In this document: one piece after another, positions 1 to 64,000 of the stretch | How the letters are laid out: each line of letters opens with the position of its first letter | Numbering within the stretch: position 1 is the stretch's first letter | Source of the DNA: Candidatus Falkowbacteria bacterium | GTDB lineage: Bacteria; Patescibacteriota; Patescibacteriia; Patescibacteriales; UBA12465 | Length of the DNA stretch: 64,000 nt | Assembly: GCA_016432645.1 (NCBI GenBank) | Contig: CP066698.1 | Coordinates: 133,062 to 197,061 of the forward strand | Direction: 5' to 3' | The notes under the pieces: model-generated | Database searches by the model: none | What the model was told of the DNA's origin: nothing | The model's input: only the letters and a program-made list of their open reading frames with translations | Program-made: the position numbers and the translations under genes

Positions 1-15
1 GCAGCTTGTATTTTT

Positions 16-738
16 ATGAGTAATCCAAAAAATATTTCAATAAAGGGACTAAAAAAGCAGATTTTAAAAGAACGTAAGTTTTTAGATGATCTTTTATTAA
101 ATAATAATTTAAAAGAGATAGATAGAAATTGGAAGAAATATATAGTATCAATTTTTTTTATTGATATTTTGAAAATAACGGAAGATTTGGTTGTGTTGCT
201 TGAAAGTGGTTCTGGATATGTTGATTCAGTCGCAACAAGGTTGTTAGTTGAAAGATATATTTATTTTAAATATATTCTAAAAGGCAAAAATCAGGGCAGG
301 TTTAATAATTGGATACTAAAGAATTACAGGAAAGAAAAAAGTATGATTGGTAAAATATTAGGAAATATAAACAATCATAAGATAGAAGAAGAGAAAAAAT
401 TTATAAATAAAACAGAATTATCTAAACACATTAAATTTTTAAATGAAGAAATTAGTAAAGTTAGTAAGCAAACTACCAAAAGTGAGGAATTTGATTTTTC
501 TGATATGATTACAGAACTTGATGTTAATAGAAAAGATAAGTTGAATCATTATTTGTATTATGTTGTTTATCCTTTGCTAAGCAGTGACGTTCATGGCAGT
601 GCTCGTTCTATGGAGTCGCATTTCAAGAAGGAGGAGCAAAACGTTATCTTAAATGAGAAAAAAGATAAACCGGAGTTGTTGACTACGGCTCTTTATATTA
701 ACAAAGAAATTTTTAAAGTTGTAAAGAAAACGTTTTAA
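16..738 (+). CDS. hypothetical protein (240 aa, Lys/Asn/Glu-rich, probably all-helical)
   Basis: Long ATG ORF. Visibly more AT-rich than its neighbours. No family motif recognised. Confidence 0.5.
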   Translation: MSNPKNISIKGLKKQILKERKFLDDLLLNNNLKEIDRNWKKYIVSIFFIDILKITEDLVVLLESGSGYVDSVATRLLVERYIYFKYILKGKNQGRFNNWILKNYRKEKSMIGKILGNINNHKIEEEKKFINKTELSKHIKFLNEEISKVSKQTTKSEEFDFSDMITELDVNRKDKLNHYLYYVVYPLLSSDVHGSARSMESHFKKEEQNVILNEKKDKPELLTTALYINKEIFKVVKKTF

Positions 739-958
739 TTTTTTAATAAACATAATATGCGGAGCGGCGCAGCTGGTTGATACTTCTGCCCTATTCCACT
801 CCTATAAACCAGTAATGTCCTTTGATCTAAGCAAAATTAACTAACTCGCGGATGCCTTTCCATTTTAACACTGCTTTTTCAATAGTGTTCCACCGGAGAG
901 ATGTGGCCCGTGGGTATAATTTTTTAATTATTAAAATAAAAAACATTAACCCCGATAA

Positions 959-1336
<378 letters not shown>

Positions 1337-1343
1337 TTAAGTG

Positions 1344-1410
1344 TTGACAAAAAAGCATACTTATAGTATGCTTTTTTGATTGTCAAAATCATATTTTCGA
1401 ACATTAAAAA
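1344..1410 (+). repeat. intergenic element A, copy 1 (TTGACA, AAAAAGCATAC/GTATGCTTTTT hairpin, TTGTCAA, leader motif)
   Basis: About 64/67 identical to 4917-4983, read directly. Confidence 0.85.
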
Positions 1411-1419
1411 TTAGTTAAA

Positions 1420-2013
1420 ATGAATCTCTTAAAAAAAATTCAAAAAAAGAATCCTAATTATGTCTTACAGAATAGACATTGGATTTCAGCCAAGAGGCAC
1501 GTGCCCGTAGTTCTAAAAGCGGCCATTTCTGGAGCGCTTTTTGCTTTAGCACAGTATTACGTAAACTACCGTGGTCTTTCCTTCGAGCCAGAAGCTAAGG
1601 AAGCGATTATGTTCTTAGCGATGGCCTTCTCCTTCTTTGTGTATGTCATCTTTGCCGGTTATGCAATTAACCGGGTTCTTGATGAATCCAAGGAAGTTTC
1701 CCGGGCTATAGTTCAAAAAGATCTGGATACCTTCTTATTGTACCGAGATGAGCAGTTGCCCATCTTAATTCATCTGCCCTTAGGAATTGTTTCCGGAGTT
1801 ATTATTTTTTTCTTGTTGTTTTTTCCTTTTCCCGATGAGTTTATCGGAATGACTTCCGTTTTTGCCATCGTGTTTATGATGTCGCTTTTATTCATTGTTA
1901 CCCAGGAATTGGATAATTATGAAAATAGCATCTGGTTTAAAGCTAAGACACCTGCCGATTGGTGGCAGATTGATATTGAAAAACATTTTGAGGGCAAAAG
2001 TGAGGCCCAGTAA
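1420..2013 (+). CDS. hypothetical integral membrane protein (197 aa, about 4 TM helices)
   Basis: ATG ORF directly downstream of repeat element A copy 1. Has hydrophobic segments AISGALFALAQYY, IMFLAMAFSFFVYVIFAGYAI, GIVSGVIIFFLLFF and VFAIVFMMSLLFIV. Confidence 0.6.
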   Translation: MNLLKKIQKKNPNYVLQNRHWISAKRHVPVVLKAAISGALFALAQYYVNYRGLSFEPEAKEAIMFLAMAFSFFVYVIFAGYAINRVLDESKEVSRAIVQKDLDTFLLYRDEQLPILIHLPLGIVSGVIIFFLLFFPFPDEFIGMTSVFAIVFMMSLLFIVTQELDNYENSIWFKAKTPADWWQIDIEKHFEGKSEAQ

Positions 2014-2044
2014 TTAATTGTTGAACCATAAAAAGACATAAATC

Positions 2045-2566
2045 ATGAAAGAAATTATTTTACCAAGCGGTGTTCATGTAAAAGTTTGGCAAAAAATTAA
2101 ATTGGGGACCTTCAAAAGTTTTTCCGATCTTCAAATGGAAGCCGAAAAGAGATTTATTTTTTGCTATCACTCAAAAGAATTGCTCAAAGAATCGGAATTT
2201 GCCGTTGCCGATAATGAGGAGCTGATTAGTTTAACGAAAATTACGATTGCTGATTTGCAAATTGGAGAAAATAGAAGATATCTTGATATCTGCTCGAAAG
2301 CTGAAAATCTGGGGCTAGGCATATGCTCCATTGAAGTTCCTCTTCAGCTATGTATTCAGGGACCAAATTATCCTAATCATGCATACGTTAATATCGCTAT
2401 TAATCCGATTCGGCATGGTGGCGGTTCAAATCTCCTAAACATTTTTCGTTTAGGCGGCTATCATAATCGCCCTGCTTTAGATACGAGAAATGTTATAGAG
2501 TTGCCTGATGGCAACCCTTTCCCGTTACAAGACAGCGAAGAAATCGTTTTTAGTATTATGAGTTAA
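2045..2566 (+). CDS. hypothetical protein (173 aa)
   Basis: ORF 32 nt after the previous gene and followed by the terminator at 2588-2617. No motif recognised. Confidence 0.55.
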   Translation: MKEIILPSGVHVKVWQKIKLGTFKSFSDLQMEAEKRFIFCYHSKELLKESEFAVADNEELISLTKITIADLQIGENRRYLDICSKAENLGLGICSIEVPLQLCIQGPNYPNHAYVNIAINPIRHGGGSNLLNIFRLGGYHNRPALDTRNVIELPDGNPFPLQDSEEIVFSIMS

Positions 2567-2587
2567 ATTATTGTGTCCGTTCAGAAT

Positions 2588-2617
2588 CCCCGAAGCTATC
2601 AAAGTTTCGGGGTTTTT
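2588..2617 (+). terminator. intrinsic terminator (CCCCGAAGCT/AGTTTCGGGG plus T5)
   Basis: GC-rich stem and T-run. 33/34 identical to 4360-4393. Confidence 0.75.
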
Positions 2618-2639
2618 ATTTGCCTAATTTAAGCTATTA

Positions 2640-2668
2640 TTGACACAATTCAGCTTTTATGATATTAT
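2640..2668 (+). promoter_or_regulatory. sigma70-like promoter TTGACA-17-TATTAT
   Basis: Hexamers and spacing read directly. Confidence 0.5.
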
Positions 2669-2712
2669 ATCCTGAACACCAAAGTTCTTTAAAATCATAA
2701 AAACTATCATAA

Positions 2713-3003
2713 ATGAAACAGATTCCTGTAAACAAAATGGTAATATTTTTTGCCGCCGGTTTTCAGCTCACCGAACACTTCTTTCTTCAGAAAGATGAAA
2801 TAACAGTATTTCCTGTTAATTCCTTTTGGAAAATTTTGCCCGATGTCGACAACCAAAAGATGGAGGTTATCCTTCAAAATTGCCAAGACAAAAGCAAAAA
2901 AACCGTGAGCTATGCTAAATTGGTCAGAATATTTTCCATGCAAGCAGACGAAATTGTAATTATGGAAGAAAAAGATGTTCCGATTATCATCAAAATTGAC
3001 TAA
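2713..3003 (+). CDS. hypothetical protein (96 aa)
   Basis: The plus strand is supported by the upstream TTGACA-17-TATTAT promoter (2640-2668) and the downstream hairpin terminator (3023-3050). The overlapping minus ORF 2707-3024 is rejected. Confidence 0.45.
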   Translation: MKQIPVNKMVIFFAAGFQLTEHFFLQKDEITVFPVNSFWKILPDVDNQKMEVILQNCQDKSKKTVSYAKLVRIFSMQADEIVIMEEKDVPIIIKID

Positions 3004-3022
3004 TCGGAAATTATCCGCCCAC

Positions 3023-3050
3023 AAAAAAGCATATCCCAGATATGCTTTTT
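3023..3050 (+). terminator. intrinsic terminator (AAAAAGCATATC/GATATGCTTTTT)
   Basis: Perfect hairpin and T5. The stem sequence is related to the element A hairpin. Confidence 0.65.
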
Positions 3051-3117
3051 GATGCTTAAAAATTATTGTTTAACCAGAAATTTTATTGTTTAATCTAAAA
3101 AATAGGAGAATTAAAAC

Positions 3118-3636
3118 ATGATTGATCTTAATGAAAAAAGACAGGCAATTATTGCCGTCGCCACCGAAATGTTTAACAAATTTGTTAGTATGCCTCCGGA
3201 ACTTCGCTCGGATGATAAACCGCGAACTGGTATCAAAGTTTTGGTTTGGGAACCAGGCACCAGGAACTTAATTTTATTTTCCGTTGCCGAGCCATCTGAA
3301 GCTGCTCAATTCTTCGTTGTTGAAAAAGCGGTCAGATCGCATATACTATCTGATATGTCATCGCAGAATTCTGAGCATGAGCCGAGTTTGCAGTATATGG
3401 GGAGTCTTTCTGTATTTTTGGACGAGCTTGAAGGCCGGGCTGATAAAAAAGGAATTTTGCTCGCCTCAACTTCTGGATTAAAAGGGGAAGAAGACGCTGC
3501 GATTAGTGCCTCTGTTTTAGCTGAGGCTGCTGATGCATCCTTTCAGGATATTTGTGACAATGTCGCTTCCAATTTTGGTAAATTGCCATTTTGGTATGAT
3601 AGCGAAGATAAGAGCTATTTTGATTTTTTGTTCTAA
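3118..3636 (+). CDS. hypothetical acidic protein (172 aa)
   Basis: ATG ORF preceded by AGGAGA 8 nt upstream. First gene of a two-gene unit. Confidence 0.55.
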   Translation: MIDLNEKRQAIIAVATEMFNKFVSMPPELRSDDKPRTGIKVLVWEPGTRNLILFSVAEPSEAAQFFVVEKAVRSHILSDMSSQNSEHEPSLQYMGSLSVFLDELEGRADKKGILLASTSGLKGEEDAAISASVLAEAADASFQDICDNVASNFGKLPFWYDSEDKSYFDFLF

Positions 3637-3651
3637 CAAAAAAAGGTACCA

Positions 3652-4335
3652 ATGAACGAAACTCTTAATCTTAAAATCGACGGAGTGGTAGAAGTCCCTG
3701 GCCGTCACATTTATGCTAAAACTCCGGAAGCGCTTGAAGCTTTAAAGGAGAAAATGAAAGCCCTGGGCTACAAATTGGAGGTGCGTCCTTCATCGAGTAG
3801 CGGCCAAATTTGGTTAGCAAAACTTCAGTCGTCCGACAAAAAGAAAAAAGGAAAAGTTTCTTTTTTCTCGCCTTCCTCTTCATTAGAGTCTATTTTCATT
3901 TATGAAGCTTGGCCGTGGTTTCCGCTCCGCCGCTCCAGGGAACTGGGCGAGGAAATTATCTCCGCCATTGGCATGATTACTGATTGCGGTTTCTATTATC
4001 AGGATGGGCGCCAGGAATTTTACAGTTTTCATTTGGAAAGAATGAGAATTTTTGTAGAAGGTCTTACCGATATTCCGATTGCCGAATGGGACGCCATGAT
4101 TAAAAAGGCGCCTTTATCCGGTCCTGGAATGGTTAAAGCAGTGGCCGCTTTTTGTCAAAATGTGCCAGATTATTGTGTCCAGGTTGAAGACTCGCCAAAT
4201 GTTGCTCATTTGCTTCTCGGATTTTCCAAAATCAGAAATCACCAACCGCGGACTGGATCTGAAATTGCTGCCATGAACAAGGCGGCTGCCAACAGGGAAA
4301 TTAGAAAAGATTTCCTTGACACTATTGGAGGATAA
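3652..4335 (+). CDS. hypothetical protein (227 aa)
   Basis: ORF 15 nt after the previous stop and followed by the terminator at 4360-4389. Confidence 0.55.
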   Translation: MNETLNLKIDGVVEVPGRHIYAKTPEALEALKEKMKALGYKLEVRPSSSSGQIWLAKLQSSDKKKKGKVSFFSPSSSLESIFIYEAWPWFPLRRSRELGEEIISAIGMITDCGFYYQDGRQEFYSFHLERMRIFVEGLTDIPIAEWDAMIKKAPLSGPGMVKAVAAFCQNVPDYCVQVEDSPNVAHLLLGFSKIRNHQPRTGSEIAAMNKAAANREIRKDFLDTIGG

Positions 4336-4359
4336 AGTTTTTAACATTAAAAAATCAAA

Positions 4360-4389
4360 CCCCGAAGCTATTAAAGTTTCGGGGTTTTT
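4360..4389 (+). terminator. intrinsic terminator, same family as 2588-2617
   Basis: ccccgaagctattaaagtttcggggttttt. Confidence 0.75.
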
Positions 4390-4406
4390 ATTTAGCTGAA
4401 TCTATT

Positions 4407-4435
4407 TTGACTTTACGCCCTTTTTATGGGATTAT
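4407..4435 (+). promoter_or_regulatory. sigma70-like promoter TTGACT-17-GATTAT, with the ATG 7 nt downstream (leaderless geometry)
   Basis: Read directly. No Shine-Dalgarno sequence is possible in this spacing. Confidence 0.45.
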
Positions 4436-4442
4436 AAATAAT

Positions 4443-4898
4443 ATGTCTAATCCCTCAATTACAACTGAAAAAAAATATCCTAAAGTCGGAATCGGCGTCA
4501 TGATTCAAAATGAAAAAGGCGAAGTTCTTTTAGGGTTAAGAAAAGGTTCTCATGGCTCAGGCGAATGGTCTTTTCCGGGAGGACATTTGGAGATTGGCGA
4601 AACAATTTTAGAAACAGCCAAAAGGGAAACGAAAGAAGAAACGAATTTAGACATTAATAAATTTGAACTTATCTCCGTGGCTGACGAGTTGAGTTATTTA
4701 AAAAGTGACGGCAAACATTATTTGAATATTGGAGTTAAAGGTTTGTATGAGGGCGGCGAGCCAATAGTTGCAGAAGTGGATAAATTCGAGAAATGGGAGT
4801 GGTTTAACCTTGATAATCTGCCTACTAATCTTTTTGAGGGAACAGAGCTGATGATTAATAATTTTAAAAATAAGACTATTTATAATCCTCTAATTTAA
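4443..4898 (+). CDS. Nudix (MutT-family) hydrolase
   Basis: Nudix box GGHLEIGETILETAKRETKEETNL (GX5EX7REUXEEXGU). I start at the internal ATG 4443 because the TTGACT-17-GATTAT promoter ends 7 nt upstream. Confidence 0.85.
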   Translation: MSNPSITTEKKYPKVGIGVMIQNEKGEVLLGLRKGSHGSGEWSFPGGHLEIGETILETAKRETKEETNLDINKFELISVADELSYLKSDGKHYLNIGVKGLYEGGEPIVAEVDKFEKWEWFNLDNLPTNLFEGTELMINNFKNKTIYNPLI

Positions 4899-4916
4899 GC
4901 CTAAATTTTCTTAATA

Positions 4917-4983
4917 TTGACAAAAAAGCATACTTATGATATGCTTTTTTGATTGTCAAAATCATATTTTCGAACTTTAAAAA
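4917..4983 (+). repeat. intergenic element A, copy 2
   Basis: ttgacaaaaaagcatacttatgatatgcttttttgattgtcaaaatcatattttcgaactttaaaaa. Confidence 0.85.
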
Positions 4984-4990
4984 ATATCAA

Positions 4991-5416
4991 ATGCAAACAA
5001 ATGAATTTTTAACTTCAATCATTTTTCCTAACGGCGCCCAATTTGGTCAGCCAGTCTATTATTCCGAGGCAACTAAATCTGAGTTGCCATGCAATCTCTT
5101 AGCCCATTCCTCCGGCGGCAATTTGGCGTTCTTTAAGAATTGTCATCTCACTGCTTATTTAAGCAAAAACAATGAGCTTATTTCCGCTGCGGATGTTGAA
5201 AAGGGTAAACACATTGTTACCGATGACCAGAAAAAGTACATCCTTGATGTTTATCTGGAGGTTAACGGTGATGTTATGTCTAACCATATTTCACTGGCCT
5301 CGCCACTCCCCAAAGGGACTGAGATGCAATACATGGAAGCTGTTTCCGAGGTTGATATCTTTGTTTTTTCTGGTTTCAGTGTAATCCTTTTTGACATCAA
5401 GAAAGAGTCATTTTAA
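4991..5416 (+). CDS. hypothetical protein (141 aa)
   Basis: The ORF-track start at 4949 lies inside repeat element A. The first ATG after the element is 4991. Confidence 0.5.
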   Translation: MQTNEFLTSIIFPNGAQFGQPVYYSEATKSELPCNLLAHSSGGNLAFFKNCHLTAYLSKNNELISAADVEKGKHIVTDDQKKYILDVYLEVNGDVMSNHISLASPLPKGTEMQYMEAVSEVDIFVFSGFSVILFDIKKESF

Positions 5417-5562
5417 AACATTTTAAAGCTTTGGCTTTAGTGCTTTGCCCCGGAATTGAAAAAGTTCCGGGGTTCTTATTTTGACTCTATATTTAAATTA
5501 TGAGATTATTTATATGTCCAAGTGAAAGTTAATTTATTGTCGAACCTTTAAAATTTATAACC

Positions 5563-5973
5563 ATGGAAAAGTATCGTCCCTTAACTTTACTGGCAGCCAT
5601 TTTGGTTGTCCTGTTGTTTACTGCTTTAATTATCTTTGGCGGGAAAGGTAAGAATGCTGTCGTTAAAGCCGATAAAGAACTCGGCTATACTATTGATAGT
5701 TTAAAAGCTGAAGGCGTCTTGACGCTTACTAACATTACGCATTTGTATCTGTTTGATCGCCTGCAAGATCAAACGGCTGATGGGAAAAAGGGATTTGTCA
5801 TTCTTGGTAATCGTCTCTATCAGGTTAACAACCTTGCTCAGGGATGCACACTGACGCCCGATGATGGCAATTTAGATTATCATTTAGAAGTCGTGCATAC
5901 CTCAGCCCCTGTCTATCAGCCAGGAGATTTTCTGGATACCTATGTAATCAGAAAATGCGCTGGGCGATATTAG
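5563..5973 (+). CDS. hypothetical N-terminally membrane-anchored or secreted protein (136 aa)
   Basis: N-terminal hydrophobic helix LTLLAAILVVLLFTALIIF. Has its own promoter (5481-5509) and the bidirectional terminator 5989-6028. Confidence 0.55.
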   Translation: MEKYRPLTLLAAILVVLLFTALIIFGGKGKNAVVKADKELGYTIDSLKAEGVLTLTNITHLYLFDRLQDQTADGKKGFVILGNRLYQVNNLAQGCTLTPDDGNLDYHLEVVHTSAPVYQPGDFLDTYVIRKCAGRY

Positions 5974-5988
5974 CCTTGAATTTTATTT

Positions 5989-6028
5989 AAAAAAAAGAAC
6001 CCCGAAACTTTTCAGCTTCGGGGTTTTT
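5989..6028. terminator. bidirectional intrinsic terminator between convergent genes
   Basis: A-run, CCCCGAA/TTCGGGG stem, T-run. Confidence 0.7.
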
Positions 6029-6045
6029 ACTAATTCATTTTAAAA

Positions 6046-7065
6046 TTATCTTAAGTACTTTTTAGCAACTTCCAAAGCATTGCCGCCGTAGAAGTTTTTT
6101 TCTAAGAGATTCCAAAAACCAATTACCGCTGCCCCTAAATTATTTTTTGAATTATCCAAATAAACTTGAGAAAAGCCTTTGCCTTTGAAATTATAGGCTT
6201 GGCTATGTTTGGAGATTGGTTGGTAGTAGAATTCAGCGCCGGGCATTATGAATAGGCTGAGTTGTGGGCTGGGCAAAATTTTTATATTATTTTCAAAATT
6301 TTTTGCCGCTTGTCCGGAATTAAATAATCCTTCCGAACTTTCAACTTTTTCTTGCCAATCAGCATCATTAATCCAAGAGAATACCCGTTGGCGGTATTCC
6401 GGCAGACGTCCGCTTTCAGCATGAACTTTTAATTTTCCTCCTCGAAAACCCTTTTCTTCTTTGGATAAAATATCCATCGCTTTCAGAAAGTTTTTTGCTT
6501 GCGTTTCCACTAGCGCAAAACCTTGATAGTTTTCTTCTCGGATTTTTTCCAAGGAAGTCGGCCGCTTTTTAATGCCGTTGTCATACCGGAAAAGAGATCC
6601 GGCATGATTCTCATCGGCTGATAAGTGGATGCTGATTTGCGGTTTGATAACGCCTATTTTTTTAAGATTTAAAATAGTGTTTTCCACGCCGCTAGCATTG
6701 GGATTGAGAGAGACAAAGCCTAAGCCGGCAGTTAGAATTGTTATTTTTGTCTTGCCTCCAGAAGAGTAATTGATTAAATCAATCAAATTACCCAATTCTT
6801 TATAAAGGAAAGGGTCGCCGCCGCTCAGTCTGATTTCTCTAATTTTGGAAAAATTGATTTTGCTAAAGAAATTAAGATACCAATCAAAGCCGACTGTCCG
6901 TCCAAAATATGTTTCTGAGGACCAACAGTGGGCGCAGGTTCCTTCGCAAACCGGAAAAACAAAGATGACAATTTCCCAACCATCGGGATGCAAAACAGCT
7001 TGTTCCAGCACGGGCACATAGCCTTTTACTGGTTTAAATTCTGGTATTTTTTCCATATCATCCAA
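6046..7065 (-). CDS. radical SAM enzyme (339 aa, no SPASM motif seen)
   Basis: CxxxCxxC cluster CEGTCAHC near the N-terminus and an LSGGDPF glycine-rich SAM motif. Overlaps the upstream SPASM gene by about 30-40 nt, suggesting translational coupling. Confidence 0.75.
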   Translation of the reverse strand: MDDMEKIPEFKPVKGYVPVLEQAVLHPDGWEIVIFVFPVCEGTCAHCWSSETYFGRTVGFDWYLNFFSKINFSKIREIRLSGGDPFLYKELGNLIDLINYSSGGKTKITILTAGLGFVSLNPNASGVENTILNLKKIGVIKPQISIHLSADENHAGSLFRYDNGIKKRPTSLEKIREENYQGFALVETQAKNFLKAMDILSKEEKGFRGGKLKVHAESGRLPEYRQRVFSWINDADWQEKVESSEGLFNSGQAAKNFENNIKILPSPQLSLFIMPGAEFYYQPISKHSQAYNFKGKGFSQVYLDNSKNNLGAAVIGFWNLLEKNFYGGNALEVAKKYLR

Positions 7066-8438
7066 GTTTGAGCTTTTTTAGCAAAGAAACAAAAGGCTTC
7101 GTCTTTGTTCCAGATAGAGCCGCTTAAGAAATCGGCGTTCCGAGGGCAACCGCCACCGCAAGTTGATAAAGCGATGCAGTTATAGCATTCAGGCATGTTT
7201 AAGGGCGAACGAGTACTCCATTCCTGGAATACTGGATCATTGTTAGGGTTGGCATCGGCATTGAAAACAGTATTGTTAAACGTTTTACGGCTGCCCATAT
7301 ATCCCTGACAAATGCCAATTTGGCCATCCGTACTTACGCTCATTTGTTCGCCACAACCAGTGCAATCAGAATGTAGTAATTGTCGATTGAAAAAATTATA
7401 CATTTTGTTATTCATCCGTCTTTCGTAGACATTTGGATAATATTCCTGAATAATTTCTTGACTCCTGACAATCGCCGCCGCACACTGTTCCTCGTATTCC
7501 GGATCATATTCGTTGAAATTAGGAATAATGGAAACGTGGTTGAATCCCAAGGAGTCAATTTTTAGGTCGCCGAGAATAAAATGCAGGATTTCTTCCATGT
7601 GGGGCAAACTATTTTTGCTTAAGACACAGGCGACAGAAGGTTTTATACCGTGGCGCTGTAAGCAATTAATGCCATTCATAGTTTTTGCAAAACTACCCTT
7701 ACCGGAGTGAAATACTCGATTGTAATCATGGATTTCTTCTGGGCCGTCCAGCGATACCGCCACTAACACCTTGTACTTTTTAAGGACCAAGGCAATTTCG
7801 TCGGTAATTAAGGTCCCGTTAGTAATTATGACATTGTCCACTTTTTGGATAGTTCCGGATTTTGTTTTTTTTGCCAAATATTCCAAACTGAATTTGATTG
7901 TGGAAAAATTTTCTAACGGCTCACCTCCGTAAAAAACGATTGACGGTTTCTTAGGAAATTTTTTGTTTCCGATTATCTCCGCAAATTTATCAATAGTTGC
8001 CTGTGCTGTTTCCGTGTTCATAATGCGGCGCTGATAATCAGGTTTAATTGCGCCCTCAATGAAGCAGTAGCGACAATTTAAATTGCAATAATCGGTCATA
8101 TGCATGACCATGACGCGCACGTTCGGTTTGTTAGGGAAGCATTGTTGAACACTTTTTAGGTATTCAGTTTCGTTATAATTATTCGGAACTAAAATAGCCG
8201 AATTCATTAAACGAGAGAGTGTCGTGATGAATTGTTTCTTGTCCTTTTCGGGGACAGAAGTCAAGACATCATTAATTGATCGTTCGGTACTAGCCATCAG
8301 GTGTGGCAATAATTCTTTGGCGAAGTAAACAGTTTCAATCTTTAAAGCGTTGTAACCGCAAATAACTTCGTCCTTTTCCAGAAAATGTCCAAATAATGAC
8401 AATTTGAGAATCAAATTTCCATGTTTCTTTAAGTTCAT
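7026..8438 (-). CDS. radical SAM/SPASM-domain peptide-modifying maturase-like enzyme (470 aa)
   Basis: CNLNCRYC (C118/C122/C125). C-terminal canonical SPASM pattern C-x9-G-x4-C (CGEQMSVSTDGQIGIC) plus CX2CX5CX3C (CYNCIALSTCGGGC). About 105 aa of N-terminal extension precede the radical-SAM core. Confidence 0.85.
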   Translation of the reverse strand: MNLKKHGNLILKLSLFGHFLEKDEVICGYNALKIETVYFAKELLPHLMASTERSINDVLTSVPEKDKKQFITTLSRLMNSAILVPNNYNETEYLKSVQQCFPNKPNVRVMVMHMTDYCNLNCRYCFIEGAIKPDYQRRIMNTETAQATIDKFAEIIGNKKFPKKPSIVFYGGEPLENFSTIKFSLEYLAKKTKSGTIQKVDNVIITNGTLITDEIALVLKKYKVLVAVSLDGPEEIHDYNRVFHSGKGSFAKTMNGINCLQRHGIKPSVACVLSKNSLPHMEEILHFILGDLKIDSLGFNHVSIIPNFNEYDPEYEEQCAAAIVRSQEIIQEYYPNVYERRMNNKMYNFFNRQLLHSDCTGCGEQMSVSTDGQIGICQGYMGSRKTFNNTVFNADANPNNDPVFQEWSTRSPLNMPECYNCIALSTCGGGCPRNADFLSGSIWNKDEAFCFFAKKAQTWMIWKKYQNLNQ

Positions 8439-8501
8439 GACGTTTTTCCTTTCTTTTATGTTAAGTTAATGATTTTTTAAAGGACAATTATTTTTCTCCT
8501 A

Positions 8502-8529
8502 ATATTAAACCTTTTGCCAGATTTGTCAA
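8502..8529 (-). promoter_or_regulatory. sigma70-like promoter TTGACA-16-TAATAT for the radical-SAM pair
   Basis: Reverse complement of 8502-8529. The leader carries TTGTCCTTTAAAAAATC and a GAAAGGA RBS. Confidence 0.5.
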
Positions 8530-8536
8530 ATCATAA

Positions 8537-8567
8537 TAAAAAAGAGCCTGCGGGCGCGGCTCTCTTT
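8537..8567 (-). terminator. intrinsic terminator after the HExxH gene
   Basis: AGAGCC..GGCTCT stem with a GC-rich loop and a T-run on the minus strand. Separates the HExxH gene from the radical-SAM promoter. Confidence 0.6.
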
Positions 8568-9296
8568 TTATAAGGTTTTGGGGGAATATTTAGGATTTAA
8601 ATCTTCCGCACCAATTTTTAGGTTTAAAAGTTCTGGCCAAAATAAATCAGCATTTTTTTCTTGTTGCCAAAAATGATCATAAATCTGAGCGCTAGATTTA
8701 ATTAAAGCGTCATTTGTTGCATAACATGAGAAGGGTATGCCGTCGGTTAAACTTTTTAGTTCTCGGCTGTTGATTAAAGAGGGAACGAGGATTTCACTGA
8801 TAATCCATAAATCATGGGTACTAGGCAAATTAATTTTTTCCGCCAATTCTTTCATCTTACGATAAAAATAGAAGTGGCTGATTTCATGGATGCTGATTTT
8901 TGCAAAATCAATTTTAGTAGCAAAATAAGGCAGTAGAAAACTTTCTTTTACTAAATCACGCGGGTAGATTGGTCCGATGCCAATAGCGGCGGAAAAAGTT
9001 TTAGGTTCGGTATTTTGCAGACAGAAAAATTTTTCAAAGAATCCGGTAACCTGAGGACTAATTTCCGGCCACCAAAGCGCAAATTGCTTGGCGGCTAAAT
9101 CAAATTCAGGGCGCAGGCGCTTTCTGATTTTTGTCAGAGCTTTTGATAATTGACGTCTGTCAGGAGAGTGGAGTTCTGCGAGTTCGGGATAATCTTGAAT
9201 AATTTTATGCCATAGCTCGCTGTCGTTATCCTTTACAATTTCTAGAGCAATTGCTCCTAAAAAATTACTATGCTTTAAAATTATTAAATTTATCAT
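8568..9296 (-). CDS. hypothetical protein with an HExxH motif (putative zinc metallopeptidase-like, 242 aa)
   Basis: HEISH within KISIHEISHFYFY. Co-oriented between the micro-ORF and the radical-SAM genes. Confidence 0.5.
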   Translation of the reverse strand: MINLIILKHSNFLGAIALEIVKDNDSELWHKIIQDYPELAELHSPDRRQLSKALTKIRKRLRPEFDLAAKQFALWWPEISPQVTGFFEKFFCLQNTEPKTFSAAIGIGPIYPRDLVKESFLLPYFATKIDFAKISIHEISHFYFYRKMKELAEKINLPSTHDLWIISEILVPSLINSRELKSLTDGIPFSCYATNDALIKSSAQIYDHFWQQEKNADLFWPELLNLKIGAEDLNPKYSPKTL

Positions 9297-9330
9297 GGCT
9301 GGCAGATTTTTGTTATACCAAAATAAGATT

Positions 9331-9362
9331 TAAAAATAGGGAACGATATGTTATCGTCCCCC
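9331..9362 (-). terminator. hairpin plus T-run after the micro-ORF (terminator or attenuator)
   Basis: Minus strand reads GGGGGACGATAACATATCGTTCCC then TATTTTTA. Lies 25 nt after the micro-ORF stop and 35 nt before the HExxH ATG. Confidence 0.5.
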
Positions 9363-9386
9363 AGGAAGAGAGCGGCGCTTAGGCGC

Positions 9387-9479
9387 TTAGCAGGTCTTTT
9401 CTTTTGGCAACTTAGTTGCCGAAGCGGTTGCGGCAGCTTCACAACAGTAGGTTGCTGCCTTTTCTTTTCTTTTCTTCAT
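9387..9479 (-). CDS. unannotated 30-aa micro-ORF MKKRKEKAATYCCEAAATASATKLPKEKTC (candidate RiPP precursor)
   Basis: Translated by hand from the minus strand: ATG at 9479, TAA at 9389-9387. Has an upstream TTGATT-17-TAATTT promoter and a downstream hairpin plus T-run. Contains 3 Cys and is Ala/Thr-rich. No homology evidence. Confidence 0.35.
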   Translation of the reverse strand: MKKRKEKAATYCCEAAATASATKLPKEKTC

Positions 9480-9552
9480 TTTTCTTCTTTTTTAATTATT
9501 TACAATAAGGCCATTTTTTATGTTAATGTTCGAATTAAATTAACGTACTTCA

Positions 9553-9581
9553 AAATTACCACAAGTCCTTAAAATAATCAA
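9553..9581 (-). promoter_or_regulatory. candidate promoter TTGATT-17-TAATTT for the micro-ORF
   Basis: Reverse complement read directly. Followed by the leader motif TTCGAACATTAAC (9522-9534). Confidence 0.35.
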
Positions 9582-9593
9582 TAGGGATTGATA

Positions 9594-9622
9594 TTGACAA
9601 AATCATTCATAAAGTGTATAAA
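9594..9622 (+). promoter_or_regulatory. sigma70-like promoter TTGACA-17-TATAAA upstream of tyrS (a second candidate, TTGACG-17-TAATAT, is at 9691-9719)
   Basis: Read directly. Confidence 0.45.
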
Positions 9623-9769
9623 GAAGGATACTTTATTTTAAGTAAATAAAAGCTCCTTTACAATTAAATCTAAGCCTAAACACAGATTTATTGACGGTTT
9701 CAGGCCTTGATGGTAATATTTATCACAGAAATATTAGAAAAATTTTTAAAAACCAAAAAAATACTAAAG

Positions 9770-10960
9770 ATGAAAAACGAATTATTAAAAATTTTAGACC
9801 GAGGGATTGTTGTGCAAATCCTGCCCTCCAAAGACGAGTTTGTGGAAGCAATGTTGAGCCGAAAGATGCGCTTCTATATTGGCGCCGATCCAACCTCAAC
9901 CGCTCTCCATTTAAGCCACGCCAAGAACTATATGTTGTTGGAAGAGTTTCGTAAATTGGGACATGAAGTTATTGTCTTGATTGGTGATTTTACAGCCCGT
10001 ATTGGAGATCCTACCGAAAGAGCAACTACCAGAAAACAATTGACCAGAGAAGAAATTTTGGTCAACGTTACCAGCTGGGTAGAACAAATTAAGCCATTAA
10101 TGGATTTTAACGCCACAGTTAACCCGCCGAAAATCATGTTCAATCATGATTGGCTGTCCAAGTTAACCATGGAAGAAGTAGTCAAATTGGCTTCTAACGT
10201 GACTGTCCAACAAATGTTGGAACGCGACATGTTTGAAAAAAGGATGAACGAAAATCGTCCCATCTTCTTACATGAATTTTTATATCCTTTAATGCAAGGC
10301 TATGATAGCGTTGCTATGGATGTGGATGTTGAAATGTGTGGAACTGATCAGATTTTTAATGCGCTGATGGGTCGGACTTTACTCAAGAAATTGAGCAATA
10401 AAGACAAATTTGTCGTCGCCGTTAATCTGATGGAAAATCCTAAAACCAAGGAACTGATGTCTAAAAGTAGAGGAACTGGAATTTTTCTTAATTTCTCCGC
10501 CGAGGATATGTTTGCCGGTATTATGGCTCAGCCTGATGAAATGATTAAAGTTTTTTTGGTTAACAACACCAGAATCTCGCTCGCCGAAATTGACGAAATC
10601 CTGCAAGCCAAAAATCCGCGTGATGCTAAAATGAGAGCCGCCTTTGAGGTGACTAAAATTTTTCATGGGGAAGAAAAAGCAAAATTAGCCCAAGAAGTTT
10701 TTATTACTAAATTTCAGAAAAAGGAAGTTCCTGAAGATTTGGAAATTATTAAGTTCGGAGTTACCGGGATTTCTCTTTTTGACATCGTCAAAAAATCTCT
10801 GCCGGAGATGAGCAATAGTGAAATTAGGAGATTATTTGCTCAGGGTGGCATTAAAGTCAATTCTGAAACAAAAACAACACCTGAAGAAACTGCTTTTTTC
10901 CCCGAAGAAGGCTTAACTGTAAAAGTCGGAAAGAAGAAATGGTTTAAAGCAATGATTTAA
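9770..10960 (+). CDS. tyrS: tyrosyl-tRNA synthetase
   Basis: Class I signatures HLSH (HIGH-like) and LMSKS (KMSKS), plus a C-terminal S4-like RRLFAQGGIKVN. Start set at MKNELLKIL. Confidence 0.9.
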   Translation: MKNELLKILDRGIVVQILPSKDEFVEAMLSRKMRFYIGADPTSTALHLSHAKNYMLLEEFRKLGHEVIVLIGDFTARIGDPTERATTRKQLTREEILVNVTSWVEQIKPLMDFNATVNPPKIMFNHDWLSKLTMEEVVKLASNVTVQQMLERDMFEKRMNENRPIFLHEFLYPLMQGYDSVAMDVDVEMCGTDQIFNALMGRTLLKKLSNKDKFVVAVNLMENPKTKELMSKSRGTGIFLNFSAEDMFAGIMAQPDEMIKVFLVNNTRISLAEIDEILQAKNPRDAKMRAAFEVTKIFHGEEKAKLAQEVFITKFQKKEVPEDLEIIKFGVTGISLFDIVKKSLPEMSNSEIRRLFAQGGIKVNSETKTTPEETAFFPEEGLTVKVGKKKWFKAMI

Positions 10961-10981
10961 ACAACTTTCAAAAAAGAGGTC

Positions 10982-11018
10982 AAAAGCCCGTTCTAATTTA
11001 GTTTAGAGCGGGCTTTTT
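10982..11018. terminator. bidirectional terminator between tyrS and the GNAT gene
   Basis: AAAAGCCCGTTCTAA..TTAGAGCGGGCTTTTT. Confidence 0.7.
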
Positions 11019-11039
11019 AAAAAATAAGACTCAAACAAT

Positions 11040-11495
11040 CTATAAATCTTTACCAATAATTAAAATACCTTTTTCTCGCTTGATGATTTGATAGCCGATT
11101 TTTTTATAAAATTCTTTGGCTGGGTTGTTGTTAAAGACGCTGGCTATCATTCTTTTAGTACCGGCTTTTTTTTCGGCAGCTTCTATTTTTTCCATTAGGA
11201 TTTTCCCCAACCCCTTGCCATGCAAAGGCCGTGATAACTGAATATTATGCAGATAAGATTCCTGGCCCCGGTTTTCCACGTCAAAGAAGCCCGCCCGGCG
11301 ATTATTCTTAATTATCATTTTCAGGCGCTTCAGATTAAGATTTGCCTTGAACCTTGAGCCGTCCCAACCGCCCCAAATTTCTTTAGTATATTCTTCCATG
11401 TTGCGCCGGCTTAAGTCGCAGACAAAGCGTAAATCAGCCTGAGTGCCGCGTCTTATTTTTATGTCGGTGTTTAATTTTGTTTTTATATTAGACAT
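11040..11495 (-). CDS. GNAT-family N-acetyltransferase
   Basis: 151 aa with the acetyl-CoA motif LHGKGLGKILMEKIE (Q/RxxGxG/A). Confidence 0.8.
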   Translation of the reverse strand: MSNIKTKLNTDIKIRRGTQADLRFVCDLSRRNMEEYTKEIWGGWDGSRFKANLNLKRLKMIIKNNRRAGFFDVENRGQESYLHNIQLSRPLHGKGLGKILMEKIEAAEKKAGTKRMIASVFNNNPAKEFYKKIGYQIIKREKGILIIGKDL

Positions 11496-11557
11496 GTTAT
11501 TATTTTAACATAAATTACTATATGCTTAAAGTTGCCGTCGGGTCTTCAGATTATATA

Positions 11558-11636
11558 TATTGACGAAAACAATGCCTCTATGGTATTATTTTTTATTACT
11601 TTAAAAACTGAATATTAACCATAAAAACACCACAAA
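11558..11636 (+). repeat. intergenic element B, copy 1 (TTGACG, hairpin, TTACTTTAAAAA, AACCATAAAA)
   Basis: Aligns with 15916-16000 over about 80 nt, with one 9-nt indel. Confidence 0.8.
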
Positions 11637-13292
11637 ATGAAAAACCAAAAACCTGTCAGTAATGATTTTTTAAGTGCCTGTTTGGCAAAAAATTATTCAA
11701 GCGCCGAAATTAAAGTAGCTTTTAAAAGCCTTGAAGCTCGGGATGATGAAAAGTTTCTTCGTTATTTTTTGGATTGTCAAAAATCTAAGAGCTCTAAAGT
11801 GCGCGAATTAGCTTGGGAGCTGGCGATTGATGAAATCAAAAAAGATGTGCTCTGGCAAAATTTTGCTTTTCTGATTGAATGTGAGCATTCGGAAAATGTT
11901 CGCATTGCGAAGTTGGCCGACACTCTTCTTTATCAAGCGATGCAGCATAAGGATCGCAAATATCGTCTGGATAAAATTGATTATTTAATCGCTTGCTATC
12001 GGTCGTCAGATGAGCAAAAACGAGAGCGAGTTGATTATTTGGTTAATGATATCGATTATGCCTTGTATTATCCTCATCTCGATTCTTTAGTAGCTTGGTC
12101 TAATGACGAAAATGTTAACGTCCGTGCCTTCGCTCGTGAAAAAGCTATCGGAGCCTTGGGACAACATTTTGTAAAAAATGAAGAATTGGGATTGCGCTTT
12201 GAGTTCATTATGAGCTGTGCTCTTTCAGACGACGATAAATTTGGCCGCGCCAAAGAGCTAAGCTTTAGCGCCATGTATTTTTGGCCGGTGGAAAAAGTTA
12301 AGCCTCATTTTGCTTATTTGTTGGCTTGCCGAGATCGTATTCATGGTTGGCCTATGGCTGACTCGATGAGACCGGCGATGCGTGTCATCGCCATTTTATC
12401 TGCCGATGAACAAAAAGCTTATTTGCCCTATTTGTTAGAGTGTTGGCATTTTAATAGCGATGTGGAGATGACTCTGAAACTTATCATTAAGATTATTGCT
12501 CCTTTGCCAACCGCCCAATTAGCGGAATACATTGACGTGCTGATTGCTTGCCAAAATTTTTCCAAATTACAGTCGCAGGCCAAACGCTTAGCTTTGTCTA
12601 TTAAAGTTGAAGAATTAGCAGTTTGGGAGCAGAAACTGGATGCAATTATTGAAGAACTTTCCAATTTATCCGGCTACCATTTTTCTTTTTTGACCCTGCA
12701 GTTAAAAATGAAATTACTGGCCTCGCTGAACTCTAAGGATTTATCAAATCAAATCCGCTACATTTTTGCTTGCCATAACCATGCAGATTCGTACATTCAA
12801 GCGCAAGCTAAAAAGTTGGCTCGTTCCATTAAAGCACGAGATTTAAAGGGGCAGGCAGCAAAAATAGCCCAGAGAGCTTTTTCTTCTCAAGTTAATGAAT
12901 TTAATCTGCGGCATATGAGCCTAGCTCTATGCTTCAAAATTAAGACCGATGAATTGTTGCTTGATTTGCGAAAGCTGGTTGATGATCATTGCGATCCGGA
13001 TAAATACAATTTCTTGAAAGAGCTGGCTTTCCGCATTAAGCCGAATAAATTTAATCCGGGAAAAATGTTTGAACTTAACGGTTATTTCGGACTCAATTAT
13101 TTGCTGGCTTTAAGAGCAATTATGTATTGGGATGCCAAAAAGTTGAAACGTTACTCAGACAAGATTTTTACTTGTCGTTTTAACAACAATCCTGACATCA
13201 AGGTTTTGGCCAATCGCTTGTACGACCGAATTCAAAGAGCTAAATTTAACCCTGAGCGGATAGCAGCTGTCAAAAATTTGGCGGTTGCCTAA
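11637..13292 (+). CDS. HEAT/PBS-lyase-like repeat protein with a conserved Cys in each repeat (551 aa)
   Basis: At least 10 degenerate repeats with about 35-45 aa period, e.g. YFLDCQKSKSSKVRELAWELA, FLIECEHSENVRIAKLA, YLIACYRSSDEQ, YLLACRDR, YLLECWHFNS, VLIACQNFSKLQSQAKRLA and YIFACHNHADSYIQAQAKKLA. Confidence 0.6.
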   Translation: MKNQKPVSNDFLSACLAKNYSSAEIKVAFKSLEARDDEKFLRYFLDCQKSKSSKVRELAWELAIDEIKKDVLWQNFAFLIECEHSENVRIAKLADTLLYQAMQHKDRKYRLDKIDYLIACYRSSDEQKRERVDYLVNDIDYALYYPHLDSLVAWSNDENVNVRAFAREKAIGALGQHFVKNEELGLRFEFIMSCALSDDDKFGRAKELSFSAMYFWPVEKVKPHFAYLLACRDRIHGWPMADSMRPAMRVIAILSADEQKAYLPYLLECWHFNSDVEMTLKLIIKIIAPLPTAQLAEYIDVLIACQNFSKLQSQAKRLALSIKVEELAVWEQKLDAIIEELSNLSGYHFSFLTLQLKMKLLASLNSKDLSNQIRYIFACHNHADSYIQAQAKKLARSIKARDLKGQAAKIAQRAFSSQVNEFNLRHMSLALCFKIKTDELLLDLRKLVDDHCDPDKYNFLKELAFRIKPNKFNPGKMFELNGYFGLNYLLALRAIMYWDAKKLKRYSDKIFTCRFNNNPDIKVLANRLYDRIQRAKFNPERIAAVKNLAVA

Positions 13293-13321
13293 ACTATTTT
13301 GGTTAAAATCACCTTTTCAAT

Positions 13322-13358
13322 AACCCCGAGACTAGTTAGTTTCGGGGTTTCTTTTTTT
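13322..13358 (+). terminator. intrinsic terminator (AACCCCGAGACT/AGTTTCGGGGTT plus T-run)
   Basis: Same CCCCGA..TCGGGG stem family. Confidence 0.7.
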
Positions 13359-13404
13359 CTAGGATTATAATAAAATAAATAGCAATAGGGTATAAATAAA
13401 ACAT

Positions 13405-15897
13405 ATGAGCATTGAAAAACACAATTTTGTTAACCAAGAGTCCATTAAGACTAAAGACCGGGAAAATCCCTCTGAGAAGTCTTTGGAGTTTAAGGCCCCT
13501 GAAACGGAGCAAATAAGTCCTGAGCAAGTGAAACAGATTAAACTGGAAGAGGCGTCTCAAATTGCTAAAATACAGGATGAAATTTCCAGTTTTAATAAGG
13601 TTCCGGAAACTCCTCGGTCAGCTATTATGCCAAGAAGACCTCAGGGTCTTTTAAATAGCTTGGCAAAGAATAAATTCATGAGCAAAGTCATGCTAGGTCT
13701 TGGTTTTGCGTCCACGATGGGGCAGAAACTTGAAGCTAGCGAACCTAAAATTGACGATAAACAAAAAATAACGGCCGATGCTGTTCAACAGCCAGGCGAA
13801 CGCATCCCTACTATGGGGGAGATAGATAGGGATAAATATTATAATTGGCAATGGAAAGTGGAGAATAACGAGCCGGTCAGTCCTGAAGATATGCCTGATT
13901 TTGAGCCTGGTTATGAAATACCAATGAGAGATTTTTCCGGGTATGGCTATACTCATAAAGATTTAATGTGGAATAAGTTGCCGACACTTGATTTTTCTGA
14001 GAGAGGCTTTGAAAATATGAGTGCCCGAGAAAAAGCGGCCTTGTTTGTCGAAAGCTACTTACCTTATAAACAGGGAAGAATACCAGAGATAAATCCCGAG
14101 TTGTTAAATTTAGACAAAAAATCAGCAACAGAAGTTGCTAAAGAAAGTTTAGCTAAAGGTATTTTGACTTCTCAAGAAGGCTTCATGCCGAAAGTCAAAG
14201 GACATGAAGTGTTATATGATGCCGCTGGGAAAGTTTTGCGCAAATATGCTAAAAATGATGAGAAGGTAATAAACGGCGAACTGCCGCATCAAGAAAGTAT
14301 TGACGCTAAAGCCTATAAGAATACTTTATATGATTTGAATTTATTGGATAAGCGAACGGAATTAGTGATTGATCCTAAAATTGCTATCCATTGGAAAACA
14401 TTTGGCCGCTTGCCTAAATATGCCGATATGAATAACTTGGGCGTTTTAAAGAATCAGGCCATTAACGGGCGAGAAGCAAAACAAGGTTTGAGTCTAGATG
14501 AAATAAGATGTTTGCCGCAATGGCTAAAGGATAAGGCGGGAATCACTGGGGAGCTTAAACAGGATATTCCATTGATGTGGGACGGCATGCCATTAGATCA
14601 ACGCACTGGTTCCGGTACCGGTCTTTTTAGTTCGGTGTGTGCCGGGCTTGGTCTTGATTACGAACATAGTTCTCGAGAAGAAATAGATAAAAAAGAGGCG
14701 GAAGTTATAAAGTTTATACAAGATGAAATAGCCAAAGGCGCTAAGTATATTACCTGCACTTATCCGATTAACCAACGCGGGGGCTATAACCAAAATAAAG
14801 ATTTAGATTTGGAATATAAAAAGTATCCAGAAAATCCCGATTATCGTCCGCAAATTAAGTCTCTGGTTGAGAAAATAAAATCGGGAAAATATCCGACTAT
14901 TTTTAAACTCGACGAAACGCCGCTAGAAAAAATGATGGACAGAGTTCCTTCGCTTTTTAGCGGTTTATATGAAGGCTCGGAAGTTATTCCTTTCAGCGAA
15001 AAGGGGAAAACCTTACAAGACTTCGCCAGTAAAGATAAATTGACAGCGGAAGATATGAAATTTATTAATACTGAAATGTTAAAAGCGGACGTTTTGGAAA
15101 GCGATTATAAAGTTAGAGACGAGCTCGTCGCTTATATGAAGGATCCGCGTTTTGTTACCAAGTTAATTGCCCGTCATCAAGGAGAGGAATATTTAGATTC
15201 CATTACTCCAAAATTTGGCAATGACCCGAAATGGGATGAATATAAAAAAGTCCTAGAAAATTATGCTTTCTTGCGTGATAGGCAAATTGAGCAATTATCG
15301 CGTAGCCCTATCGGCAAGGTAGTCGGTAATTATAGATTGGGAGTTCCTTTGGATGCGGCGATGTCTATTCCGATTGAGCCTTTGCATTTCGTTACGGATG
15401 TCGGTCGTTTGACCGAAACCAATTTGGCTAATTTGTCAGCCAGAACTTCCGGTTTGGTGCCGGAAGTGGCCGCTGGGCATGAAATGCAACATGTACTGCA
15501 ACACGCTTACCCCACTGACAACGCGCTCGGGGCTAACATGGAAGCCTATGAAAATACTTTAACCAAATTTTTAGAGGGGTATAAAAAGGAAGATTTCAAT
15601 GCCTATTATTCCAGCGAGGGCGGCGGCTCGGTCAAAGAATTCGACGCCGATTTGATACAGTTCAAATATAATTTAGCTAACGATTTAACAAGCGTAAAAA
15701 ATAGAGAATTTGTCAAAGCAATGATTGCGACGCCGACTCCCGCTGAGATTGATACTTATTTAAAGAAAGTCAGTACGGAGTGGCAGGAAAAAAGAGTGGC
15801 TATGGATCCGGCGGTGGAGCGGATTATGCAAATTTGGGAAAACTCTACTCCGGCGCAAAAGAAGCAATTACTAAAAATCATGGACGTTTATGTTTAA
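13405..15897 (+). CDS. large membrane-anchored hypothetical protein with a C-terminal HExxH motif (830 aa)
   Basis: Single hydrophobic segment VMLGLGFASTMG around residue 95. HEMQH occurs in VAAGHEMQHVLQH around residue 690. Confidence 0.6.
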   Translation: MSIEKHNFVNQESIKTKDRENPSEKSLEFKAPETEQISPEQVKQIKLEEASQIAKIQDEISSFNKVPETPRSAIMPRRPQGLLNSLAKNKFMSKVMLGLGFASTMGQKLEASEPKIDDKQKITADAVQQPGERIPTMGEIDRDKYYNWQWKVENNEPVSPEDMPDFEPGYEIPMRDFSGYGYTHKDLMWNKLPTLDFSERGFENMSAREKAALFVESYLPYKQGRIPEINPELLNLDKKSATEVAKESLAKGILTSQEGFMPKVKGHEVLYDAAGKVLRKYAKNDEKVINGELPHQESIDAKAYKNTLYDLNLLDKRTELVIDPKIAIHWKTFGRLPKYADMNNLGVLKNQAINGREAKQGLSLDEIRCLPQWLKDKAGITGELKQDIPLMWDGMPLDQRTGSGTGLFSSVCAGLGLDYEHSSREEIDKKEAEVIKFIQDEIAKGAKYITCTYPINQRGGYNQNKDLDLEYKKYPENPDYRPQIKSLVEKIKSGKYPTIFKLDETPLEKMMDRVPSLFSGLYEGSEVIPFSEKGKTLQDFASKDKLTAEDMKFINTEMLKADVLESDYKVRDELVAYMKDPRFVTKLIARHQGEEYLDSITPKFGNDPKWDEYKKVLENYAFLRDRQIEQLSRSPIGKVVGNYRLGVPLDAAMSIPIEPLHFVTDVGRLTETNLANLSARTSGLVPEVAAGHEMQHVLQHAYPTDNALGANMEAYENTLTKFLEGYKKEDFNAYYSSEGGGSVKEFDADLIQFKYNLANDLTSVKNREFVKAMIATPTPAEIDTYLKKVSTEWQEKRVAMDPAVERIMQIWENSTPAQKKQLLKIMDVYV

Positions 15898-15915
15898 ATA
15901 ATGACTGAATTACTG

Positions 15916-16000
15916 TATTGACGAAAACAATACCTCGTGGTATTGTTTTTTATTACCTTAAAAATTAAATATTTAGTATTAACCATAAAATTAGTGAAAA
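15916..16000 (+). repeat. intergenic element B, copy 2
   Basis: attgacgaaaacaatacctcgtggtattgttttttattaccttaaaaatt...aaccataaaa. Its hairpin doubles as the terminator of 13405-15897. Confidence 0.8.
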
Positions 16001-16723
16001 ATGAAAAAAATCATTATTGTTCAATCCAACCCCGAAGTTTTGAAGATGGTGCGCGAGAAAATGCGGACAGTTTTCCCGGAATTAAATGAGGTTATTTCTT
16101 ATCAACGCGATTTTGAAAATACTCTCAATGAAATCCCGACAGACTGCGAGCTGGTGGTTATTACCAGCGATCAGTTCCACGATGAGCGCAATGTAAAATT
16201 TTCTGAACAGGAAAAAGACGGTTCTAAGCTGGCGGAAGAAATCAAAAAGATTAATCCTGCGGCTAAAGTTTATGTGTTTTCCATGTATGATCCTCGACCG
16301 GAGCACATTGATGGTTTTTATAAGAAGAGCTGGGGCAGCAACAACACCCTTGAGGAAATTGTGGCTATCTTCTTGTCTCTCGGTCTTGATAAGGAGTCTC
16401 CTGAGCCGGAAAAGAAAGATGAAAGAGTCATCAGGGTTGATGAAATCAACGAAGAGGATTTGGCATTTATTTGCCATCTGGTTGGGCTGGCTTATACGCG
16501 TTTTGAAAATCTGGGCGAATGTTTTCAGGTCTATTTTAACAAGGATGGCCAAGAATCAGCCGATCGCTGTTTGGTTATACATGAGGATGGTAGAATATTT
16601 ATTTGCGTGGATTTACCCGCAGACAACATTATCATCAATACCGTTCCAGTTGTCCTTTACCTGCAAGCCCGCGGCTTGGTTGTTTCTGAAGCTACTATTT
16701 ATCAGAGAATGCATATCATTTAA
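16001..16723 (+). CDS. hypothetical protein, N-terminal half weakly CheY/receiver-like (240 aa)
   Basis: ORF directly after repeat element B copy 2. Alternating beta/alpha pattern KIIIVQS, LVVITSD, VYVFSMY, but no canonical acidic pocket. Confidence 0.45.
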   Translation: MKKIIIVQSNPEVLKMVREKMRTVFPELNEVISYQRDFENTLNEIPTDCELVVITSDQFHDERNVKFSEQEKDGSKLAEEIKKINPAAKVYVFSMYDPRPEHIDGFYKKSWGSNNTLEEIVAIFLSLGLDKESPEPEKKDERVIRVDEINEEDLAFICHLVGLAYTRFENLGECFQVYFNKDGQESADRCLVIHEDGRIFICVDLPADNIIINTVPVVLYLQARGLVVSEATIYQRMHII

Positions 16724-16850
16724 TGGTTATCAAAAATTAAAATTATTAAAGACAAAAAGCTGCTTATCAAAAAAGCAGCTTTTTAATTTAGCAATTTTTA
16801 TTTATGACAATAAATTTACAAAATACTTAAAAATATGATATTTTTATAAT

Positions 16851-17285
16851 ATGTTATATCACGACTATTTAAAAAAACTTAAAGCTTGCCCATTTTGCCG
16901 AGCAAATAAACGCATGTTGGTTTCTAATAAGCATGCTTATTTAACTTACACCAAAGCCCCTTACCACCCCCATCATTTATTAGTCATTCCTAAGCGGCAT
17001 ATAGTTTCTTTTTTCAACCTGAGCGCTCAGGAGACTGAAGCCATTGATGCTTTGGTAAAAATTGGCGCTCAAATATTAAAAAAGTTAAAGCACGACAGCT
17101 TTTCCATTTTAGTTAGAGAGGGACCGGATTCTGATAAGAGTATTAAGCATCTACATTACCATTTAATACCAGATATACGTATTGGCGATGTTGATAGCCA
17201 CGGGATTCCGCGAAAAATATTGTCGCCAGCGGAAATTAAAAAAATATCCGCTAAGATTATTTCGTTGGCCAAAAAAATAAAATAA
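16851..17285 (+). CDS. HIT (histidine triad) family nucleotide hydrolase/transferase
   Basis: Histidine triad HLHYHLIP. CPFC near the N-terminus. Confidence 0.8.
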   Translation: MLYHDYLKKLKACPFCRANKRMLVSNKHAYLTYTKAPYHPHHLLVIPKRHIVSFFNLSAQETEAIDALVKIGAQILKKLKHDSFSILVREGPDSDKSIKHLHYHLIPDIRIGDVDSHGIPRKILSPAEIKKISAKIISLAKKIK

Positions 17286-17347
17286 AAAATATAACTTTTA
17301 AATTAAGATAAAAATAGGCTTAGACCAGCCTATTTTTTGTTATATAA

Positions 17348-17376
17348 TTGACAAAAATTGATACTTTATGTTAATA
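17348..17376 (+). promoter_or_regulatory. sigma70-like promoter TTGACA-17-TTAATA
   Basis: Read directly. The leader motif AGAACTTTAAAAATT follows at 17391-17405. Confidence 0.5.
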
Positions 17377-17432
17377 TCTGGAGTTGTTTTAGAACTTTAA
17401 AAATTAATATTCACCAATAAAAATTGTTTAAA

Positions 17433-18338
17433 ATGGAAGCAAAAAAACCTTTATCTCGTTTAATTTTGATTGCCGGTCTATGTTTAATGATTACAATCAT
17501 TATTTATCTGTTTTCTTTGGGGGAACAGATTGTCCCTCAATTCTCTCAGGAGAGTATCACGAGAATTACGACCTTTTCTGAAGCTTCAATTGCTAAGGAA
17601 GTGTTGAATACGGAAATGGTCGAAGATTTTCCCGGAAGCTTGGTTTTTGCGGTCACCTGGCCGGAAGATAAAAAGGCGCTGACTGCCATTCCCGATCTCA
17701 AGGGCTTGTCTCAGGGTAAGGACAGTATTTGGAGTTTAATGAACCATTGTAACCTAACTCTGGTTAATGTTAACGGTACTGTTTACAGTGTTATGCCCAA
17801 GCGCATGCGTGGCGAAAATTTAGATTTAGAAGATGCCTTAAAGCAGAATAAGTTTGAAATTTTTGCTAAAGGAGATTTAATCATGTTTGCCACCGATGAC
17901 TTTGAACAAACTCCAATTTCTCACCCGTTGTTGGAAAAAGTTAATCCTAATTTGGATGATTCTCCTTGCACAGTTAAGTTGCTTAATTGTTTCCAAGGGG
18001 ATAAAAAGGTCTATCGCTACACCATCAGAGGAACCGTCCATTATCTTAATCCGCATGATCAAGAACTTATTCAGCGTTCTGCTCGTTATCCTTATGGCGG
18101 CGCCGAAGAAACAGCCAGATCAAAATCAGGAATGTATGTTGTTCGTATCCCCAATATTATGTCTGAAGAAATAATCGGCATGTATGGCGGTTCGGCTGTG
18201 ATTACTTTTGAGAATCAGGAATATTTTCTTGGTTTAAATTCAATGATTATCATGTTGGCCGCAATAGACGGCGATGAAACAACTTACATTACTTTAATGG
18301 CGATTGAACCGGTATTGAAATCGGATTTTAACTTTTGA
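17433..18338 (+). CDS. hypothetical N-terminally anchored protein (301 aa)
   Basis: TM helix LILIAGLCLMITIIIYLF. The ATG at 17433 is preferred over the TTG at 17424. Ends in TGA. Confidence 0.55.
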   Translation: MEAKKPLSRLILIAGLCLMITIIIYLFSLGEQIVPQFSQESITRITTFSEASIAKEVLNTEMVEDFPGSLVFAVTWPEDKKALTAIPDLKGLSQGKDSIWSLMNHCNLTLVNVNGTVYSVMPKRMRGENLDLEDALKQNKFEIFAKGDLIMFATDDFEQTPISHPLLEKVNPNLDDSPCTVKLLNCFQGDKKVYRYTIRGTVHYLNPHDQELIQRSARYPYGGAEETARSKSGMYVVRIPNIMSEEIIGMYGGSAVITFENQEYFLGLNSMIIMLAAIDGDETTYITLMAIEPVLKSDFNF

Positions 18339-18425
18339 GATTTTTTCTAAATTGTTAAAAAGGCAAGTTATCCGCCTTAAGGATAACAAAAAACGGATTC
18401 CCAAAGAGTCCGTTTTTTCATTTTT

Positions 18426-19253
18426 TTAATTGGGATAAACTATAATCATCGCTTTTCGGTTGGTGTCCAAGTCGGCTCTGTTGATAGTGTGTCCGCCCTG
18501 AGGCGCATCATGAATTGCTTTGTATAGAACCTCGGCTTTGTAAACATAATTATGGCCTTTTCTGGTTCCATTGTCGTTCGTGATAAAGTCTCCATTTTCA
18601 GTTAAGCCTTTAATAACCAGCATATGATAAATCGGTCCCGGTTGTTTGAAGTTAGGATTGCCGAGCATTTGGCCGGAAGCGGGAATAATTACCGGTCGGC
18701 TAGCGAGAACTTCGGCTTTCAAGTCTGCTAGACTGAAATCATAGATAACCTCTACGCGCTTAAAGCCATAATATTCTTTTAAAATTCTAGCGGTTTCCGC
18801 CGCTGTCGTATCTTCGTAATAGCCAAAAGTTTTATTTTGCCAAGCGACTAAATCTAAAATTTCTTCTTTAGCGATTGCCGGTGTGAGCGTCGCTTTTTGG
18901 TAATATTTAGCGACCATTAAACTGGCGGTTTCTTCACAGGCATTTTGGTAGGGTTCGGACCAATCGCTGTATGGTGCTTGGGAAGAAAAGGGAACATCTA
19001 AATTTATTTCGGTTATTTTAATTTGAGGGGTGGAAGTTGCCACCCCTTTTTTTACAATTGGCGCTTCTTCTTTTTTTTCTACTTCCGTGGTTGTTGAGAT
19101 TGAAGTATTATTTGCCGTTGCTGTCATTGTTGATATTTCTTCGGCTGCCGGATTCTTAGATTTTTCATTAGTAAGTGAAGATTCCTTTTTAGAATAAAAT
19201 AAAAAGGCGCTCGCGGCAATTAAGATGATGATGATTAATAGCGTTTTTTTCAT
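18426..19253 (-). CDS. secreted or anchored papain-like (peptidase C39-like) domain protein
   Basis: N-terminal TM helix. FSSQAPYSDWSEPYQNACEETASLMV, then a later His (YHMLVIKG), resembles C39-like cysteine peptidase domains. Confidence 0.5.
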   Translation of the reverse strand: MKKTLLIIIILIAASAFLFYSKKESSLTNEKSKNPAAEEISTMTATANNTSISTTTEVEKKEEAPIVKKGVATSTPQIKITEINLDVPFSSQAPYSDWSEPYQNACEETASLMVAKYYQKATLTPAIAKEEILDLVAWQNKTFGYYEDTTAAETARILKEYYGFKRVEVIYDFSLADLKAEVLASRPVIIPASGQMLGNPNFKQPGPIYHMLVIKGLTENGDFITNDNGTRKGHNYVYKAEVLYKAIHDAPQGGHTINRADLDTNRKAMIIVYPN

Positions 19254-19283
19254 TTATTTCGTTTATGATATAATCTCTAGTAT

Positions 19284-19811
19284 ATGTATTTAATGCTGAT
19301 AATTTTTTTAGTTCTCTTGGCTTATTTTGTCTTTTTTGTTTCCCAATTTTATAACGTCTTTTTTAAAGGCTATGCCCCTTTTATTTCTACCGACCGGGAA
19401 ACCATTAAGACTATTTTGGCGGCCAGTTCCATTAGTACACCTTTTATAGTCTATGAACTCGGCTGCGGCCGTGCGCGTTTTTTAAGGATTGCCGAGAAAA
19501 TTTTTCCCGGACTCAGGCTAATCGGGGTAGAAAATCTAGCCAGTCTTTATTACCTTAATTGGTTAAGATTGAAACTTTCTTTCAGTAAAATACAATTATG
19601 GAAAAAAGATTTTTTAGCGCTTAATTTGCAAGACGCCGATTTGATTTACTGCTATTTAAACAACGATACCATGAAAAAATTGGGAGATAAGTTCAGTAAA
19701 GAATGCCGCGGGGGCACTCAGATTGTCAGCCGGAGCTTTCCGATTCCGCAATTTATTCCCGAGAAGGTTTTGAATGTCAAAAATAAAAAAATCTATTTTT
19801 ATAAAATATAA
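19284..19811 (+). CDS. class I SAM-dependent methyltransferase with an N-terminal TM helix
   Basis: Motif I VYELGCGRARF. An extended -10 TGATATAAT ends 9 nt before the ATG. Confidence 0.6.
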   Translation: MYLMLIIFLVLLAYFVFFVSQFYNVFFKGYAPFISTDRETIKTILAASSISTPFIVYELGCGRARFLRIAEKIFPGLRLIGVENLASLYYLNWLRLKLSFSKIQLWKKDFLALNLQDADLIYCYLNNDTMKKLGDKFSKECRGGTQIVSRSFPIPQFIPEKVLNVKNKKIYFYKI

Positions 19812-19826
19812 AGAGCTAACGCCTCT

Positions 19827-20543
19827 TTATTTTTTATTTGTAAAATCGCAGTTTAGGCATTCATCTTTACTTAATTCTTTTTTTCTGGCTGCAATTTGAG
19901 CTTCAGCCTTTTCAATATCGGAAAAGTCTCTCAAGCCTTCCCATTTTTCGCGGAAGTTCTTAGCGTCCAGATAATCCACAAATTTATTGTATTGAGAATG
20001 AGTTTTTTCAACGCGGGTTGCATATTTGATCGGGCACCAATAGCGTTCGGTTCGTCCGGATATTTCTACGGCATATTGCAGGAGATTATTAAAATAGCTG
20101 CAGTAGATGCAATTTAGTTTTTCTATCCAATTCAAATAGGGCAGCAGGCGGCGATTATAAATAAAATAATCTCCCGGTTTGACGCGCGGAATGCCATAGA
20201 TTCGGAAGCAGACTTGATGATATATTTCTAGGCAAAGATGGAAAAATAAGCCAGGGATAATCATGCCGTAGATAAAAGGCATGCTGATAATGTATTTAAA
20301 ATTAAGTGGGAAAAAAGTTTTAAGCGAACTTAGTTTCCAGGCCCTTAAATTGTTGGCCTGCGCTTTTAGTTCCTGAAAAATATTTACCTTAAAATCAAGC
20401 GAACTGATGGCGGCATCAAAAGATTTCTTAACCTCTTCGCTCCAGTCCTCTAGTTTTTTAATTTGGACATCTTTACTTGCTTCCAGATTTTTTTGAATTT
20501 CTTTTAATCTTCTGCCCAAGTCTTCTTTTATTTTGTTAGCCAT
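19827..20543 (-). CDS. hypothetical membrane protein with Cys-rich C-terminal half (238 aa)
   Basis: Coiled-coil-like N-terminus, a hydrophobic hairpin IISMPFIYGMIIPGLFFHLCLEIY, and NCIYCSY...YWCPIKYA. Confidence 0.5.
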   Translation of the reverse strand: MANKIKEDLGRRLKEIQKNLEASKDVQIKKLEDWSEEVKKSFDAAISSLDFKVNIFQELKAQANNLRAWKLSSLKTFFPLNFKYIISMPFIYGMIIPGLFFHLCLEIYHQVCFRIYGIPRVKPGDYFIYNRRLLPYLNWIEKLNCIYCSYFNNLLQYAVEISGRTERYWCPIKYATRVEKTHSQYNKFVDYLDAKNFREKWEGLRDFSDIEKAEAQIAARKKELSKDECLNCDFTNKK

Positions 20544-20661
20544 TTTGTTTCTCGCTTAATAATAAAATTACTACTAAAATACCATTAATTGACTAAAAAA
20601 TCAATAAATACTTTAATTGAAGATAAGTATTAGCAAAACGTATTAATAAGCGCTATAATGA

Positions 20662-21801
20662 ATGAAAATAAGTAATTTTATGTCCGAATATAGATACTAT
20701 ATTAAAAAAATCTTTCAACCGGCGCCAAATCAAGTAATTATTGAAGCTGGCGATAAAGTGGGGCGCCCGGTTTTTAAATATCAACCTGGGCAATATGCCA
20801 TGATTTCTTATCGCAATCGGCGCGGCCAGCTGGAAGATAAGCATGCTTTTTCTCTGGCTAGCTCTCCAGCTAATTCCCAAAGCATTATTTTTGGTATTAA
20901 AATTGAGGGCGCTTTTACGCGCGGCCTTTTAGATTTGCAGGTCGGCGATGAACTAAGAGTTTTTGGCCCTTATGGAAATTTTTGCTATCAGGCCAATAAA
21001 TATCCGGATGCTGTGATGATTGCCGGCGGAATTGGTATTACGCCTTTTTTTAGCGCCTTAAATTATGCCCACGATCTTAAGCTTAGTAACAAGTTAGCGC
21101 TCATCTATAGCGCCCGCACCAGATTAGGAGCTACTTTTTATCCGGAAATCAGAAATTTACAAGCTAATAATCCTAATTTAAAAACGCTTTTTTCTTTTAC
21201 GGAAGAAAGCGGCGCGGTTGAGGCTAATATCATAAATACTAGAATTGGCGCTGAGCAAATTAAAAATTTTATCGGCGATATTAATGGTAAAACTTTTTTT
21301 ATCTGCGGTCCCAGTTTGTTTATGGCGGCTATAGTCGCCAATCTTCTAAAGCTGGGAGTGCCGCGCGCGCAAATTAAAATGGAAGAATTTTCCATGATTC
21401 CCGATAAATCTTGGAGCGCCCGATTAAAAAATATTTCTTATGCCCTCGCTTTCTCCGTCTTGGTCGGGGCGATTATTTTTTTTAGTTTTATTTACGAACC
21501 GAAGAGTAAGGCGTCTAAGAATAATTATGATGCTAATCAGCTGGCGGCGATTAATTCAGCGACTTACGAACGGATGATTACTATTTATGATAGGAAAAAT
21601 AAAGCACTCGCTGATTTAAATCAACAAATTTTAGCCGCTACGAATAAAGCGGCTACAAATGCGACGTCGGCGGGAAACCCTGTCGGAACGCCAGCAGCCG
21701 CTCCGGTTTATAGGCCAGCCACGGTTTATACTCCCGCCCCGGTTTATACGCCGCCCAAAACGTCTCCGGTTCCGACCACCGGAGTTAGCCGTGCACGCTA
21801 A
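20662..21801 (+). CDS. NOX/FNR-type FAD/NAD(P)H-binding dehydrogenase module with a C-terminal TM anchor and Pro-rich tail
   Basis: HAFSLASSP (compare the NOX FAD motif HPFTLTS), MIAGGIGITPF (NAD(P)H motif), FICGP. TM helix ISYALAFSVLVGAIIFFSFIY and PVY repeats. The ATG at 20680 is an alternative start, because the TATAAT at 20654-20659 almost abuts 20662. Confidence 0.75.
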   Translation: MKISNFMSEYRYYIKKIFQPAPNQVIIEAGDKVGRPVFKYQPGQYAMISYRNRRGQLEDKHAFSLASSPANSQSIIFGIKIEGAFTRGLLDLQVGDELRVFGPYGNFCYQANKYPDAVMIAGGIGITPFFSALNYAHDLKLSNKLALIYSARTRLGATFYPEIRNLQANNPNLKTLFSFTEESGAVEANIINTRIGAEQIKNFIGDINGKTFFICGPSLFMAAIVANLLKLGVPRAQIKMEEFSMIPDKSWSARLKNISYALAFSVLVGAIIFFSFIYEPKSKASKNNYDANQLAAINSATYERMITIYDRKNKALADLNQQILAATNKAATNATSAGNPVGTPAAAPVYRPATVYTPAPVYTPPKTSPVPTTGVSRAR

Positions 21802-21821
21802 TTTAATTAATTTCTTTGCTT

Positions 21822-22238
21822 ATGGAAAAGATTAATTTTAAAAAAACCTTATTGCCGTTTTTTATAATATTAACGCTATTTGTTTCCGCTTTTTCTTTTG
21901 CTTCTTGGAGCCGCGCTGAAGATGATGATGAAGAAGGCGAGCGTTTTTGGTTTTTAGAAAGAGAAGAACGAGAAGAAGATGAAGGGGGAGGGCGAGAGGA
22001 GGATGAAAATGGGTATGAGAACGAAGAATGGGAACCTAATTCCGAAAATATTACTGATACCCCGGTAATTATTAATCCGGTAAATGAAACTATAGATTTG
22101 GCGGCTCTAATAGACTCTGATCAAGACGGAATTATTGATTCCGCCGATAAATATCCTAGTGAGGATGATTTTGCTTATTTATTATTAGATAAAAATAAAA
22201 ACGGAATAGGTGACGATTTAGAAAAAATATTAAAATAA
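21822..22238 (+). CDS. secreted highly acidic protein with a thrombospondin-type-3-like Ca-binding repeat
   Basis: Signal-like LLPFFIILTLFVSAFSFA, an Asp/Glu run, and DSDQDGIIDSADKYP (DxDxDGxxDxxD). Confidence 0.5.
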   Translation: MEKINFKKTLLPFFIILTLFVSAFSFASWSRAEDDDEEGERFWFLEREEREEDEGGGREEDENGYENEEWEPNSENITDTPVIINPVNETIDLAALIDSDQDGIIDSADKYPSEDDFAYLLLDKNKNGIGDDLEKILK

Positions 22239-22243
22239 TTTGC

Positions 22244-23191
22244 ATGATGTGGCGTGAATTTAAAGCTCTAGGAACAGATATTATTTTTTTTCTGCCAGAG
22301 GTATTTGAATCAGATAAAATCTTGGCGGCGGCCGAAAAAGAAGTCTTGAATTTTGAAAAAAGATTTAGCCGTTTTATTTCCGGCAGCGAACTTAACATTT
22401 TTAATGATTCCAAGAAAACAGAAATTGAGGTAACTGATACTATGGCCGAACTTCTGCGCTTGGCTAAATATTATTATTTAAAAACTGATGGCGCTTTTGA
22501 CCCGACGATTATCGGCAGCTTGGAGGGGATTGGCTATGATAAAAATTTTTTGGATTTAGGAGCAAGCGATTTGTTGGCTGAACCTAAAAAACTTGATTTG
22601 AAAAAAATTCAAACTGAATTTGCGTTCCGGCCAAAAATGGAGGCTATAAAAATTGTCGGCCGGCAGATTTTTCGGCCCAGCGGGTTCCGGCTTGATTTAG
22701 GCGGTTTTGCTAAAGGCTATATTGTTGATTTATTGGGCGCTACAGTTTTTAAAGGGGTGAAAAATTTTTTAATTTCTGCCGGCGGCGATATTTGGGCCGT
22801 GGGCAACCAAGAGGGCGCCAAGGGCTGGGATGTGGCCGTGCAAAATCCGCTTGCTCCGGAAGAAAATATTTTTTTTCTTAACACCCGCGGCCAGCGCTTA
22901 GGAATCGCCACTTCCGGAATTTTAGAGAGAACTTGGAAAAAAGAAAATTTTAAAGCCCATCATATTATTGATCCCGGTTCCGGATTGCCGGCCGAAAATA
23001 ATATTTTATCCGTGACAGTTATTTCGGCCGATGCCGTCAAGGCTGATATTTACGCCAAGGCCGTTTTAATTTTAGGGATAGAAAAAGGTTTAAAATTTAT
23101 TGAAAAGGAAAAAGATTCTGCTTGTATAATATTCACTAAAGATAAAAAAACGCTTTTTTCTAAGCGCGCTAATAATTATTTAAAGAAATAA
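22244..23191 (+). CDS. apbE: FAD:protein FMN transferase (ApbE family)
   Basis: Typical ApbE features: FKALGTDI start, GAFDPT, and LDLGGFAKGYIVD. No signal peptide or lipobox is visible. Confidence 0.85.
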   Translation: MMWREFKALGTDIIFFLPEVFESDKILAAAEKEVLNFEKRFSRFISGSELNIFNDSKKTEIEVTDTMAELLRLAKYYYLKTDGAFDPTIIGSLEGIGYDKNFLDLGASDLLAEPKKLDLKKIQTEFAFRPKMEAIKIVGRQIFRPSGFRLDLGGFAKGYIVDLLGATVFKGVKNFLISAGGDIWAVGNQEGAKGWDVAVQNPLAPEENIFFLNTRGQRLGIATSGILERTWKKENFKAHHIIDPGSGLPAENNILSVTVISADAVKADIYAKAVLILGIEKGLKFIEKEKDSACIIFTKDKKTLFSKRANNYLKK

Positions 23192-23195
23192 ATAT

Positions 23196-24101
23196 ATGAT
23201 TCAAAATATTAAAAAAGCAGCCAAGCGGCGCTTTCTAGGGTGGGGATTTTTACTCTGCAGTTTATTCTTTTTGGGGCAGGCCCTGGCCGTCGCCGCCCAG
23301 ACGAGTTCTCCTGATAATTATGTAAAAGATAGTGATTACGATGGCTTATCTGATCAGGCTGAAGTTGAGGTTTATCACTCTGATCCTTCGAAGGTTGATA
23401 CTGATGCCGATGGTTATTTAGACGCCGCTGAAATTTTAAGCGGTAGCGATGTCTTAAATCCTTCTGACCCCGCAGCTGCTTTGGCTGGACAGCTTTCGGA
23501 ATCAGAGGAAAGCAAAGCCCCGAGCAGCGTCCCTTGGTATATTACGCGGGCGGCTGGCATTTCCGCTTATCTCCTGATGTTTTTGATAGTGGTTTTAGGA
23601 GCCGGAATGACTACCGGTTATTTATATAAATATCTTAATCCTGTGCGTTCTTGGCTTACTCATAAATATTTGAGCTTAGCGATGTTTTTGGTGTTACTGG
23701 CTCATATGACCGCGCTGTTGTTTGATAATTTTATTAATCTCCGGCTTAAAGATATTTTAATTCCTTTCGCCTCGGATTTTAGCCCCTGGTTTTTAAGTTT
23801 GGGAATTCTCGGTTTTTATATTTTGTTGGCGGTCATCTTTACTTCTATTTGGTTCCGTCTAAAATATAAGCGCGCTTGGCGCAGCGTCCATTATTTCGTT
23901 TATGTTTTATTTACTTTTTCTTTTGTCCACGGCTTGTTTCTGGGAACCGACTCCCAGACCTTGGCGATGCGCTTAATTTATATTAGCACCAGTTCTATTT
24001 TTGTGTTTATTATTATTTATCGTTTTATTATTTCTCGAATTAAAAATAGAAGTTATAAACAACAAAATCAATATGAAGCTCCTAAAAACAATTCAATTTA
24101 A
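23196..24101 (+). CDS. ferric-reductase-domain (NOX/FRE-type bis-heme) membrane protein with N-terminal TSP3 Ca-binding repeats
   Basis: His-x13-His (HKYLSLAMFLVLLAH) and His-x12-His (HYFVYVLFTFSFVH) lie on separate TM helices. DSDYDGLSDQAE and DTDADGYLDAAE repeats follow the signal/anchor. Confidence 0.75.
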   Translation: MIQNIKKAAKRRFLGWGFLLCSLFFLGQALAVAAQTSSPDNYVKDSDYDGLSDQAEVEVYHSDPSKVDTDADGYLDAAEILSGSDVLNPSDPAAALAGQLSESEESKAPSSVPWYITRAAGISAYLLMFLIVVLGAGMTTGYLYKYLNPVRSWLTHKYLSLAMFLVLLAHMTALLFDNFINLRLKDILIPFASDFSPWFLSLGILGFYILLAVIFTSIWFRLKYKRAWRSVHYFVYVLFTFSFVHGLFLGTDSQTLAMRLIYISTSSIFVFIIIYRFIISRIKNRSYKQQNQYEAPKNNSI

Positions 24102-24585
24102 AGATTTGCCGGCTGCAGAATTGGAAAAATTTGAGAAACGCGCCGCGGCGCGAGCGGTGGTTTTTGATGATGATAAAAATGTCGCCCTGCTTTATGTTGC
24201 CAAGCACAATCGGCATAAATTGCCGGGTGGCGGGGTTGATGCGGGCGAGACTATTGATGAAGCTTTAGTTCGTGAATGTTTGGAGGAAATCGGCTGTCAG
24301 GTAGAAAAATTTGCCGAGGTCGGAGAGATTGTGGAATATCGTGATAAGTGGTCTTTAGAAAACCGTTCCTTTTGTTTTTTGGCCAACCTCGTCGGCTCTA
24401 AAGGCGAGCCGGACTTTACCGCGGACGAACTTGCCAATGGTTTTGAAATAAAATGGGTTAGTTTTAAAGAAGCGATTAAATTATTAGAGGCTGACGACCC
24501 CGAAGATTATGAGGGTAAATTTATTAAAATCCGCGATACTTTATTTTTAAAAGAAGCTTATGAAATCATTACTCAACGTCGTTAA
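24073..24585 (+). CDS. Nudix hydrolase
   Basis: Nudix box GGGVDAGETIDEALVRECLEEIGC. Starts at MKLLKTIQF and overlaps the previous stop by 29 nt. Confidence 0.8.
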   Translation: MKLLKTIQFKDLPAAELEKFEKRAAARAVVFDDDKNVALLYVAKHNRHKLPGGGVDAGETIDEALVRECLEEIGCQVEKFAEVGEIVEYRDKWSLENRSFCFLANLVGSKGEPDFTADELANGFEIKWVSFKEAIKLLEADDPEDYEGKFIKIRDTLFLKEAYEIITQRR

Positions 24586-25102
24586 CGAAAACGATGAGAT
24601 AATTGGAGAAGAAGAACGGGGAGAAATTCATCGCCGCGGTTTATTGCATCGGGAAGTCCATGTTTATTTTTTAACCCCGGATAAAAAATTTATTTTTCAG
24701 CATCGTGCGCCCGATAAAGATTCCTATCCGGATTTATTAGATGCGGCTGTTGGCGGACATGTGGAGATCGGCGACTCTTATTTAGAAACGGCAATTAAGG
24801 AAACCAAGGAGGAAACCGGTTTAGATTTGAAAGCGGAAGATTTTATTTTTATTAATAAAACAAGGCGACACAGCGAAGACCCGGCTACCGGAAAAATAAA
24901 TAATGTCTTTGGCGAGAGTTATGCTTATATATTTAAAGGCGATGTTAATGATTTAAAAGTGGAGACGGGGAAGGCGGTTGGTTTTGAAGCTTGGGCGATT
25001 GATAAGATAATGGATTTAAATGATGCTGAAAAAAAGCGCTTTATTCCTTATATTTTAGAATTTAGTAAAACGGTTTTGCTGGAATTAAATAATAATTTAT
25101 AA
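24560..25102 (+). CDS. Nudix hydrolase (IDI-like subgroup possible)
   Basis: Nudix box GGHVEIGDSYLETAIKETKEETGL. Overlaps the previous gene by 26 nt. Confidence 0.8.
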   Translation: MKSLLNVVNENDEIIGEEERGEIHRRGLLHREVHVYFLTPDKKFIFQHRAPDKDSYPDLLDAAVGGHVEIGDSYLETAIKETKEETGLDLKAEDFIFINKTRRHSEDPATGKINNVFGESYAYIFKGDVNDLKVETGKAVGFEAWAIDKIMDLNDAEKKRFIPYILEFSKTVLLELNNNL

Positions 25103-25110
25103 ATTGATTA

Positions 25111-25662
25111 ATGGATAATTTTAAGCAAGACAATAAAATTTTATTTATTCCCGGCTGGCTGGATAGCGGGCGGCGTCTCGGCTATGTTAATTATTTAGAT
25201 ATTTGGCGCTCGGGAGTTAATATTAAAAAAGATTTCCAAGTTGAAACGGTTATTGCTCATAGTCTGGGAACAATTATTGCTCTGTATAATTGGTGCTTAC
25301 ATCGTAATTTTAGAATAATTTTAATTAATCCTGTTTTATCTCGACGAAAGTTATTGCGCCGCTGGTTAAAATATTATTTCCATGAAGGGCCATCGTCTTC
25401 ATTTAAAAAGACGCTGTCATTTTTTTCTGTTGTTTCCGCTTTGTTTAATTTAAATAAAATTTTAAAGATTCCGGCAGCTGAGATTTTAAATGAGTTGCCT
25501 TCAGAGAATTTAACCGTTATCTATGGCGCTGGCGACCGCTATCTTTATGATAAAGCGCTCGGTGAAGACTTAAGGGCGCGGGGAGTAAAGGTGATAGAAG
25601 TTAAAGAAGCCGGTCATAATTATACGAAAGAGTTTGATGAGATAATCAGTCTCAATATTTAA
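25111..25662 (+). CDS. alpha/beta-hydrolase-fold protein
   Basis: Nucleophile elbow AHSLGT (GxSxG-like) and a late His in EAGHNY. Confidence 0.55.
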   Translation: MDNFKQDNKILFIPGWLDSGRRLGYVNYLDIWRSGVNIKKDFQVETVIAHSLGTIIALYNWCLHRNFRIILINPVLSRRKLLRRWLKYYFHEGPSSSFKKTLSFFSVVSALFNLNKILKIPAAEILNELPSENLTVIYGAGDRYLYDKALGEDLRARGVKVIEVKEAGHNYTKEFDEIISLNI

Positions 25663-25728
25663 TATAAAAAAATAAAAAAATCGCCTCTTGTTTGGAGACG
25701 ATTTTTTTGAAAGAACGGTTTTAGTTTT

Positions 25729-26619
25729 TTACATTTGAGCAATGATGCTTTTTAAATATTCACCCAAGTGAGCAGAAGCACTTTTGGCGCGCTCAAGATT
25801 TTCTTCGTGAGAATGTTTTTCTTTGTAGCCATTAGTAACAAAACCAAGGCCAAGAATTTCAATCCCATAAAGAGACGCAATGTAAGCCTCGGGGAGCATG
25901 CTCATGCCGACTACGCCAGCACCGGTTTTACTCAAAATTTCCTTGTCATATTTATTGCCTTCAAATTGGGGGCCGCGTAACATCGCGTGTCCAGTTTTTT
26001 TAGCAATAACTAAATCCCCTTGGGATTTAAGGGCGATGTCAATTAGATTTTGACTAATAGTCTCATCAGCCGAGCAGAATTCATCGCCCCATAAGGGCAT
26101 AATTGGAGCGAAAACGGTTACGAAACCATCAATAATGGCAATGTCACCAACTTGAAGTTCCGGGTCGGGAAAAGGGAAAGTGCCGCCGGCTTTCCAAAAC
26201 TCATCCGCTAATCGTGAAAATCTTTCCGGTTGACATTTTAAAGTGCCAACCGCACTGGTGATAATAATTTTTTTTACTCCCAGATGAAAAAGCATTTCTA
26301 CTTGCAGACGCACCATTTTTAGCCAGCTTTTGCTGAATGGTTTTTCATAGAGATGGAGGCGTCCATTTAGAGCAAGAACTTGCTTGCCGGCGATTTTGCC
26401 GACAATTAAAGTTCTTTTATGACCCTCAACAACTGTGGGCAGATTCTTAAATCCAGGGATAGTGGAAAAGGGAATTTCAATTTTTTCTTCAAATTCCAAA
26501 GTGTCGCCCCAGCCGCTTCCCAGTACTACACCAATTGCTGTTTCTTCAATGTGTTGGTGTTGGCAGTTGCCAATAAATTCAGCAGCTACTCCAGCCGCTT
26601 TAACTCTTTCTTTGTTCAT
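25729..26619 (-). CDS. purine nucleoside phosphorylase (PNP/MTAP family)
   Basis: GSGWGD, TVVGHKRTLIVGKIAGKQVLALNGRLHLYE and VGMSMLPEA match PNP family signatures. Confidence 0.8.
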   Translation of the reverse strand: MNKERVKAAGVAAEFIGNCQHQHIEETAIGVVLGSGWGDTLEFEEKIEIPFSTIPGFKNLPTVVEGHKRTLIVGKIAGKQVLALNGRLHLYEKPFSKSWLKMVRLQVEMLFHLGVKKIIITSAVGTLKCQPERFSRLADEFWKAGGTFPFPDPELQVGDIAIIDGFVTVFAPIMPLWGDEFCSADETISQNLIDIALKSQGDLVIAKKTGHAMLRGPQFEGNKYDKEILSKTGAGVVGMSMLPEAYIASLYGIEILGLGFVTNGYKEKHSHEENLERAKSASAHLGEYLKSIIAQM

Positions 26620-26724
26620 TTTTTCAGTTTTAAAGGTTCTACAATATAAAATTTATTTTCTCATGATATTATGATTTTTTTGGGTTTATGTCAAATAGAG
26701 TTATAATATAAAAATAATAATTAT

Positions 26725-26979
26725 ATGAATAATTTTAGTGTTCGCGTTTATCAAATAGTTAAGAGAATCCCGGCCGGTCAAGTTTTAACTTACAAACAGG
26801 TCGCCGCTTTAGCTGGTAGTCCGAATGCCTTTAGAGCGGTCGGAAATATTTTACATAACAACCGTGACCCACATATTCCTTGCCATCGCGTTATCCGTTC
26901 AGATGGAAAGACCGGCGGCTATAATGGTTTAGCCGGGAAAAAAGAAAAGATTTTAAAGAAAGAAGGATACTTAAGATAG
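26725..26979 (+). CDS. MGMT-family protein (methylated-DNA--protein-cysteine methyltransferase DNA-binding domain only, 84 aa)
   Basis: Active-site IPCHRVI (PCHR motif). The short form lacks the N-terminal domain. Confidence 0.8.
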   Translation: MNNFSVRVYQIVKRIPAGQVLTYKQVAALAGSPNAFRAVGNILHNNRDPHIPCHRVIRSDGKTGGYNGLAGKKEKILKKEGYLR

Positions 26980-27048
26980 AAAAATAAGTTTTATAAAAAA
27001 ATCCCGCTCTTTTTTGGAGGCGGGATTTTGGCATTTAGCCATTTAAAA

Positions 27049-28203
27049 TTATTCAGAAAAAAATTCAATTGGACGATAGCCGTATTGGTTGACGGCTCTA
27101 GTAGCCCAGTGGTTGTCTGCTAAGGTTAAAATTAATGTTGAGCGAATTTTGCTCGGATTGGCAAAGGCGGCAAATTTATTGACTCCGATTACCATGCGGT
27201 CGCTGCCGTTTACCGGCTGAAAAATACTGTAGGCTGGAGGAGTTGACATTAAAATACCTTCTTTGGTGTAGGGCTGGTCCTGATAAACTTCAAACAGCTT
27301 TAGAGCTGGCTCTCCCTGGTCGTCTTTTTTACGCGCAAATCTCAGATAGGGAAGCCAGTGTATCCACTCGGTAATTTTTTCGCCGTTAGCGAATACAAAA
27401 CCGATTTGATTTTCCAGAGGCTGCAGTTTTGAGAGATATAACGCGCGTGAAGGACCGCCCGGTAAATCGTAGCGGAGATTTTTAATCATGTCAGCTTCTG
27501 ACATAAAATGGCTGGCGATAAAATTTTCTTTGTAGGTGCTTTTACCCATGAAGGTTGTGAAATGACGCATATGGTCAGAGCGGCAAGTGTCATGAAAGAA
27601 AATATTTTCACCATTTGTCAGGATTGTTTCTAAATCAAGCTTTGTTTGCTCGATTGGAAGTTCGTAAGAATAACAACCGGCGCTGCAAGCCAAAAATAAT
27701 TGGCGAGTGATGTAATTTACGATTACCGAGAAAATCGGCAAACCCTTACGCACACAAGTGATAGCGGAACTGCCGCCCGTTATTGGCAGAGGAGTGCCAA
27801 ATTTAGCTTCCCACATTTCTTTGAATTCCTGGTTGTTTACAGTTTCTAAAACCGACTTGGTTTTATCAGGAGTTGATTCCAGAGCTGCTTTAATTTGCGA
27901 AGAGCGATCGGTTGGATCGCTGATAAAGACAGTGCGAAAAAGGTGATGATCTTCTGGATGAGAAAAACGAATTTTTTCTCTCCCACCGGCTTCCTCGGTA
28001 ATGATTGCGCTTAGATGATCATACTCTTGCAAAGTTTCAATAATAGTAATTTCGGCCATGGCATCCATGCCCAAAGTGTCGCTTTTGCCATATTTCAGAA
28101 TAGGCCTTAAAGCTTCTTCGACCGTTGACTGCCAGAAGGCATAAGTTGATTTGGAGATAGCCCCTAAAACAGCGTTACAGTGGCTTTTTTCGATTCCTTC
28201 CAT
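27049..28203 (-). CDS. hypothetical protein, possibly a divergent IMPase/FBPase-superfamily phosphatase (384 aa)
   Basis: ITEEAGG followed about 25 aa later by FISDPTDRSS resembles the EE...DPxD(G/S)(T/S) metal-binding motifs. The second half does not match. Confidence 0.4.
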   Translation of the reverse strand: MEGIEKSHCNAVLGAISKSTYAFWQSTVEEALRPILKYGKSDTLGMDAMAEITIIETLQEYDHLSAIITEEAGGREKIRFSHPEDHHLFRTVFISDPTDRSSQIKAALESTPDKTKSVLETVNNQEFKEMWEAKFGTPLPITGGSSAITCVRKGLPIFSVIVNYITRQLFLACSAGCYSYELPIEQTKLDLETILTNGENIFFHDTCRSDHMRHFTTFMGKSTYKENFIASHFMSEADMIKNLRYDLPGGPSRALYLSKLQPLENQIGFVFANGEKITEWIHWLPYLRFARKKDDQGEPALKLFEVYQDQPYTKEGILMSTPPAYSIFQPVNGSDRMVIGVNKFAAFANPSKIRSTLILTLADNHWATRAVNQYGYRPIEFFSE

Positions 28204-28401
28204 GATTTTTTCCTTTCTTTTATTTAGTTATTAGAATTGTTAAAAAACTCGATTTTCCCCACACTTTACCAGTAAATTTAGAAATTGTCAAATAGTAATA
28301 TTTGACTAATTATAAATTTTATAGTAGTTTAATTAATTGTGAATTTAGAACTTTAAAAATAATAAATAGTATAAACAAAAATCTAAAAAACATGGGACAT
28401 C

Positions 28402-29244
28402 ATGAAAACCTTGGAGTTAGAAGAAACAACTGGAAAACTGTATTGGATGCAGCGCCAGTATTTGGAAACCAAACCCAGCTGGCAGGTTCTGCCGGTTGGC
28501 GAGCCGGTACTCGGCTACCTAATGAATGCCGACTTATTGGTTGGTCCGTTTCAAAAGGAATGGCCTCGAATTCGCGCTGATGAAAGTGGTGTTGGCTCTG
28601 TTCTGATAGAATGGGGTTATGAATTAGAGTATCATGGCAATTGCGCATTTGAATTTGGCAATGAATATCTTGTGCGCAAAAGCAGCCCAGTTATTTGCCA
28701 GGAGATTGAACGTCCGTTACTGATTGTCGGCGCTTTGCGTGGCCGTCAAAAAGAAGCTGCGGGGCTACCAAAAAAACTTTTTTTTCACGACAAATTTATT
28801 CTGGACACCGGAGAAAATTATACGGGAAAAATTGTTATTGATTCTGAGATTGACGAAGTTTTTGTCAAAATTGAAGAAGCTAAAAAAGAGTGGCGGCGGC
28901 GCAAGCAAGCGCAGTTTGCTGATGAATTTTTTCGGCTTTCAAGAGACTCCGGCGTCAGTTCAACGATTGACGTCGGCGGCGAAACCGGGTTTGAGCTGGA
29001 AGATGTTCCCAGTCATTTTTTTGAGTTATATCGAAAATGTCTGTCAACTGTTTTTGACGCTCGAAGTAGTATTACCCCGACTTATCAATTAGTCTTGGTT
29101 AATAAGGCGCGGATAGAAGTGGAAGAGAGACGGATAATTTATATCTCCGTGCCCGAAGAATACAAGAAATTCATCATTGGTAAGGGAGGGGAAAATATTA
29201 AGGCTCTCCAGGAAAAATTGGGTTGTAAAATTGATTTGAAGTAA
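28402..29244 (+). CDS. hypothetical protein with a C-terminal KH RNA-binding domain (280 aa)
   Basis: IIGKGGENIKALQEKLGCKI contains the KH GxxG loop. The N-terminal 220 aa are unassigned. Confidence 0.6.
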   Translation: MKTLELEETTGKLYWMQRQYLETKPSWQVLPVGEPVLGYLMNADLLVGPFQKEWPRIRADESGVGSVLIEWGYELEYHGNCAFEFGNEYLVRKSSPVICQEIERPLLIVGALRGRQKEAAGLPKKLFFHDKFILDTGENYTGKIVIDSEIDEVFVKIEEAKKEWRRRKQAQFADEFFRLSRDSGVSSTIDVGGETGFELEDVPSHFFELYRKCLSTVFDARSSITPTYQLVLVNKARIEVEERRIIYISVPEEYKKFIIGKGGENIKALQEKLGCKIDLK

Positions 29245-29263
29245 CCAACAAAAAACAAAATTA

Positions 29264-29986
29264 ATGAAAAAAATTTGTTTGTTTTTAGGATTCCTAATCT
29301 TCGCGGTTGTAATTATTTCGGCTCAGGAAAATTATGATTATTTGAAGATTACTTTGGTGGACGGGAAGCAATGCTTAAATATCAGAGTCAAAGCTCTTAG
29401 TCTGGGAACTAATTTTTTGGAAAACAATCCGGTTAGAACCGTTACTTTTCAAAAATTTATGGACAGTGAACCGGCAATTACCCAGCCCGAAGGATTTTTT
29501 CTCTGCGAAGAGCTTGATGATTGGCGAAAAAAAACCGACCGTCAGTACCCGCTCACGTTAGCAGAGCAGAGGGCTGCTCAACAAGCAGCTCGATTAGCCG
29601 AAGGCGCAGCAGTTTGTTTATTTGGCGATAGCCTTAAAGACTTACGGCGCGATCAGTTTCTTATGCTTTGGGTTAGTTTGAGCCGAAAAGCAGTAAAAAA
29701 TAGCCGCCGCGATTTGCAAGAAAATTCTGTTAAGGAATCTTGGTTTATCGCTCAGACTGGGGAATTAGTTTGGAATCTGATGCCGAAAAGCTGGACTGTG
29801 GAAGATACCAGGGCGTTTGCTCTTTATCGTCCAAATGATTTGGCAGTTACTCTTCTAGTTGATCCTGGAGCTAATATTATGACTAAAATAATTTTATTTC
29901 CGGAGCTAAAGTATCGCCAGAAATTTTCCTATGACTTGGTTGATAAATCTTCCAAAGATTTAAAGGATTACGCAATTTATAAGTAA
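29264..29986 (+). CDS. hypothetical secreted protein (240 aa)
   Basis: Signal-like MKKICLFLGFLIFAVVIISAQ. Lies 19 nt after the KH-protein gene. Confidence 0.5.
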   Translation: MKKICLFLGFLIFAVVIISAQENYDYLKITLVDGKQCLNIRVKALSLGTNFLENNPVRTVTFQKFMDSEPAITQPEGFFLCEELDDWRKKTDRQYPLTLAEQRAAQQAARLAEGAAVCLFGDSLKDLRRDQFLMLWVSLSRKAVKNSRRDLQENSVKESWFIAQTGELVWNLMPKSWTVEDTRAFALYRPNDLAVTLLVDPGANIMTKIILFPELKYRQKFSYDLVDKSSKDLKDYAIYK

Positions 29987-30085
29987 AAATTTTTCTTTGT
30001 TATAAAGCCGTCAGCTTCTAGTTGGCGGTTTTTATTTTTTAAAAACTAATATTTAAGTTATAATTAGTTTATAATTACAAATATT

Positions 30086-30493
30086 ATGGCTATTTTAATT
30101 GCTCATACTGTTTTAATAAACAAATTGGGAGAAGTCCTTTTGTTGCGGCGCAGTGCTAACGATGAATTTATGCCCGGTTCCTGGGATCTTCCAGGAGGAA
30201 CAGTGGAAGAGAGAGAACATCCTCTAGACGCGGCTACTCGAGAAACGGAGGAAGAGTCTGGTTTTAAGGTTAAAAATTTAAAACCGCTGCTTATTTATTC
30301 TAATTGGGATAAAAAGAAACAAAAGCAATTCGTTTCTTTGATATTTTATACTGAAAAATATCAAGGAAGCTTGAAGCTTAACCCAGACGACCACAATGAC
30401 TATATTTGGGTAAAACCGGCCAAGATTAAGAAGATGTATACTGTTCCTTATTTGCCGGAAGTGGTTCGGGCAATAAAAGAACTTAATAATTGA
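30086..30493 (+). CDS. Nudix hydrolase
   Basis: Nudix box GGTVEEREHPLDAATRETEEESGF. Confidence 0.8.
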   Translation: MAILIAHTVLINKLGEVLLLRRSANDEFMPGSWDLPGGTVEEREHPLDAATRETEEESGFKVKNLKPLLIYSNWDKKKQKQFVSLIFYTEKYQGSLKLNPDDHNDYIWVKPAKIKKMYTVPYLPEVVRAIKELNN

Positions 30494-30605
30494 CATTTTT
30501 ATTTTTATATGTCAAACTAAGGGGGCAACGATATCGTGTGTCAAAAAAGTGGTCGATTTTTAAACTCTTTATTAAATTGCAATCTTATAAACTAAGTCTT
30601 AAATT

Positions 30606-30803
30606 ATGACTGGTACTATTAAAACTTTAACCGATAAGGGTTTTGGTTTCATCACCGTTGAAGGCCAAGAGAAGGATTTATTCTTCCACAGCAATGCTTT
30701 AGTCGGTGTTCAATTCAGCGAATTACGTGAAGGCGATGCTCTTTCTTTTGAAACCGAGATGTCCCCTAAAGGTATGAACGCCGTTAATGTTAAGCGCGCT
30801 TAA
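30606..30803 (+). CDS. cspA: cold-shock protein (CspA family)
   Basis: 65 aa with RNP1 KGFGFI and RNP2-like DLFFHSN. Has a leader of about 100 nt. Confidence 0.9.
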   Translation: MTGTIKTLTDKGFGFITVEGQEKDLFFHSNALVGVQFSELREGDALSFETEMSPKGMNAVNVKRA

Positions 30804-30918
30804 TATCAACTTCTGAATTAAAGAGGGCCCCGCCCGATTTTATTGCGGCGGGGTTTTCTGTGGAGCCCAAAAAGTTTTAAATTAAAATATTAAAAATTAA
30901 TTAAACTATAAAATTATT

Positions 30919-31503
30919 ATGAAAGATTTTAATCGCGGAGGAGGTTTTAGAGATAAGCGAGGCGGCGGCTTTGATCGTCGAGATTCTGGCAGTCGCGGCG
31001 GCTTTAATCGTGGCGGGAATGGCGGCGGTTTTGACCGTCCGGCTATGCATCGGGCGACTTGTGCCGAATGCGGCCAAAGCTGTGAGGTGCCTTTTAAACC
31101 GACCGGTGAAAGACCGGTTTATTGCAGTAATTGTTTTAAAAATAAAGATGAGGGCGCTCCAAGAAGAGACGATCGTCATGAGCATCGTCCTGAAAGCCGT
31201 TTCGACGGCCGCCCTGAACATAGAGAATTTAACAAGCCGGCAGTTAATGCTAACAACTTTTCTAACGAGCAGTTTGAAACTTTAAACGCTAAGCTTGATA
31301 AAATATTACGCGCTTTAAATTCCACTCCGGTAAATTCCGCTTTAAAAGTAGCGGCTCTTAGCGAACCGCTTAAAGAAGCTGCTAAAAAGATAGAGACTAA
31401 AGCCGCTTCAGTAGCCAAGGAAATAAAAAAAGAAGTTAAAAAAGTTATTAAAAAATCAGTAGCCGCTAAAGCTAAGCCAGCGGCTAAGAAAAAGAAGAAA
31501 TAA
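30919..31503 (+). CDS. RGG-rich zinc-ribbon protein with a Lys-rich tail (probable nucleic-acid binder)
   Basis: GGGF/RGG repeats, CAECGQSC...CSNCF (CxxC-x17-CxxC), and a C-terminal KKEVKKVIKK...KKKKK. Confidence 0.6.
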   Translation: MKDFNRGGGFRDKRGGGFDRRDSGSRGGFNRGGNGGGFDRPAMHRATCAECGQSCEVPFKPTGERPVYCSNCFKNKDEGAPRRDDRHEHRPESRFDGRPEHREFNKPAVNANNFSNEQFETLNAKLDKILRALNSTPVNSALKVAALSEPLKEAAKKIETKAASVAKEIKKEVKKVIKKSVAAKAKPAAKKKKK

Positions 31504-31507
31504 GCGT

Positions 31508-32959
31508 ATGGCTGAGGAAGTAGTCTTAAGATTTGATGACGTTAAATTTGAATATGTCCACAAGAAGCCCGTTTTAGACGAGGCTTCTTTCAGTGTGCGT
31601 CAGGGTGCGAAAATAACTTTAATGGGTCAGAATGGTGCCGGCAAAAGTACTATTTTTGGCTTAATTAAAAAAGAGTTGACGCCGCAAAAAGGAACTATTT
31701 CAGTTTCTTCGGATGCTACTATTGGCACCGCCCGACAAACAATCGCGCGGGAAGATTTAGATTTAAACGTTGAACAATATTTTTCCAAAAGTTTTCGTGA
31801 GATGCCGGGAAATATTAAGAGCCTGATTGCTAAAGCTTTGGATGCGGTTAATTTTTCGATTCCGCTTGATCGCCGTATCGGCGATTTGTCCGGCGGCCAG
31901 CAAGCACGGATTTTATTAGCCTATTCGCTTATAGAAAACCCCGATATTTTATTGCTTGATGAGCCAACTAATAATTTAGACAAGGACGGCATTGATCATT
32001 TGATTGGTTTCTTGCTGACTTACGATAAAACAGTTTTAGTTATTTCTCATGATGCCGACTTTTTGAATTGTTTTACCGAAGGCGTCATCTACTTGGACAG
32101 TTTTACTCATAAGACAGAAATGTATGTCGGCGATTATTATTCCGTGGTGGAAGAAATTTCCCGCCGGGTAGAGAGGGAACAGCGCCAAAATGCCCAGATG
32201 GAAAAACAAATAAAAGACCGCAAGGAAAAAGTTAATTTCTTCGCCCATAAGGGAGGGAAGATGCGTAAGTTAGCGGCTAAGATGAAAGAGGAAACAGAGG
32301 AACTTGAAGAAAATAAAGTTGATGTCCGGCGCGAAGATAAAACTATCCGCGATTTTGAAATCCCCATGCAGGATATTACTGGTGAAATCGTCTCTTTGAA
32401 AAAAATTAAAATTGTTAAGAATCATGAGCCTATTATTAAAGATATTAACATCGCTCTGCGCAAAAAAGACCGTCTGTTGGTGATTGGTCCTAATGGTATC
32501 GGCAAGAGTACGCTTTTGCGTTCACTCGTTTCTGGCAAGCAGGAAGGGCAAACAATTTTGGCAGGAGCTAAGGTCGGTTATTATAGCCAGGATTTTTCTA
32601 ATTTAGACTTTGAACAAACCGTTTTTGATTCTTTGATGGGTTGTTTGGCTGATGGTTTAGGCGAGCAGGAAATGCGTTCGACAGCAGCTGGATTTTTAAT
32701 CACCGGTGAGTTAATGGGCCAAAAAATCGGCGCCTTGTCTGAAGGACAGAAAGGACTTTTAGCTTTTGCTAGATTAACTTTAATGCAGCCTAGTCTGTTG
32801 ATTTTAGACGAACCGACAAATCATATTAATTTTCGCCATCTGCCGGTACTCGCGGCGGCGATTAATGAATTCCCGGGAACCATTATTATGGTCAGTCATA
32901 TGCCGGAATTTGTGGCACAGATTAAGTTCACGGATGAATTAGATTTAGGCAAGTTATAA
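31508..32959 (+). CDS. ABC-F family ATPase (two ABC domains, no TM domain)
   Basis: Walker A GQNGAGKST and GPNGIGKST, signatures LSGGQQ and LSEGQKG, and a charged linker between the domains. Confidence 0.85.
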   Translation: MAEEVVLRFDDVKFEYVHKKPVLDEASFSVRQGAKITLMGQNGAGKSTIFGLIKKELTPQKGTISVSSDATIGTARQTIAREDLDLNVEQYFSKSFREMPGNIKSLIAKALDAVNFSIPLDRRIGDLSGGQQARILLAYSLIENPDILLLDEPTNNLDKDGIDHLIGFLLTYDKTVLVISHDADFLNCFTEGVIYLDSFTHKTEMYVGDYYSVVEEISRRVEREQRQNAQMEKQIKDRKEKVNFFAHKGGKMRKLAAKMKEETEELEENKVDVRREDKTIRDFEIPMQDITGEIVSLKKIKIVKNHEPIIKDINIALRKKDRLLVIGPNGIGKSTLLRSLVSGKQEGQTILAGAKVGYYSQDFSNLDFEQTVFDSLMGCLADGLGEQEMRSTAAGFLITGELMGQKIGALSEGQKGLLAFARLTLMQPSLLILDEPTNHINFRHLPVLAAAINEFPGTIIMVSHMPEFVAQIKFTDELDLGKL

Positions 32960-32981
32960 ATATTTTTGAAAAATAGTAAAT

Positions 32982-33013
32982 AAAAAAGGCCGGATTTTTT
33001 CGGCCTTTTTTTT
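32982..33013. terminator. bidirectional terminator (GGCCG/CGGCC with A- and T-runs)
   Basis: aaaaaaggccggattttttcggcctttttttt lies between convergent genes. Confidence 0.7.
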
Positions 33014-33044
33014 GTTTTTTAGGTTTTTAGCAAAGAGCGCGTTT

Positions 33045-33761
33045 TTAAAAAAAAGCGGTAACGGTTAAGGGAGATAATAAGCCGATAACAGCGTTTTCTT
33101 CTTGAAAAATTTTAAATCCTTGGCGACTAATCCAGATTCCGCCAATAAATTCCAACTCCTCCTCCTGCTTGGGAGCTAAAAACACCAAGCGGTAGTGCAT
33201 GCGCCAACTTAAAGGCAGGCCGGGCGTGTTTAGGGGCATATAAAATTTCTGCAAGTAACTTTCACCGGAATAGATAAATTTTATAATTCCGGTTCTCGTT
33301 GTGAAACCATTTTTGTAGCCGAGACGTCGCCATTCCGGGTGCCAGATTTTGGTTACGCCTTTAGTGTTTTTGACACAGAAGGGTTGGTTCCAATTTAATT
33401 TTCTTTCAAAATTTTGTGAATTCAAGGGCTCCCACAATCCCAGCTCAACCCCGGCTTTAAAGTCAATCTCAAATTCGTGCTGCGAGGCGGAATATAATTT
33501 ATTTTCCAGCCAGGGAAGTTCGTCGCGCAAGAATGAGCCGGCCAAATTTTTAATTATTTGGGCGGACTTCAGGCCGCTCCCGTAGTTAAAGGCATTAAGC
33601 GAGCCATTTGGGGAACAGTCCAAGGCGATAAAAACATCCTGGTTTTCCGGCTTTGGCAGTTTAGATACCAGTTGTTTGGCTTGAAAGACGTGCGATTCAA
33701 AAACTTGCAGAATTTCATTGGAAGGAACAAATTTTTCATTTTTACTTTTACTTTTTTTCAT
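33045..33761 (-). CDS. hypothetical protein (238 aa)
   Basis: Long ORF with no recognised motif. Preceded by the orphan promoter-terminator unit 33811-34008. Confidence 0.5.
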   Translation of the reverse strand: MKKSKSKNEKFVPSNEILQVFESHVFQAKQLVSKLPKPENQDVFIALDCSPNGSLNAFNYGSGLKSAQIIKNLAGSFLRDELPWLENKLYSASQHEFEIDFKAGVELGLWEPLNSQNFERKLNWNQPFCVKNTKGVTKIWHPEWRRLGYKNGFTTRTGIIKFIYSGESYLQKFYMPLNTPGLPLSWRMHYRLVFLAPKQEEELEFIGGIWISRQGFKIFQEENAVIGLLSPLTVTAFF

Positions 33762-33810
33762 GATACTTAATTTTAAGAGTGAAACAATATTTAATTATTA
33801 AGGTTCTTTT

Positions 33811-33847
33811 AAAAAACAAAGACCGGGTTCTGTTGGAGAATCCGGTC
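33811..33847 (-). terminator. intrinsic terminator/attenuator upstream of 33045-33761
   Basis: Minus strand reads GACCGGATTCTCCAACAGAACCCGGTC then TTTGTTTTTT. Confidence 0.6.
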
Positions 33848-33893
33848 GTTATTTATTGATTTTTTCTTTTTTTAGGATGTTTATTCCATGGGA

Positions 33894-33974
33894 TTAATCA
33901 ATAAAAATTTGCCGGAGATTGCTCCAGAAATTAAATTGATTATTGTAGTAGTTGTTCAGCGATAAATTAAACAT
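33894..33974 (-). other. 26-aa micro-ORF MFNLSLNNYYNNQFNFWSNLRQIFID inside an orphan transcription unit (may be a leader peptide, or the unit may be an sRNA)
   Basis: The ATG lies 6 nt after a TTGCCA-16-TAAAAT promoter, a leaderless geometry. The hairpin terminator 33811-33847 lies downstream. Coding status is unproven. Confidence 0.2.
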
Positions 33975-33980
33975 AAAGAT

Positions 33981-34008
33981 ATTTTAACAGATATTAAATT
34001 TTTGGCAA
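33981..34008 (-). promoter_or_regulatory. sigma70-like promoter TTGCCA-16-TAAAAT of the orphan unit
   Basis: Reverse complement read directly. Confidence 0.5.
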
Positions 34009-34036
34009 GCATTATTACTGCTTAAATTAGCTAATA

Positions 34037-34065
34037 TTGACAAAAATATATCTTTGTGATAATTT
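34037..34065 (+). promoter_or_regulatory. sigma70-like promoter TTGACA-17-TAATTT for the lipoprotein operon
   Basis: Read directly. Confidence 0.5.
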
Positions 34066-34130
34066 AGGGCTACTAGACCTTTAATATTTTAATATTAAAA
34101 ATAATCTTAAACTGATAAAATTCTGAAAAG

Positions 34131-34466
34131 ATGAAGACTATTTTTGCTTTTGCATTGTTATTAATGGGGAGCTTATTAAGCTGTACCCCAGAATCAATTG
34201 ATGTGCGGATTGTGGGCAGCAATGACACAATCCCGTTCATTGAGAACCGCTTGAACCTCTCTATCGGCGATACGTGTATCGTTGAAAAACACTGGCTTAA
34301 TTATTTTGACGGCACTTACTACCGTGAAGAGTATAAGACAGTAACTAAGATTGAATCTGAAAGACGGCTCAAGACCGCTTTTGTTTGGGCGGCTAAAGGT
34401 ACGCCGCGGGAACGCTTGGTTGAAGGCGCTGTTTATCAGCCGGCTATAGTTATCAAAAAGTATTAG
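34131..34466 (+). CDS. putative lipoprotein (111 aa)
   Basis: Signal peptide with the lipobox-like LLSC. Promoter at 34037-34065. Confidence 0.55.
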   Translation: MKTIFAFALLLMGSLLSCTPESIDVRIVGSNDTIPFIENRLNLSIGDTCIVEKHWLNYFDGTYYREEYKTVTKIESERRLKTAFVWAAKGTPRERLVEGAVYQPAIVIKKY

Positions 34467-34468
34467 CC

Positions 34469-35167
34469 ATGCGAATCCTATTGCACGGCAACTACGAAGG
34501 CCAAGCCTTTGTGTTGCGTAAAGAAAACGGCGATGTCTATCAGCGGATAGAACCGAATACTATTTTTGGTATCGGTGATTTTATCAGCTATTTTGCTAAA
34601 AGAATTTGGTGGAGTCGCCAGCCATTTATCGCGCTTATCACCCTCGGTCCTAACGAGGATGCTAAAAAAATCCGAAACTTAAAAAGAAGCCGTCAGAAAG
34701 GTTTCATTTTAAAACCAGGTAAAGGATTGTGGGCGACTTCTTTCGGTAGTGCTCATCGCGGCGTTTGGCATTTGCTAAAAACTGTCAGCGACCCAATTCT
34801 AATTGCTCTATGGTCTCATGAATTACCTTCTGATTTTTTACAGACAGTCTCTGAAATTGATACCAAGGTTTATGAGGGCGGTAATTTATGTGAGCATTCC
34901 CGGGGTGCTGGTAATTATAATTTTTCTTTTGCTACTGACGGGAATACCGCAGAACTGCGCCGCCAAGTATTTGGTAAGCATCCCCGTGGCAAATTCTGCC
35001 CGATTCGCGAAGCGACTATTCAAGTTGTTGGGGGAACATATTGCGTCCAGTCAGTCAGACGCAAGGAAAACAATGGAAAGATTTATCCCAAAGTTACCTC
35101 TGTAATTATAACCGCCGATGCTGATAAAGCAGAGGTGGCTAAAATTATCCATCAAATGATGCGTTAA
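34469..35167 (+). CDS. hypothetical protein (232 aa)
   Basis: ORF 2 nt after the lipoprotein stop. No motif recognised. Confidence 0.5.
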   Translation: MRILLHGNYEGQAFVLRKENGDVYQRIEPNTIFGIGDFISYFAKRIWWSRQPFIALITLGPNEDAKKIRNLKRSRQKGFILKPGKGLWATSFGSAHRGVWHLLKTVSDPILIALWSHELPSDFLQTVSEIDTKVYEGGNLCEHSRGAGNYNFSFATDGNTAELRRQVFGKHPRGKFCPIREATIQVVGGTYCVQSVRRKENNGKIYPKVTSVIITADADKAEVAKIIHQMMR

Positions 35168-35291
35168 ATCGCAGTAAATTTAAAATTTTTTGAGCGGTCT
35201 CTAAGTTAATTAGAGGCCGTTTTTATTTTTTATTAGTATTTCTGATTATTTAGAGTTATAATAAATTTGTAAATATTTTTATGGCAATTTT

Positions 35292-36218
35292 ATGATTAAA
35301 TATTATCAGCGCACAGTTAAAGATAATAAGCTTAAAAAATTGGCTGAGTTTCAAATCGGCAGCCTGGTTTATGTCAGCGATCCAAGCGAGGAGGAAGTCC
35401 AAATGATTTCTAAAAAATTTGCGCTGGAAGAAGGGTTGATTTTGGATGCCCTTGATCCCTACGAATCACCGCGTATGGAAATTAAAAAAAATGTCGCGTA
35501 TATTTTTTCTCGAATTCCTGAGTCTAAAGAAAGTTTAAAACAAACTTCAACTTTTCCGGTAATGTTTGCTGTTGGCAAGGATTTTTTAATGATTGTGTCT
35601 CGTAAAAATCCAGATTTTTTAATATCTATTGTTGATAAACGCAAGAAATATTTTACCACTCAGCGCACCAAATTATTTTTGCGCCTATTTTCAGAAATAG
35701 CCGGAATGTATAGTGACTTGCTTAATAAGATTAATAAAAGGATTAACTACTTTTCTCTCAATGTCGGTAATTTTAAAGATCAAGATATTATCAATTTTAT
35801 TAATTACGAGGTTATTCTTAATGATTTTATTAATGCGCTTTTGCCGCTACGCCACGTACTCACCAATATTTTATCCGGAAAAACTTTAGAGTTGTATCAA
35901 GATGATAAAGAATTGGTTGAGGATTTACAGCTTAATAATGAGCAGCTGATTGAGCGTTCAAAAAGTAATCTCACCAATATTGTTAATATCCGCCAAGCAC
36001 ATGAAGTTATTTCCACTAATCGCTTAAACCGAGTCATGAAAGTTTTAACCGTATCCACGGTTATCTTGGCATTGCCAACGATGATTACCAGTTTTTATGG
36101 AATGAATGTTCGCTTGCCTTTTGATAAAAATCCGGATGCTTATTGGGGAATCATTGCCTCGATTTTGGTTTTGATTGGTGTTTTATTGGTTTTCCTGAGA
36201 AAGAAAAAAATAATTTAG
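35292..36218 (+). CDS. corA: CorA-family magnesium/cobalt transporter
   Basis: YGMNV (GMN motif) between two C-terminal TM helices. Confidence 0.85.
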   Translation: MIKYYQRTVKDNKLKKLAEFQIGSLVYVSDPSEEEVQMISKKFALEEGLILDALDPYESPRMEIKKNVAYIFSRIPESKESLKQTSTFPVMFAVGKDFLMIVSRKNPDFLISIVDKRKKYFTTQRTKLFLRLFSEIAGMYSDLLNKINKRINYFSLNVGNFKDQDIINFINYEVILNDFINALLPLRHVLTNILSGKTLELYQDDKELVEDLQLNNEQLIERSKSNLTNIVNIRQAHEVISTNRLNRVMKVLTVSTVILALPTMITSFYGMNVRLPFDKNPDAYWGIIASILVLIGVLLVFLRKKKII

Positions 36219-36225
36219 AAATTTT

Positions 36226-36858
36226 ATGACCGTCTGGGACAAGATTTATAAAAACTATCAGGAAGGCGGGGAAGAATATGCAACCTTAAAAAAGGGATTG
36301 ATTCCAGAGTTCCTTGATTTTATCGGTTCGCGCGAGTTTAAAATTAAAAGGGTTTTGGATTTGGGTTGCGGTAACGGCAAATATTTAGTTTTTTTAAAAA
36401 ATTTAGGCTTTAAGACTGATGGCCTTGATTCCAGCCCGACTGCGGTAGAAATGACTAAAGCGGCTTTGGATGACGACTCAGATATTCGCTGTTTAAATAT
36501 GTATGATTATGAGCCGACACCAGAAAAATATGATTTGATAATTTCCGTTGCAGCGATTCATCATGGTCTTAAACTTCAGGTAAAGTCTTTAATCAAGCGT
36601 CTTTATCCAGCCTTAGTTCCTGGCGGAAGATTTTTTATTACGCTTCCTGATAATGAGGGTAGCGCCCATTGGACGATGATGGTTGGACATGAGGAAGTGG
36701 AGCCGGGAACTAGAGTTCCGCTTTCCGGTCCGGAAAAGGGCCTGCCGCATAGCTCTTTTACCAAGGAAGAAATTAAGGCGATGTTATCTGACTTTAAAAA
36801 AATTAAAATGGAGTTATTGGCTGACCAGGGCCGCTGGATAGTTAGTGGTGAAAAATAA
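36226..36858 (+). CDS. class I SAM-dependent methyltransferase
   Basis: Motif I VLDLGCGNGKY, then the acidic DGLD. Confidence 0.75.
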   Translation: MTVWDKIYKNYQEGGEEYATLKKGLIPEFLDFIGSREFKIKRVLDLGCGNGKYLVFLKNLGFKTDGLDSSPTAVEMTKAALDDDSDIRCLNMYDYEPTPEKYDLIISVAAIHHGLKLQVKSLIKRLYPALVPGGRFFITLPDNEGSAHWTMMVGHEEVEPGTRVPLSGPEKGLPHSSFTKEEIKAMLSDFKKIKMELLADQGRWIVSGEK

Positions 36859-37029
36859 TTATAATTTTGAATTTTTACATCTAATATAAGCCAAAATTAC
36901 TCCAGGCAAATATCTTGACTTAATTTAAGATATGTGCTATTATTAAGCTATTAAATCAAGATTCGAATATCAAGTATTTCTGTCATATATTAAGTGGCCT
37001 GAAAGATAATCGGGTCACTTATTTTTTTT

Positions 37030-38493
37030 ATGACTAAAAACGTTGACGCTAAGCGTCAAGCGGTTGCTTCTTCTGTTAAAGAAGAGCAATCATTTGCTGA
37101 TTTAGGAATCAGTAATTCAATCTTGGAAATTCTCAAAAAATTAAATTTAGAGATTCCCACTCCGATTCAAGCTAAAACTATTCCGGCCGCTATTTCTGGC
37201 CAGGACATTATCGGTATTGCTCAAACTGGGACCGGTAAGACTTTTGCCTTTGGTATTCCGATGCTGGAAAGACTGGGCAAGCTTAAGGGTCAGGGCTTAG
37301 TTATTGCTCCGACTCGCGAATTAGCCTTGCAGGTTGATGAAAGTATTAAGAAACTAGGACAACCGTTAGGTTTGCGCACAGCGGTTTTAATCGGCGGCGA
37401 ATCTTTGGACCGCCAGCTTTTTCATTTGCGTAAAAAACCGCATATTGTAGTTGCGACTCCTGGCCGTTTAATCGACCATTTAAAGCGCCATACTTTTAAG
37501 TTAGACCAAGTAAATACGCTCGTGCTGGATGAAGCCGACATGATGTTGGACATGGGGTTCGCCCCGCAAATCAAAGAAATTTTAGATCAGATGCCAGTTA
37601 ACCGCCAGACTATGTTATTCTCAGCGACAATGCCAGCCGCGATTGTGAAGATTGCCGCTAGTTATATGAAATTGCCGATTAGCATTGAAGTCGCTCCTCA
37701 GGGTACTACCGCCGCCCAAATCGACCAAGAAATTTTTATTATCAGAGGCGACGAACGTTTTGAGCATTTGGTAAAAGTTTTAGCTGCTTATTCTGGTTCA
37801 GTTTTAGTTTTTGTGCGCACTAAGCACGGAGTTAAAACTTTAACTATGAAATTAAAAGCCTTGGGACAGCGAGCTACCGAGATTCATTCCAACTTATCTT
37901 TAAGCCGCCGCCGTGCCGCGCTTGACGCCTTCAAGTCTCAAAGAGAACGTATTTTAGTGGCTACCGATGTGGCGGCGCGCGGGCTGGATGTTAACGGAAT
38001 TGAGCTTGTGGTTAATTATAATTTACCGGATAATTCCGAAGATTATGTCCATCGCATCGGCCGTACGGCTCGGGCCGGAAAATCCGGCAAAGCCATCACC
38101 TTCGCCACTATCGATGAACGTAAAGAAATTATGGCAATTGAAAAATTGATTAATAAAAGCATTAAGCGAACGGAATTTGCGAAAATATCAACTCCTCAAT
38201 TTTCTCATCCGAAAATATCCGCTGATCAAAGCCGAAAAAAATCTTTTACGGCTAAACCTTTCCGTTCCTCAGTTTCCTCTAAGCCCTTCCGCTCATCAGC
38301 TACTGGTGGGGCGCAGCAATTCCGTAGCCGCGGTGTTGAGGCTAAGCCTTTTCGCCCCAAGCTTTCAGCCAGTGCGGCGGCGCGTCGCAGCCATCCAAAT
38401 GCCGGCAGTGGGCGCCCTATGGCTAATAGGCGTCCAACTGGCCAACCCTTTTTTGGTAAAGCAGTGGCCCCTAAATTTAAAAGAAGTAGATAA
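37030..38493 (+). CDS. DEAD-box ATP-dependent RNA helicase with a basic repeat tail
   Basis: Q-motif region, AQTGTGKT, DEAD, SAT and HRIGRTAR. The C-terminus has KPFRS repeats. Confidence 0.9.
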   Translation: MTKNVDAKRQAVASSVKEEQSFADLGISNSILEILKKLNLEIPTPIQAKTIPAAISGQDIIGIAQTGTGKTFAFGIPMLERLGKLKGQGLVIAPTRELALQVDESIKKLGQPLGLRTAVLIGGESLDRQLFHLRKKPHIVVATPGRLIDHLKRHTFKLDQVNTLVLDEADMMLDMGFAPQIKEILDQMPVNRQTMLFSATMPAAIVKIAASYMKLPISIEVAPQGTTAAQIDQEIFIIRGDERFEHLVKVLAAYSGSVLVFVRTKHGVKTLTMKLKALGQRATEIHSNLSLSRRRAALDAFKSQRERILVATDVAARGLDVNGIELVVNYNLPDNSEDYVHRIGRTARAGKSGKAITFATIDERKEIMAIEKLINKSIKRTEFAKISTPQFSHPKISADQSRKKSFTAKPFRSSVSSKPFRSSATGGAQQFRSRGVEAKPFRPKLSASAAARRSHPNAGSGRPMANRRPTGQPFFGKAVAPKFKRSR

Positions 38494-38561
38494 ATATGCT
38501 AAAATAAAACCGTTCCTTTAGGGGGACGGTTTTTTGTTCAAAATTATTTTATTTTAAGCTT

Positions 38562-38993
38562 ATGCCGGTACATGAAGGGAAAATCAGGGGTTTAGCGGTC
38601 GCTTTAATCAGACAAGGGAATAAAGTGTTAGTTTCTCCCGGTCATGATGATGTTAGGGGTACAGATTTTTATCGCCTACTCGGCGGCGGCATTGAATTTG
38701 GAGAAACCAGTTTGGAAGCGGTGGTTCGGGAAATACGTGAAGAATTGAATGTCGAACTAGAAAACATTAAGTTGCTGGATATTGTGGAAAACATTTTTAC
38801 TTATAACGGTAAACCAGGACACGAATTTTCTTTTATTTACGAAGCAGAATTTGTTGATAAAAGTCTCTATCAGCAAGAGAGTTTTAAAATTATTGATAGC
38901 GGCGAGGAATTTAAGGCTGTTTGGGTAGAAATTAATGAAAGTAATGCTGACAAATTATTCCCCGGCAATTGGCAAAAAAATAAAATATTTTAA
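38562..38993 (+). CDS. Nudix hydrolase
   Basis: Nudix box GGGIEFGETSLEAVVREIREELNV. Confidence 0.8.
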   Translation: MPVHEGKIRGLAVALIRQGNKVLVSPGHDDVRGTDFYRLLGGGIEFGETSLEAVVREIREELNVELENIKLLDIVENIFTYNGKPGHEFSFIYEAEFVDKSLYQQESFKIIDSGEEFKAVWVEINESNADKLFPGNWQKNKIF

Positions 38994-39004
38994 TTTTTAC
39001 ATGT

Positions 39005-39475
39005 ATGAAAGTTTTAATTATTTTTGATTCTATGTATGGCAATACGGAAATTATCGCGCGTGATATTGCCAAAGCTTTTCCTCAGGAAAATATGCGTTTG
39101 CTTAATGTCAAAGAAGTAAAAGTAGCTGATTTGTTGGATGTTCAGCTCTTAATTGTCGGCTCGCCGACTTATGGTGGCCGCCCCAAACAAGAAACTCAAA
39201 CATTTTTGGAAATGATTCCGGACGCCGCTTTAACTGGTAAAAAGGTGGCTGCTTTTGATACTAGGTTTCTGGCCGCAGAACAAAGTTTTGGTTTACGGCT
39301 TTTAATGAAAACAATCGGTTACGCCGCGCCGCGGATTTTAAAAATTCTCGTTGCGAAGGGCGGAGAGGCTATTTCGGCGCCCGAAGGTTTTATTGTTCAG
39401 GGTAAGCAGGGAGCGCTTAAGGACGGAGAAAGGGAACGGGCAGCTCTTTGGGGAAAAAACTTGTCGTTATCTTAA
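39005..39475 (+). CDS. flavodoxin-like protein
   Basis: MKVLIIFDSMYGNTE FMN-phosphate loop and GSPTYGG. Confidence 0.7.
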   Translation: MKVLIIFDSMYGNTEIIARDIAKAFPQENMRLLNVKEVKVADLLDVQLLIVGSPTYGGRPKQETQTFLEMIPDAALTGKKVAAFDTRFLAAEQSFGLRLLMKTIGYAAPRILKILVAKGGEAISAPEGFIVQGKQGALKDGERERAALWGKNLSLS

Positions 39476-39526
39476 AAAAGTATTAAACTTATAATAGTTA
39501 ATATTAAACTAAAAAATAAAAAAAGT

Positions 39527-39958
39527 ATGAACAAAAAAGGTTTTACCTTAATAGAACTTTTGGTGGTAATTGCTATCATTGGACTATTAACAACCATGTC
39601 AGTGCTGGCTCTGCAATCATCTCGAGCTAGAGCCCGCGATGCTAAACGTTTAAGCGATGTTAAGCAATTACAGACTGCCCTCGGTTTGTATGAACACGAT
39701 GCTCAATCTTACCCGGCAACCGCCAGCATCACTCCCGGTGCATCTATAAGCTACAACGGCGTCGTTTATATGGCGCTTATTCCGGCTCCGCCAATTCCTG
39801 ATGACGGTTGCTCTGGTTCAACTCAATATACCTATGCCATGCAAACTGTTAGTGGGGATCAAACTTCATACACGCTTAAGTACTGTTTGGGCGCGACCAC
39901 GGCCGAAATTCCTTCTGGTCTTAATGTTGCCACCCCAGCTGGTATTACTAGCGAATAA
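39527..39958 (+). CDS. type IV pilin / pseudopilin (prepilin-type N-terminal cleavage-methylation domain)
   Basis: KGFTLIELLVVIAIIG class III signal. Confidence 0.8.
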   Translation: MNKKGFTLIELLVVIAIIGLLTTMSVLALQSSRARARDAKRLSDVKQLQTALGLYEHDAQSYPATASITPGASISYNGVVYMALIPAPPIPDDGCSGSTQYTYAMQTVSGDQTSYTLKYCLGATTAEIPSGLNVATPAGITSE

Positions 39959-39972
39959 TATACAATATATTG

Positions 39973-41109
39973 ATGGATGTTTATCAGGAGTCGTTAGCAC
40001 TTCATAAAAAATATCAAGGAAAATTGGAAGTTCGGAGCAAAGTGCCGCTTGGCAGCCGCTCCGAACTTTCTTTGGCTTATAGCCCTGGAGTGGCCGAAAT
40101 TTCTCGAGCCATCGCCGCAGACAAATCTTTAGCGGCCAGCCTAACTCTTAAGGGTAATACGGTGGCGGTTATTAGCGATGGCAGCGCTATTTTAGGTTTA
40201 GGCAATTTAGGCCCCGAAGCGGCTTTGCCGGTTATGGAAGGGAAATGCGTACTTTTTAAAGAGTTCGCTGGGGTTGATGCTTTCCCGATTTGTTTAGCAA
40301 CTCAAGATGAGGAAGAAATAATTAAAACCGTTAAATTAATTGCCTCTAATTTTGGCGGCATTAACTTGGAAGATATTTCCGCTCCCCGGTGTTTTAACAT
40401 CGAAGCACGGTTGAAAGCAGAACTAGATATTCCGGTAATGCATGATGATCAGCATGGTACCGCGACTGTGGTTCTAGCTGGTTTGATAAATTCTTTAAAG
40501 TTGCGAAGTTTGGATAAAACTGAAGCGCGGCTGGTTATTAGCGGCGCCGGAGCAGCTGGTGATGCGATTGCTAAAATTTTAATTGATTACGGATTTATTA
40601 ATATAATCGTAGTTGACCGGGAGGGAGCAATTTATGAGGGGCGGCCCGGCCTTAATGAAGCCAAGATTAAATTAGCAGCCTTTACAAACCGCGAAAAAAA
40701 ATCCGGCAGCTTGGAGGCAATAATCAAAGATGCTCATGTTTTTATCGGTGTGAGCGCTCCCGGAATTTTAAGCCCGGAGATGATAAAAACGATGGCTGAA
40801 AAACCAATTATCTTTGCGCTGGCTAATCCGATTCCGGAAATTATGCCTGACATGGCTGAAGTGGCGGGGGCATTTATTGTTGCCACCGGACGCAGTGATT
40901 TTAAAAATCAAATCAATAATGTCTTGGCGTTCCCGGGAATTTTTCGCGGGGCGCTGGATAATAAAGTCAAACAAATTACTGATTCCATGCTGGTTCGAGC
41001 CGCTGAAAATCTAGCTGCTTTGGTTGTCGCCCCAAATACGTCATTAATTTTACCTGACCCCTTTGATAAGCAAGTGGCGCTCGCCGTCGCCAGAGCAATT
41101 TTTGAATAA
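39973..41109 (+). CDS. NAD(P)-dependent malic enzyme (short form)
   Basis: LSLAYSPGVA, GNLGPEAALPVMEGK, FGGINLEDI and GAGAAG are typical of malic enzymes. The ATG at 39973 lies directly after the TTG at 39970. Confidence 0.85.
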   Translation: MDVYQESLALHKKYQGKLEVRSKVPLGSRSELSLAYSPGVAEISRAIAADKSLAASLTLKGNTVAVISDGSAILGLGNLGPEAALPVMEGKCVLFKEFAGVDAFPICLATQDEEEIIKTVKLIASNFGGINLEDISAPRCFNIEARLKAELDIPVMHDDQHGTATVVLAGLINSLKLRSLDKTEARLVISGAGAAGDAIAKILIDYGFINIIVVDREGAIYEGRPGLNEAKIKLAAFTNREKKSGSLEAIIKDAHVFIGVSAPGILSPEMIKTMAEKPIIFALANPIPEIMPDMAEVAGAFIVATGRSDFKNQINNVLAFPGIFRGALDNKVKQITDSMLVRAAENLAALVVAPNTSLILPDPFDKQVALAVARAIFE

Positions 41110-41150
41110 TAAAAAAGCTAAATTTATATATAATTATTAATTATAAAAAT

Positions 41151-42020
41151 ATGAAAAAACTACTTGCTATTTCGTTAGCAGCAATCATGATTTTTTCCTT
41201 TGTAGCCTTGTCGCCAATTTTGGCGGAGCAGGAACAAGAACAGGAAAGAGAACAAGAGCACAAATCTACCAGCACAACGTCCGTAAAGCCGGAATCAAAT
41301 GACATTAAAACTAGACAATTAATGTCCAGTCTCGAGAAAATTTTAACACCCGAGCAAATTAAGAATTTTACTAACATCGTTCGACAGGGTAATAGCCTTT
41401 ATGGCGTGAGAAAAATGGCCAGCAGTACGGAAGCTGAGCGTGTAGCTAGCACTACTCCGGAAAAAGATAAAGGAAATGGCAATAATTTATCCAGACAATT
41501 TGAAAAAATTGCCGCTCCTTGGCTGCTCCATCAATATGAACAGATTAAAAAAGTGGGAACGGCTCTTTGGGGTTTAAAGAAGATGGACGGCGATAAAAAT
41601 CAAGAGCCAAAAAAAGCCAGCTCTACTCCTAAATACGTAACTTCCAGCCAATCAGCTTGTGTTATCAGCGCTATTAAGACCAAAGACGCGGCTCTTAAAA
41701 CTAATAATGATGCGACTACCTTAGCCTTTAATAATGCTATTTCTAGCCGTACTACTTGCCAAGAGGCAGCAATTAATGCGACCGTAGCTGCGACCTCTAC
41801 TCCTGATTTAATAAAACAACAGCGCTCCGAACTGCAGCTTTGTTTACAGGCTTTTAAAGAAAGTGCTCATAGTATTAAAGAAAAAGCAGCCGCTGATCAT
41901 AAAACAGTTTGGACGGCTTACCTTAACGAATTAAAAATTTGCGGAAACTCCACTAGCACTGCGGAGGCCTTAATGGTTGAGGATGGTGGCGGGAATATTC
42001 TAGAAGGTATTATGGAATAA
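41151..42020 (+). CDS. hypothetical secreted protein (289 aa)
   Basis: Signal peptide, EQ repeat, and an internal duplicated EKI..P...I....G..L.G..KM motif. Confidence 0.5.
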   Translation: MKKLLAISLAAIMIFSFVALSPILAEQEQEQEREQEHKSTSTTSVKPESNDIKTRQLMSSLEKILTPEQIKNFTNIVRQGNSLYGVRKMASSTEAERVASTTPEKDKGNGNNLSRQFEKIAAPWLLHQYEQIKKVGTALWGLKKMDGDKNQEPKKASSTPKYVTSSQSACVISAIKTKDAALKTNNDATTLAFNNAISSRTTCQEAAINATVAATSTPDLIKQQRSELQLCLQAFKESAHSIKEKAAADHKTVWTAYLNELKICGNSTSTAEALMVEDGGGNILEGIME

Positions 42021-42219
42021 AATATTCACTCCTAGTTAAAAGATAAAAAATAAAAAGGTATTCTTGGAAGAATACCTTTTTTGTTATTGAGGAGGCAGTG
42101 TTATCATTGCTAATAAGTTGGAAATAAGAGTCAAAATTTTGACCAAAATTTCGTTAGCAAGACTAACTGTCTCTGGAGGCAAACACCATCTGAGTACTAG
42201 AATGGCTAATAACAGGGCT

Positions 42220-42245
42220 AAAAAATTCTTAAACATATGTTTAAG
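42220..42245 (-). terminator. intrinsic terminator of an orphan minus-strand unit
   Basis: Perfect palindrome CTTAAACATATGTTTAAG followed on the minus strand by AATTTTTT. Confidence 0.5.
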
Positions 42246-42341
42246 GGTTAGGGGTAAAGATTTAACATCTTTTTACCCCCAGCAAATTTTAGCTGCTGCC
42301 ATTGGTTTGCCCTATATTTATATTTAGAAAGAACTAATTAT

Positions 42342-42370
42342 AGAATATCAAATAATTTAATTTTTGTCAA
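42342..42370 (-). promoter_or_regulatory. candidate promoter TTGACA-17-TATTCT of an orphan minus-strand unit. Its -35 overlaps the -35 of the plus-strand TTGTCA-17-TAAAAT promoter (42364-42392).
   Basis: Read directly on both strands. Confidence 0.4.
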
Positions 42371-42439
42371 GTGGTTTAATTTAGCCTAAAATCTGATATA
42401 ATTAAGCTTAACTTTAGTTTTTATATTTAAATTTATTTT

Positions 42440-44665
42440 ATGTCTCCAAAAATTTATTTACGCTTACTTCAAGGAGGTTTGATAGCTTCGTTGTTTTTTG
42501 TTCTCTTTGTTTTTCCAGGCCTACTGTTCCCATACATTAGCTCTAAACAGCTGCCTTTTAATATCTTAATGGAATTATTGGCCGCTATTTGGCTGGTCTT
42601 TATTTGGCGTTATCCGGAATTTCGGCCGCGACTTAATTTAATGATTTATGGATTATTGGCTTATTTGGCTGCCATCCTGCTTTCTTGTTTTACCGGTGTT
42701 GATTTTAATTTGAGTTTTTGGGGAGATATTGAAAGATTGCTAGGGTTTTTCCAGATTTTCCACTTCTTAATTTTTTTCTTTATTTTAATTACAGTTTTTC
42801 GCAGTTGGCCAGAATGGCGGGCGCTTTTGTTTTCTTCGGTTGCTGTTGCCGTGTTAGTCAGTCTTTGGGGGCTATTAGGAAAAAATTCTTACAGCACTAT
42901 CGGCAACACCGCCTATGTCAGCGGTTATTTAATTTTCAACCTGTTTTTCAGCGTCCTTTTATTTTTACGGACGCGCTCTAATTGGCGCTTTACTTACGCT
43001 GTTCCGGTTTTATTGATGCTTTTGCAATTTAAGAACATGCACACTTCCGGCGCGATTATCGGGTTAGCGGCTAGCATATTTTTGATTATTCTGTTGGTTG
43101 GGATTTTGAGTGTCAATAAAAAACTCAAATATAGTTTATTGGGATTTTTTGCCTTAGGAGTAATAGCTATAATTTTTTTGTTCTCCCAGCAGCACGCCGC
43201 TTGGTTTGAAACTAGTTTTTTGCGTAATTTAACCGCCCAAAAAGCGACTTTCCAAACACGCCTGCTTTCTTGGGAGGGGGCAGCCAGAGATTTTAAATAT
43301 CATCCTTGGCTCGGCACCGGGTTCGGTAATTATGCCATTATTTTTGATAAACAATTCAATCCCAAGTTCCTTAATTATGATCGAGTGGAGACTTATTTTG
43401 ATAGAGCCCATAACAATCTGATTGACATTGTTTCTACTACTGGATTAATCGGGCTGCTTACTTATTTAAGCATCTTTGTGTTTGTGTTGTTTTATCTTTA
43501 CTCAGAGTTTAAGAAGAATGGTTTTAAAATCAGCCAAGAAGCCGCCGGCCGCCGCAATTTGGAGCTTGTATTTATATTAGGCCTGCTTGCTGCTTATTTC
43601 ATTCAAAATCTGGCAGTCTTTGACTCATTGGTGACATATATTGCCTTAATGATAACCCTCGGGTTTGTTTATTGGTTGCCGAAAGAAGAGGCTTTGGCGG
43701 CAGCGGAATCAAATCAGGTTAGGGAATCAAGCTTCCTAAAAAATGAAGAGCGTGAATGGCTGGCTTTAATTGGGTTATTGATTATTGCTTTAATTCCCGT
43801 TTTTCAATTTAACGTTAAGCCTTTGAAAATGATGAGCGGGGTAATTACTGGTTATTCGGAAATTTTACGCGGCAAAAGCGAATTAGGAATTAATGACTTT
43901 AAAGCAAGTTTGACAGGCACGCCCTTGGATCGCGATGGCCGTTCAGTATTGATAAATTTGGCTCTAGGTAATCCTGATTTCTTATCAACTCTAGAATCAT
44001 ACAAACTTGGAGCCGCTTATAATTATATTGTTTCGCTTTCGGAGGCTAATTTAAAATATAATCCCCAGGATAATTTAGCTAATTTACAGCTAGCGCAGGT
44101 TTATGATTTAGGTGGGCGTATTTTTTATCAAGATGAAGCAAAGGGCCGTGAATATTTTAATAAAGCAATCGCCCAAGTTGAAAAAGCTATTGCCGCCAGT
44201 CCCGGACGCATTCCGGTTTATTTTGCTAAGGCCCAGTCGCTATTTTTGAACGGTCAAGTTGATGAGGCGATTGACGTTTTAAATTACGCGGCTAGTTTGA
44301 ACCCCGATTTTCCCTATACCTATTGCCGCTTAGCCCAAGTGTATATCATGGGTGACAAGATGGACCAAGTTAAGGATAGTTTAGATAAATGTATTGATGG
44401 CGAGGCCGCCGGCCAGCTCGGTAACGGCAATTCTTTGATGAGCGCGGCTTCTTATTTGGTTGAGCAAAAAGATTTTCCACGGGCCATAAAAGTGGTAGAA
44501 AAATTGACAGAGAACTACGGTGATAATGCCGATGTTTGGTTTAATTTAACCAAGCTCTATCTGATTGTCGGCGATGTTGATAAAGCGGCGACAGCAGCGC
44601 AAAAAACTATTGCTATTGATGCTAAGTACCAAAAGCAAATTGAAGATTTGTTCCCGACTAATTAA
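42440..44665 (+). CDS. O-antigen-ligase-like (Wzy_C) polytopic membrane protein fused to C-terminal TPR repeats
   Basis: At least 10 TM helices, the loop YFDRAHNNLIDIVSTTGLIGLL, and TPR-like repeats in the last 250 aa. Confidence 0.7.
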   Translation: MSPKIYLRLLQGGLIASLFFVLFVFPGLLFPYISSKQLPFNILMELLAAIWLVFIWRYPEFRPRLNLMIYGLLAYLAAILLSCFTGVDFNLSFWGDIERLLGFFQIFHFLIFFFILITVFRSWPEWRALLFSSVAVAVLVSLWGLLGKNSYSTIGNTAYVSGYLIFNLFFSVLLFLRTRSNWRFTYAVPVLLMLLQFKNMHTSGAIIGLAASIFLIILLVGILSVNKKLKYSLLGFFALGVIAIIFLFSQQHAAWFETSFLRNLTAQKATFQTRLLSWEGAARDFKYHPWLGTGFGNYAIIFDKQFNPKFLNYDRVETYFDRAHNNLIDIVSTTGLIGLLTYLSIFVFVLFYLYSEFKKNGFKISQEAAGRRNLELVFILGLLAAYFIQNLAVFDSLVTYIALMITLGFVYWLPKEEALAAAESNQVRESSFLKNEEREWLALIGLLIIALIPVFQFNVKPLKMMSGVITGYSEILRGKSELGINDFKASLTGTPLDRDGRSVLINLALGNPDFLSTLESYKLGAAYNYIVSLSEANLKYNPQDNLANLQLAQVYDLGGRIFYQDEAKGREYFNKAIAQVEKAIAASPGRIPVYFAKAQSLFLNGQVDEAIDVLNYAASLNPDFPYTYCRLAQVYIMGDKMDQVKDSLDKCIDGEAAGQLGNGNSLMSAASYLVEQKDFPRAIKVVEKLTENYGDNADVWFNLTKLYLIVGDVDKAATAAQKTIAIDAKYQKQIEDLFPTN

Positions 44666-44757
44666 AATTAATCCCCCAAAGAACCGCTTCTGCTATTGAC
44701 AGGAGAGGTTTTTTAGTATATATTTAAACCCACGTACATTTTAAAAAATAGATAATC

Positions 44758-45132
44758 ATGACAGAAAGAAAGAATGAAATTGTTGGCAAAATTGACCCTA
44801 AAATTATGGGTCGCATTGAGGACTTAAAGAAGAAATTGGAAGCTTTGCTTCAGGGACCGAGCCCTGTAAATCTGGCAATAATTCGTTGCAACGGTTATTT
44901 CCGTGAATTTCTGCGTGAGTATGACCGTAAAAAGTTTGTCTTTGCTCCCGGAGATATTCTGATTGATCACAGCGATGTTATGTTTATTTGTTTGGGTATT
45001 GGAAAATCTCCCGACCCTATGGAAGGGCAGGTGTTGTGGTTTTTATCCGAAAGAGATAAAGAGCCTCATTATTTTTCTGAACATATGCCGGAGCAGATGA
45101 AAAAAAATTACGCCTTGGTTTTGGCGGCGTGA
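44758..45132 (+). CDS. hypothetical protein (124 aa)
   Basis: ORF with a TTGACA-17-TATATT promoter (44696-44724) and a terminator at about 45154-45182. Confidence 0.45.
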   Translation: MTERKNEIVGKIDPKIMGRIEDLKKKLEALLQGPSPVNLAIIRCNGYFREFLREYDRKKFVFAPGDILIDHSDVMFICLGIGKSPDPMEGQVLWFLSERDKEPHYFSEHMPEQMKKNYALVLAA

Positions 45133-45351
45133 TATCTGAATTTTGCCATTTTGAACCCGTCTTTTTTGAAGGCGGGTTTTTTATTGGTTTGAAATTACCC
45201 CAAAAAGCGCTATAATTAAATCACTTATGAATTAATCAGGCGATTAAGTTATTCTCGGAGCGAATATTTTTTCGTTAAGTAAAAATTAATGTTAATTAAT
45301 TTTTACCACAGAAAAAATCCTGAGCGAAAGAATAGCTTAAGCGCATACTAT

Positions 45352-46506
45352 ATGCAGGTATATTTAGATAATGCGGCCACGACTAAGCTGGATCCGCGAG
45401 TTTTAAAAAAAATGGAGCCATATTTCTCTAAGGAATATGGCAATGCCTCCTCTATCCATGATTTAGGCCAGAGTGCTTTTCGCGATTTAATCAAGGCCAA
45501 AACGACCATTGCTCGGTTAATCGGCGGAGAAGCTAACGGTGTGATTTTTACTTCCGGAGCCACCGAGGCCAACAACCTGATTATTAAAGGTGTGGCTCTT
45601 GCCAATAGGACGGAGAAGAAGAATAAAATTATTGTTTCCAGTATTGAGCATCCCTGCGTGATGGAGTCGGCGAAATTTTTAGCCCGCGCTGGATTTAAAG
45701 TGGAGTTTATCCCCGTTAATGCTGAAGGGTTAATTGAACCAAAAGAACTGGAAAAATTAATTGATAAAGAAACCATTTTAGTTTCGGTAATGGCGGTTAA
45801 TAATGAAATTGGAACGATTCAAGATATTGAAGCATTGGCCAAGATTGCTCATGCTCACGGCGCTTATTTTCATACCGATGCGGTGCAGGCTGTCCCGTAT
45901 TTAAAATTAGACGTCAAAAAAATGGGCATTGATTTTTTAAGTTTATCGGCTCACAAATTCTATGGCCCTAAAGGAGCTGGCGTGGCCTATCTTAATCGTC
46001 AAGTTAAAGTTCAACCACAAATTATCGGTGGTGGCCAAGAAGATGGGCTCCGGGCCGGAACTTATAATTTGCCTGGTATTATCGGACTCGCGGCTGCTTT
46101 AGAATTAGCTTATAAAGAAAGAAACCTTTATTTAAAAAAAGTTGCCACTTTGCGCGATTATTTCTGGAAAAAAATTAAGCAGGAAATTCCCGAAGTTAAA
46201 CTTAATGGCAGCCTGAAAAAACGGGTGCCGGCTAATTTAAATATTATGTTTGGCTATATTGAAGGCGAAGCTATTTTAATGGATCTCTCTTATAAGGGGG
46301 TCTATGTTTCCACTGGTTCAGCCTGTTCAGCTTCAGACTTACGCGCTTCATATGTACTAAAATCAATGGGGCTTAATAAAAATTTTTTAAACAGCAACAT
46401 CCGCTTTTCTTTGGGGCGTTTCAATACTAAAGAGGGAATTGATTATACAATTAAGGCCTTAAAGGCCACAGTTAAGCGCTTGCGCAGCTTCTCACCAATT
46501 AATTAA
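45352..46506 (+). CDS. nifS: cysteine desulfurase (NifS/IscS type)
   Basis: YLDNAATT start, PLP-lysine SAHKFYGPKG, and active-site STGSACS. The 21-aa N-terminal extension from 45289 is judged unlikely. Confidence 0.9.
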   Translation: MQVYLDNAATTKLDPRVLKKMEPYFSKEYGNASSIHDLGQSAFRDLIKAKTTIARLIGGEANGVIFTSGATEANNLIIKGVALANRTEKKNKIIVSSIEHPCVMESAKFLARAGFKVEFIPVNAEGLIEPKELEKLIDKETILVSVMAVNNEIGTIQDIEALAKIAHAHGAYFHTDAVQAVPYLKLDVKKMGIDFLSLSAHKFYGPKGAGVAYLNRQVKVQPQIIGGGQEDGLRAGTYNLPGIIGLAAALELAYKERNLYLKKVATLRDYFWKKIKQEIPEVKLNGSLKKRVPANLNIMFGYIEGEAILMDLSYKGVYVSTGSACSASDLRASYVLKSMGLNKNFLNSNIRFSLGRFNTKEGIDYTIKALKATVKRLRSFSPIN

Positions 46507-46515
46507 TTATATTAT

Positions 46516-46977
46516 ATGGCTTTAAATTATACTAAAAAAACTCTGGATAATTTTCTTAAACCAAAGAACGTTGGAAAAATTAGTCAACCGGATGGCTATG
46601 CCCAAATCGGCAATATGGTTTGCGGCGATCAGCTGGATTTTTTCTTGAAAGTGGAGAAGGGAAAGATAAAGGATGTAAAATTTTTATCTTTTGGTTGTGC
46701 GTCTAATATTGCTACCGCCTCAATATTAACAGAAAAAGTTAAGGGCATGACGGTCGAGGCGGCTAAAAAATATCCTTGGCAAAAAGTAGTTGAGGAGCTT
46801 GGCGGTCTGCCTAATCAAAAAGTCCATTGTTCGGTAATGGCGGTTGACGGCTTGAAAAAAGCTATTGCTGATTATGAAAAGAGCCTAGCGGCAAGTAAGA
46901 AAAAACCGGTTACAAAGCTTAAAAAGATAGAGACCAAGAAAACCGGGTCCAAAAAGAAAACATCTCGGAAAAAATAA
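46516..46977 (+). CDS. iscU: Fe-S cluster scaffold (IscU/NifU N-terminal domain) with a Lys-rich tail
   Basis: GNMVCGD, FGCASNIATAS and KVHCS cluster ligands. Confidence 0.85.
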   Translation: MALNYTKKTLDNFLKPKNVGKISQPDGYAQIGNMVCGDQLDFFLKVEKGKIKDVKFLSFGCASNIATASILTEKVKGMTVEAAKKYPWQKVVEELGGLPNQKVHCSVMAVDGLKKAIADYEKSLAASKKKPVTKLKKIETKKTGSKKKTSRKK

Positions 46978-46983
46978 CTAAAC

Positions 46984-47010
46984 AAAAACACCCCTGACGG
47001 GGTGTTTTTT
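46984..47010. terminator. bidirectional terminator between iscU and the RRM gene
   Basis: aaaaacacccctgacggggtgtttttt. Confidence 0.75.
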
Positions 47011-47034
47011 GTATTTACAATCTATTTTGATCTA

Positions 47035-47292
47035 TTAGAATCTTTTTTCTAGAGGGCGGGCTTCGTTAACAACGACACGGCGTCCATCTAATTCTTGATT
47101 GTTGTACATCGCAATCGCGGCATCCGCGTCAGCGTCATTTTCCATTTCGACGAAACCAAAGCCTTTAGAGCGATGGGTCATACGATCGGTAATGATTACA
47201 GCGGAGAGAACTTTTCCAGCTTTAGCAAAAGCTTCAGCTAAACCTTCCTCAGTTGTCTTGAAAGACAAACCGCCGACAAATAATTTTTTCAT
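47035..47292 (-). CDS. RRM-type RNA-binding protein
   Basis: RNP2 LFVGGLSF and RNP1 KGFGFVEM. Confidence 0.85.
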   Translation of the reverse strand: MKKLFVGGLSFKTTEEGLAEAFAKAGKVLSAVIITDRMTHRSKGFGFVEMENDADADAAIAMYNNQELDGRRVVVNEARPLEKRF

Positions 47293-47427
47293 CTTGTTTG
47301 ACTATACTTATTTTATAAATGTAAGACGACCTTTGATTAAAGAAAAAAGCGAATTTAGGATTCGCTCTTTCTTTAAAAAATGCTTACCTGTGAAGTATTA
47401 TATCCTATTTATGTGGATAAGTCAAGA

Positions 47428-48168
47428 TTAGGAGATAACCACTTTAACGCCAGGAGTCATTGAGGCGGCGATACTGATATTCTTTAAGAAACTACCTTTA
47501 GCCGAGCTTGGTTTGGCTTTTCTAACAGTTTCTAGAAGGGTTTGATAGTTTTCAGCTAGTTTAGAGCTCTCAAAACTGATTTTCCCGATAACGGCGTGTA
47601 AATTGCCGGTATCGTCATTTTTGAAGCTAATTTTGCCCTTTTTAAGCTCCTCAACAGCCTTTACTGGATTCATGGTAACGGTATCGTTCTTTGGAGAAGG
47701 CATTAAGCCTCTAGTACCTAGAATTTTGGCGATAACGGCCAAATTTTTCATCATCCCCGGTTCGGCAATGGCGACTTCAAAGTCAGTTTTTTCGGTTTTC
47801 TTGATTTCAGCGACCAATTCTTCGCCACCGACAAAATCCGCTCCAGCAGCCTTAACGGCCTTTTCATTTTCTGGTGAGACAAAAGCCGCAATTTTAACGG
47901 TTTTACCGGTTCCATTAGGAAGGCTAACGGCACCGCGAACTTGCTGGTCGCCTTTTTTGGTATTGATACCGAGGCGGAAATGAACTTCCACGGAAGCGTC
48001 AAATTTGGTTTTGTTTAATTTCTTAACAATTTCCAAAGCTTCGTTGATGTTATAAGCTTGATTTTTGTCGTAAATTGCAGAGAAATCTTTCTTTTTCGCT
48101 ACTGCCTTAACAACAGGAGCAGCTTTTTTTGAGGTTTTTTTAACTTTTTCAGCTTTTTCTTTAGCCAT
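47428..48168 (-). CDS. rplA: 50S ribosomal protein L1 (with a Lys-rich N-terminal extension)
   Basis: L1 core FDASVEVHFRLGIN...GTGK, downstream of rplK. Start set at MAKEKAEK. Confidence 0.9.
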   Translation of the reverse strand: MAKEKAEKVKKTSKKAAPVVKAVAKKKDFSAIYDKNQAYNINEALEIVKKLNKTKFDASVEVHFRLGINTKKGDQQVRGAVSLPNGTGKTVKIAAFVSPENEKAVKAAGADFVGGEELVAEIKKTEKTDFEVAIAEPGMMKNLAVIAKILGTRGLMPSPKNDTVTMNPVKAVEELKKGKISFKNDDTGNLHAVIGKISFESSKLAENYQTLLETVRKAKPSSAKGSFLKNISIAASMTPGVKVVIS

Positions 48169-48233
48169 ATGTTTTTCGTGGTTTAACGTCGGCGACTGTC
48201 TTAGCAACAGAGCCTGACTCCCACAATTAATTA

Positions 48234-48659
48234 TTATTTTTTAATTTCCACGCCCATTTGTCTGGCGGTGCCAGCGATGATGTTTTTGGCGGCCTCAACG
48301 TCGCGAGCATTTAAGTCGGGCATCTTAGCGAGAGCAATTTCTTCCAATTGCTTTTCGGTAATTGAACCAATTTTCTCGGTTAATGGTTTACCGGAACCCT
48401 TTTTGATACCAGCTGCTTTTTTAATCAGTTCGCTGGCTGGGGAAGTCTTTAAAATGAAGTCAAAGCTTCTATCTTCGTAGACGGTAATTTCTACCGGAAC
48501 GACATCACCCATTTTATCTTTGGTTTTATCATTAAATTGCTTGCAGAATTCAGCAATGTTTAAACCGTGTTGGCCTAAAGCTGGACCGACTGGAGGTGCT
48601 GGATTAGCTTGGCCGCCGGCAATCTGTAATTTAATTTTTGTTTTTATCTTTTTTGCCAT
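48234..48659 (-). CDS. rplK: 50S ribosomal protein L11
   Basis: [26 protein letters not shown] is diagnostic. Confidence 0.95.
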
Positions 48660-48714
48660 ATTAATGTGTTTTTGGGACGTAGAAGCGCCGCCCGGATTTA
48701 TATTATTTTCTTAA

Positions 48715-49260
48715 TTAAACTTTTTTAATCTGTAAGAAATCCAATTCTACCGGAGTTTCGCGGCCGAAGAGGGAAACGGAAACTTTAACTTTACCCTTAG
48801 CTTCGTCAACAGCGGTAACCTTGCCTTCCATATTTTTGAATGGACCCTCGTTGATTTTAACTGGAGAACCGACAACCACGTCAATTTGAAATTTAGGATC
48901 TTCGACGCCCATTCTTTTCTGTAGAGATTTAACTTCGGCTTCGCCGATTGGAGTAGGGATGGTGCCGGTGCCGATAAAGCCGGTAACATTCGGGGTATTT
49001 CTGACAATATACCAAGATTCATCGGTTACCACCATTTCTACTAAAATATATCCCGGAAAGATTTTTTCTTCAGTAACCTTGCGTTTACCATTTTTAATCT
49101 TAATTTTTTTCTCGGTCGGAATTAAAATGTTGAAGATTTTATCTTCCATGTCCAAGGAGTCAACCCTTTGTTTTAGGTTTTGCGCGACGTTTTCTTCATA
49201 ACCAGAATAAGTATGGATAACGTACCAGCGTCGGCCTTGATTTAAAAGTTGTTTGGCCAT
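48715..49260 (-). CDS. nusG: transcription termination/antitermination factor NusG
   Basis: RWYVIHTYSGYE NGN start, a C-terminal KOW domain, and the secE-nusG-rplK-rplA gene order. Confidence 0.9.
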   Translation of the reverse strand: MAKQLLNQGRRWYVIHTYSGYEENVAQNLKQRVDSLDMEDKIFNILIPTEKKIKIKNGKRKVTEEKIFPGYILVEMVVTDESWYIVRNTPNVTGFIGTGTIPTPIGEAEVKSLQKRMGVEDPKFQIDVVVGSPVKINEGPFKNMEGKVTAVDEAKGKVKVSVSLFGRETPVELDFLQIKKV

Positions 49261-49290
49261 AAATTTTTACTTTAAGAACTATTTATTTTT

Positions 49291-49470
49291 TTAAACGATG
49301 AATTGAAGACCTAAATTGAAAATAAAGTCTAAGGCGCCCAAAAAGACGGCGACAGCTAAGCTGATTCCGATTACTAGGATAGTGTAGTTATAAGTTTCTT
49401 TCTTGGTTGGCCAAGTTACTTTTTTCATCTCGGAGACAGACTCCTTAAGATAGTTGGTTAATTTGTTCAT
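49291..49470 (-). CDS. secE: preprotein translocase subunit SecE
   Basis: 59 aa with EMKKVTWPTKKE followed by a single TM helix. Start set at MNKLTNY, downstream of the TTGACA promoter. Confidence 0.75.
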   Translation of the reverse strand: MNKLTNYLKESVSEMKKVTWPTKKETYNYTILVIGISLAVAVFLGALDFIFNLGLQFIV

Positions 49471-49678
49471 ATTGACTAAAAATAGGTAATTAAAAATAGC
49501 CTTTTTGGCCACTTTTTTATCTATTGAAATAATACAAAATTGACGGAAGCTTGTCAAGCGTTTTTTGGCAGGAAATAGGGAAATTAACGTTAATGCTTAA
49601 AATGTCATTTTTTGTCAAATAAAAACCGGCTCATTTGACAATCTTGAGATTGCGCGTGAGCCGGTTCTTTTTCAAATT

Positions 49679-50143
49679 TTAATCAATTTCTTGGGCTTTT
49701 TTAAAAGCATCCTTGATTTTTTGCAATTCTTGCAAATTTGTTTCCGCCTGGTTGGCCGCGTTTTGCGCTTTTATGGCCAGTTTTGTGTAGTGGCTGGATA
49801 AATTTTCCTGCGTGTTTTTTTCTTTTTCCAAATTCTGTTGCTTAACTTTCATAAAAGTGGGCAAGAGCAGGTCAATTTCTAACTGCCTGATTTTAACAGG
49901 AATTTTCCAATCAATTCGTAGCACTGCGATAAATAAAGTAGTTAAAATAATCAGAAAATACCATAAGCCTGGATTGTGGATAATGTGCCCCTTTCTTTTC
50001 AGCCACGATTGAAATAAAAGGATAGCAAGGCCGATTATTATTATCATCGATACTTTGATGGCGATAATCAATGGACGTCTTTTTTTCTTCTTAAGAAAAT
50101 CGCTGGCGTCTTCCGCTAGGGTTGTCAAGCTAATTTTTTCCAT
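49679..50143 (-). CDS. hypothetical membrane protein with a coiled-coil C-terminus (154 aa)
   Basis: Two TM helices, then a charged helical tail. Bidirectional hairpin at about 49626-49668. Confidence 0.5.
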   Translation of the reverse strand: MEKISLTTLAEDASDFLKKKKRRPLIIAIKVSMIIIIGLAILLFQSWLKRKGHIIHNPGLWYFLIILTTLFIAVLRIDWKIPVKIRQLEIDLLLPTFMKVKQQNLEKEKNTQENLSSHYTKLAIKAQNAANQAETNLQELQKIKDAFKKAQEID

Positions 50144-50345
50144 TTTAATTTATTTATGTGAGACAATTTTAAATGAACAATCAGTTAATACTAGAATAAT
50201 TATGTGTTTTTGTCAACGCTTGTATTTTTTTCTTTGATTAAATTAAATTTTTGTTTTTTTATTGCCTTTTAAGACCAAACAATATACAATATTAAAGTAA
50301 GCGGAGCCCGAATCCAGGGTTTTGCGTTAAATTTAATTTTTCAAT

Positions 50346-52073
50346 ATGGTTAGTCCAAATTTGATTAGACGCAAGGAGGCTGATGAGCCTGTGGAAATTA
50401 ATAGTAATACTAAAAAACTTTTTCAGGTTGTCTATAGCGAGCAGAATGCAAAAGACGAGCCGGACCAAGATGCCCCGGTTATTAGGGTTTCACAATTGAT
50501 TTCTCGCTTAGCCTTTGTTTATGAGAAAGTAAGAAACGCGGTTGATTATGAAGAAGATCATCTTTTGCGCAAGAATGCGATTGCCAGAATTTTACACCGC
50601 CAAGTGGTGATTGAGGGCGTTTTAAAAGACATCAACAGCAAGGAGCTCGCCAGCCATTTATTGGTAGAACTTATTAGAGGCGGTTATTTGCCAAACAATA
50701 AAGTCCCGGAAACTAAAATTGCCGAGGTGGCTTTGATGTTGGAAAAATATATCAGTTTAAAAAATCAAATCTCCGCCAAACTGGCGCCGGCCTTAAATAT
50801 TCATTCCGATATTGTTGAAGCTAAAGACCATTTAAATGAAAAAAATAGCCTGGTCCGCTGGCTGCTTAATATGGCCGCTTGTGAAATTGAGGAAATTTTA
50901 GCGCCCAATAAAACTAAGCAGGTGATTGTCAGCAATATGTTTGATATTCTTTCAAGCGATATTGTTTTACCTAAAGAATTGCCTTACGAAAATGATTTGG
51001 AAATTCAAATTTATTTAAGTATCGGCCGGAAGTTCTTAAAATTTGATTCAGAAATGCTCAGTTTCGTACTGTTTAAATATTATAATGATTCTTGGTTAGA
51101 AATTGGCCATGACGGAGAGTTGTCTGCTGAAGATGATAAAAGATTAAAAAAAATTGCCGCCAATATCAAAGAGCTCCATAGCAGGATTACCGGGCAGTTG
51201 TCCCATCCGCTGGCCAAACAATTAGATAAAATTGTTAGACGCTATTCTTTATATTTTAATGTTTTATTGGAAACCATAGAGAATGATCCGGCTAAAGTTT
51301 ATGCTGAAATTCAAAAAGGTGAGAAGGGGTTTTTAAATTTGGTTCGAAAAACTTGTGAAAAAAAATATAATAAAGCCAAATCGCGTTTATGGCGGGCAGC
51401 GATGCGCAGTATTATTTATATTTTTTTAACTAAATCCATTTTCGTTTTTTTAATAGAAATTCCAGCTATCCATTGGTTTGATGAGCCTTTAAACCCGGTT
51501 TCATTGGCGATTAACGTCGCGTTCCCGGCAATTTTGTTGTTTTTTATCGTTTTAATGACGCAAAAACCGCAGACCGATAACACGGACATGATTGTTGAAG
51601 GAATCAAGGAAATTTCTTTTATCGGCCGCGAGAAGAAACAACCGTTAATTTTACGCCCGCAGCGCAAAAGAAGTTTTTGGGCAAGCGCCATTTTCAATCT
51701 TATTTATTCCGCCTCATTTTTATTTTCAATTTATATTATTATCAGCGGTCTGAATTTTATTGGCTTTAACTGGGTCAGTATTACCATTTTCTTATTTTTC
51801 TTAGCCTTCGTGAGCTTCTTCAGTATTTTAGTTTCTCGCGGCGTCAAGGATTTGATGATTATTGAGCGTAAAGAAAATTTAGGAACATTTATCATCGATT
51901 TATTTTATATGCCAATTATTTTAGTCGGGCGCTGGTTATCAAATAATATTTCTCGAGTTAATATCTTTATTTTTATCTTCGATTTTATTATTGAAGCGCC
52001 GTTTAAGATTTTGGTGGAAGTGGCTGAAGATTGGACTAAATATGTTCGCGAACGCCGCGATAATATGGAATAA
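50346..52073 (+). CDS. large hypothetical membrane protein (575 aa; soluble N-terminal 350 aa plus about 5 TM helices)
   Basis: Long ORF with TM segments after residue 355. No catalytic motif recognised. Confidence 0.55.
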   Translation: MVSPNLIRRKEADEPVEINSNTKKLFQVVYSEQNAKDEPDQDAPVIRVSQLISRLAFVYEKVRNAVDYEEDHLLRKNAIARILHRQVVIEGVLKDINSKELASHLLVELIRGGYLPNNKVPETKIAEVALMLEKYISLKNQISAKLAPALNIHSDIVEAKDHLNEKNSLVRWLLNMAACEIEEILAPNKTKQVIVSNMFDILSSDIVLPKELPYENDLEIQIYLSIGRKFLKFDSEMLSFVLFKYYNDSWLEIGHDGELSAEDDKRLKKIAANIKELHSRITGQLSHPLAKQLDKIVRRYSLYFNVLLETIENDPAKVYAEIQKGEKGFLNLVRKTCEKKYNKAKSRLWRAAMRSIIYIFLTKSIFVFLIEIPAIHWFDEPLNPVSLAINVAFPAILLFFIVLMTQKPQTDNTDMIVEGIKEISFIGREKKQPLILRPQRKRSFWASAIFNLIYSASFLFSIYIIISGLNFIGFNWVSITIFLFFLAFVSFFSILVSRGVKDLMIIERKENLGTFIIDLFYMPIILVGRWLSNNISRVNIFIFIFDFIIEAPFKILVEVAEDWTKYVRERRDNME

Positions 52074-52075
52074 TT

Positions 52076-52786
52076 ATGGGGATATTAAGAGTCGTCGGCA
52101 CTCCGATTGGCAATTTGGAAGACATTAGTCTGCGCGCTTTAAGAGTTTTTAAAGAGTCGGATTTTATTTTATGCGAAGATACGCGGGTGACGCGCAAGCT
52201 TTTGGATAATTATGAAATTAAAACGCCCACGATTTCTTATCATCAGCATTCCGGCGAACTTAAAGTTGATAAAATTTTAGCGCTCCTGGAAGAAGGGAAA
52301 AATTTAGCTTTAGTGACTGACGCCGGCACGCCGGGAATTTCTGACCCGGGAGGGAAATTGGTCTCGCTGGTGAGGGAAAAGTTGGGCGAGAGCGTTAAAA
52401 TAGAAAGTGTTCCTGGGCCGAGCGCGTTAGCGGCGGCGATTTCAATTGCCGGCATTGGTTTTGATCGCTTTTTGTTCTTAGGTTTTTTGCCGCATAAGAA
52501 GGGAAGACAGACCATGCTTAAAGAAATTTCCGCCAGTGCCTACCCGGCAATTGTCTACGAATCAAAGCATCGAATTGTTAAACTATTAGAAGAATTGGAA
52601 AAATTTAATGAACATAAAGAGCCATATAAAGTCACTGTTTGCCGCGAACTTACTAAAATGTTTGAAAGTGTTTATGAGGGCGGTGCCGCTGAAATTTTGG
52701 CTGAATTATTGAAAGACACCAATAATTTAAAGGGTGAATTTGTGGTTATTATAAAAAAAGACAAACAAAATAAATATGAAGAATAA
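52076..52786 (+). CDS. rsmI: 16S rRNA (cytidine1402-2'-O)-methyltransferase
   Basis: VGTPIGNLEDISLRALRVFKESDFILCEDTR and TDAGTPGISDPG tetrapyrrole-methylase-fold signatures. Confidence 0.85.
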   Translation: MGILRVVGTPIGNLEDISLRALRVFKESDFILCEDTRVTRKLLDNYEIKTPTISYHQHSGELKVDKILALLEEGKNLALVTDAGTPGISDPGGKLVSLVREKLGESVKIESVPGPSALAAAISIAGIGFDRFLFLGFLPHKKGRQTMLKEISASAYPAIVYESKHRIVKLLEELEKFNEHKEPYKVTVCRELTKMFESVYEGGAAEILAELLKDTNNLKGEFVVIIKKDKQNKYEE

Positions 52787-54215
52787 TTTCTATATTACCA
52801 CCACTTTGCCCTATATTAATTCCGAGCCGCATATCGGATTTGCCGCGGAAATAATTAAGGCAGACGTTATTGCGCGTTATCAGCGCCAAGCCGGAGCTCA
52901 GGTTTTTTTTAATACCGGCACTGATGAGCATGGTTTAAAAATATTTATGAAGGCTAAGGCAATGGAGTTGCCGGTCCAAGAATATTGCGATTTATATTCG
53001 GCTAAGTTTAAGCCCCTCAAAGAGGCCTTGAATTTGAGCTATGATAAATTTATCCGCACCACTGATGAGCATCATCTGACAGCCGCTCAAGAATTTTGGC
53101 GACGCTGTGAAAAAAATGGCGATATTTATAAGAAAAATTATCAAGTTAAATATTGTGTTGGCTGTGAAATGGAAAAAACTGATTCCGAACTGGAAAATGG
53201 ACGCTGTCCTTTGCACTCCGGTATGGATTTAGAAATTATTGATGAAGAAAATTATTTTTTCCGTTTTTCCAAATATCAGGAACAATTAAGCGCTCTTTAT
53301 AAAAATAATCCCAATTTTGTTTTGCCTCCTAGCCGTTTAAAGGAGATAGAGGCTTTTGTTGATTCTGGTTTGCAGGATTTTAGTATTTCTCGTCAGAAAG
53401 AAAAAATGCCGCATGGCGTGCCGGTACCCGGCGATGATAATCAGGTAATGTATGTTTGGTTTGATGCTCTAGTTAATTATATTTCGACTCTTGGTTGGCC
53501 GGAAAATGAAGCTAATTTTAAAGAATATTGGCCGGGACTGCAAGTTTGCGGCAAGGATAATTTGCGTCCCCAGGCGGCCATGTGGCAGGCAATGCTGATG
53601 TCAGCCGGCTTAGCCAACTCTACCCAAGTTTTAGTGTTTGGTTTTTTGACCGTTAATGGCGCTAAAATCAGCAAGAGCGCGGGCAACACCATTGATCCGT
53701 TTCAACTCGTGGAAAAATATGGCAGTGATGCTGTACGTTATTATTTACTAGCGGAAATGTCTCCGTTTGAAGATGGTGATTATTCTGAAGATAAATTTCG
53801 AACGCGTTATAATGCTGATTTGGCTAATGGCTTAGGCAATTTAGCGGCGCGCGTTTCTAATTTGTTGGAAAAAAATGCTATCGCCACGGACTTGAAAGTT
53901 GAACTTGAAAATTCCAATATTCAAGAAACGGTTACTGCCTTTAGAGCTGCTATGCAGACTTATAAATTTAATGAAGCTTTGCAGGTAATTTGGGAAAAAA
54001 TTAAAGCTAGCGATGAAACTCTGAGTCGGGAAACCCCCTGGAAAATGACTGATAAATTGGAAATAGCTAAGTCTTTAAAACCGTTGGCACAGACAATTTT
54101 AAATCTCGCTTATTTATTGGAACCGTTTATCCCAGAAGCGGCGCAAACAATCCAAAAACAATTTTTAACTTCGCAAATTACCAAGGGAGCATCTTTGTTT
54201 CCTAGGTTAACTTAA
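52776..54215 (+). CDS. metG: methionyl-tRNA synthetase (short form)
   Basis: PYINSEPHIGFA (HIGH region), a CxxC...C knuckle, and KISKSAGN (KMSKS). Confidence 0.9.
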   Translation: MKNNFYITTTLPYINSEPHIGFAAEIIKADVIARYQRQAGAQVFFNTGTDEHGLKIFMKAKAMELPVQEYCDLYSAKFKPLKEALNLSYDKFIRTTDEHHLTAAQEFWRRCEKNGDIYKKNYQVKYCVGCEMEKTDSELENGRCPLHSGMDLEIIDEENYFFRFSKYQEQLSALYKNNPNFVLPPSRLKEIEAFVDSGLQDFSISRQKEKMPHGVPVPGDDNQVMYVWFDALVNYISTLGWPENEANFKEYWPGLQVCGKDNLRPQAAMWQAMLMSAGLANSTQVLVFGFLTVNGAKISKSAGNTIDPFQLVEKYGSDAVRYYLLAEMSPFEDGDYSEDKFRTRYNADLANGLGNLAARVSNLLEKNAIATDLKVELENSNIQETVTAFRAAMQTYKFNEALQVIWEKIKASDETLSRETPWKMTDKLEIAKSLKPLAQTILNLAYLLEPFIPEAAQTIQKQFLTSQITKGASLFPRLT

Positions 54216-54219
54216 AAAT

Positions 54220-54735
54220 ATGATTATTTTTGACATCGTCTTAGCCGTTATTTTAGCAATCTTTGTCTTTAGCGGTTTAAGAAAAGGATTAATCCGCTCG
54301 GTGGGCAGTATCATTGCCTTGATTATTGGTGCATATGTTGCCAGTAATTTTTATTTAACATTCTTTGAATGGGGCCGTTCGTTGGTTGCTAATCACGAAG
54401 CCGGAGGTAAAATTGCCGCCTTTATCATTTTATTTATCGCTGCCAGCAGTTTAACTAATTTAATTTTCTTTTTAATCGAGAAAGTTTTTAATCTCTTGGC
54501 AATTATTCCTGGCAGCCGTTATCTTAATAATATTTTAGGGGCGCTTTTAGGATTATTAGAGGGCTCATTATTTCTCGGTTTAATGGTATTTGTGGCCTCC
54601 CGCTACGCGCTTATCGGTAATTTATTGGGCGATAATTTAGCTAAATCAGTAATTGCCCCCTGGCTGTTAAAAGTCGTGAATATTATTTTGCCGGTTTTAC
54701 CAGAAGCTTTAAAGGCTCTTAAGTCAATTATTTAA
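54220..54735 (+). CDS. cvpA: CvpA-family membrane protein
   Basis: Four TM helices. The N-terminal IFDIVLAVILAIFVFSGLRKGLIR is typical of CvpA. Confidence 0.7.
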   Translation: MIIFDIVLAVILAIFVFSGLRKGLIRSVGSIIALIIGAYVASNFYLTFFEWGRSLVANHEAGGKIAAFIILFIAASSLTNLIFFLIEKVFNLLAIIPGSRYLNNILGALLGLLEGSLFLGLMVFVASRYALIGNLLGDNLAKSVIAPWLLKVVNIILPVLPEALKALKSII

Positions 54736-54742
54736 TAGCAGC

Positions 54743-55345
54743 ATGATAAAATTAGAAAAAAAATTGGCTGATTTTAAGCCCGCGGATTTTGATTTGATTT
54801 CGGTTTATCTTCATGCCGGCAAAGTTTTGGTATTGCCGACGGACACCATTTATGGACTTAGCTGTTTGGCGACTGATAGCGAGGCTATTAAAAAAATATT
54901 TAAATTAAAAAAAAGAGAAGCCCGCAAGCCTTTAATTACTTTGGTTTCCAGCGTGGCCATGGCCAAGCGCTATGTTAGCTTATCAAAGTTAGAAGCAGGT
55001 TTTTTAAAGACGTTGTGGTCGGCGCAAGCCCGGCCGACAACTGTAATTTTAAGAGCCAAAAATAATTTACCGGCAGAAATTATCAGCGATTCCGGCGGAC
55101 TTTCTTGTCGTTTGCCTAAATCTGATTTTTTAATTAAAATAATAAAGAAAGTTAATGCGCCGATTATCTCTACCAGCTTAAATTTAAGCGGTGAGGCCCC
55201 GCTTGTCGCCGTTGATAATTTAGATAATATTTTTGCCGGTAAAATCAAACCGGATTTAATAGTAAATACTGGTTTCGCTAAGAAAAAGAAACCTTCGCGC
55301 CTGGTTGATTTGCGCGGCGGAAATTTAAAAATAATTAGAAAATAA
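54743..55345 (+). CDS. tsaC: L-threonylcarbamoyladenylate synthase (YrdC/TsaC)
   Basis: LVLPTDTIYGLSC and the SLNLSGE YrdC-domain motifs. Confidence 0.8.
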   Translation: MIKLEKKLADFKPADFDLISVYLHAGKVLVLPTDTIYGLSCLATDSEAIKKIFKLKKREARKPLITLVSSVAMAKRYVSLSKLEAGFLKTLWSAQARPTTVILRAKNNLPAEIISDSGGLSCRLPKSDFLIKIIKKVNAPIISTSLNLSGEAPLVAVDNLDNIFAGKIKPDLIVNTGFAKKKKPSRLVDLRGGNLKIIRK

Positions 55346-55346
55346 T

Positions 55347-56576
55347 ATGATTAAATATAGTCGTCAGCAAATTATTAGCGCCGCTTTTTTTCTGTTAGTA
55401 ACGCTTGGGATTTTTTCCGCAGGCCTGTATTTTGGCGGCAGCCAAAATAAAATAAATAAATCCGGAATTGCTTATTCTGAAGATGCCAAAAATATAGTTA
55501 ACGGCGGCCAAGAAGACAGCTTTGATTTTAATTTATACTTTGAAGTTTGGAATGCGCTCAAAAGTAATCATGTTGATAAGAATCAAATCAGCGATAAGGA
55601 TTTATTTTACGGCTCTTTGGAGGGTTTAGCCGCGGCGACTAAGGATTCTTACACGGTTTTTATGGATCCCGACACCACTCAAGAATTTTATGGAGATTTA
55701 TCCGGGACTTTTGAAGGGATTGGAGCAGAAATTGGCATGAGAAATGATGTCATTACCGTGATTGCGCCTTTAGATGGCATGCCGGCTCAAAAAGCGGGCT
55801 TGCGTTCCGGCGATAAAATTTATGCGATTAACGGGGAGTCGGCTCTTGGTTTAACTGTTAATGATGCCGTGAAAAAAATTAGAGGTCCTAAGGGAACTGA
55901 GGTTATTCTCACTATTATTAGGGGGGAAAGCAAGCCGGTTGATATCAAAATTACCCGTGATCAAATTTTTGTGGCCAGCATCAAGACCGAGATGCGTAAA
56001 GACGGTATTTATGTAATTAAGGTTAGCAGTTTTAATAATGATACTGACGATTTATTGAAAAAGGCAGTAGCGGAAATTGTTGCCAAACAACCTAAGGGCA
56101 TAATTTTAGATTTGCGCAATAATCCTGGAGGCTATTTATCTACGGCTGTTAATATGGCCAGCGAATGGATTGAAGAAGGCCCGGTAGTAGCCGAGCAATT
56201 TGGTGAAAATAAGCGTGAAGAGCATTTTTCTAACGGCAACGCTAAGCTTAAGAATTTTAAAACGGTAGTTTTGATAAATCAGGGAAGCGCTTCGGCTTCA
56301 GAGATTGTAGCTGGCGCTTTGAGAGATTATAAGAAAGCTACCTTGGTCGGTGAAAAGAGTTTCGGTAAAGGCTCGGTTCAAACAGTTAAGGATTTAAGCG
56401 ACGGCTCTTCTTTGAAAGTAACGGTGGCCGAATGGTTGACTCCGGCGGGTGATTCTATTAACGACAAGGGAATAGAGCCGGAAATAAAAGTGGAATTGAC
56501 GGAGAATGATGTTAATAAAGATTTAGACCCCCAGATGCAGAAAGCGATTGAATTATTAATTCCTAAGAAAAAATAA
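55347..56576 (+). CDS. ctpA: S41 carboxy-terminal processing peptidase with a PDZ domain
   Basis: PDZ AGLRSGDKIYAING, catalytic-region GSASASEIVAGAL, and a later Lys (GKGSVQ). Confidence 0.85.
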   Translation: MIKYSRQQIISAAFFLLVTLGIFSAGLYFGGSQNKINKSGIAYSEDAKNIVNGGQEDSFDFNLYFEVWNALKSNHVDKNQISDKDLFYGSLEGLAAATKDSYTVFMDPDTTQEFYGDLSGTFEGIGAEIGMRNDVITVIAPLDGMPAQKAGLRSGDKIYAINGESALGLTVNDAVKKIRGPKGTEVILTIIRGESKPVDIKITRDQIFVASIKTEMRKDGIYVIKVSSFNNDTDDLLKKAVAEIVAKQPKGIILDLRNNPGGYLSTAVNMASEWIEEGPVVAEQFGENKREEHFSNGNAKLKNFKTVVLINQGSASASEIVAGALRDYKKATLVGEKSFGKGSVQTVKDLSDGSSLKVTVAEWLTPAGDSINDKGIEPEIKVELTENDVNKDLDPQMQKAIELLIPKKK

Positions 56577-56623
56577 CTTGTAGGCGGCGAGGTTTCTTGT
56601 CGCCTATTTTAAAATATCTTACT

Positions 56624-58300
56624 ATGTCAAAATTGCCAGTAAAAACCAAAAAAAATAAAGACTTAGTTTCTGACCCGAAGTATATTTTTGTGGTCGGCGG
56701 CGTAATGTCCGGAGTCGGGAAGGGGGTAACCACCGCTTCCATCGGTCAAATTTTACAAGCGCGCGGCTACAATGTAAGCGCCATCAAAATGGATCCGTAT
56801 ATTAACGTGGACGCTGGAACGATGAACCCGATTGAGCACGGTGAAGTTTTTGTCACTGAAGATGGTGATGAAACCGACCAAGATATTGGCAATTATGAAA
56901 GATTTTTAAATAAGAATATCTATAAAGAAAATTACATGACTACCGGGCGGGTTTATCAGACAGTAATTGCTCGCGAAAGAAATTTGGAATATAAGGGAAA
57001 ATGCGTGCAAGTTGTGCCCCATATCCCAATGGAAATAAGGGATAGAATTGAGCGCGCTGTTAAAAAAACCGGTGCGGAAATTATGATTATTGAAATCGGA
57101 GGAACGGTTGGAGAATATGAAAATCTGTTATTTTTAGAAGCGGCCAGAGTAATGAAATTATACCGGCCCAAAGATGTTTTGTTCGTGATGGTTTCCTATC
57201 TGCCAATTCCCAATAAAATCGGCGAAATGAAAACCAAACCAACCCAGCATGCGGTTCGTAATTTACAAAGCGCCGGTATTCAGCCGGATTTCTTGGTTGC
57301 CCGCAGCGAGCGGATGATTGATCAAGCCCGACGCGAAAAACTTTCTATTAACTGCAATGTCGCTTTAGAAAGCGTGATTGCTGCGCCAGATGCTGATTCT
57401 ATTTATGATATCCCATTAAATTTTGAAAAAGATAATTTAAGCGAGCGCATTTTAGAAAAATTTAATTTGCCAAAAAAGAAAAGTAATAATGAGGAGTGGC
57501 AGAAAATGGTGCAAGCGACAAAAATTAAAACTCCCGAAGTGAATATTGGCATTGTTGGAAAATATTTTGCGAGCGGCGATTTTTCGCTTGGCGATTCTTA
57601 TATTTCCGTGATTGAAGCTATTAAGCATGCTGCCGCTTTTAATAAATGCAAAGTTAAAACTCATTGGTTAGGAGCGGAAGATGTTGAGAAACAAGGAATT
57701 AAAGCCTTCAAGGGCTTAGATGGTTTAATTATTCCTCAAGGTTGGGGCGGCCGCGGCGCTGAAGGGAAGATTGAAGCAATTAAATATTGCCGCGAAAAAG
57801 GAATACCATATTTTGGTTTATGTTACGGTATGCAGATGGCGGTGATTGAATTTGCCCGTAATGTCGCCGGTTTAAAAGAGGCTAATTCCGCTGAAGTAAA
57901 TCCTAAAACTCCAGACCCAGTTATTCACATCATGCCCGGTCAAGAGAAGCTTATTGAAGAAAAGGGTTACGGTGGCACTATTCGCTTAGGCGGCTGGCCT
58001 TGTAAGATACAGCCGGGAACTAAATTGGAAAAAGCTTACGCTAAATTTACTGATAAAAAAACCGTTTCCGAGCGTCATCGTCATCGTTATGAGTTTAACA
58101 ATGATTATCGCACTCGTTTTGCCGATTTAGGGCTAACTGTTGCCGGCACTTCACCGGATGGTAGTATTGTTGAGGCAATTGAGATTAAAAATCATCCCTT
58201 CTTTATTGGCGTTCAATTTCATCCGGAATATATCTCTCGCCCCTTAGCTCCGCATCCGCTATTTGTCGAGTTTATTAAGACTTGCAAGGGGAAGAAATAA
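56624..58300 (+). CDS. pyrG: CTP synthase
   Basis: YIFVVGGVMSGVGKG, DPYINVDAGTM, and GATase GLCYGMQ...HRHRYE. ATG 56624 is chosen because the TTG at 56597 sits inside the upstream terminator hairpin. Confidence 0.95.
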   Translation: MSKLPVKTKKNKDLVSDPKYIFVVGGVMSGVGKGVTTASIGQILQARGYNVSAIKMDPYINVDAGTMNPIEHGEVFVTEDGDETDQDIGNYERFLNKNIYKENYMTTGRVYQTVIARERNLEYKGKCVQVVPHIPMEIRDRIERAVKKTGAEIMIIEIGGTVGEYENLLFLEAARVMKLYRPKDVLFVMVSYLPIPNKIGEMKTKPTQHAVRNLQSAGIQPDFLVARSERMIDQARREKLSINCNVALESVIAAPDADSIYDIPLNFEKDNLSERILEKFNLPKKKSNNEEWQKMVQATKIKTPEVNIGIVGKYFASGDFSLGDSYISVIEAIKHAAAFNKCKVKTHWLGAEDVEKQGIKAFKGLDGLIIPQGWGGRGAEGKIEAIKYCREKGIPYFGLCYGMQMAVIEFARNVAGLKEANSAEVNPKTPDPVIHIMPGQEKLIEEKGYGGTIRLGGWPCKIQPGTKLEKAYAKFTDKKTVSERHRHRYEFNNDYRTRFADLGLTVAGTSPDGSIVEAIEIKNHPFFIGVQFHPEYISRPLAPHPLFVEFIKTCKGKK

Positions 58301-58357
58301 CCCAATAATAAATATCAAAAAAGACCGGTTAAGCCGGTCTTTTTTTATAATGAAACT

Positions 58358-58768
58358 TTATTTTTTAACAATCTTCTTCTTAGCAGCCTTTTTAACTGTT
58401 CTGTTTTTAGCTGCATTTTTAACGGCTGCCTTCTTTTTTCTGTCTTGTGCCGCCTCTGAAATCTTTTTCAATTCAGTCCGTTTTGCTTCGGTCATTGGAT
58501 AAACGCCGACCACCTTAGTAGTTTTTAAATTACCATCAAATTTCTTGAATTTTTTAGTGGAGAATTTAACAAAACCAGCCTGCATAGCGAATAAAGTGTC
58601 ATCATTGCCTTTTTTGACATTTACTCCAGGATGATATTTAGTTCCACGTTGTCTGATAATGATTGAGCCGGTTTTTGCCCATTCGCCATCTGTTAGTTTT
58701 ACGCCAAGACGCTTACTCTCTGATTCTCGTCCCAGAGAGGTTGAGCCGGCGGCTTTCTTATGTGCCAT
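58358..58768 (-). CDS. rpmA: 50S ribosomal protein L27 with a long Lys/Ala-rich C-terminal extension
   Basis: [24 protein letters not shown]...[12 protein letters not shown]. Confidence 0.9.
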
Positions 58769-58975
58769 ATTTGTGTTTTTTCATAAAAAATACGCTGGCC
58801 TTAAGGCTCGTATTTTTGTGATTAGCTTAGGTTTTATTTACTTAATATAACAAAAGCTTCTTAAATTGTCAAATGTCGTTTATTTGGCTATATTTTAGCA
58901 ATAAAAGTGGTTTTAATTTTTTTATAATATGCTATAATAGGAACATAAAATAATTAAAAAATAATTATTAATTTT

Positions 58976-59146
58976 ATGGTAAAAGTTGACGAAAATAAGT
59001 GTATCGGCTGTGGAATGTGCGCGGGTTTATGCCCGGAAACTTTTCAGATGAATGCCGATGGAAAAAGTGAAGTTTTAAATAATGCGGTAACGGATTGTGC
59101 TAAGAATGCGGCAGCCAATTGTCCCGTAGAGGCTATCACACTTTAA
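58976..59146 (+). CDS. small ferredoxin (56 aa; not in the ORF track)
   Basis: Hand translation MVKVDENKCIGCGMCAGLCPETFQMNADGKSEVLNNAVTDCAKNAAANCPVEAITL. CxxCxxC...CP plus a distal C...CP. Confidence 0.7.
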   Translation: MVKVDENKCIGCGMCAGLCPETFQMNADGKSEVLNNAVTDCAKNAAANCPVEAITL

Positions 59147-59156
59147 TTAAAAATAT

Positions 59157-59651
59157 ATGGCGACCGAAAATATCGCCGGTAAAATTGATTTAGATAAGCT
59201 TCCGGAAAAATTACCAGTTAACCATAAACCGGAAAAACCGGCGCCTTTAGAGTTGAGACCGGAGAAGTTGCCGGAAAGAGAAAGTAATCCTGAAAACTCT
59301 AAAGAGTCAAAAATGATTGTTATTCCTGAAAAAATTGAGCCGACTCTTCTAGTGCCGATGGGTAGTGTTTCCGCGTTTCAGAAACAACGCGCTCAAGAGA
59401 TTGATAATATTCTTTCCGAAGGACTGCATGATGTTTTTTTAAAGATGGACGCCCCTCGTCAAAAGGAATTTAAGCGCGTAGGCGAAGAAACAGCATTAAA
59501 GATTGCGGTAATGATGGAGAAGGGTAAATTTAAAATTAGTAAAATAATTGAACTTATAAAAAAGTGGCTGAAGATTATTCCGGGTGTTAATAAATTTTTT
59601 TTGGAGCAAGAGGCTAAGATAAAGGCCGATAAAATAATGCGTTTAAAATAA
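59157..59651 (+). CDS. hypothetical protein (164 aa, Pro/Glu/Lys-rich N-terminus)
   Basis: ORF 7 nt upstream of the ATPase gene. Has PEK repeats. Confidence 0.5.
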   Translation: MATENIAGKIDLDKLPEKLPVNHKPEKPAPLELRPEKLPERESNPENSKESKMIVIPEKIEPTLLVPMGSVSAFQKQRAQEIDNILSEGLHDVFLKMDAPRQKEFKRVGEETALKIAVMMEKGKFKISKIIELIKKWLKIIPGVNKFFLEQEAKIKADKIMRLK

Positions 59652-59658
59652 AGCGTTT

Positions 59659-62127
59659 ATGGAATTTAATCCGACAAATTTTAGCTTAGTCCCGCCCATT
59701 TTATTCGCCGTTTCTTTAACGGTTGCTTTAGTATTCGCGATTCTAAATATTCTGCGCCTGATTTTTGCTTCACGAAAGTATACTCCGCATTATGTTTTTT
59801 CGGTTAGGCTGCCAAAGGAAAAGCCAAACGAAGAAGATAAAAATAAATCAGTGCAAAGTTTGAAAGAGGAAATCGCCAAAGGAGAGACAATTTTTGCTTC
59901 CATTGGCGGTATGAGCGCGCAGAAAAGTTTTAAATCTTGGCTTTTTGGGCGCGATGACCATATTTCTTTTGAAATGGTCGCTGATTCCAAGCATATTACT
60001 TTTTATTTTGCCTCTCCGCAAAAAAATGTTCGCTATTTAGAACAGCAAATCCAGGCTCATTATCCGGCGGCCGTGATTGAACAGGTTGAAGATTATAATT
60101 CTTTCGGGCTGCAAGGAGTTGCTGCCGCCGCTTATTTAAGAACGACCAAGAGTTTTATCTTTCCGCTTAAAACTTATCAAAAAATGGATATTGACCCCAT
60201 GAATTCCTTGATTAATGTTTTGTCTAAGCTGGAGAAGGGGGAAAATTTAGCAGTCCAGTATCTAGTCAGGAGCGCCAAAAGATCTTGGCACGCTAAAGTT
60301 CGCAAGGTAGTCTTCATGATTCATCGTAAAAATTCCGTTGCTCTCGGTTTGAAGTACAGCAACCCAATACGCGCTTTGTTTCATGTTAACCTGAAAAATG
60401 ACGGGCCAAGCGGTATGAATGCCCAGGGCAAACCGCTTAAGAGACTGAGCGCCATTGAGGAGGAGATGGTTAAAACCATGGAAGAAAAAAATTTGAAAGC
60501 CGGACTAGACGTTAATATTCGGGTTTTAAGTTTTGCCAAGACTGCCGAAAAAGCTAATCTTTATTTAGAAAATATCGCCAATGCGTTTGCGGAATATAAT
60601 AATTTTAGTTATGGCAATTCTTTTTCTCGAGCGCGAAAAAATAATCAAGATAGAATTGTTAAAGATTTTATCTATCGCCATTTTCGAGAAAATATCAGTT
60701 TTTTATTAAATAGCGAAGAGTTGGCCAGTATTTTTCATTTTCCGCTCAGCACCACTGAAACCCCTAATATTTTATGGCTAACCGCTAAGTCGGCACCAGC
60801 ACCGGCCAATGTTCCTGATGAAGGAATTTCTTTAGGCACAAATCTTTATCGCGGTATCAAAAAAGATATTAGGATTAAGCGCGCCGATCGCCGGCGCCAC
60901 ACATATATCATCGGTAAGTCCGGTGTCGGTAAATCAGTCTTACTGGCCAATATGGCAGTCCAAGATATTCAAAATGGGGAAGGCGTCTGTGTACTTGATC
61001 CGCATGGCGATTTAATCGCCGATATTTTAGACCGGATTCCGCCGGAGAGAGCGGAAGATGTTATCATTTTTTCACCAGCCGACCTCGAACGGCCCTTAGC
61101 CCTGAATTTATTAGAATATGATCCGCGTTATCCAGAGCAAAAGAGTTTTGTGATTAATGAGATGATTGGTATTTTCGACAAGCTTTATGATTTGAAGGCA
61201 ACTGGCGGACCGATGTTTGAACAATATATGCGCAATGCCATGCTGCTGATTATGGACGATCCGGAAACCGGCTCAACCTTAATGGAAATTCCTAAAGTTC
61301 TAGCCGATGAAAATTTTCGGCGTTTAAAACTTAAAAATTGCCGCAATAAGACGGTCGTTGATTTTTGGATTCAAGAGGCGGAAAAAGCCGGCGGCGAAGC
61401 CGCGTTGGCTAATATCGTCCCTTATATTACTTCCAAATTAACCTCCTTTATTTCCAATGATATGATGCGGCCGATAATCGGCCAGCAGCACAGCGCTTTT
61501 AATCTGCGCGATGTGATGGACAAGCAAAAAATATTACTCATTGATTTGCCCAAAGGAACGGTTGGCGAAATGAATGCTTATTTATTAGGTATGATTGTGG
61601 TTGGCAAGATTTTGATGGCCGCTTTATCGCGAACGGATATGCCCAGCGAAGCCCGAAAAGATTTTTATTTATATATTGATGAATTTCAAAACTTTACCAC
61701 CAATTCAATCTGCCAGATTTTATCCGAGGCTCGAAAATATGCGCTTAATTTAATTGTGGCTCATCAATACATCGGCCAACTGTCTAAAAATAATAATACG
61801 GAGATTAAAGATGCAGTCTTTGGTAACGTCGGGACAATGATTAGTTTTAAGATTGGTTCCGAAGATGCGGAATTTTTAGTTAAGGAATTCGCCCCGGTTT
61901 TTAATGAGTATGATTTGATAAATGTTGATAAAGGAATGGCTTGCCTTAAATTATTAATTGATAATAGCGCCTCTCGTCCTTTCTCTTTGCATACGGTTTG
62001 GCCGCTTATCGGCGTTAAGCGCGAGGGCATGAAAGATAAAATCAGGTCGCTATCGCGCTTAAAATATGGCCAGAATGCGCGTTTAGTAGAAGCCGAAATA
62101 TCTAGGCGCACGGAAATTAAACAATAA
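59659..62127 (+). CDS. membrane-anchored P-loop ATPase of the VirD4/TraD/HerA-like (type IV coupling-protein-like) class
   Basis: N-terminal TM helix, Walker A IIGKSGVGKS, Walker B YLYIDEFQNF, and LIVAHQY. Confidence 0.65.
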   Translation: MEFNPTNFSLVPPILFAVSLTVALVFAILNILRLIFASRKYTPHYVFSVRLPKEKPNEEDKNKSVQSLKEEIAKGETIFASIGGMSAQKSFKSWLFGRDDHISFEMVADSKHITFYFASPQKNVRYLEQQIQAHYPAAVIEQVEDYNSFGLQGVAAAAYLRTTKSFIFPLKTYQKMDIDPMNSLINVLSKLEKGENLAVQYLVRSAKRSWHAKVRKVVFMIHRKNSVALGLKYSNPIRALFHVNLKNDGPSGMNAQGKPLKRLSAIEEEMVKTMEEKNLKAGLDVNIRVLSFAKTAEKANLYLENIANAFAEYNNFSYGNSFSRARKNNQDRIVKDFIYRHFRENISFLLNSEELASIFHFPLSTTETPNILWLTAKSAPAPANVPDEGISLGTNLYRGIKKDIRIKRADRRRHTYIIGKSGVGKSVLLANMAVQDIQNGEGVCVLDPHGDLIADILDRIPPERAEDVIIFSPADLERPLALNLLEYDPRYPEQKSFVINEMIGIFDKLYDLKATGGPMFEQYMRNAMLLIMDDPETGSTLMEIPKVLADENFRRLKLKNCRNKTVVDFWIQEAEKAGGEAALANIVPYITSKLTSFISNDMMRPIIGQQHSAFNLRDVMDKQKILLIDLPKGTVGEMNAYLLGMIVVGKILMAALSRTDMPSEARKDFYLYIDEFQNFTTNSICQILSEARKYALNLIVAHQYIGQLSKNNNTEIKDAVFGNVGTMISFKIGSEDAEFLVKEFAPVFNEYDLINVDKGMACLKLLIDNSASRPFSLHTVWPLIGVKREGMKDKIRSLSRLKYGQNARLVEAEISRRTEIKQ

Positions 62128-62133
62128 AAATTC

Positions 62134-63807
62134 ATGTCTACTTTATATCGTGATTATCGTCCGCAAAATTTTTCCGAAGTTTTAGGACAGAAACACATCA
62201 AAATTACTTTACAGAATGAAATCGGCGCCGGTAAATTAGCGCAAGCCTTTTTATTTTGCGGTCCTCGGGCTGTCGGCAAAACAACCTTAGCTAGAGTATT
62301 AGCTAAGTCAGTTAATTGTTTGGAAAGAAAAGACGGGGAATATGAGCCTTGTGGACATTGCGCTAATTGCCTTTCCATCGCCGGCGGCAATAATCTGGAT
62401 ATTATTGAAATTGATGCCGCTTCTAATACCGGAGTTGATAATGTGCGCGAGAACATTATTTCTTTCTCTAGAGTAGCGCCTTCGGTGACCAAATATAAAG
62501 TTTTTATTATTGATGAAGTGCACATGCTTTCACCATCAGCTTTTAATGCTCTATTGAAGACAATTGAAGAACCGCCAAGCTATGTAATTTTTATTTTATG
62601 TACGACGGAAATTCATAAGGTCCCGCTGACAATTATTTCCCGCTGCGAACGTTTCGATTTTCGGCGCATCAGTATTTCCGAAATTGTAAAAAAGTTGCGC
62701 TATATTTCGGATAAAGAAAAAATAGCCATTGATGATGAAGTTTTAGAAGCAGTAGCCAGAAAAAGCGGCGGCCATCTGCGTGATGCTGAAAGCTTGCTGG
62801 GCCAGATTTTTTCCCTGGGCGACAAAAGAATAACCTTAGAGCAAGCTGAGTTGGTAATCCCGCATTATAACAGCAGTGAGAGCGTTGATTTACTGGAACA
62901 CTTAGCTCGCAAAGATGCCGCTAAGGCCATCAGCTTAATTAATTCCTTGGTAGACAGCGGCACCAATATCCGTAATTTTAACAGCGATGTAATCAGTCTG
63001 TTGCGCAAAATGATTTTAAGCAAAGTTAATCCGGAGCTTTCCGACAGTTTTGGTTTAAATTTGGGCGACAGTTTAGAAATTAGAGTCAATGGAATTTTAG
63101 GATTATTAACGCTTGATAATTTAATTTTTTACGCCCGCAGGCTATTGGAGGCGTATAACGAAAAAAATCAGCTCATTCTCCAATTGCCTTTAGAATTAGC
63201 GGTAATTGAAATTTGTTTAGGAGAAAAAAATAGCGCTCGTTTAGTAACTGAAGAAACGGCCAATACTCCAGTTTATGATGCTAAAAAAACGGCTGCTTCT
63301 AATTTAAGCTCAGCAACAGCCACTAAATTGAATACCGCGCCGCTTAAAATAGAAACAACTAAAATTAAGCTGTCTAATCCGGCAGCAGATTTAAATCAAT
63401 CTGATATTTTGGAAAAATGGCCGGAATTTTTGGTAAAAATTAAAAAGCATAACCATTCACTATCTTTTGTTTTACAAAATTGCGAACCCCAGTCGCTTCA
63501 TAACGGTATTTTATGCCTGTTATTTAAATATAAGTTTCATCAAGATCGAGTTAACGACAGTAATATTAAAAGTATCGTAGAAAGCACACTGGCTGAAGTA
63601 TTCGGTGGCGCCGTCGCGCTTGATTCGCGTTTAGATGAAAATTTAGAAATTAAAAAAAATCAGAGTGTTTCCGGTTTTGGAGTTATGGATGATTCTGTCG
63701 CTCCTTCTTCTGCGCCTTCATCCGCCGGCGCGGCGGATATTAAAAAAGATCCCGGAGCGATGATGGATAATCTTCTCAAAGCTTTCGGCGGCGAAGTAAT
63801 CAATTAA
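62134..63807 (+). CDS. dnaX: DNA polymerase III subunit gamma/tau
   Basis: YRPQNFSEVLGQ, GPRAVGKTT, a zinc module CGHCANC, and DEVHMLS. Confidence 0.9.
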   Translation: MSTLYRDYRPQNFSEVLGQKHIKITLQNEIGAGKLAQAFLFCGPRAVGKTTLARVLAKSVNCLERKDGEYEPCGHCANCLSIAGGNNLDIIEIDAASNTGVDNVRENIISFSRVAPSVTKYKVFIIDEVHMLSPSAFNALLKTIEEPPSYVIFILCTTEIHKVPLTIISRCERFDFRRISISEIVKKLRYISDKEKIAIDDEVLEAVARKSGGHLRDAESLLGQIFSLGDKRITLEQAELVIPHYNSSESVDLLEHLARKDAAKAISLINSLVDSGTNIRNFNSDVISLLRKMILSKVNPELSDSFGLNLGDSLEIRVNGILGLLTLDNLIFYARRLLEAYNEKNQLILQLPLELAVIEICLGEKNSARLVTEETANTPVYDAKKTAASNLSSATATKLNTAPLKIETTKIKLSNPAADLNQSDILEKWPEFLVKIKKHNHSLSFVLQNCEPQSLHNGILCLLFKYKFHQDRVNDSNIKSIVESTLAEVFGGAVALDSRLDENLEIKKNQSVSGFGVMDDSVAPSSAPSSAGAADIKKDPGAMMDNLLKAFGGEVIN

Positions 63808-63827
63808 ATAATTTAACCCTTAAAAAT

Positions 63828-64000
63828 ATGCTGGATATTAAATTTATCAGAGAAAATTTAGCAGAAGTTAAAACCGGTCTTTTAAAAAGAATGCCGGCGG
63901 ATAAGCTTAATCTGGAAGGAGTGATTGCTCTCGACGATAAGCGTCGCGAGCTGATTGCAGCCTCGGAAGAGCTGAAGGCGGAACGCAATCGCAATTCCAA
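63828..64000 (+). CDS. serS: seryl-tRNA synthetase, 5' fragment (runs off the window)
   Basis: MLDIKFIRENLAEVKTGLLKR...ELKAERNRNS matches the SerRS N-terminal coiled-coil arm. Confidence 0.8.
   Translation, partial: MLDIKFIRENLAEVKTGLLKRMPADKLNLEGVIALDDKRRELIAASEELKAERNRNS

Follow-up and report, generated by a model that had tools for sequence, protein, structure and literature searches.

Many genes of a Candidatus Falkowbacteria genome (Patescibacteria/CPR) and of its relatives carry, in their untranslated leaders and always in sense orientation, a short A/U-rich motif approximating GAACYTTTAAAA. Most likely it helps ribosomes to start translation at genes lacking a Shine-Dalgarno (SD) sequence, rather than acting as a switch for a particular gene set. 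Judging from position only, we put the probability that it acts at the mRNA level, as an unstructured A/U-rich ribosome-recruiting or enhancer element, at roughly 0.55; the best reading is that it would represent the strong version of a non-SD signal common to the lineage. The motif has the approximate form (G/T)(A/T)AC-N-(T/A)T(T/A)AAAA, often with ATTGT directly 5', and was analysed in a 64,000-nucleotide stretch of the genome (hereafter, the window). All sites listed in a first-pass annotation of this DNA exist at the coordinates and on the strands given there, and the list is extended here by copies that it missed, at 2023-2034, 11616-11627, 15980-15991, 26628-26639(-), 33795-33806(-), 50167-50178(-) and 63814-63826.

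Enrichment of the motif in sense leaders

The exact 12-mer GAACTTTAAAAA had been reported to occur at least three times between a promoter and a start codon. The count in the window is exactly three (starting at 4972, 17392 and 28348, all on the forward strand), each time downstream of a TTGAC(A/T)-17/18-TAnnnT promoter, with a per-word chance expectation of 0.15. The accompanying argument that such recurrence defies chance is nevertheless weak. In this AT-rich window, 127 distinct 12-mers are present at least three times versus a mean of 101 (maximum 148) in third-order Markov simulations, and the triple occurrence by itself therefore proves nothing.

Over-representation of the motif as a whole does hold up against a shuffled-sequence null. 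A weight matrix trained on the window sites was applied to upstream intergenic DNA at a threshold of at least 9.5 bits, giving 14 sense and 4 antisense matches where dinucleotide shuffles expect 1.65 (maximum 6 of 300). The relatives, which were not used in training, yielded 16 sense and 3 antisense matches against 1.83 expected (maximum 7), several of them being orthologs of training sites, such that the two counts are not fully independent. Matches exceed the shuffled expectation about 8-fold and are strongly biased towards one strand. The dinucleotide AC two bases 5' of WTWAAA is likewise found 16 times in sense leaders versus 5.2 expected.

Some sites lie in duplicated DNA. The segments 1344-1413 and 4917-4986 are a paralogous promoter-leader module, 94% identical over 70 nt; those starting at 11560 and 15918 form a second paralogous pair; and one common module is placed before non-homologous genes, both in the window and in the relative L010. 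Together with the abundance of repeated 12-mers, this is the pattern expected if the motif had no dedicated function and merely followed from AT-rich leader composition and the copying of promoter-leader modules. We regard such hitch-hiking as rather improbable, given the enrichment and strand bias over dinucleotide shuffles. Moreover, unrelated modules resemble one another only in the motif and the two promoter boxes (-35 and -10), and among orthologs the motif is kept while flanks and leader length change. Clustering near the ATG and operon-internal copies without any promoter module, both described below, also speak against it.

Position relative to start codons and promoters

Distances to the ATG, previously described as varying, are bimodal rather than simply variable: one group of copies is separated from the ATG by 6-10 nt, the other by 20-52 nt, the latter lying 6-17 nt past the -10 box. 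Spacing to the -10 box ranges from 6 to 35 nt. Copies of the proximal class have ends that cluster 6-10 nt upstream of the ATG. They include GAACATTAAAAA (1399-1410, +; 13.3 bits), which leaves 9 nt to the ATG of 1420-2013 and sits in the 70-nt repeat 1344-1413, and its paralogous counterpart GAACTTTAAAAA (4972-4983, +), 7 nt before the ATG at 4991. The form GAACCTTTAAAA is found twice, at 5542-5553 (+; 15.6 bits), with ATTGTC directly 5' and a 9-nt gap to the ATG at 5563, and at 26628-26639 (-), with ATTGTA directly 5' and an 8-nt gap to the ATG of the purine-nucleoside phosphorylase (PNP) gene 25729-26619(-). A weaker copy, GTTCTTTAAAAT (2684-2695, +; 8.8 bits), is followed by ATCATAAAAA, ending 9 nt before the ATG at 2713, while GTACATTTTAAAAAA (44734-44748, +) is 9 nt distant both from the upstream -10 box of promoter 44696-44724 and from the downstream ATG at 44758.

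Half of the strong copies are 20-52 nt from the ATG, with no start codon at the right distance. Two copies within one leader are common, the additional one frequently no more than about 10 nt from the predicted 5' end of the transcript. For example, 5'-proximal TTACTTTAAAAA (11596-11607, +), 6 nt past the -10 box of promoter 11560-11589, is accompanied by TAACCATAAAAA (11616-11627, +; 12.4 bits), ending 9 nt before the ATG at 11637. The same arrangement is seen for 5'-proximal TTACCTTAAAAA (15953-15964, +), 6 nt past the -10 box of promoter 15918-15946, and TAACCATAAAAT (15980-15991, +), ending 9 nt before the ATG at 16001, in a module also found in relatives L010 and L013. The copy of GAACTTTAAAAA at 17392-17403 (+), 14 nt past the -10 box of promoter 17348-17377 and invariant in 4 orthologous leaders, has a weaker partner, CACCAATAAAAA (17412-17423, +), with 9 nt remaining to the ATG at 17433. 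The remaining GAACTTTAAAAA site (28348-28359, +) belongs to the leader of the KH-domain gene 28402-29244 and follows the -10 box of promoter 28302-28330 by 17 nt. Further leader copies are AGACCTTTAATA (34075-34086, +), 11 nt past the -10 box of promoter 34037-34063; GTTCATTTAAAA (50167-50178, -), in the 49679-50143(-) leader, 9 nt past the -10 box of promoter 50188-50216(-); GAACCTTAATAA (33795-33806, -), in the leader of 33045-33761(-); and TGTCCTTTAAAA (8475-8486, -), in the radical-SAM operon leader, 16 nt past the -10 box and followed by a AGAAAGGA-type SD.

The motif is linked to TTGACA-17-TAtaaT promoters (12/16 versus 4/28; Fisher p = 1.7e-4). The promoter TTGACA-17-TATGCT at 1344-1372 (+) is one strong example, and others are located at 2640-2668, 4917-4945, 5481-5509, 8502-8529(-), 11560-11589, 15918-15946, 17348-17377, 26666-26694(-), 28302-28330, 34037-34063 and 44696-44724. 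This link, which extends to conserved genes (PNP and the clade-wide KH-domain protein), leaves the proposed regulon of accessory or orphan genes unsupported as such: the motif tracks a gene's own strong TTGACA promoter. The housekeeping genes inspected earlier had been described as lacking it, which is correct for corA and the DEAD helicase in the window; the conserved PNP and KH-domain genes do carry it. The best copies would belong to genes, mainly orphan accessory ones, that have a strong TTGACA promoter of their own, and promoter and leader may move jointly as a high-expression module that is duplicated and attached to unrelated genes.

Association with consensus TTGACA promoters, downstream of the -10 box, might also suggest a DNA operator, that is, a half-site for a transcription factor acting as a roadblock on an accessory-gene regulon. 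This appears very unlikely: the motif has no dyad or direct-repeat symmetry, its spacing from the -10 box is not fixed and its orientation is strictly single, and real inverted repeats of these promoters are found elsewhere, within the spacer and -10 region. Copies are, furthermore, present at operon junctions without a promoter. Operon-internal genes with a match of at least 7 bits in the interval -32 to -1 number 8 of 117 versus 1.4 expected, as exemplified by GAACCATAAAAA (2023-2034, +; 14.6 bits), which lies 10 nt before an ATG in the 31-nt gap between genes 1420-2013 and 2045-2566.

Least probable of all is that the motif is itself a promoter element, whether as an ECF-type sigma factor's -35 box (GAAC / GGAACTT-like) or, for transcripts with very short leaders, as a TTTAAA box of the -10 kind. 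GAACTT resembles the ECF -35 consensus (sigma-E and sigma-W families), syntenic relatives carry an ECF sigma gene, and in the modules starting at 1344 and 4917 TTGTCA is found 17 nt upstream of (A/T)TTAAA. However, with only 6-10 nt between proximal copies and the ATG, an ECF -10 box would have to lie within coding sequence; no conserved -10-like partner was found 16-17 nt downstream, the other sites have no -35 partner upstream of the TTTAAA part, and a complete consensus sigma-70 promoter precedes the motif in most cases. Among the functions originally entertained (operator half-site, leader RNA protein-binding site, translation enhancer), strict sense orientation, clustering at 6-10 nt and promoter-less operon junctions instead favour a translation enhancer or ribosome-binding-site-like element.

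A probable general non-SD signal

SD-like sequences are rare, being found before 14 of 252 genes, the starts of which were partly assigned heuristically. At -13 to -11, A accounts for 60-78% in all gene classes, operon-internal genes included. The mean matrix score over the 252 genes has its maximum at a gap of 9 nt to the start (-7.4 versus a baseline of about -11), and this peak remains among genes without a strong match. A recognisable copy at the ribosome-binding position is present in only about a fifth of genes, and weaker versions, in that same register, are found whatever the gene class. These weak copies, and the placement of the motif 5' of a real SD in three leaders (L013 TTACCTTAAAATTTGGAGGAATTAAA-ATG, L010 AACCATAAAATTGGAGGAATTAAAC-ATG and window 8475-8486), also favour the enhancer or ribosome-binding option. 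Leaders are essentially unstructured (minimum free energies of -0.3 to -10.7 kcal/mol), and the motif is predicted to be unpaired to about the same degree as the remainder of the leader.

This Falkowbacteria lineage would seldom use SD pairing, and the anti-SD motif is absent in part of the Parcubacteria (PMC9297842). A copy ending about 6-10 nt before the start codon would serve as a ribosome-binding signal, as the strong consensus form of the A-rich signal at -13 to -11 in most genes. Ribosomes may recognise it through bS1 or rRNA, and it may raise translation or mRNA stability. One of the closest parallels is the GeneMarkS-2 'group B' (Bacteroidetes type; Kozak-like A-rich upstream regions), where an A-rich non-SD motif precedes first and internal genes at about 7-9 nt from the start (PMC6028130). 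SD rarity, an A-rich signal at a fixed short distance (here peaking at -13 to -11, with the motif end about 9 nt from the ATG) and occurrence before both first and internal genes are common to the two. The host here, however, belongs to the CPR/Parcubacteria and not to the FCB group, strong copies carry a 5' extension ((ATTGT)-N-GAAC/TTAC) not described for group B, and a second copy lies near the transcript 5' end.

The partner of the phage T7 gene-10 leader 'epsilon' enhancer in 16S rRNA was reportedly proposed by Olins and Rangwala in 1989 to be helix 17, nt 458-466. Epsilon itself is UUAACUUUAA (PMC9590205), and the three exact 12-mer sites contain the same core, AACUUUAA; an unstructured leader and, in three leaders here, a location just 5' of a genuine SD, at a distance of a few nucleotides, are further likenesses. 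Most copies here, in contrast, lack an SD partner and occupy its place, and enhancement is presumed. CPR 16S rRNAs are reported to lack the epsilon-partner helix region (PMC9297842), and CPR bS1 is shortened to 3-4 domains; A/U-rich enhancers are described as working via ribosomal protein S1 (PMC10953258).

The role of the copies 20-52 nt from the ATG needs an additional standby or stabiliser assumption. In longer leaders, the second copy, at most about 10 nt from the predicted 5' end of the transcript, would probably be a standby or enhancer site, and by analogy with STAB-SD elements it may also shield the 5' end from decay. STAB-SD (Bacillus cryIIIA type) is a 5'-proximal ribosome-binding stabiliser that pairs as a true SD with the 16S 3' end. 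Both are ribosome-binding-like sequences near the mRNA 5' end, far from a start codon and with none directly following, the copies here lying 6-17 nt past the -10 box. The present element, however, is not SD-like, and a stabilising effect is conjectural.

Conservation and shared strings

Orthologous leaders keep the motif at 51-84% protein identity. Conservation of motif columns versus other upstream columns is 1.00 vs 0.82, 0.97 vs 0.70, 0.83 vs 0.74 and 0.72 vs 0.57; in the PNP leader it is 0.67 vs 0.66, and there AAACC(T)TAAAAA stays 5-8 nt before the ATG despite indels. GAAC(C/T)TTAATAA is kept in 4 orthologs of the leader of 33045-33761(-), AGACCTTTAA is invariant in 5 orthologs at site 34075-34086, and the copy in the KH-domain gene leader is perfectly conserved among orthologs of 51-75% identity. 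Longer strings are also shared: ATTGT-N-GAACC-WTWAAAA is found in three unrelated leaders, the 17-mer TTTAGAACTTTAAAAAT is common to the unrelated leaders of 17433 and 28402, and the 16-mer AATTGTCCTTTAAAAA to the window radical-SAM leader and the 3' end of an L013 gene.

The 5' part of the motif (GAAC, ATTGT) has a more specific sequence than the generic A/U-rich enhancers of S1 type and, with these long strings, may instead indicate that a dedicated factor binds it. Such a trans-acting post-transcriptional factor, governing a regulon of self-promoted accessory genes, might be a sequence-specific RNA-binding protein, for example the clade-conserved KH-domain protein with a perfectly conserved motif copy in its own leader, or a small RNA carrying UUUUAAAGUUC, with a seed complementary to GAACUUUAAAA. 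Sense-only leader placement, frequent paired copies and enrichment at strong TTGACA promoters would all suit this possibility, which we nonetheless hold to be unlikely, if the most plausible of the alternatives. A search of the window yielded neither a regulator nor a small RNA with complementary sequence, the few antisense intergenic matches are explained by divergent genes, and weaker versions keep the same register in every gene class. Since copies also occur at operon-internal junctions of housekeeping genes, a general signal fits better than a regulon. The interval between stop codon and terminator also holds a few matches (4342-4353, L013 2864 and L010 6509), which counts against ribosome recruitment.

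Recurrence of the leader motif

The leader motif, an A/U-rich sequence of approximate form (G/T)(A/T)AC-N-(T/A)T(T/A)AAAA that often carries ATTGT on its 5' side, was found as written at every site listed in the first-pass annotation. These include three exact copies of the 12-mer GAACTTTAAAAA (4972, 17392 and 28348, all on the plus strand), against an expectation of 0.15 for that particular word. The argument from chance that had been attached to the 12-mer is misleading, as the AT-rich window contains 127 distinct 12-mers that occur at least three times, versus a mean of 101 under a third-order Markov null. The listed sites also include two paralogous promoter-leader pairs, one at 1344-1413 and 4917-4986 (94% identical over 70 nt) and the other starting at 11560 and 15918. 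De novo expectation-maximization motif discovery converged on GC-rich terminator stems, and not on the motif, when run on the upstream regions; with only the last 50 nt as input it picked out the GC-rich ends of upstream coding regions, the zero-order background being uninformative. A comparison of k-mers between intergenic and coding DNA returned mainly TTGACAAA (the -35 box) and the terminator sequences CCCCGAAA/TTCGGGG, and did not recover the motif.

The motif is nevertheless real, the support coming from other tests than the original significance argument. In sense upstream intergenic DNA the dinucleotide AC lies two bases 5' of WTWAAA 16 times, versus 5.2 expected. A weight matrix of 12 columns, built on 15 sites of the window, matches the upstream intergenic DNA of the window 14 times in the sense and four times in the antisense orientation (1.65 in dinucleotide shuffles). 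In the related-genome loci, which lay outside the training set, there are 16 sense and three antisense matches (1.83 expected, with a maximum of seven in 300 shuffles). In these relatives the density of matches is roughly ninefold higher in leaders than in coding DNA. Copies that had been overlooked include 2023-2034, within a 31-nt intra-operon gap, and 26628-26639 on the minus strand, 5' of the purine-nucleoside phosphorylase (PNP) gene.

The window has a G+C content of 38–40%, and no tRNA genes were found in it; rRNA is absent from both the window and the related loci compared. Its genes comprise housekeeping genes in operons (MetRS, CTP synthase, a NifS-like protein, DEAD helicase, DnaX) and many orphans without a Pfam match.

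Promoters and position within the leader

A promoter close to consensus, TTGAC(A/T/G)-16..18-TAnnnT, is found at most genes that carry the motif. In the window the motif precedes 12 of the 16 genes with such a promoter versus 4 of the 28 without (Fisher p = 1.7e-4), and in the relatives the corresponding counts are 11/22 and 7/42 (Fisher p = 0.008). A positional bias relative to start codons is present, and the placement is bimodal. Proximal copies end 6–10 nt from the ATG (in the window, those at 1399, 2023, 4972, 5542, 11616, 15980, 26628 and 44734, with several further cases in the relatives). The 5'-proximal copies (11596, 15953, 17392, 28348, 34075 and 8475) start 6–17 nt past the -10 box, about 10 nt or less from the expected transcription start; they lie 20–52 nt from the ATG, and no start codon follows them. 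Leaders with a 5'-proximal copy usually contain a second, weaker copy at ribosome-binding-site (RBS) distance, such as TAACCATAAAAA at 11616, TAACCATAAAAT at 15980, CACCAATAAAAA at 17412 and AAACTTTAAAAA in the related locus L010. Folding of the leaders predicts almost no structure, with the motif about as unpaired as its surroundings.

Several known types of element were considered and rejected. An operator for a transcription factor is at odds with the lack of dyad or direct-repeat symmetry, the -10-to-motif spacing of 6–35 nt and the single orientation. An ECF sigma promoter with GAAC as its -35 element does not fit proximal copies that end 6–10 nt before the ATG and have no conserved partner element, and a leaderless -10 box is ruled out by geometry. 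The CGAAC half suggested a LexA/Cheo box (CGAAC-N4-GTTCG), of which the second half-site is absent. Pairing with the T-loop of tRNA or with the 3' tail of 16S rRNA seemed unpromising, since the base 5' of GAAC varies and AACC sits on the opposite side of the Shine-Dalgarno (SD) sequence from the one required. A structured RNA element was likewise rejected, as there is no consistent fold and the Rfam 15 covariance models gave no match at the gathering score in the window and 10 related loci.

Longer sequences are also held in common. The 17-mer UUUAGAACUUUAAAAAU occurs in two unrelated leaders and ATTGT-N-GAACC-WTWAAAA in three. An identical module of promoter and 5' motif stands before non-homologous genes at 11560-11607 in the window and at about 4580-4627 in L010, and the module of 1344-1413 and 4917-4986 is also found upstream of the L010 gene at 5366. 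Expression modules of approximately 50–70 nt thus appear to have been copied between accessory genes, both across genomes and within one genome.

Perfect inverted repeats lie within the spacer and extended -10 region of the strong promoters, for example AAAAAAGCATACT-TAT-AGTATGCTTTTTT and AAAACAATACC-TCGT-GGTATTGTTTT. They are seen at 1349-1377, 3021-3050, 4922-4950, 11566-11592 and 15924-15949 in the window, upstream of 5366 and 7651 in L010 and upstream of 1362 in the related locus L013. With A- and T-runs on their flanks, they resemble operators or weak terminators that work in both directions. For a regulon signal at the level of DNA, if one exists, these repeats are a better candidate than the leader motif.

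Conservation in orthologous leaders

The leader of the KH-domain gene (28402-29244, plus strand) was compared among orthologs; searches with the KH protein in genome and metagenome collections yielded just four loci each, too few for statistics on a large sample. Orthologs at 68–75% protein identity keep the stretch from TTGACT through GAACTTTAAAAA almost unchanged, and the remaining leader varies in length as well as in sequence. Those at about 51% still have GAACATTAATAA or a tandem pair. Upstream of the gene at 17433 the motif is invariant in four genomes except for one inserted T, and AGACCTTTAA, from the copy at 34075-34086 (plus strand) in the leader of a 111-aa gene, is unchanged across five. 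At 33795-33806 (minus strand), the copy before a 241-aa gene, GAAC(C/T)TTAATAA, differs only at the variable column of the matrix. Before the PNP gene (25729-26619, minus strand), AACC(T)TAAAAA is kept 5–8 nt from the ATG despite indels upstream. The conservation of the motif columns is at least that of the other upstream columns, promoter hexamers included.

The copied modules raise the alternative that the motif merely hitch-hikes with duplicated DNA. This is contradicted by its strand bias, its positional peak, its operon-internal copies and a conservation that is confined to functional elements.

An out-of-frame ATG is located 10 nt 5' of the start of the KH-domain gene (28392-28404 in the window) and recurs in 8 of 10 orthologs, among them those of the related loci L001, L003, L004, L006, L007, L008 and L014. 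The overlapping frame is open for 61–63 codons in seven of these, and could be either a small ORF that overlaps the gene or an upstream ORF coupled to it.

Start-codon context and Shine-Dalgarno sequences

In the window, A accounts for 65–78% of bases at positions -13 to -11 and T for 53% at -15. When the relatives are included (176 genes in total), the A peak at these three positions still amounts to 57–64%, and it is kept in genes that lack a strong motif as well as in 64 operon-internal ones. Across 252 genes the matrix scores best, on average, when the gap is exactly 9 nt, likewise in the subset without a strong match, and operon-internal genes have a match of at least 7 bits in 8 of 117 cases, versus 1.4 expected. 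GGAG, GAGG or AAGGA within -22 to -4 precedes only 14 of the 252 genes of the window and relatives (12 of 176 in the smaller count). These few SD sequences belong to the AGAAAGGAG type, and an intact anti-SD tail is therefore probable.

A second start-context signal is seen at base -1, where T is present in approximately 48–61% of genes of the window and relatives and A is depleted.

Proposed role and comparison with known systems

The motif is most likely a non-SD translation-initiation or enhancer element acting in RNA. A role in ribosome recruitment at the RNA level is suggested by the strand specificity, the fixed register to the start codon and the independence of promoters at internal junctions, together with the continuum with the genome-wide A-rich signal, the near-absence of SD sequences and the unstructured leaders. 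The motif would then represent, in its strong form, an A-rich signal found across the lineage, and would travel as an expression module together with strong promoters. The 5'-proximal copies call for an extra assumption: by analogy with STAB-SD, they may be standby loading sites or protectors of the 5' end. The first-pass annotation had proposed a cis-regulatory element defining a regulon of accessory genes, a reading that receives only partial support. A dedicated RNA-binding regulator or small RNA is a possible alternative, in that the strings common to unrelated leaders (the 17-mer in two, ATTGT-N-GAACC-WTWAAAA in three) exceed what a generic A/U-rich site needs. Against it, the motif grades into a general signal and a candidate partner was not found.

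Genomes of the GeneMarkS-2 non-SD 'group B' have an A-rich motif about 7–9 nt from the start; as it precedes internal genes no less than first genes, it is not a promoter (PMC6028130). The present genes resemble them in three respects: SD-like sequences precede a small minority, the A-rich signal lies at a consistent short distance with a peak gap of 9 nt, and both motif and A peak extend to operon-internal genes. The context also fits published accounts of CPR ribosomes, in which bS1 is shortened and some Parcubacteria are without the anti-SD motif (PMC9297842).

By sequence, the closest described element is the T7 gene-10 epsilon enhancer, UUAACUUUAA. The epsilon sequence, UUAACUUUA(A), is identical at 8 of 10 positions (AACUUUAA) to the thrice-occurring 12-mer, and TTACTTTAAAAA and TTACCTTAAAAA are also close to epsilon; the motif consensus differs at its 5' end and has a longer A-run. 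Epsilon acts upstream of a cooperating SD, whereas here the motif lies directly 5' of a true SD in only three leaders, and most copies occupy the RBS position by themselves. The rRNA partner of epsilon was reportedly proposed by Olins and Rangwala in 1989 to be 16S helix 17 (nt 458–466 in E. coli). Pairing of this type is unlikely here, since the h17 region is reported missing from CPR 16S rRNA (PMC9297842). Membership of an epsilon family is not claimed, because most copies have no SD partner and CPR are reported to lack h17.

A stronger version, which we consider improbable, is that the sequence-specific element ATTGT-N-GAACYTTTAAAA is itself the primary mRNA signal, read by a lineage-specific partner and used twice per mRNA. 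One copy would set the ribosome on the start codon, and the copy at the 5' end would load ribosomes or protect the transcript. The partner might be an rRNA segment (such as the h26 region conserved in Parcubacteria, or a 3' tail that is extended) or a dedicated protein such as the KH-domain protein conserved in the clade, and the setting would be a lineage with little SD pairing whose 16S rRNA lacks several surface helices. If true, bacteria would here recognise mRNA on the ribosome in a new way.

The ribosomes of CPR/Patescibacteria are reduced, and some members have no anti-SD; no description of what replaces SD pairing in them was found in the literature searched. A conserved motif at the RBS position provides a testable candidate for that signal. 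It could be of practical use in start-codon prediction for CPR genomes and in building expression cassettes for those few CPR that can be cultivated. Should it be merely a local flavour of A/U-rich enhancer, the motif would be a useful yet ordinary annotation feature.

Neighbouring elements

Motif-like sequences are also seen between stop codon and terminator hairpin (window 4342-4353, L013 2864-2875 and L010 6509-6520), where a role in translation start does not account for them. The L013 copy has 16 nt (AATTGTCCTTTAAAAA) in common with the copy in the radical-SAM leader of the window. Small orphan genes are closed by very similar intrinsic terminators, AACCCCGAAGCT...AGTTTCGGGGTT followed by a T-run, at 2585-2621, 4357-4393, 5445-5481, 5998-6025 (minus strand) and 13322-13349; two copies are 95% identical.

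Near-identical leader ends, AAAAGAAAGGAAAAA(C/A)(G/A)TC-ATG, occur on the minus strand at 8436-8457 and 28201-28221, before a radical-SAM gene (7026-8438) and an orphan (27049-28203) that are unrelated (BLASTP E = 0.013). This leader end constitutes a AGAAAGGA-type SD, among the few in the window. A Cys-rich micro-ORF of 30 aa, MKKRKEKAATYCCEAAATASATKLPKEKTC (9387-9479, minus strand), is followed by a 242-aa orphan and two radical-SAM genes (6046-8438, minus strand), a layout that resembles a RiPP locus.

Follow-up and report, generated by a model that had tools for sequence, protein, structure and literature searches.

A conserved 30-codon gene of a Candidatus Falkowbacteria bacterium anchors an uncurated, radical SAM-linked peptide family whose core aromatic residue tracks the neighboring tRNA synthetase gene

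Comparative analysis of a 64,000-nucleotide stretch of Candidatus Falkowbacteria DNA (the window) indicates that a minus-strand ORF of 30 codons, missed by annotation, is a conserved gene under purifying selection. It anchors an uncurated family of RiPP-like precursor peptides with members in CPR, Gammaproteobacteria, and low-GC lineages. Across that family, the neighboring gene for a class Ic aminoacyl-tRNA synthetase (aaRS) tracks the aromatic residue of the peptide core: Tyr occurs with tyrS and Trp with trpS. The ORF is very likely a translated gene for the substrate peptide of a four-gene radical SAM (rSAM) modification system, a judgment reached without transcript, peptide, or mass spectrometric evidence. 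We further propose, with a probability of roughly 0.35, that these Y/W-C-C-E peptides constitute the first class of rSAM RiPPs with products directed at class Ic aaRSs. The features on which the discussion rests are collected in Table 1.

Table 1. Coordinates of the precursor gene, its signals, and its neighbors (window numbering)
Feature	Coordinates	Strand	Details
Precursor peptide gene, 30 aa	9387..9479	-	ATG 9479, TAA 9389-9387; product MKKRKEKAATYCCEAAATASATKLPKEKTC
Codons of family signature A-A-T-Y-C-C-E (residues 8-14)	9438..9458	-	Tyr11 = 9449-9447
Precursor promoter	9553..9581	-	-35 TTGATT 9581-9576, 17-nt spacer, -10 TAATTT 9558-9553, extended -10 TGgTAATTT 9561-9553
Small GCGC-CUAA-GCGC hairpin	9375..9386	-	Abuts precursor stop codon
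Intrinsic-terminator-like hairpin and T-run	9331..9363	-	12 bp, 3-nt loop at 9363-9337, then TTTTTA; between precursor and HExxH genes
HExxH partner protein, 242 aa	8568..9296	-	HEISH 137-141, E168
Second terminator-like hairpin and T-run	8538..8566	-	After HExxH stop; z = -4.6; position kept in alignment
Near-consensus maturase promoter TTGACA-16/17-TAATAT	8502..8529	-	10/12 matches; upstream of maturase gene
Radical SAM/SPASM maturase (rSAM1), 470 aa	7026..8438	-	CNLNCRYC at 118; 8 Cys after residue 330
Second radical SAM enzyme (rSAM2), 339 aa	6046..7065	-	CEGTCAHC at 40; overlaps maturase stop
tyrS (tyrosine--tRNA ligase)	9707..10960	+	Divergent; TIGR00234 314 bits vs cutoff 113.8

A preliminary description of this DNA had delimited the ORF, and its start and stop codons were read again in the sequence exactly where it had put them. 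Since 10 kb of this region contain 92 ORFs with lengths of 25 aa or more, a frame of 30 codons is uninformative by itself, and its significance lies in its conservation. The frame is kept across four orthologous CPR loci (the window, L001, L003, and L004). Length changes among them preserve it, with an insertion of 3 codons and a deletion of 1 codon, and a GTG start also occurs. Among these orthologues dN/dS is 0.07 to 0.12, the third codon position is the most variable (8, 9, and 21 variable sites at the three positions of 29 codons), and the Cys codons are retained with synonymous TGT/TGC changes. Gene callers also predicted the orthologous small ORFs independently. The preliminary description had called for this comparison of reading frames and had stated that conserved hairpins combined with a lost frame or lost Cys codons would refute it; the opposite pattern was found, in that frame and Cys codons persist and the stems within the coding sequence are not conserved. 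Its proposal of a RiPP precursor gene ahead of modifying enzymes gains support from this selection, from membership in a peptide family, and from 26 loci with the same enzymes. Shine-Dalgarno sites are nearly absent from the genome, so that the lack of one at the precursor is normal.

A search with a precursor profile recovered 66 called peptides, which include the orthologues P0156 and P0166 of the window peptide and not the window peptide itself; an exhaustive search of 1.84 billion representatives returned about 54 clusters at 50% identity. The members are free-standing peptides of 30 to 80 aa, often with two repeats, the units being tandemly duplicated within one ORF (a Kerfeldbacteria precursor, for example, has two cores), and they share the signature [S/A]-A-[S/T]-[Y/W]-C-C-E-A-A-x-T-(V/L/I)-x-A-x-x-L-P-x-E-x-A-(F/Y). 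In a logo of 116 distinct cores, Y/W-C-C-E and the flanking positions are 84 to 100% conserved: Ala reaches 97% at -2, Ser/Thr 97% at -1, and Glu 98% at +3, and position 0 is Tyr in 97% and Trp in 3%, with no other residue in the family cores examined. The Cys residues at +1 and +2 had been required by the pattern used to extract the cores. Pfam and NCBIfam searches gave no family for the precursor, and we found no description of a Y/W-C-C-E system in the literature searched (for the motif, FibroRumin, rSAM with aaRS self-resistance, and ranthipeptides with CPR).

Judged by its layout, the window peptide is a minimal member of this family: the K-rich 10-aa leader MKKRKEKAAT is followed by a single 20-aa core unit, YCCEAAATASATKLPKEKTC, which ends at unit position +19, the same endpoint as in other single-core members. 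Its basic N terminus had been pointed out previously and is present, but it is not atypical, K-rich stretches at -8 to -4 being the family norm. The earlier emphasis on a CC pair and a C-terminal Cys holds for the pair, which is part of Y/W-C-C-E, and not for the terminal residue, which is clade specific (P0161 ends in KTR and most members in AF or AY); two of the three Cys residues of the window precursor are thus conserved family-wide. The Falkowbacteria-type core also departs from the consensus in having Ala at +8, where V, L, or I is usual, and in ending in KTC rather than AF.

The order precursor, HExxH protein, rSAM1, rSAM2 recurs in 26 distinct loci from CPR classes, Agarivorans, and low-GC lineages. 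The radical SAM/SPASM maturase (rSAM1) always lies downstream of the precursor, and both the HExxH gene, directly after the precursor, and the second rSAM gene are found in nearly all loci. The HExxH protein is probably a divergent zincin-like peptidase or a substrate-handling partner. Nineteen sequences share invariant W76, R113, H137, E138, H141, F142, W164, E168, and Y192, and in L015 the protein is fused to the maturase. Profile hits to SprT-like, M35, DUF3267, DUF5700, and M78 domains were all subthreshold; no significant peptidase-family match and no Pfam family emerged, and profile searches of the PDB were empty. NCBIfam searches gave no match for the window protein (E ≤ 0.1) or for the L011 and L007 homologues (E ≤ 1), and this includes the TIGR04267 mod_HExxH/alpha-KG-HExxH model. 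An AlphaFold2 model built from three input sequences was too poor to support a fold search (pLDDT 57), and a profile search of genome contigs with the HExxH alignment, limited by a narrow back-translated pattern, returned only 3 loci.

For the maturase, profile comparison points to a sister relationship with thioether-forming enzymes (FibroRumin, PapB, and SCIFF), with scores below every curated cutoff; CefB scored 140 bits, and the solved structure nearest to the maturase is that of CteB (5WGG). Searches of families and structures found neither a curated family nor a solved relative for rSAM2. That the neighboring enzymes modify the peptide is an inference from family similarity below threshold alone. 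Neither an exporter nor a dedicated immunity gene was seen in the conserved core of the cluster, so that a secreted antibiotic fits poorly.

The promoter that the preliminary description had assigned to the precursor was found in place, with an additional TG at 9561-9560 that had gone unremarked and makes its -10 an extended one. It scores below the 9-of-12 threshold in a simple promoter scan; in the alignment, the -35 and the TGnTAnnnT element are common to all four orthologous loci. The upstream motif TTCGAACATTAAC, earlier described as shared, matches 3 sites when up to 2 mismatches are allowed, as many as chance predicts (3.0), and is kept only in the closest orthologue. Downstream, the sequence AGCGCC-TA-AGCGCC is present as reported; the label of direct repeat does not suit it, and it is better read as a GCGC-CUAA-GCGC hairpin. 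The hairpin recurs as GCGC-UUAA-GCGC in L001 and, with changed bases, as ACGC-CUAG-GCGU in L004, and was missing from L003 in the orthologue comparison. The trailing hairpin with its T-run is borne out: a terminator scan called it independently, its z is -3.8 with 0 of 200 shuffles as stable, and at least 10 distinct loci carry such an element at the equivalent place with unrelated stem sequences. Its activity as a terminator is inferred from sequence. The ATG of the HExxH gene follows 35 nt past the T-run, as had been claimed. A window-only TGgTATAAC element (9320-9312) was considered as a promoter for this gene and dismissed for want of conservation in the orthologues. The proposed logic of an operon with a leaky terminator is clear only for the HExxH gene; the two rSAM genes have their own promoter, whose TTGACA and TAATAT are kept in all four orthologues.

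These signals and stems could be taken to mean that the ORF is not itself the functional unit. The hairpin and T-run that follow it at 9363-9331, here and in at least 10 loci, the small hairpin that abuts its stop codon, and a single Tyr codon beside tyrS that could hint at sensing are what one might expect of a cis-acting leader peptide whose translation controls the downstream terminator and whose sequence matters only for ribosome behavior. We nonetheless consider this highly improbable, since the whole 20-aa unit is conserved as protein across phyla and duplicated in tandem inside single ORFs, intergenic space and hairpin are lacking in many loci (intergenic distance of 0 to 20 nt), the Tyr codon is only one, and the ORF lies downstream of tyrS in co-directional loci. 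The idea that the locus specifies a structured noncoding RNA, either an sRNA, which the preliminary description had kept as its alternative, or a riboswitch leader, with the ORF being fortuitous, draws on a 241-nt region that folds somewhat better than shuffled sequences (z = -2.25) and on GGCAGC/GCUGCC and GGCAAC/GUUGCC stems inside the coding sequence. It is effectively refuted: Rfam 15 gave no match at the gathering threshold in the whole window and only chance-level ones at E ≤ 10 for 9200-9750, the coding segment alone shows no significant structure (z = -1.5, its stability being equaled by 14 of 200 shuffles), the first of the two stems is broken in L004 with the protein kept, and substitutions are codon periodic at a dN/dS of about 0.1. 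The longest ORF across the interval is the plus-strand frame of 74 aa (9348-9572), for which the preliminary description saw no promoter logic. The frame exists, but virtually no credence attaches to its being the real gene: a promoter scan found no evident promoter for it, it runs antisense through the conserved promoter, coding sequence, and terminator, and the open antisense stretch, 81 aa long, is reduced to 55, 48, and 31 aa in the orthologues.

The observation that points beyond a generic modified peptide concerns the synthetases. Y-type cores are adjoined by tyrS in 18 distinct loci, in which its placement varies (divergent, upstream, or downstream) and the outer flanks are unrelated; in the window, tyrS may actually begin some 20 codons downstream of 9707. 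In the W-only loci (L040, L042), trpS comes directly after rSAM2, and L018, with Y and W cores, has both tyrS and trpS. Two predictions of the resulting rule were confirmed: in L070, a Y+Y locus, the only synthetase gene is tyrS, and in L072 (Y+W, on a short contig) trpS abuts the precursor. Altogether, trpS occurs in 4/4 W-containing loci vs 0/~21 Y-only loci (naive Fisher p of about 1/12650 by our own arithmetic, with shared ancestry ignored). The W-type lineages are few, L040 being related to L042 and L018 to L072, and the count leaves out the neighborhoods of six further W-type precursors (P0206, P0208, P0210, and P0213 to P0215). No adjacent aaRS is present in Agarivorans (L011) or L015, and L024 alone has two tyrS copies, 59% identical, among the loci examined, which are not whole genomes. 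The match between core residue and synthetase suggests that the product has the cognate synthetase as its target or is counteracted by it, an inference that has not been shown.

These elements can be assembled into a hypothetical pathway. A short transcript ending at the terminator would yield an excess of precursor over the HExxH protein, which would be reached by read-through. The SPASM maturase would then cross-link the adjacent Cys thiols to nearby carbons, rSAM2 would add a further modification, and the HExxH...E protein would trim or present the peptide. In any thioethers, the acceptor is more likely to be the invariant Glu than the Ala and Thr residues, by analogy with PapB and QhpD, in which Cys is linked to Asp/Glu; this chemistry is untested. 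After cross-linking and trimming, the Tyr- or Trp-centered warhead would occupy the amino acid or adenylate pocket of TyrRS or TrpRS. That the mature product binds its cognate synthetase as an inhibitor or regulator, with the linked gene encoding a resistant copy or the target, is the most speculative step, and we hold it only tentatively, at rather less than an even chance. The product might serve episymbiotic CPR bacteria as an antibiotic against hosts or competitors, or it might alternatively be an endogenous translation brake linked to the stringent response, with the neighboring tyrS or trpS as an insensitive copy or a regulated target. In CPR genomes of about 1 Mb, the linked tyrS is probably the sole copy, so that its role as a resistance copy is unproven.

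The principal competitor accepts the peptide as a genuine rSAM substrate and sees its product as an intracellular cofactor or metabolite, comparable to PQQ or mycofactocin, rather than as an aaRS effector, with adjacency to tyrS or trpS reflecting only coexpression or coinheritance. Retention of the system in streamlined CPR genomes without a transporter or immunity gene in its conserved core would suit such a role, as would the resemblance of two rSAM enzymes and a small partner protein to cofactor pathways. PqqA likewise has invariant Tyr and Glu residues, as does the core here. However, a cofactor built from Tyr is not expected to tolerate a swap to Trp, a switch from tyrS to trpS that tracks this swap is still less expected, and the mixed Y+W precursors of L018 and L072 imply that a single pathway yields two different products. 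We regard this explanation as unlikely, without discarding it. The rule by which a core residue predicts the neighboring synthetase is sharp, can be tested cheaply, and indicates a molecular target, something that few orphan RiPP families offer. Should the product indeed act on TyrRS or TrpRS, it would open a new chemotype, antibiotic or regulatory, for drug targets that are already validated, and one of the few biosynthetic clusters retained by ultrasmall CPR genomes would gain a definite function. The 30-aa gene of the window would then be the smallest natural form of such a precursor, and its combination of a 10-aa leader and a 20-aa core makes it attractive as a substrate for reconstitution.

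Among curated families, FibroRumin (TIGR04136) scores best with the window maturase, over its full length (residues 14-463 against model positions 2-452), and the alignment takes in the N-terminal extension before CxxxCxxC, as it does for all branches of the family. The maturases of the family reach 200 to 255 bits (231 for the window, 203 to 255 for ten other members) against a cutoff of 400, which makes them a sister family of the FibroRumin maturases and not members; we found no mention of a FibroRumin system in the literature searched. Like ranthipeptide and SCIFF systems, the present one has a SPASM rSAM enzyme predicted to act on a small Cys-containing precursor encoded beside it, and the placement of a Cys donor near an acidic residue recalls PapA/PapB of freyrasin and SCIFF/CteB. 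PapB, the second-best family, links Cys to side chain carbons of Asp/Glu. Unlike these, the window family has two invariant Cys residues per unit in Y/W-C-C-E, not CX3D repeats or six Cys in 45 residues. C-C-E occurs once per unit rather than as the repeated CX3D/E motifs of PapB-type substrates (146 vs 340 bits), and the window precursor has 3 Cys vs the six of SCIFF (TIGR03974; 129 vs 425 bits). The second rSAM enzyme, the HExxH partner, and the aaRS linkage are additions. QhpD, which forms Cys-to-Asp/Glu thioethers during maturation of the gamma subunit (QhpC) of quinohemoprotein amine dehydrogenase, resembles the maturase at 130 bits, far below the cutoff of 453; no dehydrogenase subunits lie near the window system, and its substrate is a free-standing peptide of 30 to 80 aa. 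His-Xaa-Ser systems (HxsA, HxsB/HxsC) similarly place a SPASM-type rSAM and then a smaller rSAM beside a short repeat-containing peptide, with weak matches far below cutoffs (rSAM1 to HxsB, 93 bits; rSAM2 to HxsC, 22 bits); the peptide motif differs, and the window system has the HExxH protein instead of an HxsD equivalent.

No rSAM RiPP is known to target TyrRS or TrpRS, and none was found in the literature searched. Clusters that produce aaRS inhibitors together with a self-resistance aaRS include those for mupirocin (IleRS), indolmycin (TrpRS), borrelidin (ThrRS), and albomycin (SerRS). In microcin C, a RiPP-like Trojan horse directed at AspRS, as in such systems generally, the cluster-linked synthetase matches the amino acid-like moiety of the product. 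The present system differs from microcin C in having no MccB/ThiF-type adenylating enzyme in its conserved core and from the self-resistance clusters in that inhibition is not shown and the linked CPR tyrS may be the sole copy. What it shares with the self-resistance clusters is the linkage of a cognate synthetase equivalog, tyrS or trpS, that matches the Y or W residue of the core.

With 92 ORFs of 25 aa or more in 10 kb of this AT-rich DNA, a 30-codon ORF alone is unremarkable. Reading of the minus strand of 9100-9800 confirmed that the one proposed earlier as a peptide precursor, with its product MKKRKEKAATYCCEAAATASATKLPKEKTC, is present, and we compared contigs encoding the closest relatives of its neighbors, the HExxH protein, the radical SAM/SPASM maturase (rSAM1) and the second radical SAM enzyme (rSAM2), in all of which the gene order is identical. 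Each orthologous locus has a small ORF at the equivalent position, two already called by gene finders: MKKKKEKAATYCCEAAATVGATKLPKEKTC in L001, MKKSKVVKRPAATYCCEAAATLQVKKLPKEKC in L003 and, with a GTG start, (GTG)KKKKSKGATYCCEAAATIKAIKLPPEKTC in L004. Their differences include a 3-codon insertion, a 1-codon deletion and synonymous TGT/TGC swaps in Cys codons; pairwise dN/dS values are 0.07 to 0.12, and variable columns at codon positions 1, 2 and 3 number 8, 9 and 21 of 29. This is the opposite of the pattern that the preliminary description had named as refuting, namely, conserved hairpins without conservation of the frame or the Cys codons, and its interpretation of the ORF as a precursor is supported, with the corrections noted below. 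The precursor is thus a conserved small gene under selection, with its own promoter and terminator. Two other explanations of the region were rejected. The antisense 74-aa plus-strand ORF is not maintained, its open stretch shrinking from 81 aa to 55, 48 and 31 aa across the orthologues, and the stems inside the coding sequence, considered as an RNA element, are nonsignificant (z = -1.5) and disrupted in L004. No Rfam family matches the precursor region, and none reaches threshold anywhere in the 64-kb window, tRNA and rRNA included.

The precursor promoter was found as proposed, with a 17-nt spacer; a TG-n ahead of its TAATTT makes it an extended -10 promoter, and in the alignment the -35 and TGnTAnnnT are kept in 4/4 orthologues. 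The direct repeat reported after the stop codon exists but is better described as a small GCGC-CUAA-GCGC hairpin. The trailing hairpin is a terminator also picked out independently by a consensus scan, with a fold more stable than 200/200 shuffles (z = -3.8), and the HExxH gene begins 35 nt beyond it. In at least 10 distinct loci, a hairpin and T-run whose stems are unrelated in sequence come after the precursor stop; other loci show tight gene coupling. The motif TTCGAACATTAAC, described as shared, occurs at chance level (3 matches at up to 2 mismatches versus 3.0 expected). Lack of a Shine-Dalgarno site at the precursor is normal, as 52/55 window ORFs of at least 150 aa have no GGAG/GAGG/AGGA element upstream, so that the genome hardly uses such sites. 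The HExxH gene is followed by a second terminator-like hairpin with a T-run, and the maturase gene is preceded by a conserved near-consensus promoter, which gives the layout P-precursor-terminator-HExxH-terminator-P-rSAM1-rSAM2 rather than one simple operon. The earlier idea of a leaky terminator is relevant to the precursor and the HExxH gene, the radical SAM genes having a promoter of their own.

Positions of the precursor cluster, its signals and neighboring genes in the window and in related loci
Feature	Locus	Position (strand)	Remarks
TTCGAACATTAAA	window	1396-1408 (+)	1 mismatch from TTCGAACATTAAC; 12 nt 5' of ATG of ORF 1420-2013
rSAM2	window	6046-7065 (-)	339 aa
rSAM1 (maturase)	window	7026-8438 (-)	470 aa
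Promoter of rSAM1	window	8529-8502 (-)	TTGACA-17-TAATAT
Second terminator-like hairpin	window	8566-8538 (-)	z = -4.6
HExxH gene	window	8568-9296 (-)	242 aa; ATG at 9296; no Pfam or NCBIfam family
Precursor terminator	window	9363-9337 (-)	12 bp, then TTTTTA
Precursor ORF	window	9479-9387 (-)	ATG 9479; TAA 9389-9387
Precursor -10	window	9558-9553 (-)	TAATTT
Precursor -35	window	9581-9576 (-)	TTGATT
Linked tyrS	window	9707-10960 (+)	
Adjacent large ORFs	window	11637-13292 (+); 13405-15897 (+)	551 and 830 aa; no Pfam domain at E <= 0.01
Linked synthetases	L018	2530-4977	
Linked synthetase	L040	7220-8236	
Linked synthetase	L042	7218-8219	
Linked synthetase	L070	1155-2465	
Linked synthetase	L072	2-1030	
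Tandem tyrS	L024	4319-5533; 5736-6965	
HD_4/RelA-SpoT genes	L009; L015; L018; L042; L043	6093-6737; 3507-4946; 8383-8901; 9509-11323; 6813-8261	
HExxH-maturase fusion (P0042)	L015, also L016, L017	5120-7159 (L015)	679 aa; HELIH at 131, CxxxCxxC at 322
Third radical SAM after rSAM2	L011 (Agarivorans)	6448-7338	296 aa; SPASM-containing
Third radical SAM after rSAM2	L069 (L069-L071 lineage)	5372-6250	292 aa
Trp-repressor-family gene (PF01371)	L005	7067-7387	~1 kb downstream of cluster, past an Amidohydro_2 gene

More distant maturase homologues (45 to 58% identity), from Kerfeldbacteria, Saccharimonadales, other CPR, Agarivorans and low-GC lineages, all occur with the identical gene set, and a small ORF at each locus carries this core once or, in some cases, twice in tandem. 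A precursor profile search retrieved 66 called peptides, and 54 precursor clusters came from an exhaustive HMM search against 1.84 billion representatives; the peptide family always occurs with the HExxH/rSAM1/rSAM2 enzyme set. In a logo of 116 cores centered on the aromatic residue (position 0; percentages), the positions read -3, S66 or A29; -2, A97; -1, S92 or T5; 0, Y97 or W3, with no other residue found; +3, E98; +4, A80 or S18; +5, A72 or S28; +7, T64; +8, V/L/I 97; +10, A/V/I 92; +13, L84; +14, P66; +16, E68; +18, A63; and +19, F54 or Y15, the Cys residues at +1 and +2 being imposed by the extraction pattern. Positions -8 to -4 are K-rich across the family. Single-core members usually end at +19, exactly where the window peptide stops, making it a minimal member that consists of a single 20-aa unit behind a 10-aa leader. 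The C-terminal Cys noted in the preliminary description is clade specific (P0161 ends in ...KTR). Family variants include P0200, P0203 and P0212, and P0137, P0141 and P0144; one subgroup reads SAGYCCKTA, with Lys in place of the otherwise invariant Glu, and in some two-unit precursors the first unit is degenerate (SASYYCEAT, SISYYCEAT, LQVICESAG).

The family is genetically coupled to the cognate aminoacyl-tRNA synthetase, the aromatic residue of the core corresponding to the neighboring gene (tyrS for Tyr, trpS for Trp). A tyrS equivalog (262 to 396 bits against TIGR00234; cutoff, 113.8) immediately adjoins the cluster in every CPR locus, divergent in the Falkowbacteria clade, codirectional upstream in most loci and downstream in L024 and L028. 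Genes farther out, past tyrS and past rSAM2, vary by locus; one flank includes GNAT, HIT, L28, DEAD helicase, UvrC, ROK, rubrerythrin, Wzy and HU and the other Amidohydro_2, GalT, HD_4 and transposase. In the loci with W-type cores (AASWCCEAS; L040/41 and L042), trpS, not tyrS, directly follows rSAM2, and in L018, whose precursor combines one SASYCCEAS and one SASWCCEAS unit, tyrS and trpS are neighbors immediately upstream. Two predictions made from this held in the L018 clade: tyrS without trpS abuts the two-Y precursor P0147 (L070), and trpS abuts the Y+W precursor P0155 (L072, a short contig). Counted by distinct loci, trpS is present in 4/4 with W-containing cores versus 0/~21 with Y only (naive Fisher p ~8e-5 by our own arithmetic, the real significance being weakened by shared ancestry). 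No synthetase is adjacent in Agarivorans or L015. As far as we could find, this covariation is undescribed, and it is open to direct testing.

TyrRS and TrpRS are the two class Ic synthetases, and the most speculative part of our proposal is that the product engages one of them, either as an endogenous regulator or as an inhibitor, in which case the linked gene would be the insensitive copy. Since no exporter is present and the CPR tyrS is probably single copy, it remains open that the product is instead a cofactor or metabolite, or that the adjacency of the synthetase reflects coexpression. The tandem tyrS copies directly downstream of the cluster in L024, 59% identical and both with HIGH and KQSKS motifs, are possibly a housekeeping and a specialized copy. 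At around residues 70 to 75, the window TyrRS has HLSH, where class I synthetases usually have HIGH or HLGH; HLSH is also seen in the L004 TyrRS, and HIGH in the linked TyrRS of L009 and L024. The window TyrRS is nearer to Thermus thermophilus-type structures (1H3E, 6BQY) than to the Escherichia coli type. Five distinct loci have RelA/SpoT-type HD_4 (ppGpp metabolism) genes no more than 5 kb from the cluster, and the position occupied elsewhere by tyrS is taken in L015 by a RelA_SpoT/TGS gene. The Trp-repressor-family gene near the L005 cluster may be a coincidence.

As to biosynthesis, we infer that the short transcript would allow overproduction of the precursor, whose two Cys residues may be cross-linked by the SPASM maturase, with the invariant Glu, judging from PapB and QhpD, the likeliest acceptor; rSAM2 might add a further modification. 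The HExxH protein could present the peptide to the maturase or trim it, the invariant A-S|Y junction being a possible cleavage site. Across 19 diverse sequences of this protein, W76, R113, H137, E138, H141, F142, W164, E168 and Y192 are invariant; it matches zincin families only below threshold, a search of the PDB gave no match, and an AlphaFold model from three sequences was too poor for use. Its fusion to the maturase in L015 provides a Rosetta stone link that functionally ties the two proteins. rSAM2 has CEGTCAHC at residue 40 and no close relative, curated or solved. In the maturase, CxxxCxxC lies at residue 118, and the C-terminal third contains eight Cys residues. The best curated match of this enzyme is the FibroRumin maturase (231 bits; cutoff, 400), and PapB (146 bits; cutoff, 340), CefB, DynA, QhpD and the SCIFF maturase are also among the best, a picture repeated in ten further family members; the nearest solved structure is CteB. 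Given these subcutoff matches and CteB, the enzyme is a sister to the thioether-forming SPASM maturases but a member of none. The precursor family is absent from curated models and from the library of papers searched, and the system adds a new family to the known radical-SAM-modified ribosomal peptides.
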